Source of the DNA: a virus | Taxonomy: Duplodnaviria; Heunggongvirae; Uroviricota; Caudoviricetes | IMG/VR virus record: IMGVR_UViG_2693429706_000001 | Strand: one strand, 5' to 3' | DNA length: 18,039 nucleotides | Part shown: in pieces, positions 1 through 18,039 of the stretch | Position numbering within the stretch: the first letter of the stretch is position 1 | Layout of the letters: each line of letters begins with the position of its first letter | Notes under the pieces: model-generated | What the model was told of the DNA's origin: nothing | What the model saw: only the letters and a program-made list of their open reading frames with translations | Databases searched by the model: none | Made by a program: the position numbers and the translations under genes

Positions 1-756
1 TTGAGTGCGGGACGCCTGAATAAAAAATCTCTGGGTATCGTGATGTTGTTATCGGTTGGACTGCTTTTGGCGGGCTGTTCGGGTAGCAAATCATCCGATA
101 CAGGAACGTATTCCGGCTCCGTTTACACCGTGAAACGGGGGGATACGCTATATCGTATTTCGCGCACCACGGGAACCAGCGTAAAAGAACTGGCGCGACT
201 GAACGGCATTTCCCCCCCTTACACCATTGAAGTTGGTCAGAAACTAAAACTGGGTGGGGCGAAAAGTAGCAGTATTACACGTAAATCAACCGCCAAATCA
301 ACGACCAAAACCGCATCGGTTACACCGTCATCAGCGGTACCGAAATCATCCTGGCCGCCAGTAGGGCAACGTTGTTGGTTATGGCCAACGACAGGGAAAG
401 TTATCATGCCGTATTCGACAGCAGATGGCGGCAATAAAGGGATTGATATCTCAGCTCCACGGGGTACACCTATTTACGCCGCGGGTGCAGGAAAGGTGGT
501 GTATGTGGGCAACCAGCTGCGTGGCTACGGTAATCTCATCATGATTAAACACAGTGAAGATTACATTACGGCTTACGCCCATAATGACACGATGCTGGTA
601 AATAATGGGCAAAGCGTGAAGGCTGGGCAAAAAATCGCCACTATGGGGAGCACGGATGCGGCATCTGTTCGCCTGCATTTCCAGATTCGTTACCGTGCAA
701 CGGCAATTGATCCGCTACGTTACTTGCCGCCGCAGGGCAGCAAGCCAAAATGCTGA
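1..756 (+). CDS. ygeR: LysM-domain / M23 (LytM)-family peptidase lipoprotein, YgeR-like
   Basis: 251-aa ORF with signal peptide ending in lipobox LLAGC, a LysM motif (YTVKRGDTLYRISR...LARLNGI) and a C-terminal M23-type peptidase region; lies directly upstream of tRNA-Gly as in the E. coli ygeR-glyU locus. First codon is TTG at window position 1, so the true start and upstream context are not visible. Confidence 0.85.
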   Translation: MSAGRLNKKSLGIVMLLSVGLLLAGCSGSKSSDTGTYSGSVYTVKRGDTLYRISRTTGTSVKELARLNGISPPYTIEVGQKLKLGGAKSSSITRKSTAKSTTKTASVTPSSAVPKSSWPPVGQRCWLWPTTGKVIMPYSTADGGNKGIDISAPRGTPIYAAGAGKVVYVGNQLRGYGNLIMIKHSEDYITAYAHNDTMLVNNGQSVKAGQKIATMGSTDAASVRLHFQIRYRATAIDPLRYLPPQGSKPKC

Positions 757-834
757 TGGCGAATTAATCAGCAGTCAGCAGCGCGGCACTTGCTAAGGAG
801 AGCGTAAGGTTTATAATGCCTTACGCATCTCGAA

Positions 835-908
835 GCGGGCGTAGTTCAATGGTAGAACGAGAGCTTCCCAAGCTCTATACGAGGGTTCGATTCCCTTCGC
901 CCGCTCCA
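835..908 (+). tRNA. glyU: tRNA-Gly (anticodon CCC)
   Basis: 74-nt sequence GCGGGCGTAGTTCAATGGTAGAACGAGAGCTTCCCAAGCTCTATACGAGGGTTCGATTCCCTTCGCCCGCTCCA with acceptor stem, D-loop, anticodon loop CTTCCCAAG, T-loop GGTTCGATTCC and encoded CCA end; matches my recollection of E. coli glyU. Confidence 0.92.
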
Positions 909-1308
909 ATTTATCTTCACCTCATCAATCTGCCATTTTTGCTGTATCTGATTTTCTATATTATCTTAATTCAATCGCTTCAGACTTTTCGCAATCGCCG
1001 TAATATTTCCCCATTTTGTTGTAAATAAAAAGCGTTTACGCAATGCAATCCTTTTGTAACAACCCAGGTAAAACACCTTATTTTCAAGTTGTTAAATAAG
1101 TGGTTATCTACGCTTTTAACAAACGATTGATGGAATATTTTATGAAAGGGAAATCTGCATTAACTCTTCTGCTCGCTGGTATATTTTCGTGCGGCACATG
1201 CCAGGCGACAGGGGCAGAAGTGACGAGTGAATCTGTATTTAACATTCGGTAATGACTCCAACTTATTGATAGTGTTTTATGTTCAGATAATGCCCGATGA
1301 CTTTGTCA

Positions 1309-1318
1309 NNNNNNNNNN
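1309..1318. other. assembly gap (run of 10 N)
   Basis: Ten consecutive n characters; the ORF track translates them as XXXX inside a minus-strand ORF. Confidence 0.99.
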
Positions 1319-1618
1319 TCCGACCAGACTCTGCAGGTCTTCCGCCATCGCGGTGACCATGCCGTGCAGGTTAGAAACCGTCAGTGTCGGACGGGCAGCA
1401 CTGCCCTTGCCGTTCAGTTCAAATCCCGTCCCCTGAATGGGATACGCCTGATACTGTCGCCCCTGCCAGGTGATCGGCTCACCTTTTTCGTTCTGCTCAT
1501 TACAGAAAAAATAACGTTCTCCACCGACCACTGTCAGATCGATTTCCCAGAGCACCACCTGGGCTGACTGAGTGAGGCGTGTCGTCTCATGATGTGTTTC
1601 CTGTGGAATATCCTGCAT
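1319..1618 (-). CDS. minor tail protein L, N-terminal part only (truncated by assembly gap)
   Basis: MQDIPQETHHETTRLTQSAQVVLWEIDLTVVGGERYFFCNEQNEKGEPITWQGRQYQAYPIQGTGFELNGKG... is near-identical in pattern to the lambda gpL N-terminus; AGGAG lies 6 nt upstream of the ATG at 1618. Reading frame runs into the N-run; residues translated beyond the gap do not resemble gpL. Confidence 0.8.
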
Positions 1619-1627
1619 CAGAGACTC

Positions 1628-1957
1628 CTATGCCACGACCTGTTCAAAATCTGCCGTTATGGTTACCCACAACGCCCCCACGCTTGCCGACCATTTACGA
1701 CAAACCACCCTGATCGGCTTCCAGTCATAAGGTGGCGTCCACTGAAATGCGCGGACGCCACCGTGCCGTTCCAGAAAGGCTTTTAAAGATGGGTGTTCAC
1801 ATTTACGAACACGTATCGTCACGCTGTAAGTCGACAACTGGTTATTCAGTCCCGCCGCACGACGCTGTTCATAACCATCGCCCAGCTTCACTGTCACCAC
1901 TTTCGGCTCTGATACCACATTCATATCCGGGCGCACTTTCCAGTGAAACGTCTCCAT
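1628..1957 (-). CDS. minor tail protein M
   Basis: 109-aa ORF METFHWKVRPDMNVVSEPKVVTVKLGDGYEQR...ADFEQVVA is collinear with lambda gpM (MKTFRWKV...EFEQVVN); its ATG overlaps the H stop codon by 1 nt (TAATG). Confidence 0.88.
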   Translation of the reverse strand: METFHWKVRPDMNVVSEPKVVTVKLGDGYEQRRAAGLNNQLSTYSVTIRVRKCEHPSLKAFLERHGGVRAFQWTPPYDWKPIRVVCRKWSASVGALWVTITADFEQVVA

Positions 1958-4900
1958 TACCGATATGCTCCACTTAACCGACCACCATCACGGGCCTGCT
2001 GTTGCATAAAGTCCGCTGCCGCTTTTTTCCCAAGGTCATAAACCACCTTCAGGGCAGCCGGACCTATCTGCCCGTTCGTGCCATCGTTATTGATCTCGAT
2101 GTTGTACTGCGGGGCAAACATCGCCATACCTGAACCACCAATATCCGCCACAACCCCCAGCTTACCGTCAGCACCACGACGCAGTGGCAGAATGGCTTCA
2201 GGTCCCGCTTCCCCCATCACACCCGCGCCTTTTGCAAAAGCAAAAAACGTCGGACGGTTAACCACCGTGCCACTGTAACGACTCAAATCAGCAGACTGAT
2301 AAATCCCCCCATTGGCATTCAGGGAAAGGCTGCTGAGATCAAATCCCAGTACACTGCCAATCCCTTTTATCGATTTCATCATGGTTGCCTGCGCCAGGAT
2401 TTTCGCCATATCTGACAGCACCGAAGAGGTGAAGGATTTGAAGTTGAGTTTGCCGGTAGTGACAAAAGTTGCCAGGCCATTTCCCATGTTGCTGAAGGCT
2501 GACGAGAACACCTGTTCTGCTGTTCCTGCCGTATTGTCTGCATCCACGGTAAAATCCTGAAATGCACGCAGGACTCCGTTTTTCCAGTTACCCTGCACAA
2601 CTTCAAGCTGTTGCCAGTAACGGCGATTCTCATTCAGTTGTCGGTTCAGGCTCTCCGTCAGCGCCTGCTCGGCCTTTCTGTAGTCATCCGTGTTATATGT
2701 CCCTTTCTGCTCACTATCCCGCCTCAACTGCTCCAGCTGTTGCTGGTATTTCTGGCGAAGACTCAGTTGTACCTGATATCGCTGCCGCTGCTGATCACCC
2801 ATACCCACCGTGGCGATATCCAGGTCATGTTGCTGACGCTGAGCGAGCTCTTCTTCAGCCAGTTGACTGGTCAGCTGAATTGTTTTTTTCTTCAGATCGT
2901 TGAGTGCCGTCTGTTTCTGAAGCTCCTGCTGTTTTACATCCAGCAGCGTCAGTGCCTGAATCAGTTCATCTTTACGGGCCAGCACACTCTTTTCATCTGC
3001 CGTCAGTTTTTTCCCGTCCAGATCGCTGATGCGCTGCTGCAGAGCCAGAAGCTGTTTATGCGCTTCTGTCATCTTTTCAGTGGCAATGCCTGCTGACTGT
3101 CTTGCAGCAGCAATCTGTCCTTCCACCTGTGCCTGTTGCTGACTGTACTGCAGCAATAACCGGGTGGCCTCATCATTACGGGTTTCGCGTGTTTTTTTCT
3201 TACCGGATGCCAGGGCTTTCTCGTAACGTTCATTTTCACGTTGTATCGCTGCATCCCTGACAGCCTGATCGGCGTACTGCATGGCATTAATACGCGCAAT
3301 TTCACGCTGATGTCGTGCTGCTTCCGTTTCATTCATCCGGTTCAGTGCAGCATTTTCAGCATTACGTCGTTTCTGTTGCTCCTGATAATTCCGCTCTGCC
3401 TGCTCTTTTGCATCCTGCAAATCCTTCTGGCGTTTTTTCTCCTGAAGATCGTTAAGACGCTGCTGATCGTATTCAACCTGAGAAGATGATGCCGTCCAGG
3501 GGAGTCTTTTCGCCCGCGACACTTTCTCCTGTAAAGCGGCAATCTGTTCATCCAGCGAGTCTTCACGACCAATATTCATGGCCGCATCCCAGAAACGACT
3601 CCATAAATCAGACAGATACTTCAGCGTACTGCCAAGCGCATTGAGGTTATTATCAATATCCGCAGTACGCCGACCGGTTTCCTCTGCCAGTGCAGACATG
3701 GCTATCCGTGCAGCATCACTGGACCGTCCCTGATCCCCAAGGACACGTATCTGCTCAAGCTGAGTGGCAGTAAGAAAATGCAGCTCATTGTCCAGAGCCT
3801 TCGCGGCATTTACAGGATCATCCTTCAGCCGCTTAAACTGATTTATGGTATCGCTGACCGACTGGCCAACCGATCGCTCCATCTGTGCGGCAGCTCTCGC
3901 CACCATACCGATATCGTTTCCACGAAATGCACCACTCCCCACCACCTGAGCCAGCACACCGGCTGCAGCATGTTGCGTGATACCATTCCCGGAAATAGCA
4001 CGACTGAGCGTCCACAGCTGCCCGGCAGTGACTCCGGCATAATGCCCCGTCAGCGACAACTGGCGGTTAAATTCTTCCCCCTCCTTCTGACCGTCATACC
4101 AGGCTTTACCCAGACCATAGACGGACGCGGCAATACCGCCAATAACCCCGCCAAGCATCATGCCTTTCGGTGACATCAGAGTGTCTATCCATCCGGCACG
4201 GTTAGCCAGCGTTATCCCGGATCCCCTCAGCGCCCCTAAATTGCCGCGGGCCAGTTCACCTATCAGAACGCCTATCTCCTGGCGGGCCGCTGCACTTTTC
4301 AGACCCAGCGAATGCGTGGCTTTTCCTGCCTGCTCCATTTTGCGGATATACACTTCTGCAGCACTGCTTACCCCCAGCTGGGCAGCCTTAGCACGAAGCA
4401 ACTCAGAAGAAGAAAGATTCTGGCGGGTTGCCTGCTCTTTAAGCTGACGGATAAACGCCACTTTCTGTCGGGTAGCCTCTTCCTCAGCCTGCGTAAGAAC
4501 ACGGGTTTTCGCCGTAACCTCAGAAATCAGCGCCAGATAATCCTGCTGACCAATCCCGCCACTGTTTCTGGCCTGTCGGATCTGCTGCTGAATACGCTGT
4601 AATTCCTGCAGCCCCGCACTGGCCTGTTTCACACTGTCAATCTGACGATAAAACGCAGCAGCTGCTTTATCCTGAGCCTCCGCCAGAGCCATGGCCTGCG
4701 CCTGTTCCTCGCGCATTTTCTGGCTCAGTGCCTCCATACGCTGGCGGGTTTTCTCCACCTCGCGGGCCATGCGTTCATGAGCCTGTGCGTTCTTCTCCAC
4801 CGTCTGCGCATGGACGGATGCGGCTGTTGCAGCCGAAGACGCCGCCTGCGTTGTCTGCCGGGCGGCCTGAGTCTGACGCTCCATAAAACGCTGCATACGG

Positions 4901-5022
4901 GCAGAAGACCGTTCTGCATCGCTGGCTGCACCATTCAGAAGGTTTTTGATACGGGGAATTTCATTTTTAAACTCTGCCGCATCAATCCCCAAATCAATGA
5001 CCAGGTTGGCTATCTGGTCCAT
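1957..5022 (-). CDS. tail tape measure protein (lambda gpH-like), about 1021 aa
   Basis: Very long ORF with an extended Q/E/R/A-rich coiled-coil centre and the lambda-H-like C-terminus ...NDGTNGQIGPAALKVVYDLGKK.... Start placed at ATG 5022 (MDQIANLVIDLGIDAAEF, aligning with lambda H MAEPVGDLVVDLSLDAARF) with GGAGG 8 nt upstream; the ORF-track start at 5052 is a TTG. Confidence 0.9.
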   Translation of the reverse strand: MDQIANLVIDLGIDAAEFKNEIPRIKNLLNGAASDAERSSARMQRFMERQTQAARQTTQAASSAATAASVHAQTVEKNAQAHERMAREVEKTRQRMEALSQKMREEQAQAMALAEAQDKAAAAFYRQIDSVKQASAGLQELQRIQQQIRQARNSGGIGQQDYLALISEVTAKTRVLTQAEEEATRQKVAFIRQLKEQATRQNLSSSELLRAKAAQLGVSSAAEVYIRKMEQAGKATHSLGLKSAAARQEIGVLIGELARGNLGALRGSGITLANRAGWIDTLMSPKGMMLGGVIGGIAASVYGLGKAWYDGQKEGEEFNRQLSLTGHYAGVTAGQLWTLSRAISGNGITQHAAAGVLAQVVGSGAFRGNDIGMVARAAAQMERSVGQSVSDTINQFKRLKDDPVNAAKALDNELHFLTATQLEQIRVLGDQGRSSDAARIAMSALAEETGRRTADIDNNLNALGSTLKYLSDLWSRFWDAAMNIGREDSLDEQIAALQEKVSRAKRLPWTASSSQVEYDQQRLNDLQEKKRQKDLQDAKEQAERNYQEQQKRRNAENAALNRMNETEAARHQREIARINAMQYADQAVRDAAIQRENERYEKALASGKKKTRETRNDEATRLLLQYSQQQAQVEGQIAAARQSAGIATEKMTEAHKQLLALQQRISDLDGKKLTADEKSVLARKDELIQALTLLDVKQQELQKQTALNDLKKKTIQLTSQLAEEELAQRQQHDLDIATVGMGDQQRQRYQVQLSLRQKYQQQLEQLRRDSEQKGTYNTDDYRKAEQALTESLNRQLNENRRYWQQLEVVQGNWKNGVLRAFQDFTVDADNTAGTAEQVFSSAFSNMGNGLATFVTTGKLNFKSFTSSVLSDMAKILAQATMMKSIKGIGSVLGFDLSSLSLNANGGIYQSADLSRYSGTVVNRPTFFAFAKGAGVMGEAGPEAILPLRRGADGKLGVVADIGGSGMAMFAPQYNIEINNDGTNGQIGPAALKVVYDLGKKAAADFMQQQARDGGRLSGAYR

Positions 5023-5718
5023 AACGCACACCTCCGGAAATACCTTCCCCAAGATGCATCAGTTCTTCGTCCGTTCGCTCCGGTATCCCGTTCTCTTCCG
5101 GTAAAAGGCTGAAATCAGCCACCGCAGCATCACTGCTGCCGGACACCATTCTCACGATCAATGCCTTCAGCGAGGCAAACTGCGCATCCATCCACACATC
5201 ACTGAAGCTCTGCATCCGGAAATAATCGCCCCACTCACCAAGCTCAGTGGCCGACATTTCCGACAGCATCCGCCGCCAGTCTGCCCGCCTGAACTCCCGG
5301 GCAAGCCGCATGACAAACTGCATTTCCCGCGTCAGGACTTTTCCGGCGTCAGCACCTCATGCTCCAAATCCCCGGCATTCTCAATGGCTCCCATACCGCT
5401 CAGCGACAGAACCATCTCCGCCCCCGCTCCCAGGGCATCATACGACCATGTTGTAATAACGGATGCGCAAAGCGTCTCAACATCCTGAGACTGTTCCGCA
5501 TTCCACAGTGAGCGGGAAACCAGCCAGGCATTGATATCCATCCCCATCCGCAGAAAAGCAATCTGTCGTTCAGCCTCCGGCAGTTCTCCCTCTTCGGCAT
5601 CAAACTTTGCCGTTCGCTGCTGAACAAACGCCAGATATTCAATTCTCTGCAGCCCGGACAGCTCACTGAGCACCACGGACTGCTTTTCATAATTAAACGT
5701 GCCCTGTTTCAGAAACAT
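4994..5718 (-). CDS. tail assembly chaperone G-T fusion, made by programmed -1 ribosomal frameshift near the end of G
   Basis: The T-like ORF (MQFVMRLAREFRRADWRR...) is in the -1 frame relative to G, is open from 5356, and overlaps the 3' end of G; a slippery-type heptamer GGAAAAG sits at 5344..5338. Same architecture as lambda G/GT. Confidence 0.7.
5332..5718 (-). CDS. tail assembly chaperone G
   Basis: MFLKQGTFNYEKQSVVLSELSGLQRIEYLA... aligns with lambda gpG (MFLKTESFEHNGVTVTLSELSALQRIEHLA...). Start chosen at the second ATG of ATGATG (5718), 6 nt after GGAG; the ORF-track start at 5760 is TTG and spans a terminator hairpin. Confidence 0.85.
   Translation of the reverse strand: MFLKQGTFNYEKQSVVLSELSGLQRIEYLAFVQQRTAKFDAEEGELPEAERQIAFLRMGMDINAWLVSRSLWNAEQSQDVETLCASVITTWSYDALGAGAEMVLSLSGMGAIENAGDLEHEVLTPEKS
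5338..5344 (-). other. candidate -1 frameshift slippery heptamer GGAAAAG (G GAA AAG in the G frame)
   Basis: Minus-strand sequence CCG GAA AAG TCC TGA closes G; shifting -1 gives GGA AAA GTC CTG ACG ..., which continues into T. The lambda site is GGGAAAG, one base different. Confidence 0.55.
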
Positions 5719-5734
5719 CATGTTCTCCACCTGC

Positions 5735-5758
5735 AAAAAAGCCCCGGATAACCGGGGC
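5735..5758 (-). terminator. intrinsic (rho-independent) terminator between V and G
   Basis: Minus-strand GCCCCGG-TTAT-CCGGGGC (perfect 7-bp GC stem, 4-nt loop) followed directly by TTTTTT; lies in the 57-nt V-G intergenic space. Confidence 0.7.
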
Positions 5759-5778
5759 AAATGATGAGTATCGTCCTG

Positions 5779-6522
5779 TTAACCTGCGGCGCTGACAGCC
5801 ACCGCAGCCACTGCCACAAAATCGCCGTCAGAAGTCATGCCCACAATGCTGACACTGCCCTGCTTCACGCCTTTCACCGTGGCCACAAGCCCGTTCAGGG
5901 TCACCGTGGCAGTCTGTGGATCTGTCGAATGCACACTGATCGCTTTGTCACTGGCTCCGTCAGGTTTTACTGTAAAGGTCAGCGTGGTGGTTGCTCCCAC
6001 TTTTACACTGGCAGATGCCGGTGCCACCGTCAGCCCGGTAACGCTCACTGTTTCAGTGCCTTCCTCTGCCAGATACGGACGCCCCACACCGCTGATTTTC
6101 ACTGTGTGGGTCATCACGTCTTTTGAGGCAATGGTTTTACCCAGTGAGCTCAGCCAGCCACGGAAAACATCAACAGTGCCGTTGGGATATTTGATACGAA
6201 ACGCGCAGACTTCACCGGAGTCGAACAACTGAACCAGTTTTTTCTGTCCGCTGTCACCCGGACGCCAGGCCAGCGTCGCCGAAGTATCACCGACGGATTT
6301 CTGCCCCTGGGTTGTCGTTTTCCAGTCTGCATCTTCATCATCGAGATAAGTGTCATCTTCTGCATCAGCGGTCATTTCGCCAGGTTGCAGATCCTTCACC
6401 ATCGCAAGACGCAGCCAGTCAGTGTCCGATAAAGGGTTCGCAAACGCATCGCCCTTGCCGGTGTACATCCAGAACGTCGTTCCCGCACCTTTCGTTTTTG
6501 CCAGTGGATTTGGTGTGGTCAT
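5779..6522 (-). CDS. major tail protein V with C-terminal Ig-like (Big_2-type) domain
   Basis: ...KTKGAGTTFWMYTGKGDAFANPLSDTDWLRLAMVKDL...DDEDADWKTTTQGQKSVGDTSATLAW... is collinear with lambda gpV; the C-terminal region (VTGLTVAPASASVKVGATTTLTFTVKPDGASDK...) is Ig-like. Start at ATG 6522, 6 nt after AAGGAG; the ORF-track first codon is GTG. Confidence 0.9.
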   Translation of the reverse strand: MTTPNPLAKTKGAGTTFWMYTGKGDAFANPLSDTDWLRLAMVKDLQPGEMTADAEDDTYLDDEDADWKTTTQGQKSVGDTSATLAWRPGDSGQKKLVQLFDSGEVCAFRIKYPNGTVDVFRGWLSSLGKTIASKDVMTHTVKISGVGRPYLAEEGTETVSVTGLTVAPASASVKVGATTTLTFTVKPDGASDKAISVHSTDPQTATVTLNGLVATVKGVKQGSVSIVGMTSDGDFVAVAAVAVSAAG

Positions 6523-6533
6523 TGCCACCTCCT

Positions 6534-6935
6534 TTAATTCGTGTACGTGATCTGGTACGTGATTTCCGCCATCGCCCAGGTGGCCATCTCATTATCACGT
6601 TGATAGTTAAAACCGAGAGGGATCAGGGTGTCGATGAGTCCGGAAAGTGCCGGTATATCATTCAGAGCCGGGAAAATGGTGCTCTCCATCCACATATCCA
6701 GCTCTGAATCCGGTGCCTGTGCCCGGATGAAGACAGCAATATGCAGAACAGCCTGCCAGTCATCTTCATCCGTCATTTTTCCGGTGTACTGAGCATCACT
6801 CAGCCACACCGCCACGGCAGGCAGTTCCTGCGCATCAATAAATGCCGGAAGCCCGTCAAAAAACGTGGCGCTGTCTCCACACTGTTCCCGAAGGCGTGCC
6901 AGTACGGCCTGGCGGATTTGTGTATGTCGGTTCAT
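6534..6935 (-). CDS. minor tail protein U (tail terminator)
   Basis: MNRHTQIRQAVLARLREQCGDSATFFDGLPAFIDAQELPAVAVWLSDAQYTG...ITYQITY aligns with lambda gpU along its length; the ATG overlaps the Z stop (ATGA). Confidence 0.88.
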   Translation of the reverse strand: MNRHTQIRQAVLARLREQCGDSATFFDGLPAFIDAQELPAVAVWLSDAQYTGKMTDEDDWQAVLHIAVFIRAQAPDSELDMWMESTIFPALNDIPALSGLIDTLIPLGFNYQRDNEMATWAMAEITYQITYTN

Positions 6936-7510
6936 CGGGTCAGCCATAACCTCAGTTGTTGTTTCAGTGCATACCCCAGCTGTTTCGGCATTTCCGCAGC
7001 AATGATGCGGTCGCGGGCATCTTCAAATGCCTGTGTCAGCGGTCCGGAAAGCGGGATTTTCACCACATCAATGGGGTAACGATTTTTGCCATCAATACGC
7101 CGCATCACATGCCAGCGACCATTCGCCAGTTGCTGAATAAACGCATCCCGGAAAAGATATTTACCCACCTTCAGCACACTGCCACGGTACTGCAGTTTTC
7201 CACCACGCCGGGCCAGTCTGACCCGGGCTGTCCCCAGCTTAATGGCGGGCAGATTGCCCCGGTTAACGCGGATCCTGGCCGTCATTTTTCCTGACGGACT
7301 GGCTTTAAACACCCGGACACGCTGACGTACCAGTTTCAGGGGGATCCCTTTCACCTGGTTATCTCCCGCAACGGTATTCCCGGCAACCTGCCGGGTGGCA
7401 ACCGAGACCGCTTTCTGTGCCACACGGTTTATCGCCCATGCGCTGGCCTGTGGCACCATACGGGTATCAAGGCTGTTCAGATTGCGGATGGCATTCTCAA
7501 GCCCCTTCAT
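6932..7510 (-). CDS. minor tail protein Z (lambda gpZ family)
   Basis: 192-aa ORF (same length as lambda gpZ) located between the FII-like and U genes; AGAGGTG Shine-Dalgarno lies upstream of ATG 7510. Confidence 0.8.
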   Translation of the reverse strand: MKGLENAIRNLNSLDTRMVPQASAWAINRVAQKAVSVATRQVAGNTVAGDNQVKGIPLKLVRQRVRVFKASPSGKMTARIRVNRGNLPAIKLGTARVRLARRGGKLQYRGSVLKVGKYLFRDAFIQQLANGRWHVMRRIDGKNRYPIDVVKIPLSGPLTQAFEDARDRIIAAEMPKQLGYALKQQLRLWLTR

Positions 7511-7521
7511 CCCACACCTCT

Positions 7522-7797
7522 TTACTCAATAAAGATCATTGGCTTACCGTTAAAACGTTCATGCCGTGTGACCGTCCATTGTTGTCCGTCATAAACAACG
7601 CGATCCCCGCGCCGTGGGCGGTATCCCGAAGAAAACACCACCAGAGAGACCGCAGGTCCGGACAGAGCATTCAGCTCTGCCAGTGTTTCGCCCGGGATCA
7701 CAGCCATATCGACATCATTAATCGAGGCTGTCTTTCCCATCTTTCTGACCGTGATCGCATCCATACGCGCTGCCAGCCGGGAAAAGGGATCAGACAT
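7522..7797 (-). CDS. head-tail joining / tail attachment protein (lambda FII-like)
   Basis: 91-aa ORF in the FII position; weak pattern similarity to lambda FII (N-terminal F-x-x-L-x-x-A, PRRGD...W.V.R motif). Confidence 0.6.
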   Translation of the reverse strand: MSDPFSRLAARMDAITVRKMGKTASINDVDMAVIPGETLAELNALSGPAVSLVVFSSGYRPRRGDRVVYDGQQWTVTRHERFNGKPMIFIE

Positions 7798-8113
7798 TGA
7801 GTTTTACCGGCACTTCTTCTGCACTGGTTCCGGCATCTGCCCAGACAACCCCGACCAGCGGATCAGAGCCGCTGTTAGTCAGCTGAACTTTTCCGGACTT
7901 CAGATAAACCTTCTTACCCGTTTTCATGTCATCCGTTTTCAGTTTAGGCAGGATAAACACACCTTCGGTCATGCCGTCGCCTGTTTCACCCTGTGGAATA
8001 TCGGTCAGCGCCACCGCAAAAACATCACCCACCTGCACCAGATCTCCGCTGCTGATGGCTGCACTGGCAACAATCGCCACCGTTTTTCCTTCTTCTACAA
8101 AATTCTTTGCCAT
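7790..8113 (-). CDS. DUF2190-family small head protein (possible decoration/stabilisation protein)
   Basis: MAKNFVEEGKTVAIVASAAISSGDLVQVGDVFAVALTDIPQGETGDGMTEGVFILPK...; GGAGA lies 5 nt upstream of ATG 8113. The longer ORF-track start at 8158 would run through two hairpins. The family name is from memory. Confidence 0.6.
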   Translation of the reverse strand: MAKNFVEEGKTVAIVASAAISSGDLVQVGDVFAVALTDIPQGETGDGMTEGVFILPKLKTDDMKTGKKVYLKSGKVQLTNSGSDPLVGVVWADAGTSAEEVPVKLNV

Positions 8114-8156
8114 AACTGTCTCCGCACAGCCCCGTTCAGGGGCTGATTTCAGGTAC

Positions 8157-8175
8157 AAAAAAAGCCCTTACGGGC
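8157..8175 (-). terminator. intrinsic terminator immediately after the major capsid gene
   Basis: Minus-strand GCCC-GTAA-GGGC (GNRA-type tetraloop) followed by TTTTTTT; begins 25 nt after the capsid stop codon at 8200. Confidence 0.6.
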
Positions 8176-8199
8176 CATCAGAGTTGTTGTCTGCGACGT

Positions 8200-10209
8200 T
8201 TACGCCGTACATTTCACCAGACCGCGGTGATCAACTGGCGCGACACCGGCGTCAATACGCACTTTCGTTGTCACGCCATCCACACTGAAGCCCTCCATCT
8301 GATCAATATATGGCGTATCCACACCGTTGAGATAAGCCACTTCAATCGTATCGGAGCCTTTTGACGCAGCCAGGTAGAAGGTGGTCTGGCTGTTATCATC
8401 AAGACGAGGCTCTGCAATAACGGTCGCAAAATCTTTCACCGGGTTAATAATACCGGCGTTAATGTCAGCCCCCTTGACACTTGAGGAGCGAATGACCTGG
8501 TTAGCAACAGACTCCATCGCCGTCGGTACCAGTACGAACGCAGGACGAATATTCAGATGACGCTCCCCCTCTTTCTGAACGCGCATCAACTGGCGGGCTT
8601 TATCCAGCGATGCCACGTCCATTGCAGCGCTCTCCAGTACGTTTGCATGTTTCGCTTTATCGAACAGACTTACATTATCTGTGGAGATTTTCGGGTTAGA
8701 CGTCAGAATGGCATAAACCAGATCGGCAATAGTGGATTTCGCCGCACGGCCCAGTTTCATCGGGACATCGGTCAGCATATTCAGATCATCATTGATAATG
8801 GCCTGACGGGTGATACTGAACAGCTCGCCATAGGTCGCCAGTGCAATAGTGGCCTGTTTATCTCCGGTGGTGACGTATTTATATTCCGCCCCTTCACGCA
8901 CCTGACGCAGAGCACTGAAGCCACCCATACCCACACGATGGGCAATTTTAAAATCAGACAACTGACCTTTCCGCGTCCACTGTTCATAGGTTTCAGGGGC
9001 ATCTTCCCAGCCCTGCAGAATGGCTTTGTTCGCAACATCCAGCAGAATATTACCGAAGTCAGACGTACTGTGTGTGAACGCCGCACCGACCATCTGCATC
9101 GGGTTATAACTGGAAACCCCAATACCCCGTTCAGTCAGTGACATACGGGCATATTCACGCAGGGTCATCCCGTTGTAGACATTATCACGTTCGGTTTTTT
9201 CAAATCCGGCACGCGCCATCAGCGCCTGGCGGATCCCGTCCCCCACAAAATTACCGTTACCGGCATAAATATGAGCCGGGGTATTTTTATTGGATGGCGT
9301 GGACTCGCGCCCCATCTCGTTCAACAGCTTTTCGCGGGCCTGCTCCAGCGAACATTCAGGATCGGCAAGACACTGAGCCTGCAGCGTCTGATAACGCCCG
9401 CCAAACATGGCAAACAGATCATTAATACCGTTTACACGCGCTTTTTGCTCTGCCAGTACCTGCGCACGGATGCTGTTTTCATCCACCACGGGTGCTGCTG
9501 CCTGCACTGGCGTCCGGGAGGCTTCAGGTTCATTATCCTGTACGCGTGGAGCACTGTTGCGTGGCGGAGTAATCATGTTTCGAATGGATTCCGGCATCTT
9601 TTTAAATTCCTCTGTACGTTTTGACTGAATACATGCCATTGCCTTAACGGCTGGCGTTACCTGATCAGCAAATCCATGTGCCAGACATTCGGCACCGGAC
9701 ATCCAGGTCTCATCCGCCAGCATGGCAGCAATTTCATCGGTGGTTTTCCCGGTTTTCTGTGCATAAGCGGGTAACAGAACCGCCTCAACTTTATCGAGCA
9801 GGTCGGCATAGGTGCGCATGTCCTCCGCATCACCGCCCGTAAAGCCAAATGGTTTATGAATCATCATGAAGGTGTTTTCCGGCATAATGACCGGGTTTCC
9901 CACCATCGCAATGACCGACGCCATTGACGCCGCCACACCGTCGACATAAACGGTAATGGACGCACCATGTGTTTTCAGCGCATTAAAAATGGCGATGCCT
10001 TCAAAGACATCGCCACCCGGTGAATTAATATGGAGATTAATGTGGGTGATATCGCCCAGTGCATTCAGATCACTGATAAACTGCTTCGCTGTAACACCCC
10101 AGAAACCAATCTCGTCATAAATATAAATATCCGCGTCACTCTGGTGACCAGCCTGCATCCTGAACCAGGAATTATTCTTCGGACTGGTCGTCGGTGTGCT
10201 GCGGCTCAT
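8200..10209 (-). CDS. fused prohead protease (ClpP/S14-like) - scaffold - HK97-fold major capsid protein
   Basis: N-terminal region has ClpP hallmarks (INSPGGDVFEGIAIFNAL..., VDGVAASMASVIAMVG with the nucleophile Ser, MIHKP with the His); a central Ala/Gln/Glu-rich linker; the C-terminal ~300 aa resemble a phage major capsid protein. Start uncertain: ATG 10209 overlaps the portal by 38 nt, the alternative ATG at 10158 lies 13 nt after the portal stop; neither has a strong Shine-Dalgarno. Confidence 0.8.
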   Translation of the reverse strand: MSRSTPTTSPKNNSWFRMQAGHQSDADIYIYDEIGFWGVTAKQFISDLNALGDITHINLHINSPGGDVFEGIAIFNALKTHGASITVYVDGVAASMASVIAMVGNPVIMPENTFMMIHKPFGFTGGDAEDMRTYADLLDKVEAVLLPAYAQKTGKTTDEIAAMLADETWMSGAECLAHGFADQVTPAVKAMACIQSKRTEEFKKMPESIRNMITPPRNSAPRVQDNEPEASRTPVQAAAPVVDENSIRAQVLAEQKARVNGINDLFAMFGGRYQTLQAQCLADPECSLEQAREKLLNEMGRESTPSNKNTPAHIYAGNGNFVGDGIRQALMARAGFEKTERDNVYNGMTLREYARMSLTERGIGVSSYNPMQMVGAAFTHSTSDFGNILLDVANKAILQGWEDAPETYEQWTRKGQLSDFKIAHRVGMGGFSALRQVREGAEYKYVTTGDKQATIALATYGELFSITRQAIINDDLNMLTDVPMKLGRAAKSTIADLVYAILTSNPKISTDNVSLFDKAKHANVLESAAMDVASLDKARQLMRVQKEGERHLNIRPAFVLVPTAMESVANQVIRSSSVKGADINAGIINPVKDFATVIAEPRLDDNSQTTFYLAASKGSDTIEVAYLNGVDTPYIDQMEGFSVDGVTTKVRIDAGVAPVDHRGLVKCTA

Positions 10210-11680
10210 GTCGTTTCGTTGCGGCACTGCTGCCTCCTTTATCACTGGCCGGATCGGTATCAAATACCAGATCCAGCTTGCGGTTTTCATCAATTTCGGC
10301 CTTGCGCCGACGTTTGACATCATCCGGATTACGACCACCAGCACGTACCCAGTCTGATTCTGTCGCCGCTCCACCACGAATCTGGATTTTCCAGGCCTCA
10401 GCCTCCTTAACAGGGTCAATCCACGGCATCACCGGTCCGGAATACACCGCGGTATACAGTGAAGAACGGTCAAGATCGCGGGGTAGCCTGATAACACCGG
10501 ATGCCACAGCCTGTTTCAGCCAGGCACGATACATCGGACGGGTGACGGCACCAATAAACCAGTCCTGCAGGATCAGGTAGCCATCAGTGGATTCAACCAG
10601 CTCCTGACGCTGGGCGCTGTAAGTGCCGTTATAGTTGCGCGCTGTACTGGAAAAACTCAGACGACTGCCCGCCGCCACGGCACGCAACTGACCATTACGA
10701 AAAGTTTCAAGGTTAGGATTGGGGCGATCCGACTTCACCATTCCGATTTCTTCGCCGGGTTTCAGATCATCGTAAATAATGCCTGGCTGAATGGTAAGCT
10801 CGCGTTCCTTATCCTTGCTGCCATTACCATCCGCTTCATAGCTCTGCCCGTCGCCTTTCCGGATGTACATCCCCAGAGCAGCGGCGATCCTTGCTGCAGT
10901 CAGCTCAGAATCTTCATACTCTTTCAGAGCACTGAGGCGGATCAGCACACCGGACAATAAAGACGTCCCGCGCATCTGGTGCAGACGGCGAACAAATTTA
11001 AGATGCAGCATTCGCTCTGCATCCACTTCTTTGGTTTCCATCTGCCGTCCGGATACGGGACGGCTTTTATACACCAGATATTTTTCGGGACGCCCCCAGT
11101 CATCAACAAACACGCCCTGATTCAGCCTGTTGCTCTCATCACTGGTCATGGGAATAAAGTCCGGCTCGAGCGCCTCCAGCCAGAAATGAACACCGGCAGA
11201 AGGCGTCAGGCTGTTTATGCGCCCGGAAACCATCTGGGCAAACACCTCACCATCGCGCAGCCAGGTACGAAGCATCAGACGTTCCAGCATCGGACGGGTA
11301 AACTGCCCGGTGACTTCCGGGCTGACAGACCATTCACTCCATCGGGTGCGAATCTCCGCAGCCAGGTCACGGGCAATGGCCCCATTGCGTAATACCGGAT
11401 GTGGCTCGACAATAATCCCGTTTTTCCCCACCACCCGTTCTTCCAGCTTGTCAAATACACCAATAACCAGATCGTGGTTGTTATCAAGGTAACGGGCCTG
11501 CTCACGTAACGACACGGCCCCGTACTGGCTTAACTGGTCGGCAGTTCGGTTCTCCCGTCGGGCTTTGTGTGTCCGCGTCGTTTTTACGGCCTCATAAGCC
11601 TGGATCACCGCACGGGAACGCAGCCTTGCCGCTTTCCATCCTGGTGAAAAAACGCCAATCACATCATCAAGAATTGCCAT
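10172..11680 (-). CDS. portal protein (lambda gpB family)
   Basis: 502-aa ORF in the portal position between gpW-like and protease genes. Start set at ATG 11680 (MAILDDVIGVFSPGW...) with GAGG 5 nt upstream and a 1-nt overlap with the W stop (TGATG). Confidence 0.85.
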   Translation of the reverse strand: MAILDDVIGVFSPGWKAARLRSRAVIQAYEAVKTTRTHKARRENRTADQLSQYGAVSLREQARYLDNNHDLVIGVFDKLEERVVGKNGIIVEPHPVLRNGAIARDLAAEIRTRWSEWSVSPEVTGQFTRPMLERLMLRTWLRDGEVFAQMVSGRINSLTPSAGVHFWLEALEPDFIPMTSDESNRLNQGVFVDDWGRPEKYLVYKSRPVSGRQMETKEVDAERMLHLKFVRRLHQMRGTSLLSGVLIRLSALKEYEDSELTAARIAAALGMYIRKGDGQSYEADGNGSKDKERELTIQPGIIYDDLKPGEEIGMVKSDRPNPNLETFRNGQLRAVAAGSRLSFSSTARNYNGTYSAQRQELVESTDGYLILQDWFIGAVTRPMYRAWLKQAVASGVIRLPRDLDRSSLYTAVYSGPVMPWIDPVKEAEAWKIQIRGGAATESDWVRAGGRNPDDVKRRRKAEIDENRKLDLVFDTDPASDKGGSSAATKRHEPQHTDDQSEE

Positions 11681-11892
11681 CAGAACCTCGCCAGCCGATA
11701 CCCGGGATGCCCCCGTCGTCGTGTAATCAGAGCCGCAAGGCGGCGCTCCCACTCCTGCCGTCCCTGCCGGATCTCAGATAAGTTTTCCATGGTCATCTGC
11801 TGACCATTAAAGGTGACGGATTTTCCGTCCAGCACCGCCATTTCAGCTTCCGTATAACGCTGAATCATGGCTTCGATATCATTCTGGTTCAT
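11680..11892 (-). CDS. head-tail joining protein (lambda gpW-like)
   Basis: About 70 aa, MNQNDIEAMIQRYTEAEMAVLDGKSVTFNGQQMTMENLSEIRQGR...RRRGHPGY resembles lambda gpW (..[32 protein letters not shown]...RRRGPAGF); the ATG overlaps the terL stop (ATGA) and GGAGG is upstream. Confidence 0.75.
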   Translation of the reverse strand: MNQNDIEAMIQRYTEAEMAVLDGKSVTFNGQQMTMENLSEIRQGRQEWERRLAALITRRRGHPGYRLARF

Positions 11893-13988
11893 AACCATCC
11901 TCCGGAAGTCAGCCAGGGGTTAACATCGTCAGTTACTGTTTTCTTCCGTTTTTGTTTTTTAACAGGCGTGGATACCGGTTCCGGTGAGGATGACGGTTCG
12001 GTACTGTCCGGGACACACTCCAGCCAGGTTTCCCGGCTCGCCCACTCCGGTGCATCCGGCCAGCGGATCTTTTCGTATCCATGCAGAATGACCAGAGCCT
12101 CGGCATACACCATCAGGTCAAAAGCTTCGTTGGCACCGCGACCCGGCTTACTCCATTTCCCGTCACTGCTCCGCTCTTCATACGTCAGTTCGTCGTAAAA
12201 CCAGCTCCCCAGCCAGTCAGGGAAATGCACATAGCCGGGACCTGGCGAGTCACGCCATAACGCGTTATTCACCCGGTCTTTCAGTGCATCCGTCTGAAGA
12301 AGCCAGAGCGGCACATCACCTGCGGCCTGCGCCCGTCGGCCCGTTCGTCCGGTGTTATCAGGGAATGTACGGGTGATCAGTTTTGCGCGCCGGATGCTGT
12401 CGCCCTTAAACAGGTAAATACGTTTACCAAGGCCATCACGACGGCAACGACGCCAGAATTTATAGGCATTATCAGTGACCCCGTCTTCACCGCCGGAGTC
12501 CACCGCCATTGCCATCAGTCGCATTTGTTGAGAAGGATCGGAGGCCAGCGGCCAGCTTTTATGAAAAACATCCGTCAGCAGGACATCCCAGTCTTCCGGA
12601 TAGCTGGCCGGATCAATTCGCTGGCTCTCCCCGTCGCTGTCACCGCGCAATGACTGCGTGATGTTGTAACGATCAATAATCCAGCGTTCGCCACGGCTGC
12701 CATAGCCCGTTACCTGAACCACAAAACGGCGATGACGTCCCGCCTGCACATCCACTGTCGCCACAAGAAAATTAACGCCATCCGGCACACTGCGGGAAGG
12801 AACTGGCTCTGCCCGCTGCTCAAGCAGTTCACTTTTTCGTTGCTCCATGCTGGCGCGGGGAAGATAAGGTAATCCCCAGTCGGTGTTGATAACCGCCCTG
12901 AGTGTTTCTTCACTTCCTGTCGCTTCATACTCCTGTTCTGCAGTCAGTAATTTGTAAACCAGTTGCGCCCAGGTCTGATACGCAGCAGCTGGCCCTTCCA
13001 TCCAGAAACTGGCGATACGGGAGCGGCGCGGTTCACCGGAAACGTTGCCGTTACAATCAATGACCTGACCTTCACGCAACCAGACTCCTGCACTATTGAG
13101 CTCACGCTTTTTCTCCGCCGTGATAATGCCGCTGCAGTGCGGGCAAAGTAGATACGCCGCCTCACTGGCTTTAAAGGGATCCGGTTCATTACGGTAGCCG
13201 GTCATGGCATCCATGGCTGGCTGAAAATATTCACCGCAGTGCGGACATGGCCAGTACCAGCGGCGGCGGTCACCACGATTGTAAAGGGAAAGAATACCAG
13301 TCGTCGGTGGCGCTTCATGAGGCGACTTACGTCGCCATTTGCTGTCGCAGATGTCACGTCCCGGCGAGCTCTCCACCAGAGTCATCCCGGCGGACATAAA
13401 TGTGGTGGTACGTTTTGAGGCCAGGGAGAAACCATCACCCTCGCTGTCGATATTCTCCGGAAAACGGTCGTAATCGGTTAAGGCGACAAACCGGTAATCC
13501 GACGACGACATAATGTTGACCGAGGGCCAACCAATTTTAAGGAACGAGCCATCCCTGAACGTCTTATCATGGACATTATTGTCATTACGACGTGGACTCA
13601 TTCTTTTCTTTACCGCCGCACTGCTTCTGAACGTTCTGTCGAGGCGCTTTTTTGAATGCTCGCGGGCCTTATCTTCGGTCATCTGCACAACGAGCATGTC
13701 CGAAGGATCGCAAACGATGGTATAGACAATCCATCCATCGATCAGACCAATGGTCTTCCCTGTTCGCGCAGGACCAACAAAAATCACCGCATCGTATTCA
13801 CGCGATGCCAGGCAGTTCATGGGCTCAATGATGTAGGGTGTCAGTTCAGGATCCCATGGCACCGAGTTACCAGCCCCCTTGGGAACACGCATGAATTTTT
13901 TAACAGCCTCCGAAATCGGCATGCGACGTGGTGGGGAAAATCCTGCCGATATGTCCCTTCCCAAATTTCGGGCTGATGAAAAACCCAT
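11889..13988 (-). CDS. terminase large subunit (lambda gpA family)
   Basis: 699-aa ORF with a Walker-A-like VGPARTGKT motif and a CPHCGEYF zinc-binding motif (lambda gpA has CPHCGEEQY); GGAGG lies 4 nt upstream of ATG 13988. Confidence 0.92.
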   Translation of the reverse strand: MGFSSARNLGRDISAGFSPPRRMPISEAVKKFMRVPKGAGNSVPWDPELTPYIIEPMNCLASREYDAVIFVGPARTGKTIGLIDGWIVYTIVCDPSDMLVVQMTEDKAREHSKKRLDRTFRSSAAVKKRMSPRRNDNNVHDKTFRDGSFLKIGWPSVNIMSSSDYRFVALTDYDRFPENIDSEGDGFSLASKRTTTFMSAGMTLVESSPGRDICDSKWRRKSPHEAPPTTGILSLYNRGDRRRWYWPCPHCGEYFQPAMDAMTGYRNEPDPFKASEAAYLLCPHCSGIITAEKKRELNSAGVWLREGQVIDCNGNVSGEPRRSRIASFWMEGPAAAYQTWAQLVYKLLTAEQEYEATGSEETLRAVINTDWGLPYLPRASMEQRKSELLEQRAEPVPSRSVPDGVNFLVATVDVQAGRHRRFVVQVTGYGSRGERWIIDRYNITQSLRGDSDGESQRIDPASYPEDWDVLLTDVFHKSWPLASDPSQQMRLMAMAVDSGGEDGVTDNAYKFWRRCRRDGLGKRIYLFKGDSIRRAKLITRTFPDNTGRTGRRAQAAGDVPLWLLQTDALKDRVNNALWRDSPGPGYVHFPDWLGSWFYDELTYEERSSDGKWSKPGRGANEAFDLMVYAEALVILHGYEKIRWPDAPEWASRETWLECVPDSTEPSSSPEPVSTPVKKQKRKKTVTDDVNPWLTSGGWL

Positions 13989-13996
13989 TATTCCTC

Positions 13997-14524
13997 CTAG
14001 AGACTCTCTCCTTCCTCATCAGGAATTAATTCAGCAGCACAAGCCTCGTAGGATTTTTCCTGAAGAGTGTATCGCAGGTCATCAATGGCCTGCTGTACAA
14101 CGCCAACGGCCTGAGGAGTCAGGGCGCAATCGCGTTCAAGAACATCCGGAATTGTCTCCAGAACCTGGACGACAGCCTTTCTCATGGACGAATAGACGAT
14201 GACTACTTCATCAACGGGGATGAGTTTTCGCTGCTCCTTTTCCAGCTTGATCCTTTCATTTTCCGACTGGTACCAGTCCTTTCTCTCTTTCGGCTCCATA
14301 CGGGATGGATCATGAACAGAGTCTGCTGCCTCATGCTTCACACTAAACAGGGCAGGCCCGACATGCTGCAGGGCGTAAACGGGGTTCCCCCTGACAGTCG
14401 CAGCCACAGGAGTGTTGGCCGCGAGGAGCCGTTTTTTTACTGTGTCCCAGTGAAGCCCAAAGGCCTCGGCGATTTTAAAAACACTCCAGTAATAAGCATC
14501 ACCGATCCCGCTCACATTTGACAT
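13997..14524 (-). CDS. terminase small subunit
   Basis: About 175-aa ORF ending 9 nt before terL, so terS by position; not the lambda Nu1 sequence type. Start set at the second ATG (MSNVSGIG..., 14524) with GGAG 6 nt upstream. Confidence 0.7.
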   Translation of the reverse strand: MSNVSGIGDAYYWSVFKIAEAFGLHWDTVKKRLLAANTPVAATVRGNPVYALQHVGPALFSVKHEAADSVHDPSRMEPKERKDWYQSENERIKLEKEQRKLIPVDEVVIVYSSMRKAVVQVLETIPDVLERDCALTPQAVGVVQQAIDDLRYTLQEKSYEACAAELIPDEEGESL

Positions 14525-14811
14525 AAGCAACTCCATCTGGCAGGTGAAAATCAGGTTTATTTATATATTTCAATTAATTGCAAACTAGTCTAATGACAGG
14601 GAGAAAAAAATATTGTACAGCTGAAAAGAGAAATAACTTTTAATTATCAATAAATTACCAAACATGCTGCCGCCGCCATGGAAATGCAAAAACTAGCCTT
14701 TTTCCGCGACGCTCCCGCCCCGTGGCAGGGACCCCCACTGGGAGGACCCGACAGCCTGACAACCGTGACGAGCATCTGAAACAGAGCTTTACATAATGGC
14801 ATGGGGATAAT

Positions 14812-15003
14812 TCAGAAGGACATCACAGCATGCCCACACAAATTAGTGTGAGTGTCCTGTTTCTTACTACGCGCAGGACTGACGAGCATGAGGGGAAAAT
14901 ACGAGAACCGAAATGCCTTATCTTCAGAAATGCAGCCGGCATCCGAACTGGACGATATTGTAAATTCACCTAAATACGAGGCATTGCTGTAGTTGAATTG
15001 CAT
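14812..15003 (-). CDS. hypothetical 63-aa ORF (weak)
   Basis: ATG-initiated ORF with no recognisable Shine-Dalgarno and a low-complexity product; listed only because it lies in the cargo region. Confidence 0.2.
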   Translation of the reverse strand: MQFNYSNASYLGEFTISSSSDAGCISEDKAFRFSYFPLMLVSPARSKKQDTHTNLCGHAVMSF

Positions 15004-15086
15004 TGCTGTATTAGCCTGACAGTGACAGAATACGATATTGACTCTGTCACTTGTGAAATGGTCAGAATGGTTAGCAGTTATGGTGA

Positions 15087-15293
15087 TCAGTCAACCACCA
15101 GGGAATAATCCTTCGTATTCTTATCGTGCTTTACTAACGCGGCCTCAATTGCCCTGAATGCTTCCAGAGACACTTGATGTTCTATACATGCAATTACAAC
15201 ATCCGGGTAACCCATCGAAATGGTGCTATTAAGCATAGTTTTTACACGAACCTGCTCCTGGGAGGGGGCATCAGTGTATTGATCTTTATGCAT
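15087..15293 (-). CDS. hypothetical small protein (68 aa), uncharacterised moron
   Basis: ATG at 15293 preceded by GGAG with a 7-nt spacer; product [68 protein letters not shown]. Size and position upstream of terS recall the YbcW/YnfO-type small proteins of DLP12/Qin, but I cannot confirm this from memory. Confidence 0.45.
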
Positions 15294-15500
15294 TTTGTCG
15301 CTCCATGCGTTTGCTCTTCACTTACGGCTAAAAATATAACGTCAAATCACTCAGCATGAAAGAGTTAAAGATTCAGCGCGTTTCCCTTACATAATCTGTC
15401 GTTTGTATTCTCTTCAGGCATACCGGAAAGACTAGGTATTGTCACACAACCAATACCATCGACAATCGAGATTTATACCTATTCGGTAATGTTTAAATAT

Positions 15501-15523
15501 AACAAAACCCCGTAAAAACGAGG
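15501..15523 (-). terminator. possible intrinsic terminator downstream of the gns-like gene
   Basis: Minus-strand CCTCG-TTTTTA-CGGGG (5-bp stem with one G-U pair) followed by TTTTGTT, about 60 nt after the gns-like stop. Confidence 0.3.
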
Positions 15524-15586
15524 TTTATGGGTAATTTGTATTGTTGAATAGCATCTGATGAGAAATTGATGCTAATACTAAACAGA

Positions 15587-15760
15587 CTAGATTAAATCAA
15601 TCTTGATATCATAGCTTTCAAGACCAGTCATTTTTTCCCGTGCAGTAAACTGGATACTGGTAACTTCTTTCCCGGTCTTTTTCTTAAGCTCAATGATTTT
15701 TTTTGTTATATATTCAGAAATATCTGCTTCTGTTTTTGTTTTTAACTCTTCAATGTTCAT
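15587..15760 (-). CDS. GnsA/GnsB-family small protein (57 aa)
   Basis: MNIEELKTKTEADISEYITKKIIELKKKTGKEVTSIQFTAREKMTGLESYDIKIDLI is collinear with E. coli GnsA/GnsB (MNIEEL...TGKEV...FTAREKMTGLESYD.KI); start at the second ATG (15760), 4-5 nt after AAGAGGA. Confidence 0.85.
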   Translation of the reverse strand: MNIEELKTKTEADISEYITKKIIELKKKTGKEVTSIQFTAREKMTGLESYDIKIDLI

Positions 15761-15932
15761 CATTTCCTCTTTTAGTCTGTTATGACTTTCCTGGTACACA
15801 GTAGTGTCAATTATATGGAGCAAACGTATAAAAGATAAGATGAAACATCGCAATAATCAACATACGACGGTCTAAATTTCACACAAACAGATAAAGATGA
15901 TTATCATTTATTATCAATGCATTAGAATCAAA

Positions 15933-16124
15933 TCAATTCAAGAGTCTCATTGCTGCTTCCAGAATTTCTTCTGAAGTTACATGTCGATCCGCTGCTACAT
16001 AAATGACTTTATGATCTCCGGTCAGAGATGGAAACCCTGCAGCCATTACAGTGAGGTGTGTTGTTTCGCCATTTGGATATTCACGCATGATGGTGTTAAC
16101 TCCGGTCATCACTGGCACTACCAT
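15933..16124 (-). CDS. hypothetical small protein (63 aa) in the position occupied by ynfN in Qin
   Basis: ATG-initiated ORF MVVPVMTGVNTIMREYPNGETTHLTVMAAGFPSLTGDHKVIYVAADRHVTSEEILEAAMRLLN between the csp and gns-like genes; no family recognised by eye. Confidence 0.5.
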   Translation of the reverse strand: MVVPVMTGVNTIMREYPNGETTHLTVMAAGFPSLTGDHKVIYVAADRHVTSEEILEAAMRLLN

Positions 16125-16208
16125 TGCTGGTTCAGAGTTAAAAAAAACTATTATTTTTTTTCATAATGTTACCGTAATATGTGAGTATCCATCGACTAGA
16201 CACTAAGC

Positions 16209-16228
16209 AAAAAAGCTCCCGAAGGAGC
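16209..16228 (-). terminator. intrinsic terminator ending the csp transcription unit
   Basis: Minus-strand GCTCC-TTCG-GGAGC (UUCG tetraloop) followed by TTTTTT, immediately after the stop of the zinc-ribbon mini-ORF and about 210 nt after the csp stop. Confidence 0.7.
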
Positions 16229-16236
16229 CTTCATTT

Positions 16237-16452
16237 TCACTTTCTTAAATCTAACGATAGACGGCTAACATTTAAGTATTGTGAAATATTATCAAATGTA
16301 ATCATCATTGATTTACAAAAGATACATTTTGCCCCGAAAGGATTCCTGTCAGAAACATCAAAAGATGATGTTCTATACTGAGAACCATGGCAACACGGGC
16401 ATCTAAAGTGAATATGGTTTGTAATATTTTCTACCTCAAAGTGCCACAACAT
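16237..16452 (-). CDS. candidate zinc-ribbon small protein (71 aa; paired CPCC and CIFC motifs)
   Basis: ORF in a different frame whose ATG (16452) lies inside the last codons of csp (17-nt overlap); product [50 protein letters not shown].... Directly followed by a strong terminator. Position matches the small proteins reported next to cold-shock genes (YmcF/YnfQ type), but identity is not confirmed. Confidence 0.35.
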
Positions 16453-16648
16453 GAACAGCCGCGGGGCCTTTAGGTCCGTTCTCAATACCAAATTCGACTT
16501 CCTGATTCTCAGTTAACGTTTTGAAATCGTTGCTCTGAATAGCTGAGAAATGGACAAACACATCTTTGCTACCATCTTTCGGCGTGATGAAACCAAAACC
16601 TTTTTCAGGGTTAAACCATTTCACTAAACCAGTCATTTTGTTAGACAT
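16436..16648 (-). CDS. cold-shock protein, CspA family (CspI/CspB-like)
   Basis: [70 protein letters not shown] has the RNP1 motif (KGFGFI) and RNP2 motif (VFVHF) of the cold-shock domain; AAGG Shine-Dalgarno upstream of a tandem ATG ATG. Confidence 0.93.
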
Positions 16649-16850
16649 CATTATTACCTTTTGAAGAAGTTAGCCCTTGGGCAGAATGGTCCGAAAAAAA
16701 ATATCAGAGAGAAAAACCAACAAGGAAATCTCAAGAGGTACAAATAATAAAATTATAACAATGACTGCTTCAGATAATTTTGTAACAAACCAGAACACCA
16801 TTAACGCATGATTAACCAACCATAGCAAGGATTACTTTTGTAAAGAAAAA
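16649..16850 (-). promoter_or_regulatory. putative csp promoter and long AT-rich 5' leader
   Basis: About 360 nt of AT-rich non-coding sequence separates the Rz stop from the csp start. CspA-family genes characteristically have long regulatory 5' UTRs, but I did not locate exact promoter or cold-box motifs. Confidence 0.3.
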
Positions 16851-17011
16851 CACACGAATGAAACAATAGCTTTATTTATTAATAAAACGTGTCATTCTGT
16901 CTAATGACCTTTTATCTTACCCTTAAGATTTCAAGGATTTTGACTCATGGAAGAGTCCTTTTTATTTAAATTTCACATTCAGCGCTAAAAATAATCCGAT
17001 TTAATATTAAT

Positions 17012-18039
<1,028 letters not shown>

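What the first reader, a model, noticed from the sequence alone, without database searches (positions are those of the whole stretch)
1309..1318. N-run at the chromosome/prophage boundary truncates tail gene L
Ten N separate the ygeR-glyU chromosomal segment from the prophage. Gene L is cut after about 100 codons, and the residues translated on the far side of the gap (TKSSGII-stop) do not continue the gpL sequence, so the two sides are not a simple continuation. The rest of the tail module (remainder of L, K, I, J, tail fibres), the prophage end and any att site are missing. The apparent juxtaposition of tRNA-Gly and the prophage may therefore be a scaffolding join rather than true adjacency.
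Basis: seen in the sequence. Interest (0 to 1): 0.5.

Follow-up and report, generated by a model that had tools for sequence, protein, structure and literature searches.

The report
Scaffold gap joining two unrelated contigs
The ten Ns are an ordinary draft-assembly gap that glues a chromosomal contig ending inside an IS1 element to an unanchored prophage contig ending inside tail gene L, so the tRNA-Gly/prophage neighbourhood and the "truncated" gene L are assembly artefacts, not biology.

Summary
Positions 1309-1318 are the only ten non-ACGT bases in the window, and gene L stops after exactly 100 codons (1319-1618, minus strand).

ygeQ, the gene after glyU, is interrupted at 1247/1248, and the last 61 bases (1248-1308) are the terminus of IS1. 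"TKSSGII-stop" is IS1 read backwards.

The right side is a Qin-type lambdoid prophage. In the three closed genomes inspected it sits at ydfJ, not glyU.

The decisive evidence comes from ten sister NCBI draft assemblies that carry this prophage with 0 mismatches over 13,704 bases.
- Nine break in L, at the identical base or 60-64 nt later. A run of N follows, then a different chromosomal locus each time.
- One has an intact 232-aa L followed by K, I and J.
- Another contains a second, 96%-identical copy of the L-K region, which supplies the repeat that best explains the assembly break.

None of 5,426 complete E. coli genomes has the two flanks adjacent.

Verdict: this is a repeat-induced contig break with an arbitrary scaffold join. 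Biological interest is low.

The parts
1..756 (+). ygeR/actS (amidase activator; LysM + Peptidase_M23), chromosomal
   Evidence: Pfam LysM and Peptidase_M23. Annotated as actS in NZ_AP027818.1.
835..908 (+). tRNA-Gly(CCC), glyU
   Evidence: ARAGORN. Annotated as tRNA-Gly in closed genomes. Its 3' end is not repeated in the window.
1142..1247 (+). 5' fragment of ygeQ (first 35 codons), cut by an IS1 insertion
   Evidence: 100% identical to ygeQ or 'glycoside hydrolase family 15 protein' in closed genomes up to base 1247. Uninterrupted genomes continue TTAATTCCACGG.... Ten other glyU contexts continue into ygeQ, and most into type III secretion genes.
1248..1308 (+). Terminal 61 bases of an IS1 element (GGTAATGACTCCAACTTATTGAT...), the end of the left contig
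   Evidence: 61/61 identical to the ends of two annotated IS1 copies in L001, each next to an IS1 transposase CDS, where the element continues TGCAGCTCCACC.... One search lists IS1 transposase under the match and a median of 10 matching places per genome.
1309..1318 (.). Run of 10 N: scaffold gap between two contigs
   Evidence: Identical 10-N runs at the same point in gene L in sister NCBI scaffolds.
1319..1618 (-). Codons 1-100 of lambdoid minor tail protein L, cut by the contig end
   Evidence: Pfam PF05100 positions 1-72 of 206. Identical to the first 300 nt of the intact 699-nt L in L014.
1628..1957 (-). Minor tail protein M (109 aa)
   Evidence: Pfam PF05939, full length. Annotated as phage tail protein in L002-L004.
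1957..5022 (-). Tail tape measure protein H (1021 aa), used as the exact-match probe
   Evidence: The exact protein is found in 34 blocks of the collection. Pfam TMP_2, TMP_4 and Tape_meas_lam_C.
4994..18039 (-). Rest of the Qin-type prophage late region: T, G, V, U, Z, head-tail genes, ClpP-protease/capsid fusion, portal, terminase large and small, gnsB, ynfN, cspI, rzpQ, rrrQ
   Evidence: Collinear at 99.1-99.2% with prophages in closed genomes. Gene content.

Best explanation
The N-run is a scaffold gap in a short-read draft assembly. It joins two contigs that each stop where the assembler ran into repeated DNA, and the join does not reflect the real chromosome.

The left contig (ygeR-glyU-ygeQ') stops 61 bases into an IS1 element inserted in ygeQ. 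IS1 is multi-copy in E. coli, so the graph branches there.

The right contig is a prophage piece of about 17.3 kb, from gene L codon 100 to about 610 nt beyond the window's right end, and neither of its ends is anchored. It stops in L because the downstream part of L and the following K region exist in a second, near-identical copy in another lambdoid prophage of the same strain.

The scaffolding or ordering step then placed these contigs next to each other with a conventional 10-N spacer. In the real genome, gene L is most likely intact and followed by K-I-J-lom-tail fibre. The prophage most likely sits at ydfJ (the Qin site). The IS1 is followed by the rest of ygeQ or other DNA.

Shown directly: the IS1 terminus, the recurrent break with different partners, an intact L in a sister assembly, and a second L-K copy in a sister assembly.

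Inferred: that the second copy causes the break at exactly this base, that the window's own isolate has an intact L, and which software made the join.
For: (1) Bases 1248-1308 match the ends of annotated IS1 copies 61/61. ygeQ matches closed genomes at 100% up to base 1247.

(2) A look-up of the exact H protein found sister NCBI drafts (GCA_0014129xx to GCA_0014138xx). Their prophage DNA is identical to the window at 13,704 of 13,704 compared bases.

(3) In 5 of them the sequence stops at the very same base (...CTGCAGAGTCTGGTCGGA). In 4 it stops 60-64 nt further. A run of 10 N follows (567 N in one), then a different locus in each. The flanking gene content suggests purU-ychJ, pflA-pflB, acrB-tomB-hha, rpoS-nlpD-pcm, mhp-lacI and kdsA-prfA (names inferred from Pfam content), plus three more unnamed loci.

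(4) The extra 60-64 nt are identical to the intact L of L014, whose L is 232 aa and is followed by K, I, J, lom and stf.

(5) The opposite end of the prophage contig also breaks, about 610 nt past the window's end. It is joined to gshA-luxS in one assembly and to nagE-glnS in another.

(6) Sister scaffold L034 contains a 659-bp mini-contig that is 96.1% identical (26 mismatches) to L014:13875-14533 (L 3' and K 5'), plus a 77%-identical V-like piece. So the clone has a second lambdoid tail module.

(7) The 300 nt of L kept in the window are at least 95% identical in only 41% of matching E. coli records. The next 300 nt are at least 95% identical in 98% of them. The break therefore sits at a transition from variable to conserved sequence.

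(8) In three closed genomes the prophage is at ydfJ-ydfK-pinQ. No complete genome of 5,426 has the two flanks within about 1.1 kb (best coverage 51%). All ten other glyU contexts lack an adjacent lambdoid prophage; eight of the ten continue into ygeQ and/or type III secretion genes.
Against: The window's own assembly, reads and assembler are not available. The join in this particular isolate has therefore not been disproved read by read.

The second L-K copy was seen in one sister assembly, not in the window's source. Its ends are not perfectly identical to the first copy, so the exact graph topology at codon 100 is inferred.

The right contig starts directly in L with no repeat 'overhang', whereas the left contig keeps 61 bases of IS1. 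The two ends were evidently trimmed differently.
Confidence: 0.93

Rival explanations
1. True adjacency through IS1. In this isolate one IS1 copy lies in ygeQ and another in gene L, and recombination between them (inversion or deletion) really placed ygeQ'-IS1 next to L codon 100. The Ns would then only hide the unassembled interior of IS1.
For: The left contig does end in IS1. IS1 is abundant, and some related prophages carry IS1 insertions, for example in the lysozyme gene of NH-21. A 10-N spacer says nothing about gap size.
Against: The right contig has no IS1 sequence at its end. Four sister assemblies with an identical prophage read 60-64 nt past the break into normal L, and one has L intact. 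The same break is joined to nine other loci in sister assemblies. None of 5,426 closed genomes shows such a junction.
Confidence: 0.03
2. The prophage is really integrated at or near the glyU tRNA gene, a classical integration hot spot. The gap hides only the missing tail genes and attR.
For: tRNA genes are common phage attachment sites, and glyU flanks a known variable island (ygeQ/ETT2).
Against: ygeQ and an IS1 end lie between glyU and the gap. The window has no copy of the glyU 3' end and no integrase. This prophage type sits at ydfJ in all three closed genomes inspected. The prophage contig is unanchored at both ends in sister assemblies.
Confidence: 0.02
3. Gene L is truly truncated at codon 100 in the organism by a deletion or an insertion of some other element, so the prophage is defective. 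The contig end reflects that real breakpoint.
For: Defective Qin-type prophages and pseudogenised L genes exist. NH-21's L has an internal stop.
Against: Sister assemblies with 0 mismatches read on into normal L, or have it intact with K-I-J-stf. A second L-K copy and the variable-to-conserved transition at the break explain the break without any lesion.
Confidence: 0.02

Closest known systems
Repeat-induced contig break with a fixed-length N spacer in a scaffolded short-read draft genome
   Same: A fixed 10-N run. One flank ends inside a multi-copy IS. The other ends where a prophage gene becomes shared with a second prophage. The break recurs at the same base in independent assemblies of the same clone, each time with a different partner.
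   Different: Nothing essential. The software and the criterion used to order the contigs could not be identified, and no paper was found for the accession series.
IS1 insertion sequence (768 bp, E. coli/Shigella)
   Same: The 61 bases before the gap are identical to the ends of annotated IS1A-family copies. The insertion interrupts a gene, ygeQ.
   Different: Only one terminus is present. The transposase genes, the other end and the target-site duplication are not in the window. This exact insertion site was not seen in 5,426 complete genomes or in two contig collections.
Qin prophage of E. coli K-12 (ydfJ locus) and its full-length relatives
   Same: The same cargo and lysis genes (rrrQ, rzpQ, cspI, ynfN, gnsB). 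Close relatives (99.1-99.9% identity) lie at ydfJ-ydfK-pinQ in closed genomes.
   Different: The window copy carries a full head and tail late region. From my own knowledge, K-12 Qin lacks these genes. The integration site in this strain was not observed directly.
Phage lambda minor tail protein L (Pfam PF05100)
   Same: The N-terminal 100 residues match the family (E 3.8e-31). The gene order M-L-K-I-J in the intact sister copy is lambda-like.
   Different: The window holds only profile positions 1-72 of 206, because the contig ends there.

Membership tests
Assembly gap / arbitrary scaffold join | Run of N of conventional fixed length separating otherwise unambiguous sequence | tested here: met
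   Exactly 10 N at 1309-1318, with no other ambiguous base. The same 10-N run occurs in sister scaffolds.
Assembly gap / arbitrary scaffold join | Flanks end in repeated DNA | tested here: met
   Left flank: IS1 terminus, 61/61, with a median of 10 matching places per genome. Right flank: a second L-K copy at 96.1% in the sister assembly L034, and a variable-to-conserved switch at the break. The right-hand cause is partly inferred.
Assembly gap / arbitrary scaffold join | Same contig end joined to different partners in independent assemblies of the same clone | tested here: met
   Nine sister loci with 0 mismatches over 13,704 bases are joined to nine different chromosomal loci, and one reads through.
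Assembly gap / arbitrary scaffold join | Flanks not adjacent in closed genomes | tested here: met
   None of 5,426 complete E. coli genomes covers 80% or more of a query spanning the gap; the maximum is 51%.
Assembly gap / arbitrary scaffold join | No read-pair or long-read support across the gap in this isolate | not testable with these tools
   Reads and the source assembly are not available.
IS1 insertion sequence | Characteristic terminal inverted repeat and adjacent end sequence | tested here: met
   Bases 1248-1308 are identical to the ends of two annotated IS1 elements in NZ_AP027818.1.
IS1 insertion sequence | insA/insB' transposase genes, second terminal repeat and 8-9 bp target duplication | not testable with these tools
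   The contig ends 61 bases into the element, so the rest lies in the gap.
Lambda-type minor tail protein L (PF05100) | Full-length match to the family profile | tested here: not met
   The window fragment covers profile positions 1-72 of 206. The intact sister copy covers 1-206. The shortfall is due to the contig end.
Prophage integrated at a tRNA gene (glyU) | Direct repeat of the tRNA 3' end (att), an integrase next to the tRNA, and adjacency in closed genomes | tested here: not met
   There is only one copy of the glyU 3' end, even allowing 3 mismatches. ygeQ' and IS1 lie in between. No closed genome shows the adjacency. Relatives sit at ydfJ.

The most novel reading that the evidence does not exclude
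In this one isolate an IS1-mediated rearrangement, recombination between an IS1 in ygeQ and an IS1 in prophage gene L, truly fused the glyU/ygeQ region to the Qin-type prophage. This would have inactivated the tail module and inverted or deleted a large chromosomal segment.
Probability: 0.03. Interest if true: 0.15.

Novelty: not a real feature. Interest (0 to 1): 0.05.

Why it matters
The point is practical. Anyone annotating this record would wrongly call a glyU-integrated, tail-defective prophage with a truncated L gene. The evidence says the prophage contig is unanchored at both ends, its L gene is probably intact, and its likely site is ydfJ. Scaffolds of this accession series (JRRI to JRSS, GCA_0014129xx to GCA_0014138xx) should not be used for synteny, integration-site or prophage-completeness calls across N-runs. 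The only real strain-specific biology next to the gap is an IS1 insertion in ygeQ, which is unremarkable.

Tried and rejected
- Exact look-up of the 36-aa truncated YgeQ product found nothing on record.
- Look-up of YgeR returned only unrelated genomes because the protein is ubiquitous. It served as a control showing that glyU normally leads into ygeQ and, in most contexts, type III secretion genes.
- Exact 40-mer scans for the ygeQ::IS1 junction in genome contigs and metagenome contigs gave 0 hits.
- Two literature searches for the WGS accession prefixes found no relevant paper, so strain identity, assembler and scaffolding method remain unknown.
- I tested whether the 659-bp second-copy mini-contig has perfectly identical ends of about 60 nt, the signature of a simple de Bruijn bubble. 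It does not: the identical runs are 9 and 38 nt. The graph is therefore more complex than a two-copy bubble, and there may be more than two copies.
- I considered that the Ns might be masking added by the data provider. I rejected this because the same N-runs are present in the NCBI sister scaffolds.

Full report
**Observation.** The window contains exactly one stretch of non-ACGT characters, ten Ns at 1309-1318. To the left lie ygeR/actS (1-756; LysM and Peptidase_M23) and tRNA-Gly(CCC) glyU (835-908). To the right, on the minus strand, a lambdoid late operon runs towards the gap. It contains M (1628-1957, Pfam Phage_min_tail) and L, which starts at 1618 and reaches the Ns at 1319. That is exactly 100 codons, matching Pfam Phage_tail_L positions 1-72 of 206. 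Translating through the Ns gives ...SLVG-XXXX-TKSSGII*.

The chromosomal contig does not end in ordinary chromosome. A short ORF starting at 1142 is the beginning of ygeQ. It is 100% identical to closed genomes up to base 1247, after which those genomes continue TTAATTCCACGG.... From 1248 the window instead reads GGTAATGACTCCAACTTATTGAT... These 61 bases are identical to the ends of two annotated IS1 elements in NZ_AP027818.1, each directly next to an IS1 transposase CDS. So the left contig ends 61 bases inside an IS1 inserted after codon 35 of ygeQ. "TKSSGII*" is simply the IS1 terminus read on the opposite strand. IS1 is multi-copy: a query containing it has a median of 10 matching places per E. 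coli genome. That is a standard cause of contig ends in short-read assemblies. No complete genome has IS1 at this exact site, because every full-coverage hit is split into at least two pieces. The junction 40-mer is also absent from two contig collections.

**What the right side is.** Bases 1319-18039 are collinear at 99.1-99.2% with prophages in many closed E. coli genomes, and at 99.9% over L-M-H-T with STEC005 and NH-21. In the three closed genomes I inspected (STEC005, NH-21, EC20-72C-1), this prophage is a full-length relative of Qin. It has the lysis and cargo genes essD, rrrQ, rzpQ, cspI, ynfN and gnsB. It has lambda-like head and tail genes, with L (699 nt) followed by K, I, J, lom and the tail fibre. 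It abuts pinQ-ydfK-ydfJ-ydfI. None is near glyU. Conversely, ten unrelated contexts of the exact YgeR protein mostly continue from glyU into ygeQ and type III secretion genes, and none has a lambdoid prophage next to glyU.

**Decisive evidence from sister assemblies.** An exact look-up of the 1021-aa tape measure protein found a series of NCBI draft assemblies (GCA_001412975 to GCA_001413825, WGS prefixes JRRI to JRSS). All ten loci returned are identical to the window at every one of 13,704 compared bases, so they represent the same clone or at least the same prophage.
- In five of them the sequence stops at the very base where the window stops (...CTGCAGAGTCTGGTCGGA).
- In four it stops 60-64 nt further on.
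- In each case a run of N follows (10 N in eight, 567 N in one), and then a different chromosomal locus. From the flanking gene content these appear to be purU-ychJ, pflA-pflB, acrB-tomB-hha, rpoS-nlpD-pcm, the mhp operon with lacI, kdsA-prfA, and three more unnamed loci.
- The tenth locus (JRRI01000005.1, a 151-kb contig) has no gap. Its L is 232 aa, matches the full Pfam profile, and is followed by K, I, J, lom and the tail fibre gene.
- The 60-64 extra bases in the four longer contigs are identical to that intact L. So nothing is inserted at codon 100.

One and the same contig end joined to at least ten different partners, counting the window, cannot be real adjacency.

**The prophage contig floats at both ends.** A look-up of the terminase large subunit returned three sister scaffolds that extend beyond the window's right end. 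In two of them a 10-N run lies about 610 nt upstream of rrrQ. Beyond it are gshA-luxS in one and nagE-glnS in the other. The contig is thus about 17.3 kb. This agrees with the 14 collection blocks whose longest contig carrying the H protein is 10-20 kb.

**Why it breaks in L.** The third scaffold (L034, JRSN01000059.1) continues through the lysis and Q region into a string of seven 10-N gaps separating mini-contigs of 115-659 bp. One mini-contig, 659 bp long, is 96.1% identical (26 mismatches) to L014:13875-14533, which is the 3' part of L and the 5' part of K. Another is a 77%-identical V-like fragment. A third is 100% identical to part of the tail fibre region. The clone therefore carries at least one further lambdoid tail module whose L-K region is nearly identical to this one.

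Population data fit this. The 300 nt of L retained in the window are at least 95% identical in only 41% of matching E. coli records (1,737 of 4,190). The next 300 nt are at least 95% identical in 98% (4,126 of 4,215). The break thus coincides with a switch from a variable to a highly conserved segment of L, where two prophages in one genome are expected to become indistinguishable to a short-read assembler. That this second copy causes the break at exactly this base is an inference. The mini-contig's ends are not cleanly identical, so the graph is more complex than a simple two-copy bubble.

**Direct test of adjacency.** A query spanning the gap (700-1950) would be joined into one place if the flanks lay within about 1.1 kb, which is enough for a 768-bp IS1. 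It found no complete genome among 5,426 covering more than 51%. No second copy of the glyU 3' end, which would mark an att site, exists in the window even with three mismatches allowed.

**Conclusion.** The feature is an assembly gap. Two contigs, each ending at repeated DNA (IS1 on the left, a shared lambdoid L-K segment on the right), were concatenated with a conventional 10-N spacer by a scaffolding or ordering step whose placements are inconsistent between sister assemblies. The truncation of L, the missing K-I-J and tail fibre genes, and the glyU/prophage neighbourhood are artefacts. The real genome most probably has an intact L and a Qin-type prophage at ydfJ. The residual alternative is an IS1-mediated rearrangement truly fusing ygeQ to L in this isolate. 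It is not strictly excluded without the reads, but the evidence above contradicts it, and I give it about 3%. The accession series could not be tied to a publication, so the assembler and scaffolder remain unknown.

**Novelty and interest.** This is not a biological feature. Its value is a caution about annotating across N-runs in this set of scaffolds.

Noticed in passing
window 1142-1308: IS1 is inserted after codon 35 of ygeQ, with candidate 9-bp target TTAACATTC at 1239-1247. This exact site was not seen in 5,426 complete E. coli genomes or in two contig collections, although other genomes carry IS1 elsewhere in ygeQ.
   Followed up: partly
L008:13715-16269 and L009:13715-14696 (sister scaffolds JRSE01000171.1, JRSB01000213.1): The contigs joined to gene L in these sister assemblies begin inside what appear to be acrB (upstream of tomB-hha) and rpoS (upstream of nlpD). 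That would mean contig breaks inside single-copy genes. This could reflect IS insertions in those genes or poor assembly.
   Followed up: no
L034:1101-2695 (JRSN01000059.1): Seven 10-N gaps lie within 1.6 kb, separating mini-contigs of 115-659 bp. They include a second L-K copy (96%), a V-like fragment (77%) and a tail fibre fragment (100%). It looks as if unresolved prophage 'bubble' contigs were strung together in the scaffold.
   Followed up: partly
L030:5330-5339 and L032:5332-5341, corresponding to about 610 nt beyond window position 18039: The prophage contig also ends just upstream of rrrQ in sister assemblies and is joined there to unrelated loci (gshA-luxS, nagE-glnS). The prophage piece in the window is therefore probably an unanchored contig of about 17.3 kb.
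   Followed up: yes
window 8200-10227 (minus strand): The head module encodes a single 675-aa ClpP-like prohead protease/major capsid fusion protein rather than separate lambda-like C and E genes. This is common in this prophage family according to closed-genome annotations.
   Followed up: no
window 14540-17000: A Qin-type cargo block (gnsB, ynfN, ymcF/ynfQ, cspI) lies between the terminase and lysis genes, identifying the prophage as a full-length relative of the defective K-12 Qin element.
   Followed up: partly
L006:13715-13930 (JRSD01000246.1): The about 200 bp following the gap and preceding purU contain a motif I recalled from memory as resembling a lambda terminator-region sequence used in cloning vectors. 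Its identity was not checked.
   Followed up: no

What the first reader, a model, noticed from the sequence alone, without database searches (positions are those of the whole stretch)
5320..5360. Lambda-type G/GT programmed -1 frameshift with a variant slippery heptamer (GGAAAAG instead of GGGAAAG)
G ends ...CCG GAA AAG TCC TGA. The -1 frame is open from 5356 and runs into the T-like ORF, which has no plausible independent Shine-Dalgarno context. The heptamer differs by one base from the lambda site: the A-site Lys shift AAG to AAA is preserved, but the P-site re-pairing (GAA to GGA) is weaker, so frameshift efficiency may differ from lambda and alter the G:GT ratio.
Basis: partly seen in the sequence, partly recalled or inferred. 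Interest (0 to 1): 0.4.

Follow-up and report, generated by a model that had tools for sequence, protein, structure and literature searches.

The report
Known phage tail-chaperone frameshift site
This is the standard programmed -1 ribosomal frameshift by which a lambda-like E. coli prophage makes a little fused G-T tail-assembly chaperone; its GGAAAAG slip site differs from lambda's by one base, but it is the commonest form in this gene family and is already annotated in phages N15, phi80 and LLS, so the finding is correct but ordinary.

Summary
A G-type chaperone ORF (5718..5332, PF06894) ends CCG GAA AAG TCC TGA. The -1 frame is open from 5356 and encodes a T domain (PF06223) that runs into the tape-measure gene. 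The only slip-prone sequence in the 25-nt overlap is G_GAA_AAG (5344..5338).

The heptamer is not unusual. Among 55 unique G/T junctions from 155 loci, 46 use GGAAAAG and only 5 use lambda's GGGAAAG. By lineage, 17 of 23 T-protein clusters use GGAAAAG. The base before GAA is G in all 17 cluster representatives, although that codon encodes Pro, Ala, Leu, Val or Thr. GenBank records of N15, phi80 and LLS already mark GGAAAAG as the -1 slippery sequence at this junction. Plaque-forming phages (Ayreon, mEp460) carry the same 25-nt overlap as the window or differ from it by one base.

I found no conserved stimulator. Downstream folding is no better than shuffles. An upstream GAGGTG is polymorphic within the clade.

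Verdict: a real, ordinary lambda-type G/GT frameshift. The only gap is annotation: public records list G and T separately, and the fused product is absent from protein collections. Efficiency relative to lambda is untested. Interest is low.

The parts
5779..6528 (-). Major tail tube gene (lambda V-like, with a C-terminal Ig-like domain), immediately upstream of G
   Evidence: Pfam Phage_TTP_12 2.7e-66 and Big_2 1.9e-11. PGAP in a near-identical genome places the start at 6522.
5731..5758 (-). Intrinsic-terminator-like hairpin GCCCCGG-TTAT-CCGGGGC plus a T-run, between V and G
   Evidence: Terminator scan. The same position is annotated as a terminator in the Ayreon, mEp460, N15 and HK97 records.
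5332..5718 (-). Tail assembly chaperone G ORF (128 aa; an alternative ATG lies at 5721); stop TGA at 5334..5332
   Evidence: Pfam PF06894 Phage_TAC_2 1.8e-39. PGAP calls it gpG at 5332..5718. The exact protein is recorded on at least 1000 contigs.
5353..5358 (-). SD-like GAGGTG ending 8 nt upstream of the heptamer; a possible weak stimulator that is not conserved
   Evidence: Anti-SD duplex -9.2 kcal/mol; about 3% of 9-mers in G+T reach -8 or below. The element is polymorphic within the clade (GAGGCG, -5.6) and absent from most other lineages.
5357..5359 (-). TGA stop in the T (-1) frame; the T frame is open from 5356
   Evidence: Read directly from the sequence; junction script.
5338..5344 (-). 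Slip site G_GAA_AAG: P-site GAA (Glu) re-pairs to GGA, A-site AAG (Lys) re-pairs to AAA
   Evidence: It is the same heptamer, in the same register, that is annotated as the slippery sequence in N15, phi80 and LLS.
4994..5338 (-). T-domain coding segment read after the slip (114 aa, VLTREMQFV...PGH); stop at 4996..4994; overlaps the tape-measure start by 29 nt
   Evidence: Pfam PF06223 Phage_tail_T 5.1e-15. T-frame conservation starts at the slip codon. The predicted fusion is 241 aa.
5321..5323 (-). ATG used by public annotation as an independent start for T (109 aa); lies 8 nt after the G stop and has no SD
   Evidence: PGAP CDS 4994..5323. Best anti-SD pairing -1.1 kcal/mol. This Met aligns with Leu in most other lineages.
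1957..5022 (-). Tape measure protein gene (lambda H-like), the client of G/GT
   Evidence: Pfam TMP_2 7.4e-49, Tape_meas_lam_C 3.2e-22, TMP_4 2.4e-17.

Best explanation
This is a lambda-type programmed -1 ribosomal frameshift in the tail assembly chaperone genes of a common E. coli lambdoid prophage of the mEp460/cdtI/Ayreon type. Most ribosomes translate G to its stop and make the 128-aa chaperone. A small fraction slip back one base on G_GAA_AAG. In that slip, A-site tRNA-Lys moves from AAG to the cognate AAA, and P-site tRNA-Glu moves from GAA to GGA, keeping positions 1 and 3 paired with a G-U at position 2. Those ribosomes continue in the T frame and make a 241-aa G-T fusion. By analogy with lambda, the G part binds the tape measure protein and the T part recruits the major tail protein, so the slip rate sets the G:GT ratio needed for tail assembly. 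What is shown here: the anatomy, family membership, the conservation and register of the heptamer, nucleotide-level selection on its first base, and the absence of a conserved stimulator. What is inferred: that slippage occurs, its rate, and the roles of the two products.
For: 1. Gene order is V-G-T-H, with G = PF06894 and T = PF06223.
2. T lies in the -1 frame and overlaps G by only 25 nt, which contain one slip-prone heptamer.
3. All 91 loci of the window clade (T at least 98% identical) carry CCG GAA AAG TC(C/A) TGA.
4. Across 55 unique junction contexts, 46 have GGAAAAG in the same register. By lineage, 17 of 23 T-protein clusters at 80% identity have it.
5. The codon before GAA is CCG, GCG, CTG, GTG, ACG or TTG, encoding five different amino acids. 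Its third base is G in 46 of 46 contexts and 17 of 17 cluster representatives. At the third positions of the three upstream codons, G appears in only 3/17, 8/17 and 8/17. That is selection on the RNA sequence, not the protein.
6. T-frame protein conservation (GK[VA]...) begins at the slip codon in all 55 contexts, upstream of the window's ATG. Only 20 of 55 contexts have any ATG before the conserved ARE motif.
7. GenBank records mark this heptamer as the -1 slippery sequence in N15, phi80 (with a joined gpG-T CDS) and LLS. Gifsy-2, with the same ACG CCG GAA AAG TCC TGA, is annotated as a frameshift hybrid.
8. Isolated phages whose records name a laboratory E. coli host carry this junction: Ayreon has the same 25-nt overlap and mEp460 differs from it by one base (GTG to GCG). 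phi458 is 99.9% identical over 851 nt, but I did not read its overlap.
9. G_GA is a recognised non-canonical X_XX class (PMC5009743).
Against: No fusion protein or slip rate has been measured for this locus. In a reconstituted E. coli system without stimulators, G GAA AAG gave mainly zero-frame product and served as the 'less slippery' control (PMC6924986). A lone A_AA.G tetramer gives about 0.15% without a stimulator (PMC4066793). I found no conserved stimulator. In this clade an ATG sits 8 nt after the G stop, so some free T made by reinitiation cannot be excluded.
Confidence: 0.9

Rival explanations
1. T is made as an independent 109-aa protein, as public annotation implies. It would start at ATG 5323 either de novo or by termination-reinitiation after the G stop 8 nt upstream, and no frameshift would be needed.
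For: PGAP and the phage records annotate T from this ATG. The exact 109-aa protein is recorded on at least 1000 contigs. The ATG lies close to the G stop codon.
Against: There is no SD: the best pairing is -1.1 kcal/mol. This Met aligns with Leu in most lineages, and 35 of 55 junction contexts have no ATG at all before the conserved ARE motif. T-frame residues upstream of the ATG (GK[VA]L..E) are conserved, and in this clade they lie after the G stop, so only a frameshifted ribosome could translate them. This model does not explain the conservation of the heptamer and its first G.
Confidence: 0.06
2. The slip is a one-tRNA event on the A_AAG tetramer alone. P-site re-pairing of tRNA-Glu plays no part, and the GGA context is incidental.
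For: [quoted passage not shown] A_AA.G is the most shift-prone tetramer in E. coli (PMC4066793). Rare junctions such as G GCA AAA TAG have no plausible P-site re-pairing.
Against: Heptamer position 1 is a synonymous third position in G and lies upstream of the translated part of the T frame. It is G in 46 of 46 contexts and 17 of 17 lineage representatives, across six different codons. That fits a requirement for G:C pairing at position 1 of the P-site codon after the shift. GAA is never GAG.
Confidence: 0.15
3. The heptamer is a degenerate lambda site (GGGAAAG mutated to GGAAAAG) in a decaying prophage, with tail assembly already lost.
For: It is one substitution away from the lambda site. 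The window sits in a bacterial chromosome, and its L gene looks truncated.
Against: The same junction occurs in isolated phages and in N15 and phi80. It is the majority state across lineages. The apparent L truncation is a 10-N scaffold gap, not decay.
Confidence: 0.01
4. The frame change comes from transcriptional slippage of RNA polymerase on the A-run, not from the ribosome.
For: The site contains a homopolymeric run of A.
Against: The run is only four A. From general knowledge, and as noted in PMC3711429, programmed transcriptional realignment needs runs longer than about 7 A or 8 T. The conserved G at position 1 and the preference for AAG over AAA point to codon-anticodon re-pairing.
Confidence: 0.01

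Closest known systems
Bacteriophage lambda G / G-T frameshift (G_GGA_AAG; Levin, Hendrix and Casjens 1993; Xu, Hendrix and Duda 2004, 2013, 2014, as cited in PMC5009743)
   Same: Same gene order (V-G-T-H), same Pfam families (PF06894, PF06223) and same -1 direction. The A-site event is the same, tRNA-Lys moving from AAG to AAA. T-frame conservation starts at the slip codon. No strong flanking stimulator is evident.
   Different: The P-site codon is GAA (Glu, re-pairing to GGA with a middle G-U) rather than GGA (Gly, re-pairing to GGG with a wobble G-U). The overlap is 25 nt against 64 nt. G stops 3 nt after the heptamer, against 15 nt in lambda. The T domain is only about 38% identical and lacks lambda's C-terminal repeat.
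N15 genes 14/15, phi80 genes 14/G-T and phage LLS genes 11/12
   Same: Identical heptamer G_GAA_AAG in the same register at the same junction. It is explicitly annotated as the -1 slippery sequence, and phi80 and LLS carry joined CDSs.
   Different: T is only 42-44% identical. The preceding codon is GCG or GTG rather than CCG. The overlaps are longer (73-85 nt), with G ending 15 nt after the heptamer.
Salmonella prophage Gifsy-2 STM1039 / STM1041.1n
   Same: It is one of the closer diverged lineages outside the clade (T 54% identical; a Citrobacter locus is closer at 66%). The site ACG CCG GAA AAG TCC TGA is identical, and it is annotated as 'part of G+G' frameshift hybrid protein'.
   Different: The host genus differs. 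There is no ATG in the T frame after the slip site.
G_GA-type non-canonical heptamers of RNA viruses (insect flaviviruses, umbraviruses, dianthoviruses, mesoniviruses; PMC5009743)
   Same: The same departure from X_XXY_YYZ: X_XX = G_GA, so the P-site tRNA re-pairs with a mismatch.
   Different: Those sites work on eukaryotic ribosomes, use different A-site codons, and usually have strong downstream RNA structures. None was found here.
E. coli dnaX A_AAA_AAG frameshift
   Same: The same A-site codon and tRNA-Lys(UUU). The window has an SD-like GAGGTG 8 nt upstream, a spacing close to that of the dnaX stimulator.
   Different: dnaX has a fully cognate P-site shift, a conserved SD-like element and a hairpin, and shifts at high efficiency. 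Here the SD-like element is polymorphic and no hairpin is supported.

Membership tests
Lambda-type tail assembly chaperone G/GT -1 programmed frameshift | Two ORFs located between the major tail protein gene and the tape measure gene | tested here: met
   V (5779..6528), G (5332..5718), T (4994..5356 open frame) and H (1957..5022), all on the minus strand.
Lambda-type tail assembly chaperone G/GT -1 programmed frameshift | The downstream ORF is in the -1 frame relative to the upstream ORF and overlaps its 3' end | tested here: met
   25-nt overlap, 5356..5332.
Lambda-type tail assembly chaperone G/GT -1 programmed frameshift | A slip-prone sequence in the correct register inside the overlap | tested here: met
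   G_GAA_AAG at 5344..5338 is the only candidate in the 8 codons. The A-site shift is cognate and the P-site shift near-cognate.
Lambda-type tail assembly chaperone G/GT -1 programmed frameshift | Homology of the two parts to lambda G and T | tested here: met
   PF06894 1.8e-39 and PF06223 5.1e-15, both above their gathering scores.
Lambda-type tail assembly chaperone G/GT -1 programmed frameshift | Slip site and overlap conserved among diverged homologues beyond what protein coding requires | tested here: met
   46 of 55 unique contexts and 17 of 23 lineages carry it. Position 1 is G in 17 of 17 representatives, against 3-8 of 17 at neighbouring third positions.
Lambda-type tail assembly chaperone G/GT -1 programmed frameshift | The downstream ORF lacks its own translation initiation signals | tested here: inconclusive
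   An ATG exists at 5323, but its SD pairing is -1.1 kcal/mol and it is not conserved across lineages. Reinitiation cannot be excluded by computation.
Lambda-type tail assembly chaperone G/GT -1 programmed frameshift | A fusion protein is made at a low, fixed ratio to G and is required for tail assembly | not testable with these tools
   This needs a reporter assay, immunoblot or mass spectrometry, and phage genetics.
Canonical X_XXY_YYZ slippery heptamer | The first three bases are identical, so the P-site tRNA re-pairs at positions 1 and 2 | tested here: not met
   X_XX = G_GA, so position 2 would be a G-U pair. The site belongs to the recognised 'intermediate' G_GA class (PMC5009743).
Canonical X_XXY_YYZ slippery heptamer | YYZ allows cognate A-site re-pairing (AAG to AAA, the preferred bacterial case) | tested here: met
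   A_AAG. Sharma et al. state the rule (PMC4066793).
dnaX/IS-type stimulated -1 frameshift | A conserved upstream SD-like element at stimulatory spacing | tested here: inconclusive
   The window has GAGGTG 8 nt upstream (-9.2 kcal/mol), but clade members have GAGGCG (-5.6) and most lineages have nothing.
dnaX/IS-type stimulated -1 frameshift | A downstream hairpin or pseudoknot 5-9 nt after the slip site | tested here: not met
   MFE z-scores of -0.25 (80 nt downstream) and -0.46 (163 nt spanning the site) against dinucleotide shuffles. Pseudoknots were not modelled.

The most novel reading that the evidence does not exclude
G_GAA_AAG fails the X_XXY_YYZ rule and served as the 'less slippery' control in vitro. 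Even so, it is the selected majority slip site of the PF06223 chaperone family in Enterobacterales, with its first G invariant. The most novel reading left open is that these phages depend on a second-position G-U re-pairing of P-site tRNA-Glu, or on an unrecognised stimulator, to set a G:GT ratio different from lambda's. One candidate stimulator is the conserved acidic nascent peptide E-x-x-[TS]-x-E-K just before the site. If so, the systematic heptamer surveys, which searched only X_XXZ_ZZN patterns, would have missed a whole class of bacterial frameshift sites.
Probability: 0.2. Interest if true: 0.35.

Novelty: already known. Interest (0 to 1): 0.1.

Why it matters
It matters mainly for annotation. 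This prophage type is present in about a third of complete E. coli genomes (1,847 of 5,426), yet every record I inspected lists G and a 109-aa 'T' as separate proteins. The real functional product, a 241-aa G-T fusion, is absent from a 15-billion-protein collection. There is also a small mechanistic point. The commonest natural G/T slip site in enterobacterial lambdoid phages is a non-canonical heptamer whose first base is under clear nucleotide-level selection. That makes it a convenient natural test case for P-site mismatch tolerance in bacterial -1 frameshifting.

Tried and rejected
1. Downstream stimulatory structure. Folding of 80 nt and 163 nt around the site is no better than shuffles.
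2. Conserved upstream SD-like stimulator. It is present in the window but polymorphic within the clade, and absent from most lineages.
3. Literature on the heptamer. Searches for 'GGAAAAG' with 'frameshift' or 'phage', and for 'G GAA AAG', found only the Rodnina-laboratory control use. No paper discusses it as a phage slip site.
4. Key papers. Xu/Hendrix/Duda 2004 and the phi80/Lula genome paper are not held. I therefore could not confirm whether this heptamer was tabulated or tested there, and the precedent rests on GenBank feature annotations.
5. HK97. It has an annotated -1 frameshift here too, but it did not appear among the T-family hits and I did not compare it further.
6. Phage-encoded tRNAs. 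A related prophage in strain HS13-1 carries tRNA-Lys(UUU) and tRNA-Gly(UCC). The window's prophage has none, and the only tRNA in the window is the host glyU.
7. Decaying prophage. The truncated gene L is explained by a 10-N scaffold gap.
8. The Z/U overlap flagged by my script is an ordinary ATGA-type gene overlap, not a frameshift.

Full report
**Observation.** The genes in this part of the window are on the minus strand. Reading the reverse complement, an ORF starting at ATG 5718 (alternative ATG at 5721) ends ...CTG ACG CCG GAA AAG TCC TGA, with the stop at 5334..5332. The frame one base back has a TGA at 5359..5357. It is then open from 5356 to a stop at 4996..4994, and its end overlaps the start of a 1021-aa ORF (ATG 5022, preceded by GGAGGTG). 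The two frames therefore overlap by only 25 nt, or 8 codons. A -1 slip on G_GAA_AAG (5344..5338) gives ...LTPEK|VLTREMQFV... and a 241-aa fusion.

**What the genes are.** The upstream ORF matches Pfam PF06894, the lambda tail assembly chaperone G (1.8e-39). The -1 frame matches PF06223, minor tail protein T (5.1e-15). The ORF before them is a lambda-type tail tube protein with an Ig-like domain. The ORF after them is a tape measure protein with TMP_2 and Tape_meas_lam_C domains. The rest of the window is a lambda-like morphogenesis block: a DUF1441-family protein in the small-terminase position, large terminase gpA, portal, a ClpP-protease/capsid fusion, a cement protein, Z, U, then V-G-T-H-M-L. 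The 851-nt G/T region is 97.6-99.9% identical to phages phi458, Ayreon, cdtI, mEp460, Tritos and others. It occurs in 1,847 of 5,426 complete E. coli genomes. Every record I inspected in this clade annotates G and T as two separate CDSs, with T starting at ATG 5323.

**Is the heptamer unusual?** No. I collected 155 loci encoding T-family relatives: annotated phages, one genome per bacterial species and IMG/VR viral contigs. For each I located the G stop, the opening of the T frame and the in-register slip site.
- All 91 loci of the window's own clade carry CCG GAA AAG TC(C/A) TGA.
- After de-duplication to 55 unique 70-nt contexts, 46 have GGAAAAG, 5 have lambda's GGGAAAG, 2 have GGCAAAA, 1 has GGGAAAA and 1 has AAAAAAG.
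- Clustering the T proteins at 80% identity gives 23 lineages, of which 17 use GGAAAAG.
- Those lineages span Escherichia, Salmonella (Gifsy-2), Citrobacter, Kosakonia, Kluyvera, Leclercia, Atlantibacter, Klebsiella, Enterobacter, Phytobacter, Providencia, Sodalis and Symbiopectobacterium, with T identities to the window of 40-66%.

Lambda's heptamer is the minority form. Many of the 'lambda' hits in odd hosts are identical lambda sequence, probably laboratory contamination.

**It is already annotated.** Three records mark this heptamer at this junction:
- The RefSeq record of N15 carries a misc_feature 'slippery sequence for -1 translational frameshift' at 10027..10033, which I read as GGAAAAG.
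- The phi80 record marks the same heptamer and has a joined gpG-T CDS.
- The LLS record says 'minus-one programmed translational frameshift site GGAAAAG'.

Gifsy-2, whose site ACG CCG GAA AAG TCC TGA is identical to the window's, is annotated as part of a frameshift hybrid. The Atkins et al. review lists G_GA as a recognised non-canonical form of X_XX (PMC5009743).

**Evidence that the site is functional and not just inherited.** The string alone is not significant, at 6 copies in the window against 2.9 expected. Three features go beyond chance.
1. The codon preceding GAA varies: CCG, GCG, CTG, GTG, ACG or TTG, encoding Pro, Ala, Leu, Val or Thr. Its third base, which is heptamer position 1, is G in 46 of 46 contexts and 17 of 17 lineage representatives. 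At the third positions of the three codons upstream, G is found in only 3/17, 8/17 and 8/17. That base is synonymous in G and lies upstream of the translated part of T, so the constraint acts on the RNA. It fits P-site tRNA-Glu needing a G:C pair at position 1 of GGA after the shift.
2. The Glu codon is always GAA, never GAG. The Lys codon is AAG in all 46 GGAAAAG contexts. From general knowledge, AAG is the minority Lys codon in E. coli. Sharma et al. found it to be the most shift-prone A-site codon (PMC4066793).
3. T-frame protein conservation (GK[VA]L..E..F) begins at the slip codon in all 55 contexts. In the window clade these residues lie after the G stop and before the ATG, so only a frameshifted ribosome could translate them.

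**Independent initiation of T.** The ATG at 5323 has essentially no Shine-Dalgarno pairing (-1.1 kcal/mol). It aligns with Leu in most lineages, and 35 of 55 contexts have no ATG at all between the slip site and the conserved ARE motif. Some termination-reinitiation 8 nt after the G stop cannot be excluded in this clade. It cannot be the family's general mechanism.

**Stimulators and likely efficiency.** The 80 nt downstream and a 163-nt span around the site fold no better than dinucleotide shuffles (z = -0.25 and -0.46). Upstream, the window has GAGGTG ending 8 nt before the heptamer (-9.2 kcal/mol against the anti-SD; about 3% of 9-mers in G+T reach -8 or below). Other clade members have GAGGCG (-5.6), and most lineages have nothing comparable. 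At most this is a local modulator.

Published data bear on efficiency, though not for this locus:
- In a reconstituted system without stimulators, G GAA AAG gave mainly zero-frame product and was used as the 'less slippery' comparison to G GGA AAG (PMC6924986).
- A bare A_AA.G tetramer gives about 0.15% in vivo without a stimulator and 5.6% with a strong pseudoknot (PMC4066793).
- P-site mismatches of the A-U to G-U kind carry a modest penalty in the thermodynamic model of Bock et al. (PMC6787027).

Lambda's ratio is about 30:1 according to PMC5009743. The system needs only a low rate.

**Comparison and novelty.** Functionally, and by every computable membership criterion, this is a lambda-type G/GT frameshift. 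It fails only the strict X_XXY_YYZ definition and falls into the known G_GA class. The heptamer, the junction and the mechanism are all precedented, so I rate it already known.

What is missing is annotation. The exact G (128 aa) and 'T' (109 aa) proteins are each recorded on at least 1,000 contigs, but the 241- or 242-aa fusion is not in the collection. A minor point of residual interest concerns systematic surveys of bacterial -1 sites. Sharma et al. searched only X_XXZ_ZZN patterns, and the GeneTack study's programmed-frameshift clusters were selected on seven A-rich heptamers. I infer that both would have missed this class.

**Limits.** I could not read Xu/Hendrix/Duda 2004 or the phi80 and N15 genome papers, so I do not know whether GGAAAAG was ever tested experimentally. 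Pseudoknots were not modelled. The lineage counts treat 80% T-protein clusters as independent, which is only approximately true. No experiment was possible.

Noticed in passing
window 1..1319: The left 1,309 nt is E. coli chromosome, not prophage: actS/ygeR (a LysM/M23 lipoprotein, + strand 1..756), glyU tRNA-Gly(CCC) at 835..908, and an IS1 end. A run of 10 N follows at 1310..1319, after which the sequence resumes in the middle of prophage gene L. The window therefore spans a scaffold join, and the 'truncated' L (Pfam positions 1-74 of 206) is an assembly artefact.
   Followed up: yes
window 5731..5758 (minus strand): There is a strong intrinsic-terminator-like hairpin (7 G-C pairs, loop TTAT, T6) between the major tail gene V and chaperone gene G. 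The same position is annotated as a terminator in Ayreon, mEp460, N15 and HK97. A partial terminator here would lower expression of G/GT and the tape measure relative to V. That would be a second, transcriptional layer of ratio control upstream of the frameshift.
   Followed up: partly
L159 17227..17536 (E. coli HS13-1 prophage, related to the window): A related prophage carries a tRNA cluster: Gly(UCC), Thr(UGU), Lys(UUU) and a CAU-anticodon tRNA (Met by ARAGORN, Ile by PGAP). It lies between the lysis genes and the next upstream gene. tRNA-Lys(UUU) is the slipping A-site tRNA of the G/T site. The window has no such cluster, and its region 14894..17506 is not homologous to HS13-1.
   Followed up: partly
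L021 (Kluyvera), L023 (Ewingella), L051 (Providencia rustigianii), L011/L035/L068 (Providencia): A few lineages have the zero-frame stop codon directly after the slip site: G GCA AAA TAG, G GGA AAA TAG and G GAA AAG TAG. In G GCA AAA the P-site tRNA-Ala has no plausible -1 re-pairing, so an A-site-only slip, possibly helped by the adjacent stop, may operate there.
   Followed up: no
window 8200..10419 (minus strand): A single ORF fuses a ClpP-like prohead protease domain (PF00574) to a major capsid domain (PF25209). PGAP names the homologue a 'ClpP-like prohead protease/major capsid protein fusion protein'. Its 5' end overlaps the portal ORF in the mechanical ORF list, and PGAP starts it at 10226.
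   Followed up: no
G C-termini across loci L005..L070, codons -5 to -1 before the slip site: The peptide just upstream of the slip site is conserved as E-x-x-[TS]-x-E-K. Glu is at codon -5 in 42 of 46 contexts, and Thr or Ser at codon -2 in 42 of 46. This holds even though the rest of the G C-terminus is variable and acidic. It could reflect G function or a nascent-peptide effect on slippage.
   Followed up: no
Genome-contig loci L053..L065, L072..L075: Sequence identical to lambda G/T turns up in assemblies of unrelated organisms (Kitasatospora, Pseudomonas, Oceanobacillus, Shewanella, Enterococcus and others), mostly on short, low-coverage contigs. This is most likely lambda DNA contamination of sequencing libraries rather than real prophages.
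   Followed up: no

What the first reader, a model, noticed from the sequence alone, without database searches (positions are those of the whole stretch)
5719..5778. Strong intrinsic terminator inside the tail operon between V and G
A perfect 7-bp GC hairpin with a U6 tract sits in the 57-nt gap after the major tail protein gene and just before the G Shine-Dalgarno. Partial termination here would lower the supply of the downstream chaperone and tape-measure messages relative to the abundant tube protein V, a known stoichiometry strategy. The ORF-track TTG-initiated extension of G reads through this hairpin and is therefore unlikely to be real.
Basis: seen in the sequence. Interest (0 to 1): 0.35.

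Follow-up and report, generated by a model that had tools for sequence, protein, structure and literature searches.

The report
Annotated terminator after tail tube gene
A textbook hairpin-plus-U-tract transcription stop signal really does sit between the tail-tube gene V and the chaperone gene G of this E. coli lambdoid prophage. It is ordinary, is already annotated in near-identical phages, and its effect in an antiterminated late operon is untested.

Summary
On the minus strand, GCCCCGG-UUAU-CCGGGGC (5758..5741, -15 kcal/mol) is followed by U6 (5740..5735). It lies 20 nt after the V stop codon and just before the G ribosome-binding site, in a 57-nt gap. A signal this strong arose in 2 of 2000 shuffles of the window.

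The feature is not new. The same site is annotated as a terminator in phages Ayreon (99.7% identical) and mEp460. The junction occurs in about a third of complete E. coli genomes.

Among relatives with 73-100% V identity, the stem core, the T-tract and the ribosome-binding site are the only invariant parts of the gap. More distant V-G junctions have either no gap (lambda), a different hairpin with a U-tract 17-24 nt after the stop, or a U-less tetraloop hairpin mostly 4-7 nt after the stop.

The stoichiometry idea is plausible but only partly supported. Related phages drive late genes with a Q antiterminator, which suppresses terminator hairpins. A second such signal precedes a cement-protein gene, probably as abundant as the capsid protein. 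The real effect may therefore be leaky termination plus stabilisation of the 3' end of V message.

The parts
5779..6522 (-). Major tail tube protein gene V (ATG 6522, stop TAA 5781..5779). The mechanical ORF list extends it to GTG 6528.
   Evidence: Pfam Phage_TTP_12 (E 2.7e-66) plus a C-terminal Big_2 domain. Annotated as major tail protein in Ayreon and mEp460. Start and stop codons checked.
5759..5778 (-). 20-nt spacer between the V stop codon and the first stem nucleotide.
   Evidence: stop+20. The sequence diverges among relatives while the hairpin does not. This distance lies in the range where a trailing ribosome partly represses intrinsic termination (PMC4824070).
5741..5758 (-). Terminator hairpin GCCCCGG-UUAU-CCGGGGC: 7 G-C/C-G pairs and a 4-nt loop.
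   Evidence: -15.0 kcal/mol alone. Found in 2 of 2000 shuffles. Falls inside the 'terminator' features of MF807953 (8742..8782) and JQ182728 (8751..8774). 95.6% of cells are paired across 13 distinct homologous sequences.
5735..5740 (-). U6 tract immediately 3' of the stem.
   Evidence: T43-T45 are invariant, and every full-length variant of the window-type hairpin (V 85-100% identity) keeps 5-7 T.
5725..5731 (-). Shine-Dalgarno GGTGGAG of G, 3 nt before the first ATG and 6 nt before the second.
   Evidence: GG (G54, G55) is invariant in alignment A2.
5332..5721 (-). Tail assembly chaperone gene G. Start is ATG 5721 (GenBank phage records) or ATG 5718 (PGAP). The TTG at 5760 is not the start.
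   Evidence: Pfam Phage_TAC_2 (E 1.8e-39), with profile position 1 at residue 2. Annotation. Gap-length indels of 1-2 nt in relatives.
8157..8176 (-). Sister terminator-like signal GGCCC-GUAA-GGGCU plus a U-run, in the 86-nt gap after the protease-scaffold-capsid fusion gene and before the cement-protein gene.
   Evidence: Hairpin -8.3 kcal/mol. Not the MFE structure of its surroundings. Annotated as terminator in Ayreon and mEp460. Flanking gene identities.

Best explanation
This is a genuine Rho-independent terminator at the 3' end of the tail-tube gene V, inside the late operon of a lambdoid (mEp460/Ayreon/cdtI-type) E. coli prophage. Unmodified RNA polymerase should stop here efficiently.

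During lytic growth the late operon is most likely read by Q-loaded, terminator-resistant polymerase. The hairpin starts only 20 nt behind the V stop codon, where closely following ribosomes also interfere with termination. Termination is therefore expected to be leaky. A minority of transcripts would end at about 5735, and the rest would continue into G, T and the tape-measure gene.

Both terminated transcripts and read-through transcripts later cut downstream would carry the GC hairpin at their 3' end, which protects V message from 3'-exonucleases. The net effect would be more, or longer-lived, V message than G/T/H message.

Shown here: the anatomy, the placement, the conservation and the prior annotation. 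Inferred: leakiness, the stabilising effect and any consequence for protein stoichiometry.
For: - **Anatomy and rarity:**. A d'Aubenton-Carafa-type score is about 41 (the formula was recalled from memory).
- **Placement:** only two gaps longer than 13 nt exist in the terS-to-L block. Both carry hairpin-plus-U-run signals, one after the capsid gene and one after V.
- **Prior annotation:** the same site is annotated as 'terminator' or 'rho-independent terminator' in MF807953 and JQ182728.
- **Conservation in close relatives:** the junction is present in 1833 of 5426 complete E. coli genomes. In relatives down to 73% V identity the invariant gap columns are the stem core, T43-45 and the SD GG, while the spacer diverges. 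95.6% of cells are paired, with one G-C to A-U double change and several G-U changes.
- **Recurrence in distant relatives:** unrelated hairpins with a U-tract recur at the same place in Kluyvera, Klebsiella, Ewingella and Providencia prophages. They always start 17-24 nt after the stop.
- **Ribosome proximity:** termination efficiency rises with distance from the stop codon and is intermediate and sequence-dependent near 17-18 nt (PMC4824070).
- **Stabilisation:** strong terminators raise upstream transcript abundance (PMC11696848).
Against: - There are no transcript 3'-end or coverage data for this phage.
- Q antitermination (10.1101/651190) could reduce termination to near zero in lytic growth.
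- The Q gene is outside the window and is inferred only from phages with a near-identical structural module.
- Lambda and many relatives assemble tails with a 6-20 nt V-G gap and no hairpin.
- The capsid-gene terminator precedes a cement-protein gene whose product is probably needed in capsid-like amounts (the copy number is my inference). That weakens the stoichiometry logic.
- Covariation within the homologous set does not exceed the shuffle controls.
- This copy lies in a prophage whose tail gene L is interrupted at an N-gap/IS1 junction, so it may not currently be under selection.
Confidence: 0.55

Rival explanations
1. The selected feature is the hairpin itself, acting as a 3'-exonuclease barrier (selective RNA processing and stabilisation). 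Q-loaded polymerase reads through completely. The polycistronic RNA is then cut downstream, and the V segment is protected by the hairpin. The U-tract would be incidental.
For: - Q forms a nozzle that prevents terminator hairpin formation (10.1101/651190).
- Twelve distinct V-G gaps in other Enterobacterales carry GC hairpins with no adequate U-tract at the same junction. They come from Citrobacter, Trabulsiella, Buttiauxella, Dryocola, Atlantibacter, Leclercia and Kosakonia genomes and one viral contig. Their loops include UUCG and GNRA types.
- Stem-loops at the 3' ends of highly expressed genes set complex stoichiometry in a clostridial operon (PMC4423207).
Against: - In this lineage the T-tract is as invariant as the stem, while the flanks diverge.
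- U-tract hairpins sit 17-24 nt after the stop, whereas U-less ones mostly sit 4-7 nt after it. That geometry is expected if the U-tract class really terminates (PMC4824070).
- No processing site is known.
Confidence: 0.2
2. It is one of a series of barriers that make late-gene expression strictly Q-dependent. It would stop unmodified polymerase in the lysogen, coming from leaky pR', from spurious promoters or from the csp/gns moron upstream, before it expresses tail genes. It would have little role in stoichiometry.
For: - Ayreon has at least 7 annotated terminators spread along the late transcription unit, starting right after Q. mEp460 has several too.
- The window carries a moron on the same strand upstream of terS, with a cspA-like thermoregulator, a YmcF-like ORF and a GnsAB ORF.
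Against: - This does not explain why the only two long gaps in the structural block follow the capsid and tube genes.
- The moron has its own terminator-like hairpin at 15526..15505.
Confidence: 0.15
3. It is a neutral leftover: a scar of module exchange or of moron insertion and loss at the V-G junction. It would be kept by linkage in a recently spread prophage family and have no current function.
For: - Lambda-type relatives lack it entirely.
- Providencia prophages carry 0.8-1.3 kb insertions at exactly this junction, just after the V terminator. The one inspected, L150, holds a 277-aa ORF.
- Some E. coli copies carry single mismatches at the loop-closing pair.
Against: - Hairpins of at least five unrelated sequences recur at this junction across genera.
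- The stem core, T-tract and SD are the only invariant gap columns down to 73% V identity.
- It is not a dispersed repeat: 1412 places, median one per genome.
Confidence: 0.1

Closest known systems
The 'terminator' features annotated in Escherichia phage Ayreon (MF807953, 8742..8782) and Enterobacteria phage mEp460 (JQ182728, 8751..8774, 'rho-independent terminator')
   Same: The same sequence element at the same V-G junction. The 1.3-kb V-G segment queried (window 5300..6600) is 99.7% and 97.4% identical to them.
   Different: Nothing structural. Those annotations are also computational, so no experiment is attached in the records seen here.
Partial terminators after genes for abundant virion proteins in other phages (T7 T-phi after capsid gene 10; the f1/M13 terminator after coat gene VIII), recalled from established knowledge and not tested here
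   Same: An intrinsic terminator directly after the gene for a very abundant structural protein, with read-through into genes needed in smaller amounts.
   Different: Those operons are not transcribed by Q-modified host polymerase. T7 uses its own RNA polymerase. Efficiency here is unknown.
Lambda late operon with Q antitermination (tR' and downstream terminators)
   Same: The same gene order (Z-U-V-G-T-H-M-L) and the same protein families. Related phages carry a Q protein followed by a terminator.
   Different: Lambda's V-G gap is 15 nt with no hairpin. The Q here is of the Pfam Antiterm (PF03589) type and lies outside the window.
Selective RNA processing and stabilisation stem-loops (for example the cip-cel operon, PMC4423207)
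   Same: A stable stem-loop at the 3' end of the most highly needed gene of a polycistron that encodes a multi-subunit assembly.
   Different: Here a full U-tract is present and conserved. No processing sites or transcript abundances are known.

Membership tests
Rho-independent (intrinsic) terminator | GC-rich stem-loop with a short loop | tested here: met
   7 perfect G-C/C-G pairs, a 4-nt loop, -15.0 kcal/mol.
Rho-independent (intrinsic) terminator | U-tract immediately 3' of the stem on the transcribed strand | tested here: met
   U6 at 5740..5735 directly after the stem. There is no T-tract on the + strand.
Rho-independent (intrinsic) terminator | Located downstream of a stop codon, far enough for the hairpin to fold behind the ribosome | tested here: inconclusive
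   It is intergenic, 20 nt after the V stop. In PMC4824070, termination efficiency at 17-18 nt ranged from about 0.12 to about 0.8 and reached its maximum beyond 30 nt. Partial function is therefore expected, not proven.
Rho-independent (intrinsic) terminator | Hairpin and U-tract maintained in relatives | tested here: met
   The stem core and T43-45 are invariant and 95.6% of cells are paired. Different hairpins with a U-tract occur at the same site in other genera. Covariation alone is not significant.
Rho-independent (intrinsic) terminator | Transcript 3' ends and RNA release at the U-tract | not testable with these tools
   No Term-seq, RNA-seq or in vitro transcription data are available.
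Q-antiterminated lambdoid late operon | Q gene plus a promoter-proximal terminator upstream of the lysis and structural genes | tested here: inconclusive
   These lie outside the window. They are present in Ayreon (Pfam Antiterm, E 9.6e-54, followed by an annotated terminator) and in mEp460. The window has the expected order of lysis, terminase, head and tail genes.
SRPS / 3'-stabilising stem-loop | Stable stem-loop at the 3' end of a highly expressed gene inside a polycistron | tested here: met
   V is the tube protein gene. That it is highly expressed is inferred from its role, not measured.
SRPS / 3'-stabilising stem-loop | Adjacent processing site and skewed transcript abundance | not testable with these tools
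   No RNA data.
Dispersed palindromic repeats (REP/BIME-like) | Many copies per genome in unrelated contexts | tested here: not met
   The 41-nt core occurs at 1412 places in 1356 genomes, median 1 and maximum 3 per genome. That is fewer places than the V-G junction itself has, 2002. It occurs once in the window.
Known Rfam cis-regulatory RNA | Match to a curated covariance model | tested here: not met
   At gathering threshold there is no hit at 5719..5778. The only hits are the cspA thermoregulator at 16390..16806 and a tRNA at 835..905.

The most novel reading that the evidence does not exclude
The post-V hairpin would be one state of a recurrent RNA element at the tube-chaperone junction of lambda-like tail modules, and this element would switch between two modes.

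One mode is a true terminator, with a U-tract and a start 17-24 nt after the stop codon. The other is a U-less hairpin with UUCG, GNRA or other tetraloops that mostly starts 4-7 nt after the stop, directly in front of the G ribosome-binding site.

The common selected function in Q-antiterminated operons would then be post-transcriptional: a stable 3' end for V message, uncoupling of G translation from V, or both. It would not be termination.
Probability: 0.25. Interest if true: 0.35.

Novelty: already known. Interest (0 to 1): 0.15.

Why it matters
If the signal does work, it shows how a phage whose late genes are read by terminator-resistant polymerase can still skew message levels toward the tail tube protein. 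By established knowledge of lambda, the tube protein is needed in far greater numbers than the chaperones and tape measure.

That would be a modest, confirmatory point about virion stoichiometry. It would not open a new question.

Practically, it confirms the correct start of gene G. It also flags the element as a compact, strong, natural E. coli terminator.

Tried and rejected
- **Extended stem over the G ribosome-binding site.** The MFE structure of the gap pairs UC.AUCAUU with the G ribosome-binding site. It adds only about 2 kcal/mol, has an ensemble frequency of 0.09, is absent from the centroid, and is not kept in relatives whose SD region differs, such as L087 and L229. Rejected as an SD-sequestering switch.
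- **Terminator for + strand transcription.** No T-tract follows the palindrome on that strand. Rejected.
- **REP-like mobile palindrome.** Rejected on copy number.
- **Known Rfam family.** None found.
- **Formal covariation test.** Among homologous gaps there is only one double-sided change, which does not exceed the shuffles. The structural argument therefore rests on conservation and on recurrence of different hairpins, not on covariation.
- **Close-relative scans.** A scan of viral contigs with the G protein, and a second with the V alignment, returned mostly near-identical E. coli prophages and added little diversity. The genome-contig scan gave the useful spread.
- **Link to sRNA-17.** This small RNA is reported in a mEp460-like prophage of E. 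coli RS218 (PMC7719688). It maps to a stretch longer than 1 kb that the authors treated as intergenic, not to this 57-nt gap. The RS218 record could not be fetched, so its position relative to the window is unknown.
- **Literature searches.** Searches for direct transcript data on terminators after tail-tube genes in lambdoid phages found nothing specific.

Full report
**What is there**

Read on the minus strand, the segment is TAA (V stop, 5781..5779), then a 20-nt spacer, then GCCCCGG-TTAT-CCGGGGC (5758..5741), then TTTTTT (5740..5735). It continues GCA, GGTGGAG (5731..5725), AAC and ATGATG (5721..5716).

The stem has seven perfect G-C/C-G pairs. The hairpin alone folds at -15.0 kcal/mol, and -16.2 with short flanks. 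It is the centroid structure of the 60-nt gap.

The consensus scan ranks it first among all terminator-like sites in the window. In 2000 dinucleotide-preserving shuffles of the whole window, a 7-bp perfect stem with at least 6 GC pairs followed by T6 appeared on either strand only twice. The bulk folding z-score of the 60-mer is unremarkable at -1.59. What is non-random is the specific anatomy and where it sits.

On the + strand the palindrome is followed by AAATGATG, so it can act only on minus-strand transcripts.

**Context**

The minus strand carries a lambdoid late region. In order it holds lysozyme, a DUF2514 (Rz-position) gene and a 2.5-kb moron region. Then come small and large terminase, a W-like gene, portal, and a ClpP-protease/scaffold/capsid fusion. 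These are followed by a cement protein, a Gifsy-2/FII-like protein, and Z, U, V, G, T, the tape measure, M and a truncated L.

- V matches Phage_TTP_12 (E 2.7e-66) plus a Big_2 domain.
- G matches Phage_TAC_2 (E 1.8e-39).
- The following ORF matches Phage_tail_T.

From terS to L, the genes overlap or are 8-13 nt apart, with two exceptions. One is an 86-nt gap after the capsid fusion gene. The other is the 57-nt gap after V. Each carries a hairpin plus U-run on the coding strand.

**Already annotated**

The 1.3 kb around the site is 99.7% identical to Escherichia phage Ayreon. It is 97-98% identical to mEp460, cdtI and others.

Ayreon annotates a regulatory 'terminator' at 8742..8782. mEp460 annotates a 'rho-independent terminator' at 8751..8774. 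Both lie exactly between the major tail protein and the G-like gene. Both records also annotate the one after the capsid fusion gene.

The V-G junction is present with at least 80% coverage in 1833 of 5426 complete E. coli genomes. The 41-nt core occurs about once per genome that has it, so it is not a dispersed repeat. Rfam has no family for it.

**The start of G**

- The phage records start G at the first ATG (5721), and PGAP starts it at the second (5718).
- The Pfam G profile begins at residue 2 of the ATG-initiated protein.
- The SD GGTGGAG lies 3 and 6 nt upstream of the two ATGs.
- Close relatives have gaps of 57, 56 and 55 nt. A coding extension would not tolerate those length changes.

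**Comparative evidence**

I collected V homologues and aligned a diverse set. I then fetched 160 loci from species-representative genomes and viral contigs and located the V stop and the G start in each.

Among relatives that clearly share this gap (V identity 73-100%), the spacer and the region after the T-tract diverge. The only invariant gap columns are the stem core (CCCG/GGG), three T's of the tract and the GG of the SD.

Across 13 distinct sequences, 95.6% of cells are paired. There is one G-C to A-U double change and several G-U changes. This does not exceed the shuffle controls, so covariation by itself proves nothing.

Across the wider family, the 56 distinct V-G gaps fall into classes.
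- **No hairpin, gap under 25 nt:** 18 distinct gaps in 46 loci, including lambda (15 nt by annotation).
- **GC hairpin plus U-tract:** about two dozen gaps. Their stem sequences are unrelated to one another (GGCUCC in Kluyvera and Klebsiella, AGCCCC in Ewingella, AGCCACA in Providencia). All start 17-24 nt after the stop codon.
- **GC hairpin without an adequate U-tract:** 12 gaps. The loops include UUCG and GNRA types. Ten start 4-7 nt after the stop and directly precede the G SD (Trabulsiella, Buttiauxella, Dryocola, Atlantibacter, Leclercia, Kosakonia). Two are intermediate, at stop +10 and +13 (viral contig L241, Citrobacter L092).
- **No convincing hairpin:** 1 gap (Sodalis).

A hairpin after V is therefore recurrent but dispensable. 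In the window's lineage the U-tract is conserved as tightly as the stem.

**Mechanism**

For unmodified RNA polymerase this is a strong terminator. A d'Aubenton-Carafa-type score is about 41, against about 23 for the capsid one (the formula was recalled from memory).

Two things should make it leaky in lytic growth. First, phages with this structural module carry a Q antiterminator. In Ayreon it matches Pfam Antiterm (E 9.6e-54) and is followed by an annotated terminator. Ayreon has at least seven annotated terminators along its late unit, and mEp460 has a 'late gene regulator' similar to Q. Q-loaded polymerase narrows the RNA exit channel and prevents terminator hairpins from forming (10.1101/651190).

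Second, the stem starts 20 nt after the stop codon of a gene that is presumably heavily translated. In E. coli, termination is almost abolished a few nt after a gene. It is sequence-dependent near 17-18 nt, with efficiencies from about 0.12 to about 0.8. It reaches its maximum only beyond about 30 nt (PMC4824070).

Whatever fraction terminates, the resulting RNA ends in a stable GC hairpin. So does any read-through RNA trimmed back from downstream. Strong terminators raise upstream transcript abundance about 2.2-fold on average (PMC11696848). Stem-loops at the 3' ends of abundant genes set complex stoichiometry in a clostridial operon (PMC4423207).

My best reading, at confidence 0.55, is a real but leaky terminator. 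Its combined termination and 3'-end stabilisation would enrich V message over G/T/H message.

**Rivals**

- **Pure stabiliser (0.20).** This is favoured by the U-less relatives and by Q. It is disfavoured by the invariant U-tract and by the difference in distance from the stop codon between the two hairpin classes.
- **Q-dependence barrier for the lysogen (0.15).** This fits the many terminators along the operon and the csp/gns moron upstream. It does not explain the placement after the capsid and tube genes.
- **Neutral scar (0.10).** This fits lambda's lack of the element and the insertions at this junction in Providencia. It does not fit the conservation pattern.

One caveat applies to the stoichiometry story in general. 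The sister terminator sits between the capsid gene and a cement-protein gene, and the cement protein is probably needed in capsid-like numbers. That copy number is my inference.

**Verdict**

The feature is ordinary and already annotated in public phage records. Interest is low.

Noticed in passing
window 1..1318: Positions 1..1308 are E. coli chromosome, not phage: actS (LysM + Peptidase_M23), tRNA-Gly (835..905) and an IS1 fragment. A run of 10 N (1309..1318) follows, and then tail gene L, truncated. This is either a scaffold join through IS1 or an IS1-disrupted prophage, so this copy may be defective.
   Followed up: partly
window 8157..8176 (-): A second terminator-like signal, GGCCC-GUAA-GGGCU plus a U-run, lies in the 86-nt gap after the protease-scaffold-capsid fusion gene. 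It is annotated as a terminator in Ayreon and mEp460. It precedes a cement-protein gene, which sits awkwardly with a stoichiometric step-down.
   Followed up: partly
window 15500..16810 (-): A moron lies between the lysis genes and terS. It holds a full-length Rfam cspA thermoregulator match (16390..16806, 109.8 bits) that overlaps a 71-aa ORF at 16436..16651. It also holds a YmcF-like ORF (16240..16491), a GnsAB-toxin-family ORF (15590..15853) and a terminator-like hairpin at 15526..15505.
   Followed up: no
window 5338..5344 (-): An A-rich motif, GGAAAAG, lies 3 nt before the G stop codon. The -1 frame is open from there into the Phage_tail_T ORF, as expected for a G-T frameshift. The motif is not lambda's GGGAAAG as I recall it.
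   Followed up: no
L104, L108, L109, L111, L113, L126, L128, L129, L149, L161 (V-G gaps): Other Enterobacterales prophages have GC hairpins without a U-tract, with tetraloops that include UUCG and GNRA types. They start only 4-7 nt after the V stop and abut the G ribosome-binding site. They form a class distinct from the hairpins with U-tracts.
   Followed up: partly
L150 3007..4364; also L153 and L163: Providencia prophages have 0.8-1.3 kb inserted between the V terminator and G. In L150 the insert holds a 277-aa ORF that looks by eye like a KilA-N or antirepressor-type protein, which was not tested. The V-G junction is therefore also a moron insertion site.
   Followed up: partly
L085 and L114-L125: A contig essentially identical to this E. 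coli prophage over V (100%, 99.6% in the local re-check) is labelled 'MAG: Bacillota bacterium'. Loci whose V and G identities equal lambda's (54.7% and 33.3%) appear in assemblies named Neobacillus, Pseudomonas, Shewanella, Kitasatospora and others. These are most likely contamination or lambda spike-in.
   Followed up: no
window, both strands: There are 41 terminator-like sites against 16.7 expected from shuffles. They include a strong one on the + strand, antisense to the portal gene (11044..11064, 7 pairs with 6 GC, then TTTTAT). This is unexplained.
   Followed up: no
mEp460-like prophage of E. coli RS218 (not in the window for certain): A 193-nt ArcA-regulated small RNA, sRNA-17, is reported inside a mEp460-like prophage (PMC7719688). 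I could not fetch the RS218 record to see whether it maps to this window.
   Followed up: partly

Follow-up and report, generated by a model that had tools for sequence, protein, structure and literature searches.

The second hairpin in the gap between the capsid and head decoration genes of this E. coli prophage is real, and it probably organizes the late phage message, as a variation on a familiar theme. A module of ~58 nt, in the order GCCC-N4-GGGC, U7, an 11-nt spacer, hairpin 2, 0-4 nt and GGAG, recurs at 52 different junctions homologous to this one, which were drawn from about 25 genera within the Enterobacterales and form our core set. Conservation and covariation weigh decisively against a chance origin of the hairpins. 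The window, i.e., the whole stretch of 18,039 nt that was analyzed, belongs to a lambdoid prophage of the cdtI/mEp460 type, which is present in 1829 of 5426 complete E. coli genomes.

The gap spans 86 nt and is read on the minus strand (Table 1). The gene upstream of it had been described in an earlier note as a major capsid gene, which holds for its capsid part only; Pfam matches to CLP_protease (residues 95-255) and Phage_capsid_4 (residues 441-736) reveal a fusion of ClpP protease, scaffold and capsid, named 'ClpP-like prohead protease/major capsid protein fusion protein' in RefSeq. Its start as annotated in mEp460 lies further in than the start of the longest ORF listed. The downstream gene matches Pfam PF09956 (E 1.3e-20) and PHROG 122 'head decoration' (E 1.4e-46). 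Reading of the sequence confirmed both hairpins on the minus strand where the earlier note had placed them, together with the 7-bp stem of hairpin 2, its missing U-tract and the 3 nt that separate it from the Shine-Dalgarno sequence. Hairpin 1, reported to lie straight after the capsid stop, is actually 23 nt away from it.

Table 1. Features of the capsid/decoration junction, in window positions, listed in the direction of transcription
Feature	Position	Strand	Description
ClpP-like prohead protease/scaffold/major capsid fusion gene	8200..10419	-	longest ORF; Pfam, RefSeq
Fusion-gene stop TAA	8202..8200	-	
Variable linker, stop codon to hairpin 1	8177..8199	-	23 nt; sequence without conservation among homologues
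Hairpin 1	8163..8176	-	G-GCCC-GUAA-GGGC-U; core 8175..8164
U7 tract	8157..8163	-	terminator U-tract, abuts the stem of hairpin 1
Spacer GUACCUGAAAU	8146..8156	-	11 nt, sequence-conserved, predicted mostly single-stranded
Hairpin 2	8127..8145	-	CAGCCCC-UGAAC-GGGGCUG, 7 bp, without U-tract
Linker UGC	8126..8124	-	hairpin 2 to Shine-Dalgarno
Shine-Dalgarno GGAG	8123..8120	-	followed by ACAGUU, then the start codon
Decoration-gene start AUG	8113..8111	-	
DUF2190 / Phage_cement_2 head decoration gene	7790..8113	-	107 aa; Pfam, PHROG

Hairpin 2 folds at -13.9 kcal/mol, and none of 200 shuffles folds as well. GC-rich stems that pair perfectly over 7 bp or more occur only four times in the 18 kb (1.6 +/- 1.3 expected), and two of the four fall in the intergenic gaps behind the capsid and tail-tube genes. 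Across the homologues, hairpin 2 is built from 35 distinct arm pairs, forming stems of 6-10 bp. In the covariance-model alignment (A6), six of the seven pairs have changed on both sides and 98.3% of the cells are paired, compared with 24-60% in controls with slid partners, while the covariation score of 0.437 contrasts with 0.137 in shuffles and was reached by none of 500. G·U and A·C are unequally represented, with 25 G·U against a single A·C, indicating that selection acts on hairpin 2 as sense-strand RNA, that is, as mRNA. An antisense or DNA-level structure is ruled out by the same asymmetry. This sense-strand covariation lends strong support to the suggestion that hairpin 2 works as an RNA element, and the compensatory changes on one strand are those of a generic structured cis-regulatory RNA.

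Hairpin 2 also occupies a fixed position, as in all core homologues it is followed by 0-4 nt (UGC in the window) and GGAG. No U-run follows it, and it is therefore not classed as a terminator. Neither hairpin offers an RNase III site of ~20 bp or more of double-stranded RNA, their stems being 4-5 bp and 6-10 bp long. In a context of ~330 nt, both hairpins fold with a median probability of ~0.97-0.98, and U7 and spacer stay mostly unpaired. MAFFT with RNAalifold on 45 sequences found only hairpin 1, as it mis-registered hairpin 2, which was aligned with an equal-geometry seed and a covariance model. Protein-anchored scans of IMG/VR yielded only near-identical E. coli prophages and served as a basis for microvariation only; the E. 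coli microvariants of the module are mostly wobble, loop or linker changes.

The covariance model finds 62 loci with scores of 31-82 bits and has a single match in the window (8120-8178, minus strand, 64.7 bits). The genera carrying the module include Escherichia, Salmonella, Klebsiella, Pantoea, Edwardsiella, Rahnella, Yersinia, Serratia, Erwinia, Xenorhabdus, Providencia, Proteus, Morganella and Sodalis, among others. Non-conservation in homologous prophages, on which the earlier note had been prepared to abandon the hairpins, is clearly not what the 52 junctions display. At two Buttiauxella loci the decoration gene is missing while the module is kept and directly followed by the next gene, which is 46% identical to the FII-like gene of the window; the module is thus a property of the junction rather than of a single gene behind it. 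The first hairpin is strong (-11 to -15.5 kcal/mol) in groups that lack hairpin 2 (Vibrionales, Alteromonadales, Pasteurella, Pseudomonas), and weak first hairpins (-5 to -9) are always accompanied by hairpin 2, which suggests that the two hairpins share the work. This association (Spearman -0.25, p 0.03) is drawn from non-independent data of a few clades and is confounded by phylogeny.

Searching Rfam 15 with positions 7600-8700 of the window at E up to 10 gave only a chance match to a snoRNA, located in coding sequence, and the only match from six divergent homologous loci was to isrK, below threshold (21.5 bits, the gathering score being 50). This known prophage sRNA was discarded as a match at chance level, and prophage sRNA-17 was discarded because it sits in an intergenic region of more than 1 kb.

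In hairpin 1, positions 8175..8172 pair with 8167..8164, with a G·U closing pair in addition and a loop of 4 nt; the hairpin folds at -8.8 kcal/mol, and its 4-bp core alone at -6.7. The GCCC/GGGC stem is invariant in 52/52 homologues, so that no covariation support can come from it within the core family. Its loop is variable. The GNRA loop pointed out earlier is present in the window but is not a family trait, being found in only 21 of the 52 homologues. This minority of GNRA loops also speaks against a lambda nut site (boxA plus boxB), which we considered for its boxB-like stem and rejected; in addition, the upstream sequence lacks conservation, and the operon concerned is the late one, not an early one. 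Behind the stem, 50 of the 52 homologues carry 7 U and the remaining two 8 U, and U6 replaces U7 in only 2 of 162 close E. coli copies.

Hairpin 1 displays the anatomy of an intrinsic terminator, with a GC-rich stem, a loop within the range of 3-8 nt, a U-run right behind the stem and a location on the coding strand, downstream of the stop and outside the ribosome footprint. Its stem of only 4-5 bp is at the low end. The distance from stop to hairpin 1 is 18-40 nt in nearly all homologues, which is presumably long enough to keep a terminating ribosome off the hairpin. By itself the hairpin is unremarkable, since the window contains 41 terminator-like matches where 16.7 are expected. Hairpin 1 and its U-tract are annotated as a rho-independent terminator, the same element at the same position, in mEp460 (NC_019716, 6334-6353), Ayreon (MF807953) and mEp043 (NC_019706). 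These annotations are predictions, and the records mark hairpin 1 only; the spacer and hairpin 2 are unmarked there and in Rfam. Canonical anatomy, invariance in the homologues, clearance from the ribosome and annotation in three phages support the reading of hairpin 1 as a terminator. Its proposed role in attenuating transcription after the abundant capsid message, however, is doubtful, because the stem is minimal, because a Q-like antiterminator precedes the lysis and structural genes in this phage type, and because the next gene encodes a predicted decoration or cement protein, expected to be needed in capsid-like amounts. Term-seq data are published for Sakai (PMC7547250).

Between the hairpins lies a sequence-conserved spacer, a feature absent from the earlier note. 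The 52 junctions share an 11-nt consensus, AURYCURAAAU, and alignment A6 contains a C in 52/52, a U in 49/52 and an A in 51/52 homologues. Psychromonas, Pasteurella and Chris1-like phages also have the motif behind their terminator. The spacer is predicted to be mostly unpaired (median 0.64), and its sequence conservation is not explained by a hairpin that needs mere stability. An anti-Shine-Dalgarno role, suggested by RNAfold through pairing of YCU with GGAG in the window, is not supported by the partition function of 51 homologues, which shows no consistent partner; the mean pairing probability is 0.24 with the Shine-Dalgarno sequence and 0.25 with a CAGG of the coding region. Accessibility of the Shine-Dalgarno sequence is 0.54 with native and 0.49 with shuffled spacers, and is lower in only 20/51. 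When the rest of the window was searched for a sequence complementary to the spacer, no significant second site emerged. The published RNase E preference, RN|WUU, is fitted poorly by the spacer, the single good match being GC|UUU at the base of hairpin 1.

Several promoter classes were also tried and rejected. A -10 element of sigma-70 or sigma-S in the spacer is ruled out by the constant C at position -7. For sigma-E, TCTRA fits but GGAACTT is missing 16 nt upstream; for sigma-32, a CTTGAAA-like sequence is present but its CCCCAT partner is not. Sigma-54 elements in the CCGGCAC stems have the wrong spacing, and these stems are not conserved.

Known systems resemble the junction in part. In T7, the intrinsic terminator Tphi (capsid gene 10/gene 11) likewise lies directly after the major capsid gene and is at once followed by the next ribosome-binding site, and partial read-through is required for essential downstream genes. 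The sequence G-CUGAAA-GGAGG behind the U-run of T7 resembles the spacer and Shine-Dalgarno sequence described here, a likeness over 6 nt that may be due to chance. T7 differs by its single long hairpin, its different polymerase and the absence of a second hairpin between CUGAAA and GGAGG. Lambda, too, carries a GC-rich tetraloop hairpin after its major capsid gene, AUGGCCC-UUCG-GGGCCAU between E and FI, with the Shine-Dalgarno sequence of the next gene 11 nt downstream. In contrast to our junction, this hairpin stands alone, 2 nt after the stop, and is followed only by a broken U-rich run (UGUUUCUCUGU); the conserved spacer is absent, and the decoration gene lies upstream of E.

Stabilizing 5' stem-loops and hairpin-flanked RNase E sites have reportedly been described for the ompA leader and T4 gene 32. 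The junction shares with these a stable hairpin just upstream of the ribosome-binding site, near a potential 5' end, and an adjoining AU-rich single-stranded segment, but its spacer matches RAUUW or RN|WUU poorly and its 5' end is putative. The REP sequence of malE-malF is said to act as an intercistronic 3' stabilizer. Terminators are predicted after the capsid gene of SPP1 (PMC6316719, Table 2). In both cases, as here, a polycistronic message has a stem-loop directly behind the cistron that is needed in greatest abundance; hairpin 2, however, is no REP sequence, occurs only once in the window and is specific to the junction.

We tentatively interpret the gap as one conserved cis-acting module of the late mRNA, in which a weak terminator is combined with a 'punctuation' cassette, although our confidence in this interpretation stays somewhat short of even. 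Its anatomy, its conservation, the RNA-level selection on hairpin 2 and the fixed place of this hairpin beside the Shine-Dalgarno sequence are observed, and from there we infer termination, read-through, cleavage and stabilization at the module. Hairpin 1 and U7 would form a minimal intrinsic terminator stopping polymerases that lack Q, for example in stray transcription of the lysogen, while Q-modified polymerase would mostly pass it during lytic growth. In the read-through transcript, the two hairpins would flank an exposed AU-rich stretch of 18 nt (U7 and spacer), which may be an entry or cleavage site, most likely for RNase E. Hairpin 1 would protect the capsid message against 3'-to-5' exonucleases, with the much stronger hairpin 2 behind it as reinforcement. 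Hairpin 2 would in turn provide a base-paired 5' end for the downstream message, 0-4 nt before GGAG, and could keep the ribosome-binding site free from upstream pairing. As an outcome, the capsid cistron and the head-completion and tail cistrons would have separate fates and separate translation. In Salmonella, the co-regulated Gifsy-2 block STM1034-STM1038 opens directly behind the module and closes with the tail-tube gene (PMC5013294), which, at low counts, points to the module as a transcript boundary in vivo. Against the cassette, U7 is perfectly conserved, as if genuine termination, or some other function of the U-tract, were more important than the cassette requires, and the spacer poorly matches what RNase E prefers.

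The spacer and hairpin 2 could instead belong to the translation initiation region of the next gene and ensure very efficient translation of the high-copy decoration protein rather than RNA stability, an explanation that we regard as unlikely but one to be taken seriously. U7 and spacer would then constitute a standby or S1 platform, which the closed hairpin 2 would bring to GGAG while insulating the ribosome-binding site. U-rich leaders reportedly enhance translation (rnd), and standby sites are said to flank hairpins. The constant 0-4 nt between hairpin 2 and GGAG, the AU-rich composition and constant length (about 18 nt) of the single-stranded stretch and the predicted decoration function of the downstream gene all agree with such a role, as do three relatives without hairpin 2 (L090, L210, L213), in which the AU-rich motif directly precedes the Shine-Dalgarno sequence, and T7, with U6-G-CUGAAA-GGAGG between Tphi and gene 11. 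However, Buttiauxella keeps the module without a decoration gene, with a low-copy head-tail joining gene next; the invariant C and U are not needed for S1 or standby binding; and predicted Shine-Dalgarno accessibility is alike for native and shuffled spacers. Hairpin 2 might also be a back-up or degenerate terminator in tandem with hairpin 1, its U-tract overwritten by the ribosome-binding site and the stem kept as a pause or road-block, which we consider improbable. In the distant Chris1-like family the second hairpin is indeed often followed by its own U-rich run (GGCGGCGCUGGUCGCC-UUUUCCUUUU; GGAGUGGCGCGUGCUGCUCC-UUUUUUG), but in all 52 core homologues it is followed by GGAG without such a run, and its stem is kept by many compensatory changes, which argues for a current function of hairpin 2 independent of a U-tract. 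Finally, the junction could reflect history instead of function, as a repeatedly homogenized recombination linker between head-gene modules with incidental hairpins. Lambdoid genomes are mosaic, and the change of gene content in Buttiauxella falls exactly at the junction. Yet homogenization cannot yield 35 different stems that all pair, nor near-random loops beside invariant positions; the covariation result counts against this explanation, which is already disfavored and in our judgment very improbable.

The conserved spacer could also be a sequence-specific recognition site, with hairpin 1, spacer and hairpin 2 forming a dedicated cassette. Such a site might direct programmed cleavage that uncouples the capsid from the head-completion and tail message in Q-antiterminated late operons, or an unconventional internal start, by which lysogens would express the decoration-to-tail-tube block alone; even taken jointly, we hold these two versions to be rather unlikely. 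The internal start is hinted at by the HilA-responsive STM1034-1038 block of Gifsy-2, and, if true, would link a virulence regulon of the host with structural genes of the prophage. An internal promoter over the U-tract and spacer would start the transcript a few nt before hairpin 2, with hairpin 1 ending the upstream unit and hairpin 2 acting as 5'-terminal stabilizer of a decoration-to-tail-tube transcript expressible in lysogens. In the study by Smith et al. 2016 (PMC5013294), STM14_1174-1178 (Gifsy-2 STM1034-1038) are strongly regulated by HilA overexpression and STM1034, STM1036 and STM1037 are correlated with SPI-1 genes, while the capsid fusion gene STM14_1173 is outside the regulated block, whose two ends coincide exactly with the module and with the terminator that follows the tail-tube gene. 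Another data set shows co-regulation of SL1344_0973 to _0975 (PMC5694781), and the conserved T-A-T at the end of U7 and the beginning of the spacer, read as a -10 element, would place the start site 1-3 nt before hairpin 2. However, a consensus scan detected no sigma-70-like promoter in the window (none near 8113-8200) or in Gifsy-2, the putative -10 (TATRYC) has a C at position -7 in 52/52 homologues and no -35 partner for sigma-70, sigma-E or sigma-32, and HilA ChIP gave no signal in PMC5013294. In no SalCom condition do the Gifsy-2 lytic genes exceed a TPM of 10, and they are essentially silent in lysogens (PMC7067206), so that the Salmonella hint rests on low counts. We give such a promoter little credence.

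Terminators and stem-loops after capsid genes are routine. What is new is a precisely defined module of ~58 nt, which roughly one in three complete E. coli genomes carries and which also occurs in prophages of many pathogens among the enterobacteria, with a second hairpin under clear RNA-level selection and a sequence-conserved spacer as its new parts. Since the co-regulated block of Salmonella starts exactly at the module, a link to host regulation is directly testable. If the module sets how the late message is cut, stabilized or restarted, it would be a compact natural part for operon design, composed of terminator, insulator hairpin and ribosome-binding site, and would explain how the balance between capsid, decoration and tail proteins is obtained from a single antiterminated transcript.

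The genes that flank the gap between the capsid and decoration genes all lie on the minus strand. The upstream ORF (8200..10419) carries Pfam CLP_protease at residues 95-255 and Phage_capsid_4 at 441-736, indicating a prohead protease/scaffold/major capsid fusion. The downstream gene, with its AUG at 8113 and its end at 7790, encodes a DUF2190/Phage_cement_2 protein labelled 'head decoration' in PHROGs, and is followed by genes for a Gifsy-2-family head-tail protein, gpZ, gpU and the gpV tail tube. Public names of the two small post-capsid genes (window 7522-8113) are inconsistent and probably misleading; Pfam and PHROGs suggest that the first is a decoration/cement protein and that the second acts in head-tail joining. 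The window also contains 10 N in a row at 1309-1318.

The gap holds a short stem-loop with a U-run (hairpin 1), a spacer and a stronger GC-rich stem-loop (hairpin 2), together with the GGAG that follows referred to here as the module. Both hairpins, which the earlier note had proposed by eye, fold in RNAfold, hairpin 1 at -8.8 kcal/mol and hairpin 2 at -13.9 kcal/mol, the latter equalled in 0 of 200 shuffles. Within a context of ~330 nt, the median fold probability is ~0.97-0.98 for both, while U7 and spacer are mostly unpaired. The coordinates and description in that note are correct apart from three details: the upstream gene is the fusion rather than a major capsid gene, hairpin 1 does not come straight after its stop codon, and the GNRA loop of hairpin 1, present here, is a local detail.

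Layout of the 86-nt capsid/decoration gap (mRNA strand, 5' to 3'), followed by the spacer motif in relatives
Feature	Position	Strand	Sequence or remark
Stop codon of capsid fusion	8202..8200	-	TAA
Linker	between TAA and hairpin 1	-	23 nt, unremarkable sequence
Hairpin 1	8176..8163	-	G-GCCC-GUAA-GGGC-U
U-run	8163..8157	-	U7
Spacer	8156..8146	-	GUACCUGAAAU
Hairpin 2	8145..8127	-	CAGCCCC-UGAAC-GGGGCUG
Start region of decoration gene	3' of hairpin 2	-	UGC, GGAG (8123..8120), ACAGUU, AUG
Psychromonas spacer motif	after terminator U-run		AUUACCUGAAAU
Pasteurella spacer motif	after terminator U-run		AUUAUCAAAAAU
Chris1-like phages spacer motif	after terminator U-run		AUCCCUGAA

Homologous junctions were collected via the decoration protein (nine divergent phages: Fels-1, Gifsy-2, a Klebsiella phage, the Stx2 and VT1-Sakai phages, a Providencia phage, mEp043, a Pasteurella phage and Citrobacter Chris1) and via the C-terminal part of the capsid protein (80 loci, one genome per species). 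One layout, with both hairpins kept, is common to 52 distinct junction sequences from ~25 enterobacterial genera: GCCC-N4-GGGC, U7 (U8 in two), an 11-nt spacer, a 6-10-bp GC-rich hairpin (median -14 kcal/mol), 0-4 nt, GGAG, 5-10 nt and the start codon. Upstream of hairpin 1, the stretch that follows the stop codon lacks sequence conservation; its length is 18-40 nt in nearly all homologues. MAFFT with RNAalifold recovers hairpin 1 only, because hairpin 2 is out of register in the MAFFT alignment; a covariance model was therefore built from a seed of 14 sequences of identical geometry. This model detects the module in 62 loci (31-82 bits) and has a single match in the window, at 8120-8178 (-) with 64.7 bits.

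On the model-based alignment of the 52 distinct sequences, which is biased in being fitted to the model, the covariation score of hairpin 2 is 0.437 against 0.137 +/- 0.013 in shuffles, none of 500 reaching it. Both sides change in 6 of the 7 pairs, and pairing holds in 98.3% of cells but falls to 24-60% when the 3' partners are shifted by 1-3 columns. Folded independently, the sequences display 35 different arm pairs, all forming the helix. The cells include 25 G·U pairs against a single A·C, an asymmetry which indicates that the hairpin 2 helix is selected on the mRNA strand and rules out selection as DNA or antisense RNA. The hairpin 1 stem is invariant and thus offers no covariation evidence either way. 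The 162 near-identical E. coli copies differ by a C-to-U giving a wobble pair, loop and linker changes, a one-base deletion shifting the stem, U6 for U7 and one pair-breaking change.

Phages cdtI, mEp460, Ayreon and others match the region at 99-100% identity, as do prophages in 1829 of 5426 complete E. coli genomes. Copies in two metagenome-assembled genomes, L172 ('Proteobacteria bacterium', soil) and L174 ('Bacillota bacterium'), match the C-terminal 200 aa of the window's capsid at 100% identity and are probably contamination or mis-binning. Hairpin 1 with its U-run is already annotated as 'rho-independent terminator' in mEp460, Ayreon and the divergent mEp043; hairpin 2 is unmarked in these three records, and no Rfam family matches the module. 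A sub-threshold isrK match (21.5 bits, E 0.43) over the capsid stop and first terminator of Chris1 (L091 551-652) is at chance level. A simple terminator scan yields 41 matches in the window against 16.7 expected; hairpin 1, being just one of them, proves nothing alone. There are four perfect GC-rich stems of 7 bp or more in 18 kb (1.6 +/- 1.3 in shuffles), two of them in intergenic gaps, post-capsid and post-tail-tube. The other two lie within coding regions, at 7379-7395 (gpZ) and 11044-11064 (portal), the latter resembling a terminator on the plus strand, which is antisense to the genes. The post-gpV terminator (GCCCCGG-UUAU-CCGGGGC-U6, 5758..5741 (-), -16.2 kcal/mol), also annotated in mEp460 and Ayreon, is followed within 6 nt by the ribosome-binding site GGUGGAG, without a second hairpin. 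This terminator and hairpin 1 lie on either side of the decoration-to-tail-tube block.

In sequence, the two hairpin loops and the three bases preceding hairpin 1 are near-random, whereas the spacer is conserved. Its columns across the 52 sequences read A (47/52), U (50/52), R, Y, C (52/52), U (49/52), R, A (43/52), A (51/52), A (47/52), then U, C or A, and the motif also lies 3' of the terminator U-run in relatives without hairpin 2. A sigma-70-type -10 element was rejected because the last position is always C, a sigma-E or sigma-32 promoter part has no -35 partner, an RNase E site fits that enzyme's preference poorly, and pairing of YCU with GGAG lacks support across the homologues. The conservation is unexplained by the readings tried.

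Other phages vary this arrangement. The Chris1-like enterobacterial family, which is more distant, has a first hairpin of 6-7 bp and a second that often bears its own U-rich run, giving tandem terminators; for the module itself that reading is improbable. Vibrionales, Alteromonadales, Pasteurella and Pseudomonas have a single strong terminator (-11 to -15.5 kcal/mol) and lack the second hairpin. A weak first hairpin thus accompanies a second one, a signal carried by a few clades only, which hints that the two share a task. Two Buttiauxella loci (L184 1489-1839, L194) lack the decoration gene; in both, the module lies directly before a homologue (46% identity) of the window's 91-aa head-tail gene. 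The module is thus a feature of the junction and not of the decoration gene. That it is a functionless recombination linker is highly improbable, and a role purely in translation initiation is conceivable, if doubtful. In lambda, one hairpin (AUGGCCC-UUCG-GGGCCAU) lies 2 nt past gene E, and the ribosome-binding site of FI comes 11 nt downstream of it. A terminator directly follows the capsid gene in T7, as here, and in SPP1 (PMC6316719). Between Tphi and gene 11, T7 (L252 150-180) reads U6-G-CUGAAA-GGAGG-AACUAU-AUG, resembling spacer and Shine-Dalgarno minus hairpin 2, perhaps a mere resemblance.

Published expression data bear on an internal transcript start, with hairpin 2 as a 5'-terminal stem-loop. 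Upon transient HilA overexpression in S. Typhimurium, STM14_1174-1178 (Gifsy-2 STM1034-1038) are strongly regulated, and STM1034, STM1036 and STM1037 track the SPI-1 expression profile; the capsid fusion gene just upstream, STM14_1173, is outside this block (PMC5013294, Smith et al. 2016). The block (Gifsy-2 L084 701-1718) begins right after the module with the decoration gene STM1034, and its last gene, STM14_1178, encodes the tail tube and is followed by a 46-nt gap. A second study likewise found SL1344_0973 to _0975 co-regulated, _0972 not among them. These limits hint that the module is a transcript boundary in vivo and raise the possibility of a start there. However, the HilA study saw no HilA ChIP signal (PMC5013294), in lysogens the TPM of Gifsy-2 lytic genes does not exceed 10 (PMC7067206), and no promoter-like sequence was found at the module in the window or Gifsy-2, leaving an internal promoter unlikely. 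EHEC Sakai, whose prophages carry the module (locus L087), has Term-seq, dRNA-seq, and Hfq and RNase E cross-linking data (PMC7547250). Related prophages are reported to encode sRNA-17 (mEp460-like, E. coli K1) and HnrS, 'within the late genes' of Sakai Sp9, Sp10 and Sp12 (PMC7719688, PMC13502914); sRNA-17 is not this site, since it lies in an intergenic region of >1 kb.

The hairpin observation is real. Hairpin 1 with U7 is probably a minimal intrinsic terminator, ordinary and already annotated, while hairpin 2 with the spacer is well supported as an undescribed conserved RNA motif of a familiar kind. Phages of this type have a Q-like antiterminator upstream of the lysis and structural genes, and lambdoid Q proteins should let late transcription pass such a terminator largely unaffected, so that hairpin 1 would act on polymerases without Q modification. 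The earlier note had it attenuate post-capsid transcription; the terminator reading stands, but plain attenuation is an unsatisfying purpose, since the gene that follows encodes a predicted decoration protein, which should be needed in amounts similar to those of the capsid protein. For the function of the module we infer, and tentatively favor for this reason, a post-transcriptional role in protecting the capsid message and framing the downstream one. The two hairpins would flank an exposed AU-rich stretch: hairpin 1, backed by the stronger hairpin 2, may shield the capsid message from 3' exonucleases, and hairpin 2 may leave the downstream message with a base-paired 5' end and insulate its ribosome-binding site.

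What the first reader, a model, noticed from the sequence alone, without database searches (positions are those of the whole stretch)
8200..10209. Single ORF fusing a ClpP-type prohead protease, a scaffold-like linker and the major capsid protein
In lambda these functions are split across C, Nu3, D and E. Here one roughly 670-aa ORF has a ClpP-like N-terminus (Ser in AASMAS, His in MIHKP), an Ala/Gln/Glu-rich central segment and a capsid-like C-terminal domain. This implies autoproteolytic release of the capsid domain during maturation. The start codon is ambiguous (10209 inside the portal gene, or 10158), which is worth resolving.
Basis: partly seen in the sequence, partly recalled or inferred. 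Interest (0 to 1): 0.45.

Follow-up and report, generated by a model that had tools for sequence, protein, structure and literature searches.

The report
Known prophage protease–scaffold–capsid fusion gene
This is the already described "tripartite" head gene of Gifsy-2-like lambdoid prophages, which puts the capsid-maturation protease, a scaffold segment and the major capsid protein in one reading frame. It is very common in E. coli, and the only fresh point is that all relatives keep an internal start signal, which suggests the gene makes two proteins.

Summary
The ORF is real: minus strand, stop at 8200-8202, uninterrupted. Its N-terminus is a ClpP-like (S14) domain and its C-terminus a Phage_capsid_4 / Mu gpT-like capsid domain.

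It is not new. Its DNA is identical to a RefSeq CDS named [quoted passage not shown]. It scores 986 bits against NCBIfam NF045540 (cut-off 475). 2125 of 5426 complete E. coli genomes hold a match. It differs by 2 residues from the viable phage Ayreon. It is 70% identical to the Gifsy-2 tripartite capsid gene (Effantin 2010).

GTG 10227 (AAGGAGG, 5-nt spacer, 675 aa) is conserved. ATG 10209 is unique to this window. ATG 10158 lies downstream of an invariant Trp.

One addition: codon 211 (ATG 9597-9595) is invariant in 68/68 fusions. In 37/37 non-redundant sequences it follows AGGA at a 9-10 nt spacing in 36 of them (7 nt in one). The G of that motif is the only invariant third base among about 610 degenerate codons. 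The surrounding mRNA is the least structured part of the gene.

I infer nested translation: a long protease-scaffold-capsid form and a short scaffold-capsid form (465 aa). This is untested, and I could not check whether it has been published.

The parts
8200..10227 (-). Full ORF: ClpP-like prohead protease, scaffold-like segment and major capsid protein. 675 aa, 73.6 kDa. GTG start, TAA stop at 8202-8200.
   Evidence: Identical to the RefSeq CDS for WP_023281930.1.
10233..10239 (-). Shine-Dalgarno AAGGAGG, 5 nt upstream of GTG 10227. It lies inside the 3' end of the portal gene.
   Evidence: The same AAAGGAGG-N5-GTG is present in the Eeyore and Stx2d-phage lineages. 24/36 non-redundant homologues have a start with an SD of at least 5 nt, 15-42 codons upstream of the invariant Trp (20 of them at 19-31 codons).
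10207..10209 (-). Not conserved.
   Evidence: Met in 1/21 aligned relatives; the others have R, S or W. Phage Ayreon has Arg here. No SD upstream.
10156..10158 (-). Unlikely to be the start.
   Evidence: Met in only 35/68 homologues, otherwise Ile/Leu/Phe. The codon is ATG in 16/36 non-redundant sequences. An invariant Trp21 lies upstream of it (68/68).
9640..10158 (-). ClpP-like (MEROPS S14-type) protease domain, residues about 24-196. Ser101 is at 9925-9927, His124 at 9856-9858 and Glu173 at 9709-9711.
   Evidence: Pfam and NCBIfam, alignment to solved ClpP chains, S101/H124/E173 invariant in 68/68.
9608..9612 (-). Internal SD-like GAGGA (core AGGA at 9608-9611), 10 nt upstream of ATG 9597.
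   Evidence: An SD-like motif is present in 37/37 non-redundant homologues, against 0-2/37 upstream of 10 other conserved Met codons. Codon 206 is GAG, AAG or CAG, and its third base is the only invariant one among about 610 degenerate codons.
9595..9597 (-). Internal in-frame ATG (Met211), the proposed start of a 465-aa scaffold-capsid product (50.7 kDa).
   Evidence: Invariant in 68/68. Codons 204-218 supply 13 of the 15 least-structured mRNA positions of 627. The homologous residue is M, L, V or H in unfused proteases.
9073..9597 (-). Scaffold-like central region, residues 211-385. It comprises a conserved tail with the MP motif (211-222), a hypervariable P/A-rich spacer (223-250; 9478-9561), a helical segment (251-310; 9298-9477), an indel hot spot (315-317) and a conserved pre-capsid segment (319-385).
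   Evidence: Conservation map, domain identities. AF2 helices at 250-304 have pLDDT 62-83; the rest of the model is unusable.
8212..9099 (-). Major capsid protein domain (Pfam Phage_capsid_4, residues 377-672), distantly related to Mu gpT-type capsid proteins.
   Evidence: E 2.3e-54. Profile search of solved structures hits chains 8rkx, 8rkc (E about 2e-9) and 9jod (E 2.1e-7).
8153..8176 (-). Terminator-like hairpin GGCCCGTAAGGGCT followed by a T-run, just after the stop codon.
   Evidence: A terminator is annotated at the same place in phage Ayreon.
7790..8113 (-). Separate head decoration / cement gene (DUF2190, Phage_cement_2), the functional counterpart of lambda gpD.
   Evidence: 61% identical to the Gifsy-2 homologue.
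10172..11680 (-). Lambda-family portal gene, whose last 56 nt overlap the start of the fusion ORF in another frame.

Best explanation
This is the Gifsy-2-type 'tripartite' head gene of an E. coli lambdoid prophage. It lies in a lambda-like late operon: TerS, TerL, gpW-like, portal, this gene, decoration protein, then tail genes.

Shown by sequence: translation from GTG 10227 would give a 675-aa protein with three parts. The first is a ClpP-like serine protease (Ser101, His124, and Glu173 at the position of ClpP's catalytic Asp). The second is a central segment of about 175 residues. The third is a C-terminal capsid domain of about 300 residues.

Inferred by homology to Gifsy-2 and by analogy to HK97 and lambda: the central segment acts as a covalently attached scaffold, like the HK97 delta domain. 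It drives assembly of a T=7 procapsid with the protease inside. The protease then digests the internal protease and scaffold parts. That leaves a mature capsid protein of roughly 31-39 kDa, which expands and is cemented by the separate decoration protein.

Inferred from comparative evidence obtained here (my estimate: about 0.6 that it is real): the gene is also read from the internal ATG at codon 211. That would give a protease-less scaffold-capsid protein of 465 aa. The protease would then be delivered by a minority of long-form subunits, as in lambda C/Nu3 and herpesvirus UL26/UL26.5.
For: Identity of the gene:
- NF045540 986 bits against a cut-off of 475; PHROG_133 matched end to end.
- DNA identical to a RefSeq CDS with that product name.
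- 70% identical to the Gifsy-2 gene. Two held papers cite Effantin 2010 for the fused protease and coat gene and for a trimeric decoration protein. A third lists Gifsy-2 as T=7.

Functionality:
- Only 2 residues differ from phage Ayreon, a viable temperate siphovirus with capsids of about 57 nm.
- Catalytic Ser and His are invariant in 68/68 homologues.

Start codon:
- AAGGAGG-N5-GTG is conserved in three lineages about 22% diverged in DNA.
- Gene calls in 20 relatives begin at the same position.

Internal start:
- Met211 is invariant in 68/68.
- An SD-like motif precedes it in 37/37 non-redundant sequences, against 0-2/37 for 10 control Met columns.
- The amino acid at codon 206 varies (E, K or Q) but its third base is always G. 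It is the only such site among about 610 degenerate codons.
- Codons 204-218 supply 13 of the 15 least-structured mRNA positions of 627, with z > 0 in essentially all 37 sequences.
- In unfused ClpP-like prohead proteases the homologous residue is M, L, V or H, and the one with Met has no SD-like motif upstream.
- The unfused relative Dulem virus 34 has a separate S78 protease gene and a 513-aa protein whose capsid domain starts at residue 189. That is the same layout as the predicted 465-aa product.
- A second fusion family with a different protease also keeps an ATG at the junction in 14/14 non-redundant members, with an SD-like motif in 11/14.
Against: - There is no protein-level evidence here for processing, for the cleavage site or for the short form.
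- I could not read Effantin 2010. What it showed about products and cleavage rests on citing papers and on my memory of its abstract.
- The internal SD is weak: a 4-5 nt core and a long 9-10 nt spacer.
- Pro212 and the neighbouring residues belong to a protein motif that is also present in unfused proteases.
- Most of the low mRNA structure comes from amino-acid composition. Against synonymous shuffles the effect is modest (z 0.3-0.6, against -0.14 +/- 0.26 for controls).
- The AF2 model was unusable (mean pLDDT 35.8), so the folds rest on profile matches.
- The window is a draft scaffold whose prophage contig breaks inside gene L, so the completeness of this particular prophage is unknown.
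Confidence: 0.85

Rival explanations
1. The gene makes only the full-length 74-kDa polyprotein. All roughly 415 shell subunits carry their own protease and scaffold, and the conserved AGGA/ATG at codons 206-211 reflects a protein motif or a translational pause site at a domain boundary, not initiation.
For: P212 and the [FY]xx[MLVH]Pxx[ILV] motif are also conserved in unfused ClpP-like prohead proteases. The SD core is short and its spacer long. The synonymous-shuffle signal for reduced structure is modest. A full-length-only procapsid is physically possible: 415 x 42 kDa is 17.5 MDa, about 21,000 nm3, against 39,000-65,000 nm3 for an inner radius of 21-25 nm (the radii are my assumption).
Against: The residue before Pro is M, L, V or H in unfused relatives but Met in 68/68 fusions. 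Codon 206 changes amino acid (E, K, Q) yet keeps its third base, uniquely in the gene. The same ATG plus SD arrangement recurs in an independent fusion family.
Confidence: 0.3
2. The long ORF is an artefact: a frameshift, a sequencing error or an assembly join that fuses separate protease and capsid genes.
For: The window is a scaffolded draft with an N10 gap at 1309-1318. Databases do hold artefact-like 1159-aa portal-protease-capsid fusions.
Against: The ORF is identical in many complete genomes. The architecture is conserved end to end in 63 loci from other species at 49-99% identity and in 80 phage records. The N gap is 6.9 kb away.
Confidence: 0.01
3. The N-terminal domain is a dead ClpP relic used only as extra scaffold mass, and maturation is done by a host protease or by no protease.
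For: It falls far below the cut-offs of the genuine ClpP models (TIGR00493 59.7 bits against 308.6). The position of ClpP's catalytic Asp holds Glu.
Against: Ser101, His124 and Glu173 are invariant in 68/68 sequences that are otherwise down to 49% identical. It exceeds the cut-off of the dedicated phage model NF045542, 'head maturation protease, ClpP-related' (215.8 against 120). The unfused phage proteases mostly share Glu at that position.
Confidence: 0.04
4. This copy is a decaying gene of a cryptic prophage and has no present function.
For: The prophage contig in the window ends inside gene L. Relatives are often damaged: IS629 sits in the VT1-Sakai copy and frameshifted 1159-aa variants exist.
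Against: The ORF is intact and differs by only 7 nt and 2 aa from the viable phage Ayreon. The break in gene L is a scaffold gap, not a deletion.
Confidence: 0.1

Closest known systems
Gifsy-2 tripartite capsid gene (STM1034.3n in NC_010393; Effantin et al. 2010, Virology 402:355)
   Same: Same three-part order (ClpP-like protease, central segment, capsid domain). 70% identity over residues 18-674; capsid part 87.5%. Same neighbours: a lambda-type portal upstream with overlap, and a DUF2190 decoration gene downstream that is 61% identical. The internal AGGAG-N9-ATG is present there too.
   Different: The protease (63%) and the scaffold segment (45-51%) are much more diverged than the capsid part. 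The start context differs: Gifsy-2 is annotated from an ATG without a strong SD. Codon 24 is Ile in Gifsy-2.
NCBIfam NF045540, 'ClpP-like prohead protease/major capsid protein fusion protein' (PHROG_133)
   Same: Matches the model end to end at twice the cut-off. PGAP gives this name to the identical CDS.
   Different: Nothing of note. This is a typical member.
HK97 gp4 protease plus gp5 (delta domain fused to the capsid protein)
   Same: A covalently attached N-terminal scaffold that a phage protease removes inside the prohead (established knowledge). The predicted 465-aa short form has exactly this layout.
   Different: The HK97 protease is a separate gene of a different family (S78). HK97 uses chainmail cross-links and has no decoration protein. 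The capsid Pfam family differs (Phage_capsid PF05065 against PF25209).
Lambda C/Nu3 nested genes, with E and D
   Same: Lambda-type portal and terminase, a separate decoration protein on the shell, and a protease joined to a scaffold with a proposed in-frame internal start that yields a protease-less product.
   Different: Lambda gpC is an S49 (SppA-like) protease, not an S14 one. In lambda the capsid protein E is a separate gene. Here the nested product would include the capsid protein itself.
NF045541-type fusions (for example Ralstonia phage YO122_2) and Dulem virus 34
   Same: Homologous scaffold and capsid part (27-33% identity over the scaffold-capsid segment; Phage_capsid_4). A junction ATG with an SD-like motif is present in most members.
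   Different: The N-terminal protease is not ClpP-like. Dulem virus 34 has a separate Peptidase_S78 gene. The Ralstonia N-terminus has no Pfam hit. The window protein falls below the NF045541 cut-off (400.6 against 525).

Membership tests
ClpP-like prohead protease / major capsid protein fusion (NCBIfam NF045540; Gifsy-2 tripartite capsid gene family) | Whole-protein score above the curated cut-off of the family model | tested here: met
   986 bits against a cut-off of 475, residues 26-668 matched to profile positions 2-651 of 652.
ClpP-like prohead protease / major capsid protein fusion (NCBIfam NF045540; Gifsy-2 tripartite capsid gene family) | One uninterrupted ORF with an N-terminal ClpP-like domain and a C-terminal capsid domain | tested here: met
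   The DNA is identical to an annotated RefSeq CDS.
ClpP-like prohead protease / major capsid protein fusion (NCBIfam NF045540; Gifsy-2 tripartite capsid gene family) | Full-length homology to the experimentally studied Gifsy-2 protein | tested here: met
   70% identity, residues 18-674 aligned to 28-695.
ClpP-like prohead protease / major capsid protein fusion (NCBIfam NF045540; Gifsy-2 tripartite capsid gene family) | Head-module context: lambda-family portal upstream and a DUF2190/cement decoration gene downstream | tested here: met
ClpP-like prohead protease / major capsid protein fusion (NCBIfam NF045540; Gifsy-2 tripartite capsid gene family) | Proteolytic removal of the protease and scaffold parts, giving a mature shell protein in a T=7 decorated capsid | not testable with these tools
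   Needs virion and prohead protein analysis. The Gifsy-2 paper is not held. T=7 for Gifsy-2 comes from a table in PMC8814770.
Housekeeping ClpP (ATP-dependent Clp protease proteolytic subunit, TIGR00493) | Score above the equivalog cut-off | tested here: not met
   59.7 bits against 308.6. All ClpP equivalog and subfamily models score below their cut-offs.
Housekeeping ClpP (ATP-dependent Clp protease proteolytic subunit, TIGR00493) | Ser-His-Asp catalytic triad | tested here: inconclusive
   Ser101 and His124 align with the catalytic Ser and His. The Asp position (E. coli D171 by my count of the mature sequence, from memory) holds Glu173, which is invariant in 68/68. The neighbouring D172 is not conserved.
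Phage head maturation protease, ClpP-related (NCBIfam NF045542; MEROPS S14 phage clade) | Score above the domain-model cut-off, with catalytic Ser and His kept | tested here: met
   215.8 bits against 120. S101 and H124 are invariant.
HK97-fold major capsid protein (Pfam Phage_capsid_4 PF25209; distant Mu gpT-like) | Profile match above the gathering score | tested here: met
   185.9 bits against 27; Mu-like_gpT 33.4 against 20.1. The profile hits solved Mu GpT-domain capsid chains 8rkx and 8rkc at E about 2e-9.
HK97-fold major capsid protein (Pfam Phage_capsid_4 PF25209; distant Mu gpT-like) | HK97 fold seen in a structure model | tested here: inconclusive
   The AF2 model from a 21-sequence alignment had mean pLDDT 35.8 and pTM 0.22, and residues 307-675 were all below 50. 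No fold search was run on it.
Nested head-assembly genes with an in-frame internal start (lambda C/Nu3 type) | Conserved in-frame start codon with a ribosome-binding site inside the longer ORF | tested here: met
   ATG211 in 68/68, an SD-like motif upstream in 37/37, a unique invariant third base, and the mRNA structure minimum of the gene.
Nested head-assembly genes with an in-frame internal start (lambda C/Nu3 type) | The shorter protein is actually made | not testable with these tools
   Needs N-terminal proteomics or start-site ribosome profiling.

The most novel reading that the evidence does not exclude
The 'tripartite' capsid genes are not simple polyproteins but nested genes. A conserved internal ribosome-binding site and ATG at the protease/scaffold junction (codon 211 here) would produce a protease-less scaffold-capsid protein as the bulk shell subunit. 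The full-length form, which starts inside the end of the portal gene, would supply a minority of protease-carrying subunits. The same arrangement in an independent fusion family with a different protease would make this a general rule for protease-capsid fusions: the fusion kept the start of the downstream gene. The probability given is for this being both real and not already described. I could not read the Gifsy-2 paper to check.
Probability: 0.35. Interest if true: 0.45.

Novelty: already known. Interest (0 to 1): 0.3.

Why it matters
As written, the finding adds nothing new. The fusion was studied in Gifsy-2 in 2010, has its own NCBIfam model and PGAP product name, and has a match in about 39% of complete E. 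coli genomes.

Two practical points follow:
- Public annotations of this very gene disagree on the start. Ayreon uses the equivalent of 10158, one phage record calls a start far upstream, and PGAP uses 10227. The comparative evidence favours the PGAP call.
- If the conserved internal start is used, it answers a standing puzzle for such fusions: how the number of proteases per procapsid is kept below the number of shell subunits. It would also mean these genes are under-annotated, with one CDS where two products exist. That can be tested directly in the culturable phages Ayreon, mEp460 or Gifsy-2.

Tried and rejected
- **Reading Effantin 2010.** The paper is not held. Six literature searches found only papers that cite it, and none gives the cleavage site or the products.
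- **Structure prediction.** AF2 on a 21-sequence alignment (76-96% identity) gave mean pLDDT 35.8. I used the model only for the helices at 250-304 and ran no fold search. I chose not to spend further large database searches to deepen the alignment, because the family assignment was already decisive.
- **Solved structures by sequence.** Only ClpP chains matched the N-terminus, and only distant Mu gpT-type capsids matched the C-terminus. No close solved capsid exists.
- **The 1159-aa portal+protease+capsid proteins in the database.** I considered a programmed frameshift and rejected it. In the five sequences I read, the junction is at a different place each time, so these are independent indels within the 245 nt where the fusion frame is open upstream. 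The 1159-aa length fits a 1-nt deletion.
- **Prophage apparently truncated in gene L by IS1.** Rejected. There is an N10 scaffold gap at 1309-1318.
- **Cleavage site.** Two candidate boundaries remain, and I could not decide between them. One is the indel hot spot at 315-317. The other is about 375-388, where the Pfam capsid model and the Mu gpT alignment begin; an HK97-like N-arm length of about 45 residues before the putative E-loop (my own reading of the sequence) points the same way.
- **Selection on mRNA structure around codon 211.** The region is the structure minimum of the gene. The synonymous-shuffle control shows only a modest excess, so I treat this line as supportive, not decisive.
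Full report
**1. The observation**

The minus strand carries one uninterrupted reading frame that ends with TAA at 8202-8200. It stays open upstream as far as 10419.

Pfam places a CLP_protease domain at residues 25-185 (E 2.7e-36) and a Phage_capsid_4 domain at residues 371-666 (E 2.3e-54). There is also a weaker Mu-like gpT match. PHROG_133 matches end to end (1201 bits). A second PHROG is literally named 'major head and protease protein'.

The AASMAS serine and the MIHKP histidine align with the catalytic Ser and His of solved ClpP chains.

**2. It is not an artefact and not a dead gene**

- The 2028-nt ORF is base-for-base identical to a RefSeq CDS in E. coli strain 104.
- The 2010-nt query is 100% identical in many complete genomes. 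2125 of 5426 complete E. coli genomes hold a match, and 2017 of them cover at least 80% of it.
- It differs by 7 nt and 2 aa from the gene of phage Ayreon. Ayreon is an inducible temperate siphovirus with icosahedral heads of about 57 nm, isolated on a K-12 derivative (PMC5764929).
- mEp460, cdtI, Tritos and other phages carry it at 98.6% identity or more. Stx-converting phages carry a version about 78% identical.

**3. What it is**

NCBIfam NF045540, 'ClpP-like prohead protease/major capsid protein fusion protein', scores 986 bits against a cut-off of 475. The phage-specific domain model NF045542 ('head maturation protease, ClpP-related') scores 215.8 against 120. All genuine ClpP models score far below their cut-offs, for example TIGR00493 at 59.7 against 308.6. 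PGAP gives the fusion name to this exact gene.

The protein is 70% identical over residues 18-674 to the Gifsy-2 gene annotated as a Clp protease involved in capsid processing. The downstream DUF2190/cement gene is 61% identical to its Gifsy-2 neighbour.

Two held papers cite Effantin et al. [quoted passage not shown] A third lists Gifsy-2 as T=7. The paper itself is not held. My memory of its abstract (a ClpP-like N-terminus, a central domain of about 200 residues with a possible scaffolding role, a C-terminal capsid protein, and HK97-like plus lambda-like features) is a lead, not a tool result.

The surrounding genes are a lambda-type head module. They are a DUF1441 small terminase, a gpA-type large terminase, a small gpW-like ORF, a lambda-family portal, this gene and the decoration gene. 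A Gifsy-2-family (PF13856) head-tail gene, tail genes and a tape measure follow.

The lambda D counterpart is therefore a separate gene.

**4. The start codon**

There are three candidates.

- **GTG 10227.** It is preceded by AAGGAGG with a 5-nt spacer. ATG 10209 and ATG 10158 have no usable SD.
- The AAAGGAGG-N5-GTG arrangement is identical in two other E. coli lineages about 22% diverged in DNA (Eeyore and an Stx2d phage). This holds even though it lies inside the poorly conserved C-terminal tail of the portal gene.
- **ATG 10209.** Among 21 aligned relatives, codon 7 is Met only in this window. Elsewhere it is R, S or W, and it is Arg in Ayreon. So it is a private substitution.
- **ATG 10158.** Codon 24 is Met in 35/68 homologues and Ile, Leu or Phe in the rest. 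Trp21, upstream of it, is invariant in 68/68. The codon is ATG in only 16/36 non-redundant sequences.
- In 24/36 non-redundant sequences a start codon with an SD of at least 5 nt lies 15-42 codons upstream of that Trp. In 20 of them it lies at 19-31 codons.

I conclude that the start is GTG 10227 (675 aa, 73.6 kDa), as PGAP calls it. It overlaps the portal gene by 56 nt. Residue numbers below use this start.

**5. Anatomy from 68 homologues**

One scan of species-representative genomes returned 79 loci, and 63 of them carry the full-length fusion. They come from Enterobacterales, Pasteurellaceae, Shewanella, Pseudomonas and others, at 49-99% identity. The conservation map gives:

| Residues | Feature |
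|---|---|
| 24-196 | Protease |
| 197-222 | Conserved tail, AMACIQSKRxEEFxxMPESxxNMITPPR |
| 223-250 | Hypervariable Pro/Ala-rich spacer with indels |
| 251-310 | Moderately conserved segment, the only part AF2 modelled with any confidence (three helices, pLDDT 62-83) |
| 315-317 | Indel hot spot |
| 319-675 | Continuous high conservation; the Pfam capsid model starts at residue 377 |

Ser101, His124 and Glu173 are invariant, while Asp172 is not. Glu173 sits where ClpP has its catalytic Asp (alignment; the count to E. coli D171 uses the mature ClpP sequence from memory). Most unfused phage ClpP-like proteases also have Glu there.

Only distant solved relatives exist for the capsid part: Mu GpT-domain capsid chains 8rkx and 8rkc (E about 2e-9) and 9jod (E 2.1e-7).

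**6. A conserved internal start**

I looked for in-frame starts with an SD inside the ORF. One stood out in every lineage examined: ATG at codon 211 (window 9597-9595), preceded by GAGGA at 9612-9608. The evidence is as follows.

- Met211 and Pro212 are invariant in 68/68.
- In 37/37 sequences less than 85% identical to each other, an AGGA-containing motif precedes the ATG, 9-10 nt upstream in 36 of them and 7 nt in one. Ten other conserved Met columns have such a motif in 0-2 of 37.
- The residue encoded by codon 206 varies among Glu, Lys and Gln, which differ in charge. The codons are always GAG, AAG or CAG.
- Of 610 codon columns classed as degenerate, three have an invariant third base. 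Two of those are essentially Met columns, which leaves codon 206 as the only genuine one. That is a constraint on the nucleotides, not on the protein.
- Predicted mRNA structure in 48-nt windows is weakest in codons 204-218. These supply 13 of the 15 least-structured of 627 aligned positions, with positive z in essentially all 37 sequences.
- Against synonymous-codon shuffles the excess is modest: z 0.3-0.6, against -0.14 +/- 0.26 for 24 control positions. Most of the openness therefore comes from the encoded residues.
- In unfused ClpP-like prohead proteases the homologous motif is [FY]xx[MLVH]Pxx[ILV]. The Met is not kept there, and the one member with Met has no SD-like motif upstream.
- The unfused relative Dulem virus 34 has a separate Peptidase_S78 protease gene. 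It is followed by a 513-aa protein whose Phage_capsid_4 domain begins at residue 189. The predicted internal product has the same layout: 465 aa, 50.7 kDa, with the capsid domain starting at its residue 167.
- A second fusion family has a different, non-ClpP N-terminus (Ralstonia phage YO122_2 and IMG/VR relatives, 39-98% identical to it). All 14 non-redundant members have an ATG at the junction, and 11 of the 14 have an SD-like motif.

**7. Mechanism**

*Shown:* the three-part sequence, the conserved catalytic residues, the family membership, the conserved upstream and internal initiation signals, and the separate decoration gene.

*Inferred from homology to Gifsy-2 and from established HK97 and lambda biology:* the central segment acts as a tethered scaffold that places the protease inside a T=7 procapsid. 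The protease then digests the internal parts. The shell expands and binds the decoration protein.

*Inferred from section 6, at about 0.6:* two products are made. The short scaffold-capsid form is the bulk subunit. The long form delivers the protease, which is the logic of lambda C/Nu3 and herpesvirus UL26/UL26.5. The long form starts inside the end of the portal gene, a low-copy protein, which would fit low output. That last point is speculation.

A full-length-only procapsid is not excluded on volume grounds. 415 x 42 kDa is 17.5 MDa, or about 21,000 nm3, against 39,000-65,000 nm3 for an assumed inner radius of 21-25 nm.

*Not determined:* the maturation cleavage site. The candidates are the indel hot spot at 315-317, giving a 39-kDa product, or about 375-388, giving 31-32 kDa. 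I favour the latter. It is where the Pfam model and the Mu gpT alignment begin, and it leaves an HK97-like N-arm of about 45 residues before the putative E-loop (my own reading of the sequence).

**8. Comparison and novelty**

This is a typical member of a named family whose prototype has been studied by cryo-EM. The finding as written is already known.

- It works like HK97 in having a delta-domain-type tethered scaffold. The protease family differs, and it uses a decoration protein instead of chainmail.
- It works like lambda in portal, terminase, decoration protein and the protease-scaffold linkage. The difference is an S14-type protease instead of an S49 one, and a capsid protein that sits in the same frame.

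The only possibly new element is the conserved internal start. I could not check whether the Gifsy-2 paper already discusses it.

**9. Verdict**

Novelty: already known. Interest 0.3. That score is carried mainly by the start-codon resolution and by the well-supported, directly testable nested-gene hypothesis.

Noticed in passing
window 1-1320: The window is a scaffold join. Positions 1309-1318 are N10. Positions 1-1308 are chromosomal: actS (LysM/M23), tRNA-Gly(CCC) at 835-908, the start of ygeQ and a 61-nt IS1 end. The prophage contig begins at 1319 in the middle of the minor tail gene L. The apparent truncation of the prophage is therefore an assembly gap, not biology.
   Followed up: yes
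window 10172-10419 (portal 3' end, where the fusion frame is open upstream): The protein database holds a dozen or so gene calls of 1135-1159 aa that join portal, protease and capsid. In the five I read, the junction is at a different position each time. They look like independent indels (the 1159-aa length fits a 1-nt deletion) in the 245 nt where the fusion frame is open upstream, not a programmed frameshift.
   Followed up: yes
window 7790-11680 compared with L003 (Gifsy-2), L005 (Eeyore) and L006 (Stx2d phage): There is a mosaic junction inside the fusion gene. Portal, protease and scaffold are closer to the E. coli Stx-phage and Eeyore types (78-80%, 76-86% and 69-77%) than to Gifsy-2 (64%, 64% and 51%). 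The capsid domain and the decoration protein are closer to Gifsy-2 (87.5% and 60%) than to those phages (70-74% and 47-50%). The switch falls around residues 380-420, near the proposed scaffold/capsid boundary, so capsid plus decoration seem to travel as one module.
   Followed up: partly
L007 and L089-L117 (Ralstonia phage YO122_2 and IMG/VR relatives): A second protease-scaffold-capsid fusion family has a non-ClpP N-terminus and a homologous Phage_capsid_4 part. It also keeps an ATG at the protease/scaffold junction in 14/14 non-redundant members, preceded by an SD-like motif in 11/14.
   Followed up: partly
L077-L088 (unfused ClpP-like prohead proteases): The relatives show the other two known layouts. 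Cupriavidus, Azospirillum and Geminicoccus have a 335-363-aa protease with a long C-terminal extension; in Azospirillum griseum and Geminicoccus it is followed by an ORF with a DUF2190-like N-terminus (lambda-like layout). Clostridia and Bacilli have a 228-270-aa protease followed by a 380-510-aa ORF with a charged, apparently helical N-terminus; one of them tested is a Phage_capsid (PF05065) protein (HK97-like layout).
   Followed up: partly
window 8153-8176, minus strand: A terminator-like hairpin with a T-run lies right after the capsid stop codon and before the decoration gene. Phage Ayreon has a terminator annotated at the same place. It may set the capsid-to-decoration expression ratio.
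   Followed up: partly
AP000400.1 (phage VT1-Sakai), hit H25: The homologous gene in the Stx1 phage of E. coli O157 Sakai is interrupted by IS629. The annotated pieces carry separate names, including 'scaffolding protein'.
   Followed up: no
window 7522-7797, minus strand: The 91-aa gene after the decoration gene matches Pfam PF13856, a family named 'Gifsy-2' and described as 'ATP-binding sugar transporter from pro-phage'. RefSeq calls its counterpart 'DNA breaking-rejoining protein', and Ayreon calls it a putative FII-like head-tail joining protein. By position the last is the most plausible, so the other two names look wrong.
   Followed up: no
window 14600-18039: Upstream of the terminase genes lies a lysis region with a phage lysozyme (17506-18039, running off the window end) and a DUF2514 Rz-like gene (17012-17509). 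This stretch is 90-93% identical to a prophage region of E. coli strain 104 that is annotated with Qin-type genes (rrrQ, rzpQ, cspI, ynfN, gnsB).
   Followed up: partly

What the first reader, a model, noticed from the sequence alone, without database searches (positions are those of the whole stretch)
14537..14811. GC-rich structured element upstream of terS where cos is expected; canonical lambda cosN 12-mer not found
In lambdoid phages cos lies just upstream of the small terminase gene. Here the 275 nt upstream of terS go from an AT-rich stretch into a sharply GC-rich segment (about 14700-14760: CGCGACGCTCCCGCCCCGTGGCAGGGACCCCCACTGGGAGGACCCGACAGCC) with nested inverted repeats (CTCCC...GGGAG, GTGG...CCAC). 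By eye I could not find GGGCGGCGACCT or its complement. This may be a different cos/packaging site, a structured RNA, or a recombination scar.
Basis: seen in the sequence. Interest (0 to 1): 0.4.

Follow-up and report, generated by a model that had tools for sequence, protein, structure and literature searches.

The report
Lambda-type cos site, variant sticky end

Summary
The composition jump and the absence of lambda's exact GGGCGGCGACCT are real. The "structure" is not: folding energies match shuffled controls and Rfam finds nothing. Read on the minus (gene) strand, the GC-rich patch is a lambda-type cos site. It has cosQ GGGTCCT (14749-14743) and cosN ACG|GGGCGGGAGCGT|CGCGG (12-mer 14720-14709), followed by an AT-rich cosB with an exact IHF consensus (14645-14657), ending at terS. 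The 12-mer differs from lambda's at bp 7, 8, 9 and 11, inside the half Feiss's laboratory reports as naturally variable. The flanking CG dinucleotides, bp 1-6, the cosQ heptamer and its spacing (29 vs 30 bp) match lambda. GenBank records of phages cdtI and Tritos begin with this 12-mer and end with ...CCACG. In 106 related loci cosQ is at -29..-23 in 99, while the spacer and flanks vary. Three cosB types each pair with their own TerS type. Physical ends were not found mapped in any paper I could read, so the nick positions are inferred by homology. Ordinary and effectively already known; low interest.

The parts
14743..14749 (-). cosQ heptamer GGGTCCT, identical to lambda cosQ. It lies 29 bp upstream of the predicted nick; in lambda the distance is 30 bp.
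   Evidence: It occupies exactly -29..-23 in 99 of 106 related loci, while the spacer next to it varies. Its role as the packaging-termination signal is taken from PMC4669245.
14724..14742 (-). Variable spacer between cosQ and cosN.
   Evidence: 27 sequence variants of -34..-1 among 106 loci. The CTCCC arm becomes CTTCC, CTCCT or CTTCT without compensation. No excess folding stability.
14707..14722 (-). cosN: CG|GGGCGGGAGCGT|CG. The predicted 12-nt 5' cohesive end GGGCGGGAGCGT is 14720..14709. Predicted nicks lie between 14721/14720 on the - strand and 14709/14708 on the + strand.
   Evidence: One match against 0.01 expected. The records of phage cdtI and phage Tritos begin with this 12-mer and end with ...CCACG. 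It differs from lambda at bp 7, 8, 9 and 11, and 8 of 16 positions are two-fold symmetric against 10 of 16 in lambda. Nick positions are inferred by homology, not mapped.
14681..14708 (-). Conserved segment bp 13-40 (CGCGGAAAAAGGCTAGTTTTTGCATTTC), in the position of lambda's I2 segment between cosN and cosB.
   Evidence: bp 13 to about 34 is shared by phages with three different cosB/TerS types and conserved across genera. Lambda I2 is required for termination according to PMC4669245. Assigning that role here is inference.
14663..14680 (-). CATGGCGGCGGCAGCATG, bp 41-58: the candidate primary TerS-binding site, in the position of lambda R3.
   Evidence: It is specific to cosB type A and co-occurs 1:1 with the cdtI-type TerS. 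The homologous position holds CATGCTGGCGGCAGCATG in Scandinavium and CATGCTGTCAGCAGCAGG in Providencia, Rahnella and Xenorhabdus. Lambda R3 lies at bp 50-65. Binding is inferred.
14645..14657 (+). Exact IHF consensus WATCAANNNNTTR (TATCAATAAATTA), bp 64-76 from the nick, in the position of lambda I1.
   Evidence: 3 matches in 18 kb against 0.64 expected, one of them here. Present at bp 64 in 34 of 34 type-A loci, at bp 62 in 53 of 56 type-C loci, and at bp 64 in PSTCR8lys. The TTGAT core is invariant in alignment A1.
14615..14624 (-). TCAGCTGTAC, bp 97-106: a degenerate counterpart of the inverted GGTGACA element of relatives, in the position of lambda R2.
   Evidence: Alignment A1, columns about 155-166. 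PSTCR8lys and Fels-1 have a clear inverted repeat copy at this position. Weak evidence; inference.
14567..14601 (-). Conserved block CCCTGTCATTAGACTAGTTTGCAATTAATTGAAAT, bp 120-154. It contains a direct CTGTCA (14594-14599) that is R1-like.
   Evidence: Nearly identical in Scandinavium and recognisable in Yersinia although the flanks have diverged; TGTCA is invariant in A1. Its function is inferred.
14537..14546 (-). CACCTGCCAG, bp 175-184: a conserved element just upstream of the terS ribosome-binding site.
   Evidence: CACCTG.CAG is conserved in all six sequences of alignment A1. A weak direct repeat partner, TTTTCAGCTG, lies at bp 94.
13997..14536 (-). terS, small terminase of the DUF1441 family. 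The probable true start is the ATG at 14524 (175 aa), preceded by GGAG.
   Evidence: PF07278, E = 5e-43. phrog_141 'terminase small subunit', E = 1e-63. 99.4% identical to TerS of cdtI, Tritos and HannyBb. No significant similarity to lambda Nu1. Start codon.
11889..13988 (-). terL, large terminase of the lambda gpA family (ATPase plus endonuclease): the enzyme expected to nick cosN.
   Evidence: PF05876, E = 5e-81, and PF20454, E = 2e-86. 24% identity to lambda gpA over 627 aa, E = 7e-22.

Best explanation
Window 14525-14749, read on the minus strand, is the cohesive-end site (cos) of a lambdoid prophage of the cdtI/Tritos type, built on the lambda plan. By analogy with lambda, TerS (DUF1441 family) binds the AT-rich cosB, with IHF bending the DNA at 14645-14657. 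This positions the gpA-type TerL on cosN, where it makes two nicks 12 bp apart and leaves the 5' overhang GGGCGGGAGCGT. DNA is then packaged leftward in window coordinates, through terS, terL and the head genes. When the motor reaches the next cos on the concatemer, cosQ (GGGTCCT), cosN and the conserved bp 13-40 segment direct the terminating cut. The GC-rich patch is cosQ, a spacer and cosN; the AT-rich stretch is cosB. Shown here: sequence homology, position, conservation pattern, the gene families, and the ends of deposited phage genomes. Inferred: the exact nick positions, TerS and IHF binding, and which cosB elements are the TerS sites.
For: (1) ACGGGGCGGGAGCGTCGCGG at 14704-14723(-) matches lambda's cosN at 16 of 20 positions, with both flanks intact. 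The flank pattern occurs once against 0.01 expected. (2) GGGTCCT, lambda's cosQ, lies 29 bp upstream of the nick, against 30 bp in lambda. (3) The distance from nick to terS is 185-197 bp, against 191 bp in lambda. (4) The downstream genes are a terS (phrog_141), a gpA-family terL, a head-tail adaptor, a lambda-family portal and a ClpP-capsid fusion. (5) The GenBank genomes of phage cdtI and phage Tritos start at GGGCGGGAGCGT and end at ...CTGCCACG, the same junction as lambda. Tritos forms plaques (PMC9928086); its TerS is 99.4% identical and its cosN-cosB is 98.4% identical to the window. (6) In 106 loci chosen only for the right-hand 25-mer, cosQ is at -29..-23 in 99. The spacer and outer flanks vary, and three cosB types each pair with one TerS type. 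(7) The same layout lies upstream of TerS homologues in Fels-1, VT1-Sakai, CP-1639, PSTCR8lys, Proteus, Providencia, Rahnella, Xenorhabdus, Halomonas and others. In these the right half of the 12-mer is hypervariable. (8) The substitutions (bp 7, 8, 9, 11) fall in the half reported as free to vary. Gifsy-1 differs at bp 8, 9 and 11, and the flanking CG pairs and cosQ are conserved (PMC4669245). (9) There is an exact IHF consensus at bp 64-76, conserved in position across cosB types. (10) No promoter-like or terminator-like site lies in 14400-15400, which is compatible with late transcription reading through cos into terS as in lambda (inference).
Against: I found no experimental mapping of virion ends for this cos type. 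The Tritos paper never mentions cos or termini. The cdtI paper (PMC1964815) and the Vahanian 2017 cosN survey were not available. The record ends may therefore have been set by analogy with lambda. None of the IMG/VR contigs carrying the site begins at the nick, but nearly all are prophages in isolate genomes, so this is uninformative. Type-A cosB shows no clear set of three R repeats of the kind the same scan recovers in lambda, Fels-1 and PSTCR8lys. TerS has no detectable sequence similarity to Nu1, and TerL is only 24% identical to gpA, so details of the mechanism may differ. Whether this particular prophage is inducible is unknown. An identical cos-terS survives in E. coli HS next to a truncated terL.
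Confidence: 0.9

Rival explanations
1. The sequence is a cos by descent, but in this prophage it is an unused relic: the prophage is defective and never packages DNA from it.
For: E. coli HS carries a 100% identical 275-bp region and terS next to a truncated terL fused to a tail gene. The region is thus often retained in decayed Qin-like prophages. 2,111 of 5,426 genomes have a match to the region, but only 614 carry 80% or more of the cos-terS-terL block.
Against: In this window terS, terL, the adaptor, the portal and the protease-capsid genes are full-length ORFs with strong family matches. The site differs from plaque-forming Tritos at only 3 positions in bp 1-184, none of them in cosN, the bp 13-40 segment, the bp 41-58 element or the IHF site. 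This rival concerns activity, not identity, so it is compatible with the main explanation.
Confidence: 0.15
2. A structured RNA element in the late transcript, such as a leader that regulates terS translation or processing.
For: The region probably is transcribed as part of the late operon (inference from lambda). The GC-rich core can be drawn as small hairpins.
Against: No Rfam match above chance: the best E-values are 1.3-9.8, far below the gathering scores, and are for eukaryotic families. Folding z-scores are 0.02, 0.62 and 0.87. The 5' arm CTCCC varies to CTTCC, CTCCT or CTTCT with no possible compensation in the fixed partner. Conservation is in blocks that match lambda's DNA sites, not helices.
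Confidence: 0.03
3. A recombination scar or mosaic joint with no function of its own.
For: Homology between phages breaks at about -35 (cdtI and phi458 against the window) and at about +35 (mEp460 type against the window). The conserved core is therefore bracketed by mosaic joints.
Against: A scar would not keep a 7-bp word at fixed spacing in 99 of 106 loci. It would not be conserved from E. coli to Halomonas upstream of terS homologues, and it would not coincide with the ends of deposited phage genomes. The joints are better explained by recombination within a conserved functional core.
Confidence: 0.03
4. A small protein-coding gene: the 51-aa ORF 14647-14802(-), called 'hypothetical protein' in phage HannyBb.
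For: An ATG-initiated ORF spans the site. Automatic annotation of HannyBb calls small CDSs here.
Against: No Pfam or PHROG match. RefSeq annotates nothing here in E. coli HS. The ORF would be cut in two by cos cleavage in virion DNA. Its N-terminal part lies in sequence that is replaced in cdtI and phi458.
Confidence: 0.02

Closest known systems
Phage lambda cos (cosQ-cosN-cosB; Feiss laboratory)
   Same: Identical cosQ heptamer GGGTCCT at nearly the same spacing (29 vs 30 bp). Identical CG/CG nick flanks and bp 1-6 of the cohesive end. CGCGG follows the 12-mer. An IHF consensus lies in cosB. The site sits about 190 bp upstream of terS, followed by a gpA-family terL.
   Different: The cohesive end differs at bp 7, 8, 9 and 11. 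The cosB sequence is unrelated and lacks an obvious R3/R2/R1 triplet. TerS is DUF1441, not Nu1, with no significant similarity. TerL is only 24% identical.
Phages cdtI (AB285204), Tritos (OV696610) and HannyBb (PP925841)
   Same: Same cos. The 12-mer is identical, the cosN-cosB stretch (bp 1-184) is 97-98% identical in cdtI and Tritos and the whole 275-nt region is 98.9% identical in HannyBb, and TerS is 99.4% identical. The cdtI and Tritos records are opened exactly at the 12-mer.
   Different: cdtI has a different sequence upstream of cosQ, but still GGGTCCT at -29. No cos feature is annotated in any of these records.
Gifsy-1 / Gifsy-2 / Fels-1 group of Salmonella lambdoid prophages
   Same: TerS of the same family (35-39% identity), gpA-type TerL and a fused protease-capsid gene. 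Gifsy-1 is listed among phages with lambda-like cohesive ends differing at bp 8, 9 and 11 (PMC4669245). Fels-1 has GGGCGGCAGCGG with CATCATCAT repeats in an R3/R2/R1-like layout.
   Different: The window also changes bp 7. Fels-1 and Gifsy-2 carry GGTACTC rather than GGGTCCT at the cosQ position. Their cosB motifs are different.
mEp460 / PhiR40_1 / phi458 lambdoid phages
   Same: The cosQ-spacer-cosN and bp 13 to about 34 are identical or nearly identical to the window.
   Different: From about bp 35 they carry other cosB types: CGTCATCACCAC (type C; mEp460, phi458) or GGCCACCATCATC (type B; PhiR40_1). Each is paired with a TerS only about 41% identical to the window's. They are probably different packaging-initiation specificities that share termination signals.
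cos of E. coli phage-inducible chromosomal islands (EcCI/PICI)
   Same: They have lambda-like cosQ and cosN with conserved spacing and no lambda-like cosB (PMC9026076).
   Different: In PICIs cos is followed by rpp, a TerS-redirecting gene, and there are no phage structural genes. Here it is followed by a complete terS-terL-portal-head module.

Membership tests
lambda-like cos site (12-base 5' cohesive ends related to lambda's; definition in PMC4669245) | Virion DNA carries 12-nt 5' single-stranded extensions. | not testable with these tools
   The only evidence is indirect. The cdtI and Tritos records start at GGGCGGGAGCGT and end at ...CCACG. No paper I could read maps these ends.
lambda-like cos site | cosN has conserved 5'-CG flanks at both nick sites and a conserved left half (bp 1-6, GGGCGG). 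Variation is confined to bp 7-12. | tested here: met
   CG|GGGCGGGAGCGT|CG, with differences from lambda at bp 7, 8, 9 and 11 only. The expected pattern is described in PMC4669245.
lambda-like cos site | A 7-bp cosQ (GGGTCCT) lies about 30 bp upstream of the nick. | tested here: met
   GGGTCCT at 14749-14743, which is -29..-23. The same position is occupied in 99 of 106 related loci.
lambda-like cos site | The site lies immediately upstream of terS and a gpA-family terL. | tested here: met
   The nick is 185-197 bp upstream of terS. TerL matches PF05876 and PF20454.
lambda-like cos site | cosN has partial two-fold rotational symmetry. | tested here: met
   8 of 16 positions are symmetric, against 10 of 16 in lambda and about 4 expected at random; 12 of 22 with wider flanks.
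lambda-like cos site, complex cosB subtype (R3-I1-R2-R1) | Three related TerS-binding repeats, the middle one inverted, with an IHF site between the first two. | tested here: inconclusive
   The IHF consensus is present and positionally conserved. The repeat scan recovers the R sites of lambda, Fels-1 and PSTCR8lys, but finds only weak 9-10-nt pairs in the window. Alignment with relatives suggests degenerate counterparts at bp 41-58, 97-106 and 122-127.
lambda Nu1-type small terminase | Sequence membership in the Nu1 family. | tested here: not met
   TerS matches DUF1441 (PF07278), not Nu1. BLASTP against Nu1 gives E = 3.4, and there is no PDB relative by sequence. It works like a TerS (phrog_141) but is not a Nu1-family member by sequence.
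Structured cis-regulatory RNA | A match to a curated RNA family, folding stability above a composition-matched background, or covariation that supports helices. | tested here: not met
   Rfam: nothing near the gathering scores. Folding z-scores of 0.02, 0.62 and 0.87. Uncompensated changes in the proposed stem arm.

The most novel reading that the evidence does not exclude
The type-A cosB (CATGGCGGCGGCAGCATG at bp 41-58, one IHF site, only degenerate downstream repeats) and its DUF1441 TerS may be an uncharacterised packaging-initiation specificity. It would be distinct from the lambda, 21 and N15 classes and from the mEp460-type and PhiR40_1-type modules, yet share identical cosQ-cosN termination signals with those two. 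Prophages of different initiation specificity in one cell (up to 7 copies of the region per E. coli genome) could then terminate at each other's cos. The conserved core would also act as the recombination joint that shuffles terS-cosB modules.
Probability: 0.3. Interest if true: 0.35.

Novelty: already known. Interest (0 to 1): 0.12.

Why it matters
It matters mainly for annotation. The canonical lambda 12-mer is a poor probe for cos in lambdoid prophages. The reliable signature is GGGTCCT, about 22 bp, then CG|GGGCGG......|CGCGG, lying 160-200 bp upstream of a gpA-type terminase operon. With that signature, cos can be placed in the 614 of 5,426 complete E. coli genomes that carry this cos-terS-terL block. 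The comparative data also show cleanly that cosQ-cosN is a shared module, while cosB and the N-terminal domain of TerS travel together. That fits the established lambda/21 specificity model and adds no new principle.

Tried and rejected
1. Searching lambda's 12-mer and 20-mer with up to 3 mismatches found nothing at the site, because it has 4 mismatches. A flank-anchored pattern was needed.

2. An Rfam scan at permissive E-values gave only chance hits to eukaryotic families.

3. RNA folding on both strands showed no excess stability.

4. I scanned IMG/VR for contigs that begin at the predicted nick, as an independent test of the ends. The 120 hits are nearly all prophages in isolate genomes and none starts at the nick, so the test is uninformative.

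5. Full-text searches for the 12-mer and its reverse complement found no phage paper. Asakura 2007, Vahanian 2017 and Feiss 2015 (Virology) are not held. The Tritos paper does not discuss termini.

6. PDB sequence searches with TerS and TerL found no relatives.

7. I looked for lambda-like R3/R2/R1 repeats in the window's cosB and found only weak pairs: AGGCTAGTTT/AGACTAGTTT, TTTTCAGCTG/TTTTCACCTG and CCTGYCA. I do not claim them as TerS sites.

8. I considered that the window is E. coli HS because the 275-bp region is 100% identical. I rejected this because terL is truncated in HS and intact here.

Full report
ORIENTATION AND CONTEXT

All long ORFs around the finding lie on the minus strand.
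- 13997-14536(-) is a DUF1441-family protein (Pfam E = 5e-43). PHROGs files it as terminase small subunit (phrog_141, E = 1e-63).
- 11889-13988(-) is a large terminase with both lambda gpA domains (PF05876 and PF20454).
- Next come a head-tail adaptor (phrog_118), a lambda-family portal and a ClpP-protease/capsid fusion.

The finding therefore has to be read on the minus strand. "Upstream of terS" means higher window coordinates.

THE OBSERVATION

The composition jump is real. GC is 0.23-0.35 across 14540-14660 and 0.72 in 14700-14759. The quoted string is at 14705-14756. Lambda's exact 12-mer is absent; hits with up to 3 mismatches are fewer than chance and lie elsewhere.

The claim of structure does not hold.
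- The 86-nt core folds no better than dinucleotide shuffles on either strand (z = 0.02 and 0.87), and neither does the whole 275 nt (z = 0.62).
- Rfam gives only chance-level hits to eukaryotic families.
- A repeat search at length 8 or more finds no inverted repeat in the GC-rich core.

WHAT IT IS

On the minus strand the patch reads ...GGGTCCTCCCAGTGGGGGTCCCTGCCACG GGGCGGGAGCGT CGCGGAAAAAGGC.... Lambda's ends, joined, read ...GGGTCCTTTCCGGTGATCCGACAGGTTACG GGGCGGCGACCT CGCGGGTTTTCGC....
- The two share the cosQ heptamer GGGTCCT, 29 and 30 bp from the nick respectively.
- They share the ACG before the nick, bp 1-6 of the cohesive end, T12, and the CGCGG after it.
- The flank-anchored pattern ACGGGGCGGNNNNNTCGCGG occurs once in the window (14704-14723, minus strand) against 0.01 expected.
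- The 12-mer differs from lambda's at bp 7, 8, 9 and 11.

EVIDENCE FROM DEPOSITED PHAGE GENOMES

A megablast of 14400-15100(-) against phage records gave a telling pattern. Phage cdtI matches from its base 1, at query position 381. Phage Tritos matches up to its last base, at query position 380. Both records begin GGGCGGGAGCGTCGCGG and end ...CTGCCACG. This is the same junction at which the lambda record is opened.

Tritos is an E. coli LF82 prophage that releases virions and forms plaques on K-12 (PMC9928086). Its TerS is 99.4% identical to the window's, and its first 184 bp are 98.4% identical.

Caveat: the Tritos paper never mentions cos or termini, and I could not obtain the cdtI paper. 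The record ends may therefore have been set by analogy rather than by mapping.

COMPARATIVE ANATOMY

Eleven phage and prophage sequences fetched by BLAST show the same core from cosQ to about bp 35, with unrelated DNA outside it. An IMG/VR scan for the right-hand 25-mer returned 120 loci, of which 106 were usable.
- cosQ was not part of the search pattern, yet it sits at exactly -29..-23 in 99 of the 106. The others are off by 1 bp or carry one substitution.
- The spacer has many variants.
- From about bp 35 the loci fall into three discrete cosB types. Each occurs with its own TerS type: 26, 14 and 54 loci with an intact ORF.

This is the lambda/21 situation described by Feiss: shared cosQ-cosN, with specificity carried by cosB and the TerS DNA-binding domain (PMC4669245).

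More distant TerS homologues keep the same layout 110-200 bp upstream of terS. They include Fels-1, VT1-Sakai, CP-1639, Providencia phage PSTCR8lys, and prophages of Proteus, Providencia, Rahnella, Xenorhabdus, Phytobacter, Kosakonia, Halomonas, Haliea and Marinospirillum. [quoted passage not shown]

The published pattern is the same. Positions 7-12 vary naturally (N15 at 9 and 12; Gifsy-1 at 8, 9 and 11). The CG flanks, the left half and cosQ are conserved. mEp213's GGGCGGCGCGCT is cited as a putative cos.

COSB

An exact IHF consensus lies at 14645-14657, bp 64-76 from the nick. There are three matches in 18 kb against 0.64 expected. The site is present at the same place in all 34 type-A loci, in 53 of 56 type-C loci and in PSTCR8lys.

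A scan for 9-mers with up to one mismatch recovers lambda's R3/R2/R1 as a positive control. It finds the same direct-inverted-direct arrangement in Fels-1 (CATCATCAT) and PSTCR8lys (CTGTCASC), with the first copy at bp 44-57. In the window it finds only weak pairs.

Alignment with Scandinavium (TerS 85% identical), Yersinia, Providencia and Proteus relatives shows conserved blocks:
- bp 13-40, in the position of lambda's I2 segment
- bp 41-58, CATGGCGGCGGCAGCATG, in the R3 position
- the IHF core
- a degenerate inverted element at bp 97-106
- a direct CTGTCA within a strongly conserved block at bp 120-154
- CACCTG.CAG just before the ribosome-binding site

I regard bp 41-58 as the best candidate for the primary TerS site. 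This is inference from position and from co-variation with TerS type.

The same alignment, the RefSeq annotation and the Tritos record place the terS start at the ATG at 14524, not 14536.

MECHANISM

By homology with lambda (PMC4669245 and PMC9026076):
1. TerS, with IHF, assembles on cosB.
2. TerL nicks cosN 12 bp apart.
3. DNA is packaged towards terS, terL and the head genes.
4. cosQ, cosN and the bp 13-40 segment of the next cos direct the terminating cut.

No promoter-like or terminator-like site interrupts 14400-15400, which is compatible with late transcription reading through.

The terminase proteins themselves are distant from lambda's. TerL is 24% identical, and TerS has no significant similarity to Nu1. 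So the DNA signals are better conserved than the enzymes. This is already implicit in the inclusion of Gifsy-1 among lambda-like cos phages.

PREVALENCE AND STATUS

The 275-bp region matches 2,111 of 5,426 complete E. coli genomes. The cos-terS-terL block is present at 80% coverage or more in 614. In E. coli HS an identical cos-terS sits in a decayed Qin-like remnant with a truncated terL. The window comes from a more complete relative. Whether this copy is active cannot be told from sequence.

VERDICT

This is an ordinary lambda-type cos site with a variant cohesive end. It is identical to the one at which the cdtI and Tritos genomes are already opened. It is not a structured RNA and not a scar. 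Interest is low. The useful by-product is a better search signature for cos in lambdoid prophages.

Noticed in passing
L008 (phage mEp460_ev081, LR597641.1) locus 2403-2598: Immediately after cosN, a stretch of about 98 bp of cosB is tandemly duplicated. It runs from GCTAGTTTTTGAAATTTCATCCGTCATCACC through the IHF consensus to ...GATTGTTTTTTGT. The duplication doubles the putative TerS and IHF sites.
   Followed up: no
L142 (E. coli HS NC_009800.1) locus 3888-7446: E. coli HS keeps a 100% identical cos region and an intact DUF1441 terS. Its terL is truncated after 378 nt and abuts a 5'-truncated tail-tip gene. This is a decayed Qin-like prophage (rrrQ, rzpQ, cspI, ynfN, gnsB upstream) that retains a complete cos.
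   Followed up: partly
window 14524-14536: Two in-frame ATGs could start terS. The alignment with relatives, RefSeq and the Tritos record support 14524, which is preceded by GGAG.
   Followed up: yes
L016, L017, L019, L020, L144, L148-L150 (Gifsy-2, Fels-1, PSTCR8lys, Chris1, Scandinavium, Yersinia, Providencia and Proteus prophages): At the cosQ position these relatives carry AAAAGGTACTCC instead of GGGTCCT. This is a consistent variant heptamer, although PMC4669245 states that natural variation in cosQ is not apparent.
   Followed up: partly
L012 (phage mEp460, JQ182728.1) locus 792-803: The mEp460 record reads GGGCGGGAGCGG (G at bp 12), whereas every other phage with this cos has T. This is either a real variant or an error at a former sequence end.
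   Followed up: no
window 8200-10419 (-): A 739-aa ORF fuses a ClpP-type protease domain to a major capsid domain. This is the Gifsy-2-type arrangement mentioned in PMC12315714.
   Followed up: no
window 14647-14802 (-) and HannyBb CDS0088/0089 (L007 3299-3531): A 51-aa ORF spans cosQ-cosN. Automatic annotation of phage HannyBb calls small hypothetical proteins across the cos site. There are no family matches and cos cleavage would split the ORF, so it is probably spurious.
   Followed up: partly
window 14942-15100 and 15087-15293 (-): A YbcW-like 68-aa gene (phrog_657) lies upstream of cos. The adjacent 159 bp are 81% identical to lambda 47931-48090, so the cos-proximal right arm is partly shared with lambda itself.
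   Followed up: no
L018 and L021 (VT1-Sakai, CP-1639): The cosN-like cores read CACG GGGCGGGCGGGCGCGG and CACG GGGCGGGCGGCGCGG. The distance between the conserved flanks appears to be 10-11 nt rather than 12, which suggests cohesive ends of a different length in these Stx-phage relatives.
   Followed up: no

Follow-up and report, generated by a model that had tools for sequence, protein, structure and literature searches.

A small gene assigned to the YbcW/lambda p79 family beside a predicted cos site in an Escherichia coli lambdoid prophage

Results

Layout of the segment between gnsB and terS

Analysis of an 18,039-nt viral sequence (IMGVR_UViG_2693429706_000001; the window hereafter denotes this whole stretch) indicates that its sparsely coding segment at positions 14812-15586 is very likely accessory DNA at the right-hand end of a lambdoid prophage. 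The content of the segment is ordinary and already catalogued. What a previous interpretation of the DNA, made from its letters alone (the sequence-only reading), had singled out as the least explained part of the window becomes four items: a member of a named protein family, a spurious open reading frame (ORF), a terminator, and non-coding DNA that runs toward cos.

The late operon of this E. coli lambdoid prophage occupies the minus strand across the window. Proceeding from high to low coordinates, lysozyme and Rz-like genes are followed by a cold-shock gene, a ydfK/ynfQ-like gene, ynfN and gnsB, after which come the segment studied here, the genes for a DUF1441 TerS and a GpA-type TerL, and then the portal, head and tail genes. 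The features to which we refer are listed below in coordinate order.

11889-13988, minus strand: terL, GpA-type, 699 aa
13997-14536, minus strand: terS, DUF1441 match (E 5e-43)
14709-14720, minus strand: cosN, predicted 12-nt cohesive end GGGCGGGAGCGT, placed from the termini of two phage records
14721-14941, no strand assigned: non-coding right end of the packaged chromosome, conserved in phages with the same terminase type
14743-14750, minus strand: cosQ-like core CGGGTCCT, from comparison with the lambda end and the PICI-like element L049
14812-15003, minus strand: 63-aa ORF, a chance ORF, broken in relatives
14942-15459, minus strand: 518-bp mosaic "ybcW cassette" (5′ region, ORF and 3′ region), from lambda and DLP12 homology
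15021-15051, no strand assigned: 9-bp inverted repeat AGTGACAGA-N13-TCTGTCACT, from a repeat search
15087-15293, minus strand: 68-aa gene of the YbcW/lambda lambdap79 family, the sole real gene of the segment, from the ORF list and homology
15294-15459, minus strand: 5′ region of the cassette, 166 nt (leader, possibly with a promoter), from alignment
15301-15304, minus strand: Shine-Dalgarno sequence GGAG, 7 nt before the ATG, read from the sequence
15460-15586, minus strand: gnsB 3′ UTR, Qin-type DNA, from K-12 Qin homology
15505-15526, minus strand: gnsB intrinsic terminator, a 9-pair stem and then a T-rich tail, from a terminator scan, identical in sequence in K-12 Qin
15587-15760, minus strand: gnsB, GnsAB_toxin match (E 2e-33)

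The flanking genes are as the sequence-only reading had them, terS being a DUF1441 gene and the gns-like gene a GnsAB_toxin match, and the low coding density that it had remarked upon over about 775 bp was borne out (207 of 775 nt). It had also counted two uncharacterised mini-ORFs. Both ORFs lie where it placed them, but only the 68-aa ORF is a gene, and one of known family; the pair reduces to a single gene because the 68-aa ORF is conserved and under selection and the 63-aa ORF is broken in relatives. The description of accessory, mosaic, moron-like DNA, bordered on one side by the lysis/cold-shock/gnsB block and on the other by the packaging genes, is supported by our analysis, but it does not extend to the left part of the segment, which is non-coding DNA flanking cos and not cargo.

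Of 5426 complete E. coli genomes, 3346 contain DNA that matches 14540-15900, and in 878 the match spans at least 80% of this interval. In the best-matching complete genome (NZ_AP027783.1; L001 5501-5985), the prophage carries IS1 and IS2 copies and is heavily degraded, its terS and terL having become truncated pseudogenes joined to fragments of tail genes, yet the 68-aa gene and gnsB are still intact.

Identity and coding status of the 68-aa ORF

The 68-aa protein is identical to a RefSeq entry annotated as "hypothetical protein" (WP_000548593.1), and an assembly collection lists precisely this protein in 37,923 of its blocks. Its residues 1-68 align with positions 1-68 of the 68 in the profile of PHROG 657 (phrog_657; E 4.6e-48), and it shares 79% amino-acid identity, without gaps, with both lambda lambdap79 (NP_597782.1) and YbcW of the K-12 prophage DLP12. 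These matches assign the protein to the already known YbcW/lambdap79/PHROG 657 family, and it is accordingly not the orphan cargo that it had been taken for. The sequence-only reading had asked whether either peptide shows clear homology to characterised proteins; the 68-aa protein does so only in that it belongs to a named family. No match was obtained for it in Pfam, NCBIfam, PADLOC or the sequences of the PDB, and when all small ORFs of the segment were compared with Pfam, NCBIfam and PADLOC, none scored above threshold, the sole hit being a sub-threshold match to XFP_C. The further suggestion that a toxin-like small protein might reside here finds no indication in the 68-aa protein.

Several observations indicate that this ORF is a real gene under selection. 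In an alignment of the window with Tritos, PhiR63_1, lambda and DLP12, the sequence GGAGCGACAAAATG at the Shine-Dalgarno position and the start codon are both invariant, in agreement with the good ribosome-binding site that had been noted for this ORF. Comparison with six relatives reveals no gap within the ORF and gaps in both of its flanks; relative to lambda alone there are nine upstream, three downstream and none within. Codons 17-68 exhibit dN/dS values of 0.13-0.17, as expected of purifying selection, and the intact gene occurs in the functional phages HannyBb, Tritos, PhiR63_1 and lambda. Codons 1-16 (15246-15293) behave differently, with dN/dS values of 0.4-1.3 that derive from small counts (10 non-synonymous and two synonymous changes relative to lambda). 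At the level of protein, 14 of the 68 residues differ from lambda p79, ten of them among the first 15 and four within the core spanning residues 17-68. One homologue, P0003, is an intragenic recombinant that combines the window-type N-terminus with a lambda-type C-terminus.

A model of the protein generated with AF2 contains three helices (pLDDT 78.6, from an underlying alignment of only eight sequences), and a Foldseek search with this model against the PDB and BFVD returned no match at E < 1. The modeled protein is a small, conserved bundle of three helices, preceded by an N-terminal tail that is probably disordered as well as fast-evolving. The predicted fold is too generic to point to a partner. 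We also considered kinship with Rpp, the "redirecting phage packaging" protein of PICIs, which is 144-153 aa in length and is described as having an N-terminal winged helix-turn-helix resembling the DNA-binding domain of lambda TerS, followed by a C-terminal coiled-coil dimerisation helix. This candidate was rejected: the window protein has 68 aa and three predicted helices with no beta-hairpin wing, and it yielded neither a PDB sequence hit nor a significant Foldseek hit in the PDB, though Rpp crystal structures have been reported.

The 63-aa ORF and other small ORFs

The ORF at 14812-15003 is not a gene. Its ATG is replaced by CTG in L012, a stretch of 97%-identical DNA, and its frame is broken by stop codons or 1-nt indels in PhiR63_1, Tritos, L013, lambda and DLP12. 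The ORF straddles a mosaic junction (14941/14942), has no Pfam or NCBIfam hit, is unannotated by RefSeq, and is left uncalled by gene callers in all ten near-identical contigs. With its start lost in one relative and its frame in five, we regard this ORF, which had been called doubtful, as a chance ORF.

On both strands, all the remaining small ORFs from 14721 to 15086 are likewise broken in relatives. One of these, the plus-strand ORF at 14852-14992, was examined as a possible remnant of ylcI/ynfO and rejected, its frame being broken in Tritos, L013 and PhiR63_1; a tblastn search of the window with YlcI and YnfO (DUF3950), whose genes take up this place in DLP12 and Qin, gave no match in this region. 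The same ORF does have a partial hit to phrog_4035 (24 residues, E 3e-9), which is best explained by ORFs having been called on the same conserved non-coding DNA in other phages.

A mosaic cassette joined to Qin-type DNA

The 68-aa gene resides within a 518-bp block. Alignment of this block with lambda (47579-48090) gives 80.6% identity and with the ybcW region of DLP12 80.8%, and the two alignments share their end points. Divided by segment, identity to lambda is 74% upstream of the ORF, 88% within it and 81% downstream. Homology to K-12 Qin begins at about 15452 and continues through gnsB at 77% identity. The cassette and the Qin-type gnsB DNA are joined at a short microhomology located at about 15452-15459.

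This junction bears on how the gene is regulated. In lambda, DLP12 and Tritos, the DNA upstream of the gene continues into the intergenic region that separates ybcW from a divergently oriented ybcV-like gene, where a PdhR box and an FNR site (the latter at L010 2681-2704) are located. The copy in the window lacks the PdhR and FNR sites because the gnsB terminator replaces the upstream intergenic region, and its expression in a lysogen may therefore differ; more generally, lysogen regulation probably differs between the upstream arrangements of the cassette. Regulation of the window copy by the FNR and PdhR sites of DLP12 was rejected, these sites lying outside the shared block.

The approximately 290 nt at 15294-15586 had been described as free of ORFs, which is correct for ORFs longer than 26 aa save for the tail of an antisense 61-aa ORF. 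This stretch had further been regarded as unexplained, and it is now accounted for by the 5′ region of the cassette and the gnsB 3′ UTR with its terminator. Scanning it for promoters and terminators, as the sequence-only reading had advised, recovered the terminator at 15505-15526; promoter-like hits number three overall, below a shuffled expectation of 4.6, and the consensus scan found no minus-strand sigma-70-like promoter in 15294-15459.

The chromosome end and cos

Downstream of the cassette gene, some 370 bp of non-coding DNA extend as far as cosQ and cosN, immediately ahead of terS. The record of Tritos is 90-95% identical to the window over 14721-14941 and stops at window position 14721 (...CTGCCACG), and the record of phage cdtI begins at window position 14720 (GGGCGGGAGCGTCGCGG...). 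We place cosN at 14709-14720 because one record starts, and the other ends, at these adjacent nucleotides. The lambda record likewise ends in ...TTACG, and the left end of lambda presumably begins GGGCGGCGACCT. In mEp460 and Ayreon, which have the same terminase type and no 68-aa gene, the DNA corresponding to 14678-14909 is approximately 80% identical.

The cosQ-like core CGGGTCCT starts 30 nt before the predicted nick, one nucleotide closer than the CGGGTCCT of lambda, as judged from the last 32 nt of the lambda chromosome (ACGGGTCCTTTCC...ACG). Conservation of cosQ and cosN has been described in a review. These assignments place cos for a very common type of E. coli prophage.

Protein-coding annotations extend across or beside this site in several phage records (L007 134-382, L005 127-411 and L003 582-981), among them mEp460_059, three short ORFs of HannyBb and a "putative late gene regulator" of Ayreon. 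With cos at this place and the ORFs not conserved, these annotations look over-called.

A narrow family with a fixed position

An exhaustive search of 1.84 billion representative proteins returned 122 clusters for the 68-aa family, nearly all of which are frameshifted or error-laden copies of lambda p79 that stem from lambda control DNA. Genuine divergence is seen in just two of the clusters, P0146 (56% identity) and P0208 (39%). A second profile search was dominated by 3.5-kb contigs of lambda control DNA and added no diversity, and a scan of genome contigs from species representatives found 36 loci, most of them lambda contamination in unrelated taxa, the real hosts being Escherichia. On the basis of these searches, the family is very narrow.

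Most of the homologues recorded in Pseudomonas, Streptomyces, Cohnella, a Veillonella MAG and others (L014-L046 and P0030-P0253) are lambda control DNA or error-laden long reads. The contaminant contigs are often about 3.5 kb long, and they inflate both the apparent size of the family and its taxonomic range.

The order gnsB, 68-aa ORF, DUF1441 terS and GpA-type terL is kept in all 11 contigs inspected. In these 11 E. coli contigs, in lambda, in Tritos and in the satellite-like L049, the YbcW/p79-like gene is the last gene before cos, as it is in every context examined. PhiR63_1 carries a cassette that is 93% identical and paired with a lambda-type Nu1, whereas in the window the cassette is paired with an unrelated DUF1441 TerS. 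That the last-before-cos position spans two unrelated types of TerS and also a satellite-like element is a modest new point.

The satellite-like element (L049/L050 1-5860) encodes the diverged homologue P0208, and its YbcW-like gene directly precedes a cosQ-like sequence and a Nu1 homologue. The gene order in L049 is DUF4222, DUF927 primase, PerC, a 68-aa ORF, capsid E-like, decoration D-like and the YbcW-like gene, followed by a GC-rich hairpin, the cosQ-like CACGGGTCCTTTC, a cosN-like sequence and the Nu1 homologue, with the cosQ-like and cosN-like sequences both within about 45-75 nt of the YbcW-like gene. The other diverged homologue, P0146, is found at the margin of an AlpA-type element (L047 1-5464) that has two DUF7828 zinc-ribbon genes.

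Expression and defence recognition of the lambda and DLP12 homologues

According to a 2026 preprint, lambdap79 had been lost by deletion, probably via recombination with Qin, from all seven lambda-vir phages that escaped the Vulcan NIR-NADase system, and co-expression of lambdap79 with Vulcan is toxic, such that lambda p79 triggers the Vulcan NADase defence. Because escapers delete the gene and co-expression is toxic, lambda p79 is taken to be made in infection, dispensable and sensed by a defence system; in accord with the deletions, lambda without lambdap79 still forms plaques. The proposal that moron DNA at this position may be tied to phage-defence biology is upheld in this respect by the lambda homologue.

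In a CRISPRi map, a dCas12a roadblock on lambdap79 reduced the efficiency of plating to about 1e-4, and the gene was scored "essential" though it is non-essential. The authors of that study ascribe false "essential" calls in general to roadblock polarity. The effect at lambdap79 fits the place of this gene in the late transcript upstream of Nu1/A, an interpretation that is ours and not theirs. A literature search for ribosome-profiling evidence on the lambda p79 ORF found no paper that mentions it.

For ybcW of DLP12, published work documents FNR binding, PdhR-dependent expression (8.9-fold, activated), a 17-fold induction by Hha, and an up-regulation of more than 1000-fold on overexpression of T4 MotB. 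The DLP12 gene is transcribed from the prophage under the host regulators PdhR (about 9-fold activation) and Hha.

By analogy with lambda, the 68-aa protein of the window would be made during lytic growth on a Q-antiterminated late transcript, which would read through the gnsB terminator. It would likewise be dispensable for plaque formation, and it may constitute the viral signal that switches on abortive infection by the Vulcan NADase. Recognition of the window allele by Vulcan cannot be assumed, given that most of its differences from lambda p79 fall within the N-terminal tail. Natural alleles that differ mostly in this tail represent ready-made reagents for mapping Vulcan recognition.

Discussion

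What the 68-aa protein might do can be addressed only tentatively. Our preferred reading, which we regard as possible and still somewhat more apt to be wrong than right, is that it is a late, non-essential accessory factor that binds a host protein in a host-modulating or counter-defence role, and is not a virion or enzymatic component. We favor a factor directed at the host or its defences because a defence sensor recognises lambda p79 and because the tail evolves fast. A more elaborate version, which we consider unlikely, holds that YbcW/p79-like proteins are encoded by a positionally fixed gene last before cos, that their core binds a host or defence target, and that their tail is engaged in an arms race with sensors such as Vulcan. 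On that account a counter-defence or host-takeover factor would have been turned into a defence trigger, and the account would cover phages with two TerS types as well as PICI-like satellites. The end of the lambda chromosome that carries the cos-adjacent last gene is the end that leaves the capsid first, and placement on this end might matter for YbcW/p79-like genes.

The position of the gene could instead reflect a role in packaging, with the protein working as an accessory at cos or in its vicinity, for example as an aid to the terminase or to the termination of packaging. The last-before-cos location in lambda, Tritos, the window prophage and L049 is in line with such a role, as is the close spacing of the gene, the cosQ-like and cosN-like sequences and the Nu1 homologue in L049, but several observations render it decidedly improbable. 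Nearly the same cassette is found beside Nu1 in PhiR63_1 and beside an unrelated DUF1441 TerS here, and a TerS-specific partner is therefore unlikely; moreover, lambda forms plaques without the gene, mEp460 and Ayreon share the cos region and have no such gene, and the predicted model contains no DNA-binding fold. The neighbor on the other side invites the thought that the protein is a partner, either antitoxin or toxin, of GnsB, whose gene adjoins the 68-aa gene on the same strand and whose family is labeled a toxin by RefSeq and Pfam ("addiction module toxin"). We find this barely credible, as the two genes belong to separate mosaic modules that meet at about 15459 with a terminator between them, lambda and DLP12 have the 68-aa gene with no gns nearby, K-12 Qin has gnsB without the 68-aa gene, and neither PADLOC nor Pfam yielded a toxin-antitoxin hit.

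Other explanations give no part to a functional protein. If the non-coding DNA at 15294-15586 or 14942-15086 encoded a small regulatory RNA, as the sequence-only reading had envisaged, that RNA could be the real function of this low-coding stretch. Suggestive in this regard is the inverted repeat at 15021-15051, which lies 36 nt after the stop codon of the 68-aa gene, is perfect, lacks a T-run, and has a stem that is invariant and a loop that varies among six sequences ranging from lambda to the window; the repeat could serve as a hairpin that stabilises RNA or as a site bound by protein, and its invariant stem shows no covariation. The 3′ flank is conserved at 81-90%; a weak promoter-like site lies on the plus strand at 15439-15466, and a bidirectional hairpin occupies 15505-15531. 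Nonetheless, we judge a regulatory RNA to be highly improbable: Rfam covariance models gave no match at E ≤ 1 on either strand of 14400-16000, and the flanks are 74-81% identical to lambda, compared with approximately 79% expected of neutral DNA as estimated from synonymous sites of the ORF (9 of 43.2 changed). Furthermore, RNAalifold gives an unfavorable covariation term (+1.06) and just one compensatory pair, the flank folds with a z-score of only −1.86, and promoter-like hits fall short of the number found in shuffled DNA. The narrower idea that the 3′ flank is a constrained RNA was not supported either, its conservation being at the neutral level, its fold weak and covariation absent. A final alternative, that the whole segment is decaying junk in which the 68-aa ORF no longer functions, draws on the low coding density, on the degraded state of many host prophages of this type (as in L001, with its truncated terS and terL and its IS elements) and on the loss of the upstream PdhR and FNR sites. 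It is very remote, given that purifying selection acts on an ORF that is intact and free of gaps, that functional phages (HannyBb, Tritos, PhiR63_1 and lambda) carry the gene, and that expression of the lambda homologue is sufficient to set off a defence system.

For the preferred reading of a host- or defence-directed accessory factor, the modest lead that remains is the combination of a conserved cos-adjacent position, the satellite-like element included, with a variable N-terminal tail.

Among known systems, the classical lambda morons bor and lom provide the most general comparison. They are small, dispensable, mosaic and variably present genes in or beside the late operon, and they encode envelope proteins expressed from the prophage; bor, whose annotation is found in the lambda record, resembles the 68-aa gene as a small accessory gene at the late operon. 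Unlike bor and lom, the gene in the window lies on the late-operon strand, its product has no signal peptide or membrane segment, and it is not known to confer a phenotype on the host. The diverged relatives P0208 and P0146 (63-68 aa) share with the window protein the core motifs YPDVVxACI and S[LI]E[AT]FxAIEA, but they are only 39-56% identical to it and reside in satellite-like elements, not in full phages. YbcW of DLP12 (b0559) is a member of the same family, with the 79% identity and the 518-bp cassette described above. In DLP12, however, ybcW is transcribed divergently from ybcV, with FNR, PdhR and Hha binding or regulating, and a convergent ylcI (DUF3950) lies between ybcW and nohD, whereas the window has no remnant of ylcI or ynfO. 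Lambda lambdap79 (47738-47944) is similar in its length of 68 aa, its Shine-Dalgarno sequence, the boundaries of its cassette, its orientation with the late operon and its location last before cos. Its upstream neighbor in lambda is a divergent ybcV-like gene with PdhR and FNR sites between the two, in contrast to gnsB and its terminator in the window; downstream, the terminase genes of lambda are Nu1 and A, whereas those of the window encode a DUF1441 TerS and the 699-aa GpA-type TerL.

Follow-up and report, generated by a model that had tools for sequence, protein, structure and literature searches.

Four small genes lie between the lysis and the packaging genes in an 18,039-nucleotide stretch of viral DNA (Caudoviricetes; IMG/VR record IMGVR_UViG_2693429706_000001; hereafter, the window), which raises the question of what this group of genes is, how it is expressed, and what it does for the prophage or its host. 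We believe that it is very probably a moron cassette, cspI-ynfQ-(ynfR)-ynfN-gnsB, from an E. coli lambdoid prophage of the Qin type, located between the lysis genes and the cos/terminase region. The original prediction, made from the sequence alone, had matched this gene order to that of the Qin prophage of E. coli K-12 and to the chromosomal cluster cspG-ymcF-ymcE-gnsA, and had proposed that the genes are expressed in the lysogen apart from the late operon.

The four genes and their neighbors

The list of open reading frames contains four on the minus strand at 15587-16648, namely cspI, ynfQ, ynfN, and gnsB, and their products are 100%, 95%, 94%, and 93% identical, respectively, to the K-12 proteins. 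In a profile search they matched the Pfam families CSD, YmcF-like, and GnsAB. The expected resemblance of the products to E. coli K-12 proteins and to the CspA and GnsA/B families was therefore borne out, at 93-100% identity and with matches to PF00313 and PF08178. The open reading frames, the profiles, and the flanking Rz/endolysin and terminase genes likewise agree with the prediction that a csp gene, a mini-ORF, a small ORF, and a gns gene sit between lysis and packaging genes, and the order is that of the K-12 RefSeq annotation, which has ynfR in between as well. The limits of the interval 15587-16648 coincide exactly with the gnsB stop and the cspI start codon.

Rz is separated from cspI by 360 nt of non-coding DNA. 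On the other side of the cassette, the interval between gnsB and the terminase holds a YbcW-like ORF, about 550 nt of non-coding DNA separates that ORF from the small terminase gene, and past the small terminase we find, in order, the large terminase, the portal, a protease-capsid fusion, and tail genes. Coordinates are collected in Table 1, which includes two elements not noted in the original prediction, the ynfR remnant and the cspA-type leader and promoter extending to ~16828; a frameshift near the start of ynfN had also been missed. At the left end of the window, a tRNA-Gly/IS1 junction was considered as the integration site and rejected, since two pieces of the scaffold were joined there by 10 N (1309-1318).

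Table 1. Features of the cassette and its surroundings, listed in the direction of minus-strand transcription
Feature	Position	Strand	Evidence and details
Endolysin	17506-18039	-	PF00959; on the upstream side of the cassette
Rz-type spanin (rzpQ)	17012-17509	-	PF10721 (DUF2514) E=1.9e-38; K-12 annotation rzpQ/rzoQ
Rz1-like lipoprotein ORF embedded in the Rz gene	17062-17358 frame	-	
Predicted cspI promoter	16800-16828	-	-35 TTGCTA (16828-16823), 17-nt spacer, TGc-extended -10 GTTAAT (16805-16800)
cspI 5' untranslated leader, cspA-type thermoregulator	16649-16793	-	GCCCAAGGGC hairpin at 16682-16673; Shine-Dalgarno AAGG
cspI, cold-shock protein CspI, 70 aa	16436-16648	-	PF00313 E=1.7e-31
ynfQ, YmcF-like Cys-rich small protein, 62 aa	16237-16425	-	PF23641 E=1.5e-32
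Intrinsic terminator 3' of ynfQ	16209-16229	-	GGCUCCUUCGGGAGC + U6; 9-bp hairpin, -12.5 kcal/mol
ynfR remnant, 12 codons	16196-16234	-	MKAPSGAFLLSV followed by a stop; 21 codons in K-12; TAT to TAG
ynfN	15933-16164	-	51-aa conserved core at 15933-16088 (the K-12 annotation); an ORF of up to 63 aa begins at 16124
Candidate gnsB promoter	15860-15832	-	TTGATT-17-TATCTT; conserved in Citrobacter
Candidate gnsB promoter	15838-15810	-	TTATCT-17-TATAAT; E. coli only
gnsB, GnsA/GnsB family, 57 aa	15587-15760	-	PF08178 E=2.1e-33, profile 1-54/54; Shine-Dalgarno AGAGGA
Intrinsic terminator 3' of gnsB	15503-15526	-	AAACCUCGUUUUUACGGGGUUU + U-rich tail; 9-bp hairpin, -11 kcal/mol; identical in K-12
YbcW-like ORF, 68 aa	15087-15293	-	phrog_657 E=4.6e-48; Tritos homologue annotated YbcW
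Small terminase subunit (DUF1441)	13997-14536	-	PF07278 E=5e-43; phrog_141 E=1.3e-63

CspI has the make-up of a CspA-family protein of the cold-inducible subgroup (CspA/B/G/I), a single cold-shock domain of ~70 aa whose translation contains both RNA-binding motifs, RNP1 (KGFGF) and RNP2 (VFVHF), and it matches the PDB entry for CspA (2l15) with E=2.8e-29. YnfQ scores 112 bits against PF23641, for which the cut-off is 27, and has invariant cysteines at C9, C11, C12, C34, and C37 (a CxCC...CxxC pattern). This cysteine pattern is the one feature that points to a zinc ribbon in YnfQ; a single-sequence AlphaFold model had a pLDDT of 46 and was unusable, and a PDB sequence search with YnfQ gave only chance-level matches. 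The gene starts with ATT, 10 nt past the cspI stop, and its Shine-Dalgarno sequence (GAGG/AAGG) overlaps that same stop. Both the ATT and its spacing from the csp stop are the same in 20/20 loci. In K-12 and C. murliniae there is an in-frame stop 6-7 codons upstream of the ATT and no canonical start between them, so the ATT is the sole conserved start of ynfQ. Neither cspG/cspI nor ymcF is mentioned in the main text of Weaver et al. 2019 (bioRxiv 511675).

YnfN is confined to Escherichia and Citrobacter and has no Pfam family; it matches phrog_3425 (76 aa) and phrog_4911, the core with E=8e-46. The conserved form of the protein, present in Citrobacter and E. coli, is 75-76 aa long and begins MKKxIVFFNxEPA... 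In the window, the ancestral ATG at 16164 is directly followed by a run of eight A (A8, 16154-16161), versus A7 in most genomes, and the extra A shifts the first 13 codons to another frame, which makes this an N-terminally truncated allele and not a full-length 75-76-aa gene. The in-frame ynfN has an exact DNA match in 436 of the 572 matched E. coli genomes, and the A8 version of the window in 1-2 of them. Because the window is a draft scaffold (it contains the N10 already described), it is possible that the A8 run is a homopolymer sequencing error. K-12 has a different slip, T7 instead of T8, and this is why its YnfN is annotated at 51 aa. The frameshift in ynfN, together with the truncation of ynfR, may indicate that part of the cassette is decaying, and repeated loss of the N-terminus via slippage in the A7/T8 runs could serve as a crude on/off switch for YnfN. 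A PDB sequence search with YnfN gave only chance-level matches; for the 76-aa form a fold was predicted with confidence, and no structural match to that model was found.

GnsB matches the PDB structures of GnsA (4xo1/4xo2) with E about 1e-19. According to bioRxiv 10.1101/2024.03.27.586906, which cites Sugai 2001, gnsA and gnsB on plasmids increased 16:1/18:1 fatty acids and rescued cold-sensitive growth, and overexpression of GnsA/GnsB raised unsaturated fatty acids and suppressed fabA6 and secG-null. The lipid phenotype of GnsB comes entirely from overexpression.

Distribution and comparison with related loci

The region 15300-17100 of the window is 99.9% identical at the DNA level to many E. 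coli chromosomes, where it lies in Qin-like prophages and PGAP names the genes cspI, ynfQ/ymcF, ynfN, and gnsB. Of 5426 complete genomes, 2154 have similar DNA, in nearly every case as one copy. Seven deposited phage genomes also have the cassette, at 93-99% DNA identity and immediately beyond S-R-Rz at the right end of the genome; among them are the viable phages Tritos (from LF82), mEp460, 2H10, and HannyBb, as well as PhiR63_1. When one genome per species was scanned, all 15 independent loci returned from Escherichia, Shigella, and Citrobacter had their genes in the order csp, ymcF-like, (ynfN or ymcE), gns. When the window is compared with Citrobacter, dN/dS is 0.03-0.06 for csp, 0.09-0.20 for ynfQ, 0.10-0.18 for ynfN, and 0.06-0.18 for gns, values that place all four genes under purifying selection as judged from these alignments. 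Since selection of this kind (dN/dS 0.03-0.2, Escherichia vs Citrobacter) acts on each of them, none of the four is a chance ORF.

The closest characterized relative is the Qin prophage of K-12 (b1552, b4724, b4749, b1551, b1550), which has the same genes, order, strand, and spacing, the same promoter and leader, and both terminators, at ~95% DNA identity and also between rzpQ and a packaging gene. In K-12, cspI-ynfQ-ynfR-ynfN-gnsB lies in the interval from rzpQ to nohA, with ydfO and ynfO between gnsB and nohA. The window differs in that its ynfR has only 12 codons, its ynfN slipped at A8 whereas that of K-12 slipped at T7, and there is a 34-nt insertion past the gnsB stop. Instead of ydfO, ynfO, and nohA, the window has the YbcW-like ORF, an intact terminase, and full head and tail genes downstream.

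The predicted paralogy with the K-12 cluster cspG-ymcF-ymcE-gnsA stands for the csp, ymcF/ynfQ, and gns genes (CspI and CspG are 79% identical, YnfQ and YmcF 68%, GnsB and GnsA 65%) but not for the middle gene, because YnfN and YmcE show no similarity: they give no BLASTP alignment, and the cspG cluster has no counterpart of the ynfN segment. The two loci share the ATT start coupled to the csp stop, the promoter core CATGCGTTAAT, and the cspA-type leader. They differ in that ymcE overlaps both of its neighbors whereas the ynfN of the window is free-standing, and in that the cspG cluster lies outside any prophage. The Tritos lysogen transcribes its cspI and gnsB as morons, and between gnsB and ybcW Tritos has an extra gene on the opposite strand, ybcV (DUF1398), which the window does not have. 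The cassette also resembles the bor/lom-type morons of lambda, being an autonomous promoter-terminator unit in the Rz/cos interval that is expressed from a repressed prophage. Unlike those morons, it has other genes, it shares its strand with the late operon, and its temperature control would be exerted through an RNA leader.

Promoters, terminators, and expression in the lysogen

The promoter block CATGCGTTAAT is invariant, and the TTGCTA nearly so, in the upstream regions of cspI, cspG, and their Citrobacter orthologues. The Rfam model of the cspA thermoregulator (RF01766) matches 16806-16390 (-) over its full length (model 1-428) with 109.8 bits and E=1e-27, where the gathering score is 78, and a permissive Rfam scan of 14400-17200 returned the cspA leader and nothing else. 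A transcription start near 16793, ~7 nt past the -10, would fit these data and would give a leader of 145 nt. This is the published length of the cspI 5'UTR in K-12, which is described along with its cold box and cold induction in PMC6719143, citing Wang 1999. A consensus promoter scan found 6 promoters versus 8.5 expected from shuffled sequence, which is no excess, so our calls of the cspI promoter and transcription start are based on cross-species conservation and analogy to K-12 and not on that scan.

As predicted, there are two intrinsic terminators, one 3' of ynfQ and one 3' of gnsB, each a 9-bp hairpin followed by a U run. The first hairpin is kept in Citrobacter with compensatory changes. 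The prediction that each gene has its own Shine-Dalgarno sequence held for cspI (AAGG), ynfQ (GAGG), and gnsB (AGAGGA) and failed at the ancestral start of ynfN, where we found no convincing ribosome-binding site. The two candidate promoters of gnsB come from a consensus scan combined with alignment, and gnsB probably does have a promoter of its own, given that its reads exceed those of the upstream ynfN in the Tritos lysogen.

Those reads are from RNA-seq of the LF82/Tritos lysogen, a different strain whose cassette is 93% identical to that of the window. Normalized counts in LB were 955 for cspI, 274 for the 174-nt gnsB, and 51 for a 156-nt gene that we took as ynfN by its length and spacing, versus 8.0 for Rz, 6.1 for endolysin, and 13.7 for small terminase among the flanking genes (PMC9928086 S1/S4). 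From these counts, cspI is ~120-fold and gnsB ~34-fold higher than the neighboring Rz. We noted that Table 1 of PMC9928086 labels LF82_0907 as 'YnfN', but its coordinates (1610202-1610375, 174 nt) and the S4 table of that study identify it as gnsB. In another data set, AZT co-induced cspI, ynfQ, and ynfN ~6-fold, with similar LexA and SspA dependence (PMC11228462).

The proposal that the genes are expressed in the lysogen apart from the late operon is thus supported by the conserved promoter and leader, the two terminators, and the Tritos RNA-seq. A conserved promoter/leader of its own and two hairpin/U-run terminators within a phage operon are what define a phage moron, and by comparison with these relatives the features support interpreting the cassette as one. 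We found no minus-strand terminator between Rz and the cspI promoter, so late transcription should also cross the cassette.

The terminator 3' of ynfQ may be more than a plain terminator. The ynfR ORF spans this hairpin and YnfR-SPA is strongly cold-induced in K-12 (PMC6001520), which implies that the hairpin is read through. The terminator is therefore probably leaky, as judged indirectly from the cold induction of ynfR. The same short ynfR ORF as in the window was flagged 'too short' by PGAP in CFSAN018748 and S171-1. It may be that the hairpin is a cold-responsive attenuator. CspA-family proteins are antiterminators, so CspI translated from this very transcript could favor continued transcription into ynfR and ynfN. 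A joint reading in which the hairpin is a cold-responsive attenuator, the AUU start is a further control, and slippage switches YnfN on and off is speculative, and we consider it unlikely.

Proposed role and rival explanations

The gene identities, their order, the purifying selection, the cspA-type promoter and leader, and the two terminators were observed here, and the steps that would connect them into a mechanism are drawn from knowledge of the families and from the literature. In the lysogen, transcription from a cspA-like promoter (~16828-16800) would yield an mRNA whose 145-nt leader, as in cspA/B/G, would have low stability and allow little translation at 37 C and would be stabilized and refolded upon cold shock. 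CspI, an RNA chaperone, would be translated from that mRNA, and YnfQ would be made from its AUU codon via coupling to the cspI stop. The leaky terminator 3' of ynfQ would let some transcripts reach ynfR and ynfN, and gnsB would additionally be transcribed from its own promoter, with transcription ending at the second terminator. Abundant GnsB would then lead to more unsaturated fatty acid in the membrane. During lytic growth, Q-modified polymerase would read the whole cassette within the late transcript.

A rival explanation is that the cassette works for the phage: CspI and GnsB from the late transcript would keep late expression, lysis, and packaging efficient when induction takes place at low temperature, and expression in the lysogen would be incidental. 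The family of CspI includes RNA chaperones and transcription antiterminators, the cassette sits inside the late operon and is read in the same direction as the lysis and packaging genes, with no minus-strand terminator between Rz and the cspI promoter, and it is retained in viable phages. However, the cassette has a conserved cspA-type promoter, leader, and terminators of its own, transcription of the cassette in the Tritos lysogen is ~100-fold higher than that of the adjacent lysis genes, and the chromosomal paralogue cspG-ymcF-gnsA is outside any prophage. We consider it unlikely that service to the phage is the main role, although phage-serving and host-serving roles are not mutually exclusive.

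The names attached to gnsB suggest instead that it is the toxin of a toxin-antitoxin module, with ynfN as its antitoxin in the way that YmcE would be for GnsA. PF08178 is titled 'GnsA/GnsB toxin', PGAP uses 'addiction module toxin', PMC8484670, citing Wei 2015, lists ymcE-gnsA as a type II pair, and ynfN is always ahead of gnsB in Qin-type loci. However, a tblastn search of the window for YmcE found nothing, and YnfN bears no relation to that protein, which leaves gnsB without a cognate antitoxin. The ynfN and gnsB genes do not overlap and are 172 nt apart. The N-terminus of ynfN has been frameshifted independently in K-12 (T7) and in the window (A8) while gnsB is intact in both, the frame of YmcE is broken beside an intact gnsA in E. 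whittamii and E. sp. E1V33, and in the Tritos lysogen, which is healthy, gnsB has 5-fold more reads than ynfN. In bioRxiv 10.1101/2024.03.27.586906, gnsA and gnsB on multicopy plasmids rescued growth and did not kill, and PADLOC gave no hits for a toxin-antitoxin reading. Taken together, these observations make the toxin explanation very improbable. There is even less chance, to the point of being negligible, that CspI belongs to an anti-phage system as its cold-shock-domain effector (for example, that of retron Se72 or of type V CSD), as might be suggested by weak matches to retron_eff_Se72 of NCBIfam (49.9 bits) and CSD_V of PADLOC (E=3e-15). The retron_eff_Se72 score is below the curated cut-off of 82, CspG, CspA, and CspE match far better, there is no reverse transcriptase and no msr/msd RNA nearby, and CspI is 100% identical to K-12 CspI; across PADLOC and NCBIfam, the cassette was not assigned to any defense system.

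The moron interpretation, which we prefer, means that the cassette is already known: it is annotated in K-12 and RefSeq and is partly characterized experimentally. Work on its csp and gns genes goes back to 1999-2001. As an ordinary prophage moron, it matters little beyond correct annotation. In that respect, the widely propagated name 'GnsA/GnsB addiction module toxin' has little support for the Qin-type copy, where an antitoxin partner is lacking, and the 51-aa YnfN of K-12 is a shortened allele of a protein whose conserved form has 76 aa. If the attenuator reading were true, the module of an RNA chaperone would be tied to the genes downstream of it, and the strictly conserved AUU of ynfQ/ymcF would be a second, initiation-factor-sensitive control.

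Start of ynfQ and frames of the small genes

We noted that the ATT start codon of ynfQ, or of ymcF in the chromosomal paralogue, is kept in all of the loci compared (20/20; the window and L001-L019, from Escherichia, Shigella and Citrobacter), as are the Shine-Dalgarno sequence overlapping the csp stop and the fixed 10-nt spacer that follows it (likewise 20/20).

The run of A residues at the 5' end of ynfN is A8 in the window as opposed to A7 in most E. coli and all Citrobacter, and this +1 slip separates the conserved N-terminus from the rest of the 76-aa YnfN. E. coli K-12 ynfN has its own independent slip, in a T-run adjoining the A-run, whereas the slip in the window is in the A-run itself. 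The A8 reflects either homopolymer-driven decay or switching, or else a sequencing error.

The ynfR ORF, which is truncated in the window (see table), overlaps the terminator hairpin of ynfQ; in K-12, YnfR is 21 aa long and cold-induced (PMC6001520 for the cold induction). In the paralogous cluster, Escherichia sp. E1V33 and E. whittamii (loci L018 and L019) have a ymcE reading frame broken by a frameshift, and the flanking ymcF and gnsA are intact in both. YmcE is the reported antitoxin of GnsA (PMC8484670, citing Wei 2015).

Features in the window and in two ymcE loci
Feature	Position	Strand	Remarks
actS, tRNA-Gly(CCC) glyU (835-908), one IS1 end	1-1308		chromosomal
N10 run	1309-1318		joins two contigs
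Stretch of ~550 nt	14537-15086		no supported gene; between YbcW-like ORF and small terminase
ynfN 5' end, ATGAAAAAAAAT	16148-16164	-	A8 run
ynfR, truncated	16196-16234	-	TAT to TAG leaves 12 codons
ynfQ start region	16423-16438	-	ATT start; Shine-Dalgarno over csp stop; 10-nt spacer
Terminator-like hairpin and T-run	16942-16957	+ only	between Rz and cspI promoter
ymcE frame, split	L018 2785-3008; L019 2782-3008		frameshift

Surroundings of the cassette and the scaffold join

No plus-strand gene in the window ends at the terminator-like hairpin upstream of cspI. The stretch beside the small terminase is the likely position of cos; a 63-aa ORF within it (14812-15003) had no family match in Pfam and PHROG profile searches.

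At the left end, the Qin-like prophage begins at 1319, within minor tail gene L. We ruled out the boundary between the tRNA and the prophage as an attachment site, the apparent junction being a scaffold artefact at the N10 join.

The cassette in other records

A K-12-type Qin cassette was also observed on a contig binned to a 'Veillonella parvula' MAG (JAGZPX010000007.1), where Rz and the terminase are E. coli-like. Its presence in this MAG is almost certainly a binning contamination.

In the published RNA-seq study of the LF82/Tritos lysogen (PMC9928086), the 174-nt LF82_0907, listed as 'YnfN' in Table 1 and S1, is gnsB by its coordinates and length (phage Tritos locus L020, 1446-1946), and the S4 table of the same paper agrees. 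The 156-nt gene called 'cold-shock protein' in the LF82 moron table is ynfN; the labels in that table are off by one gene.
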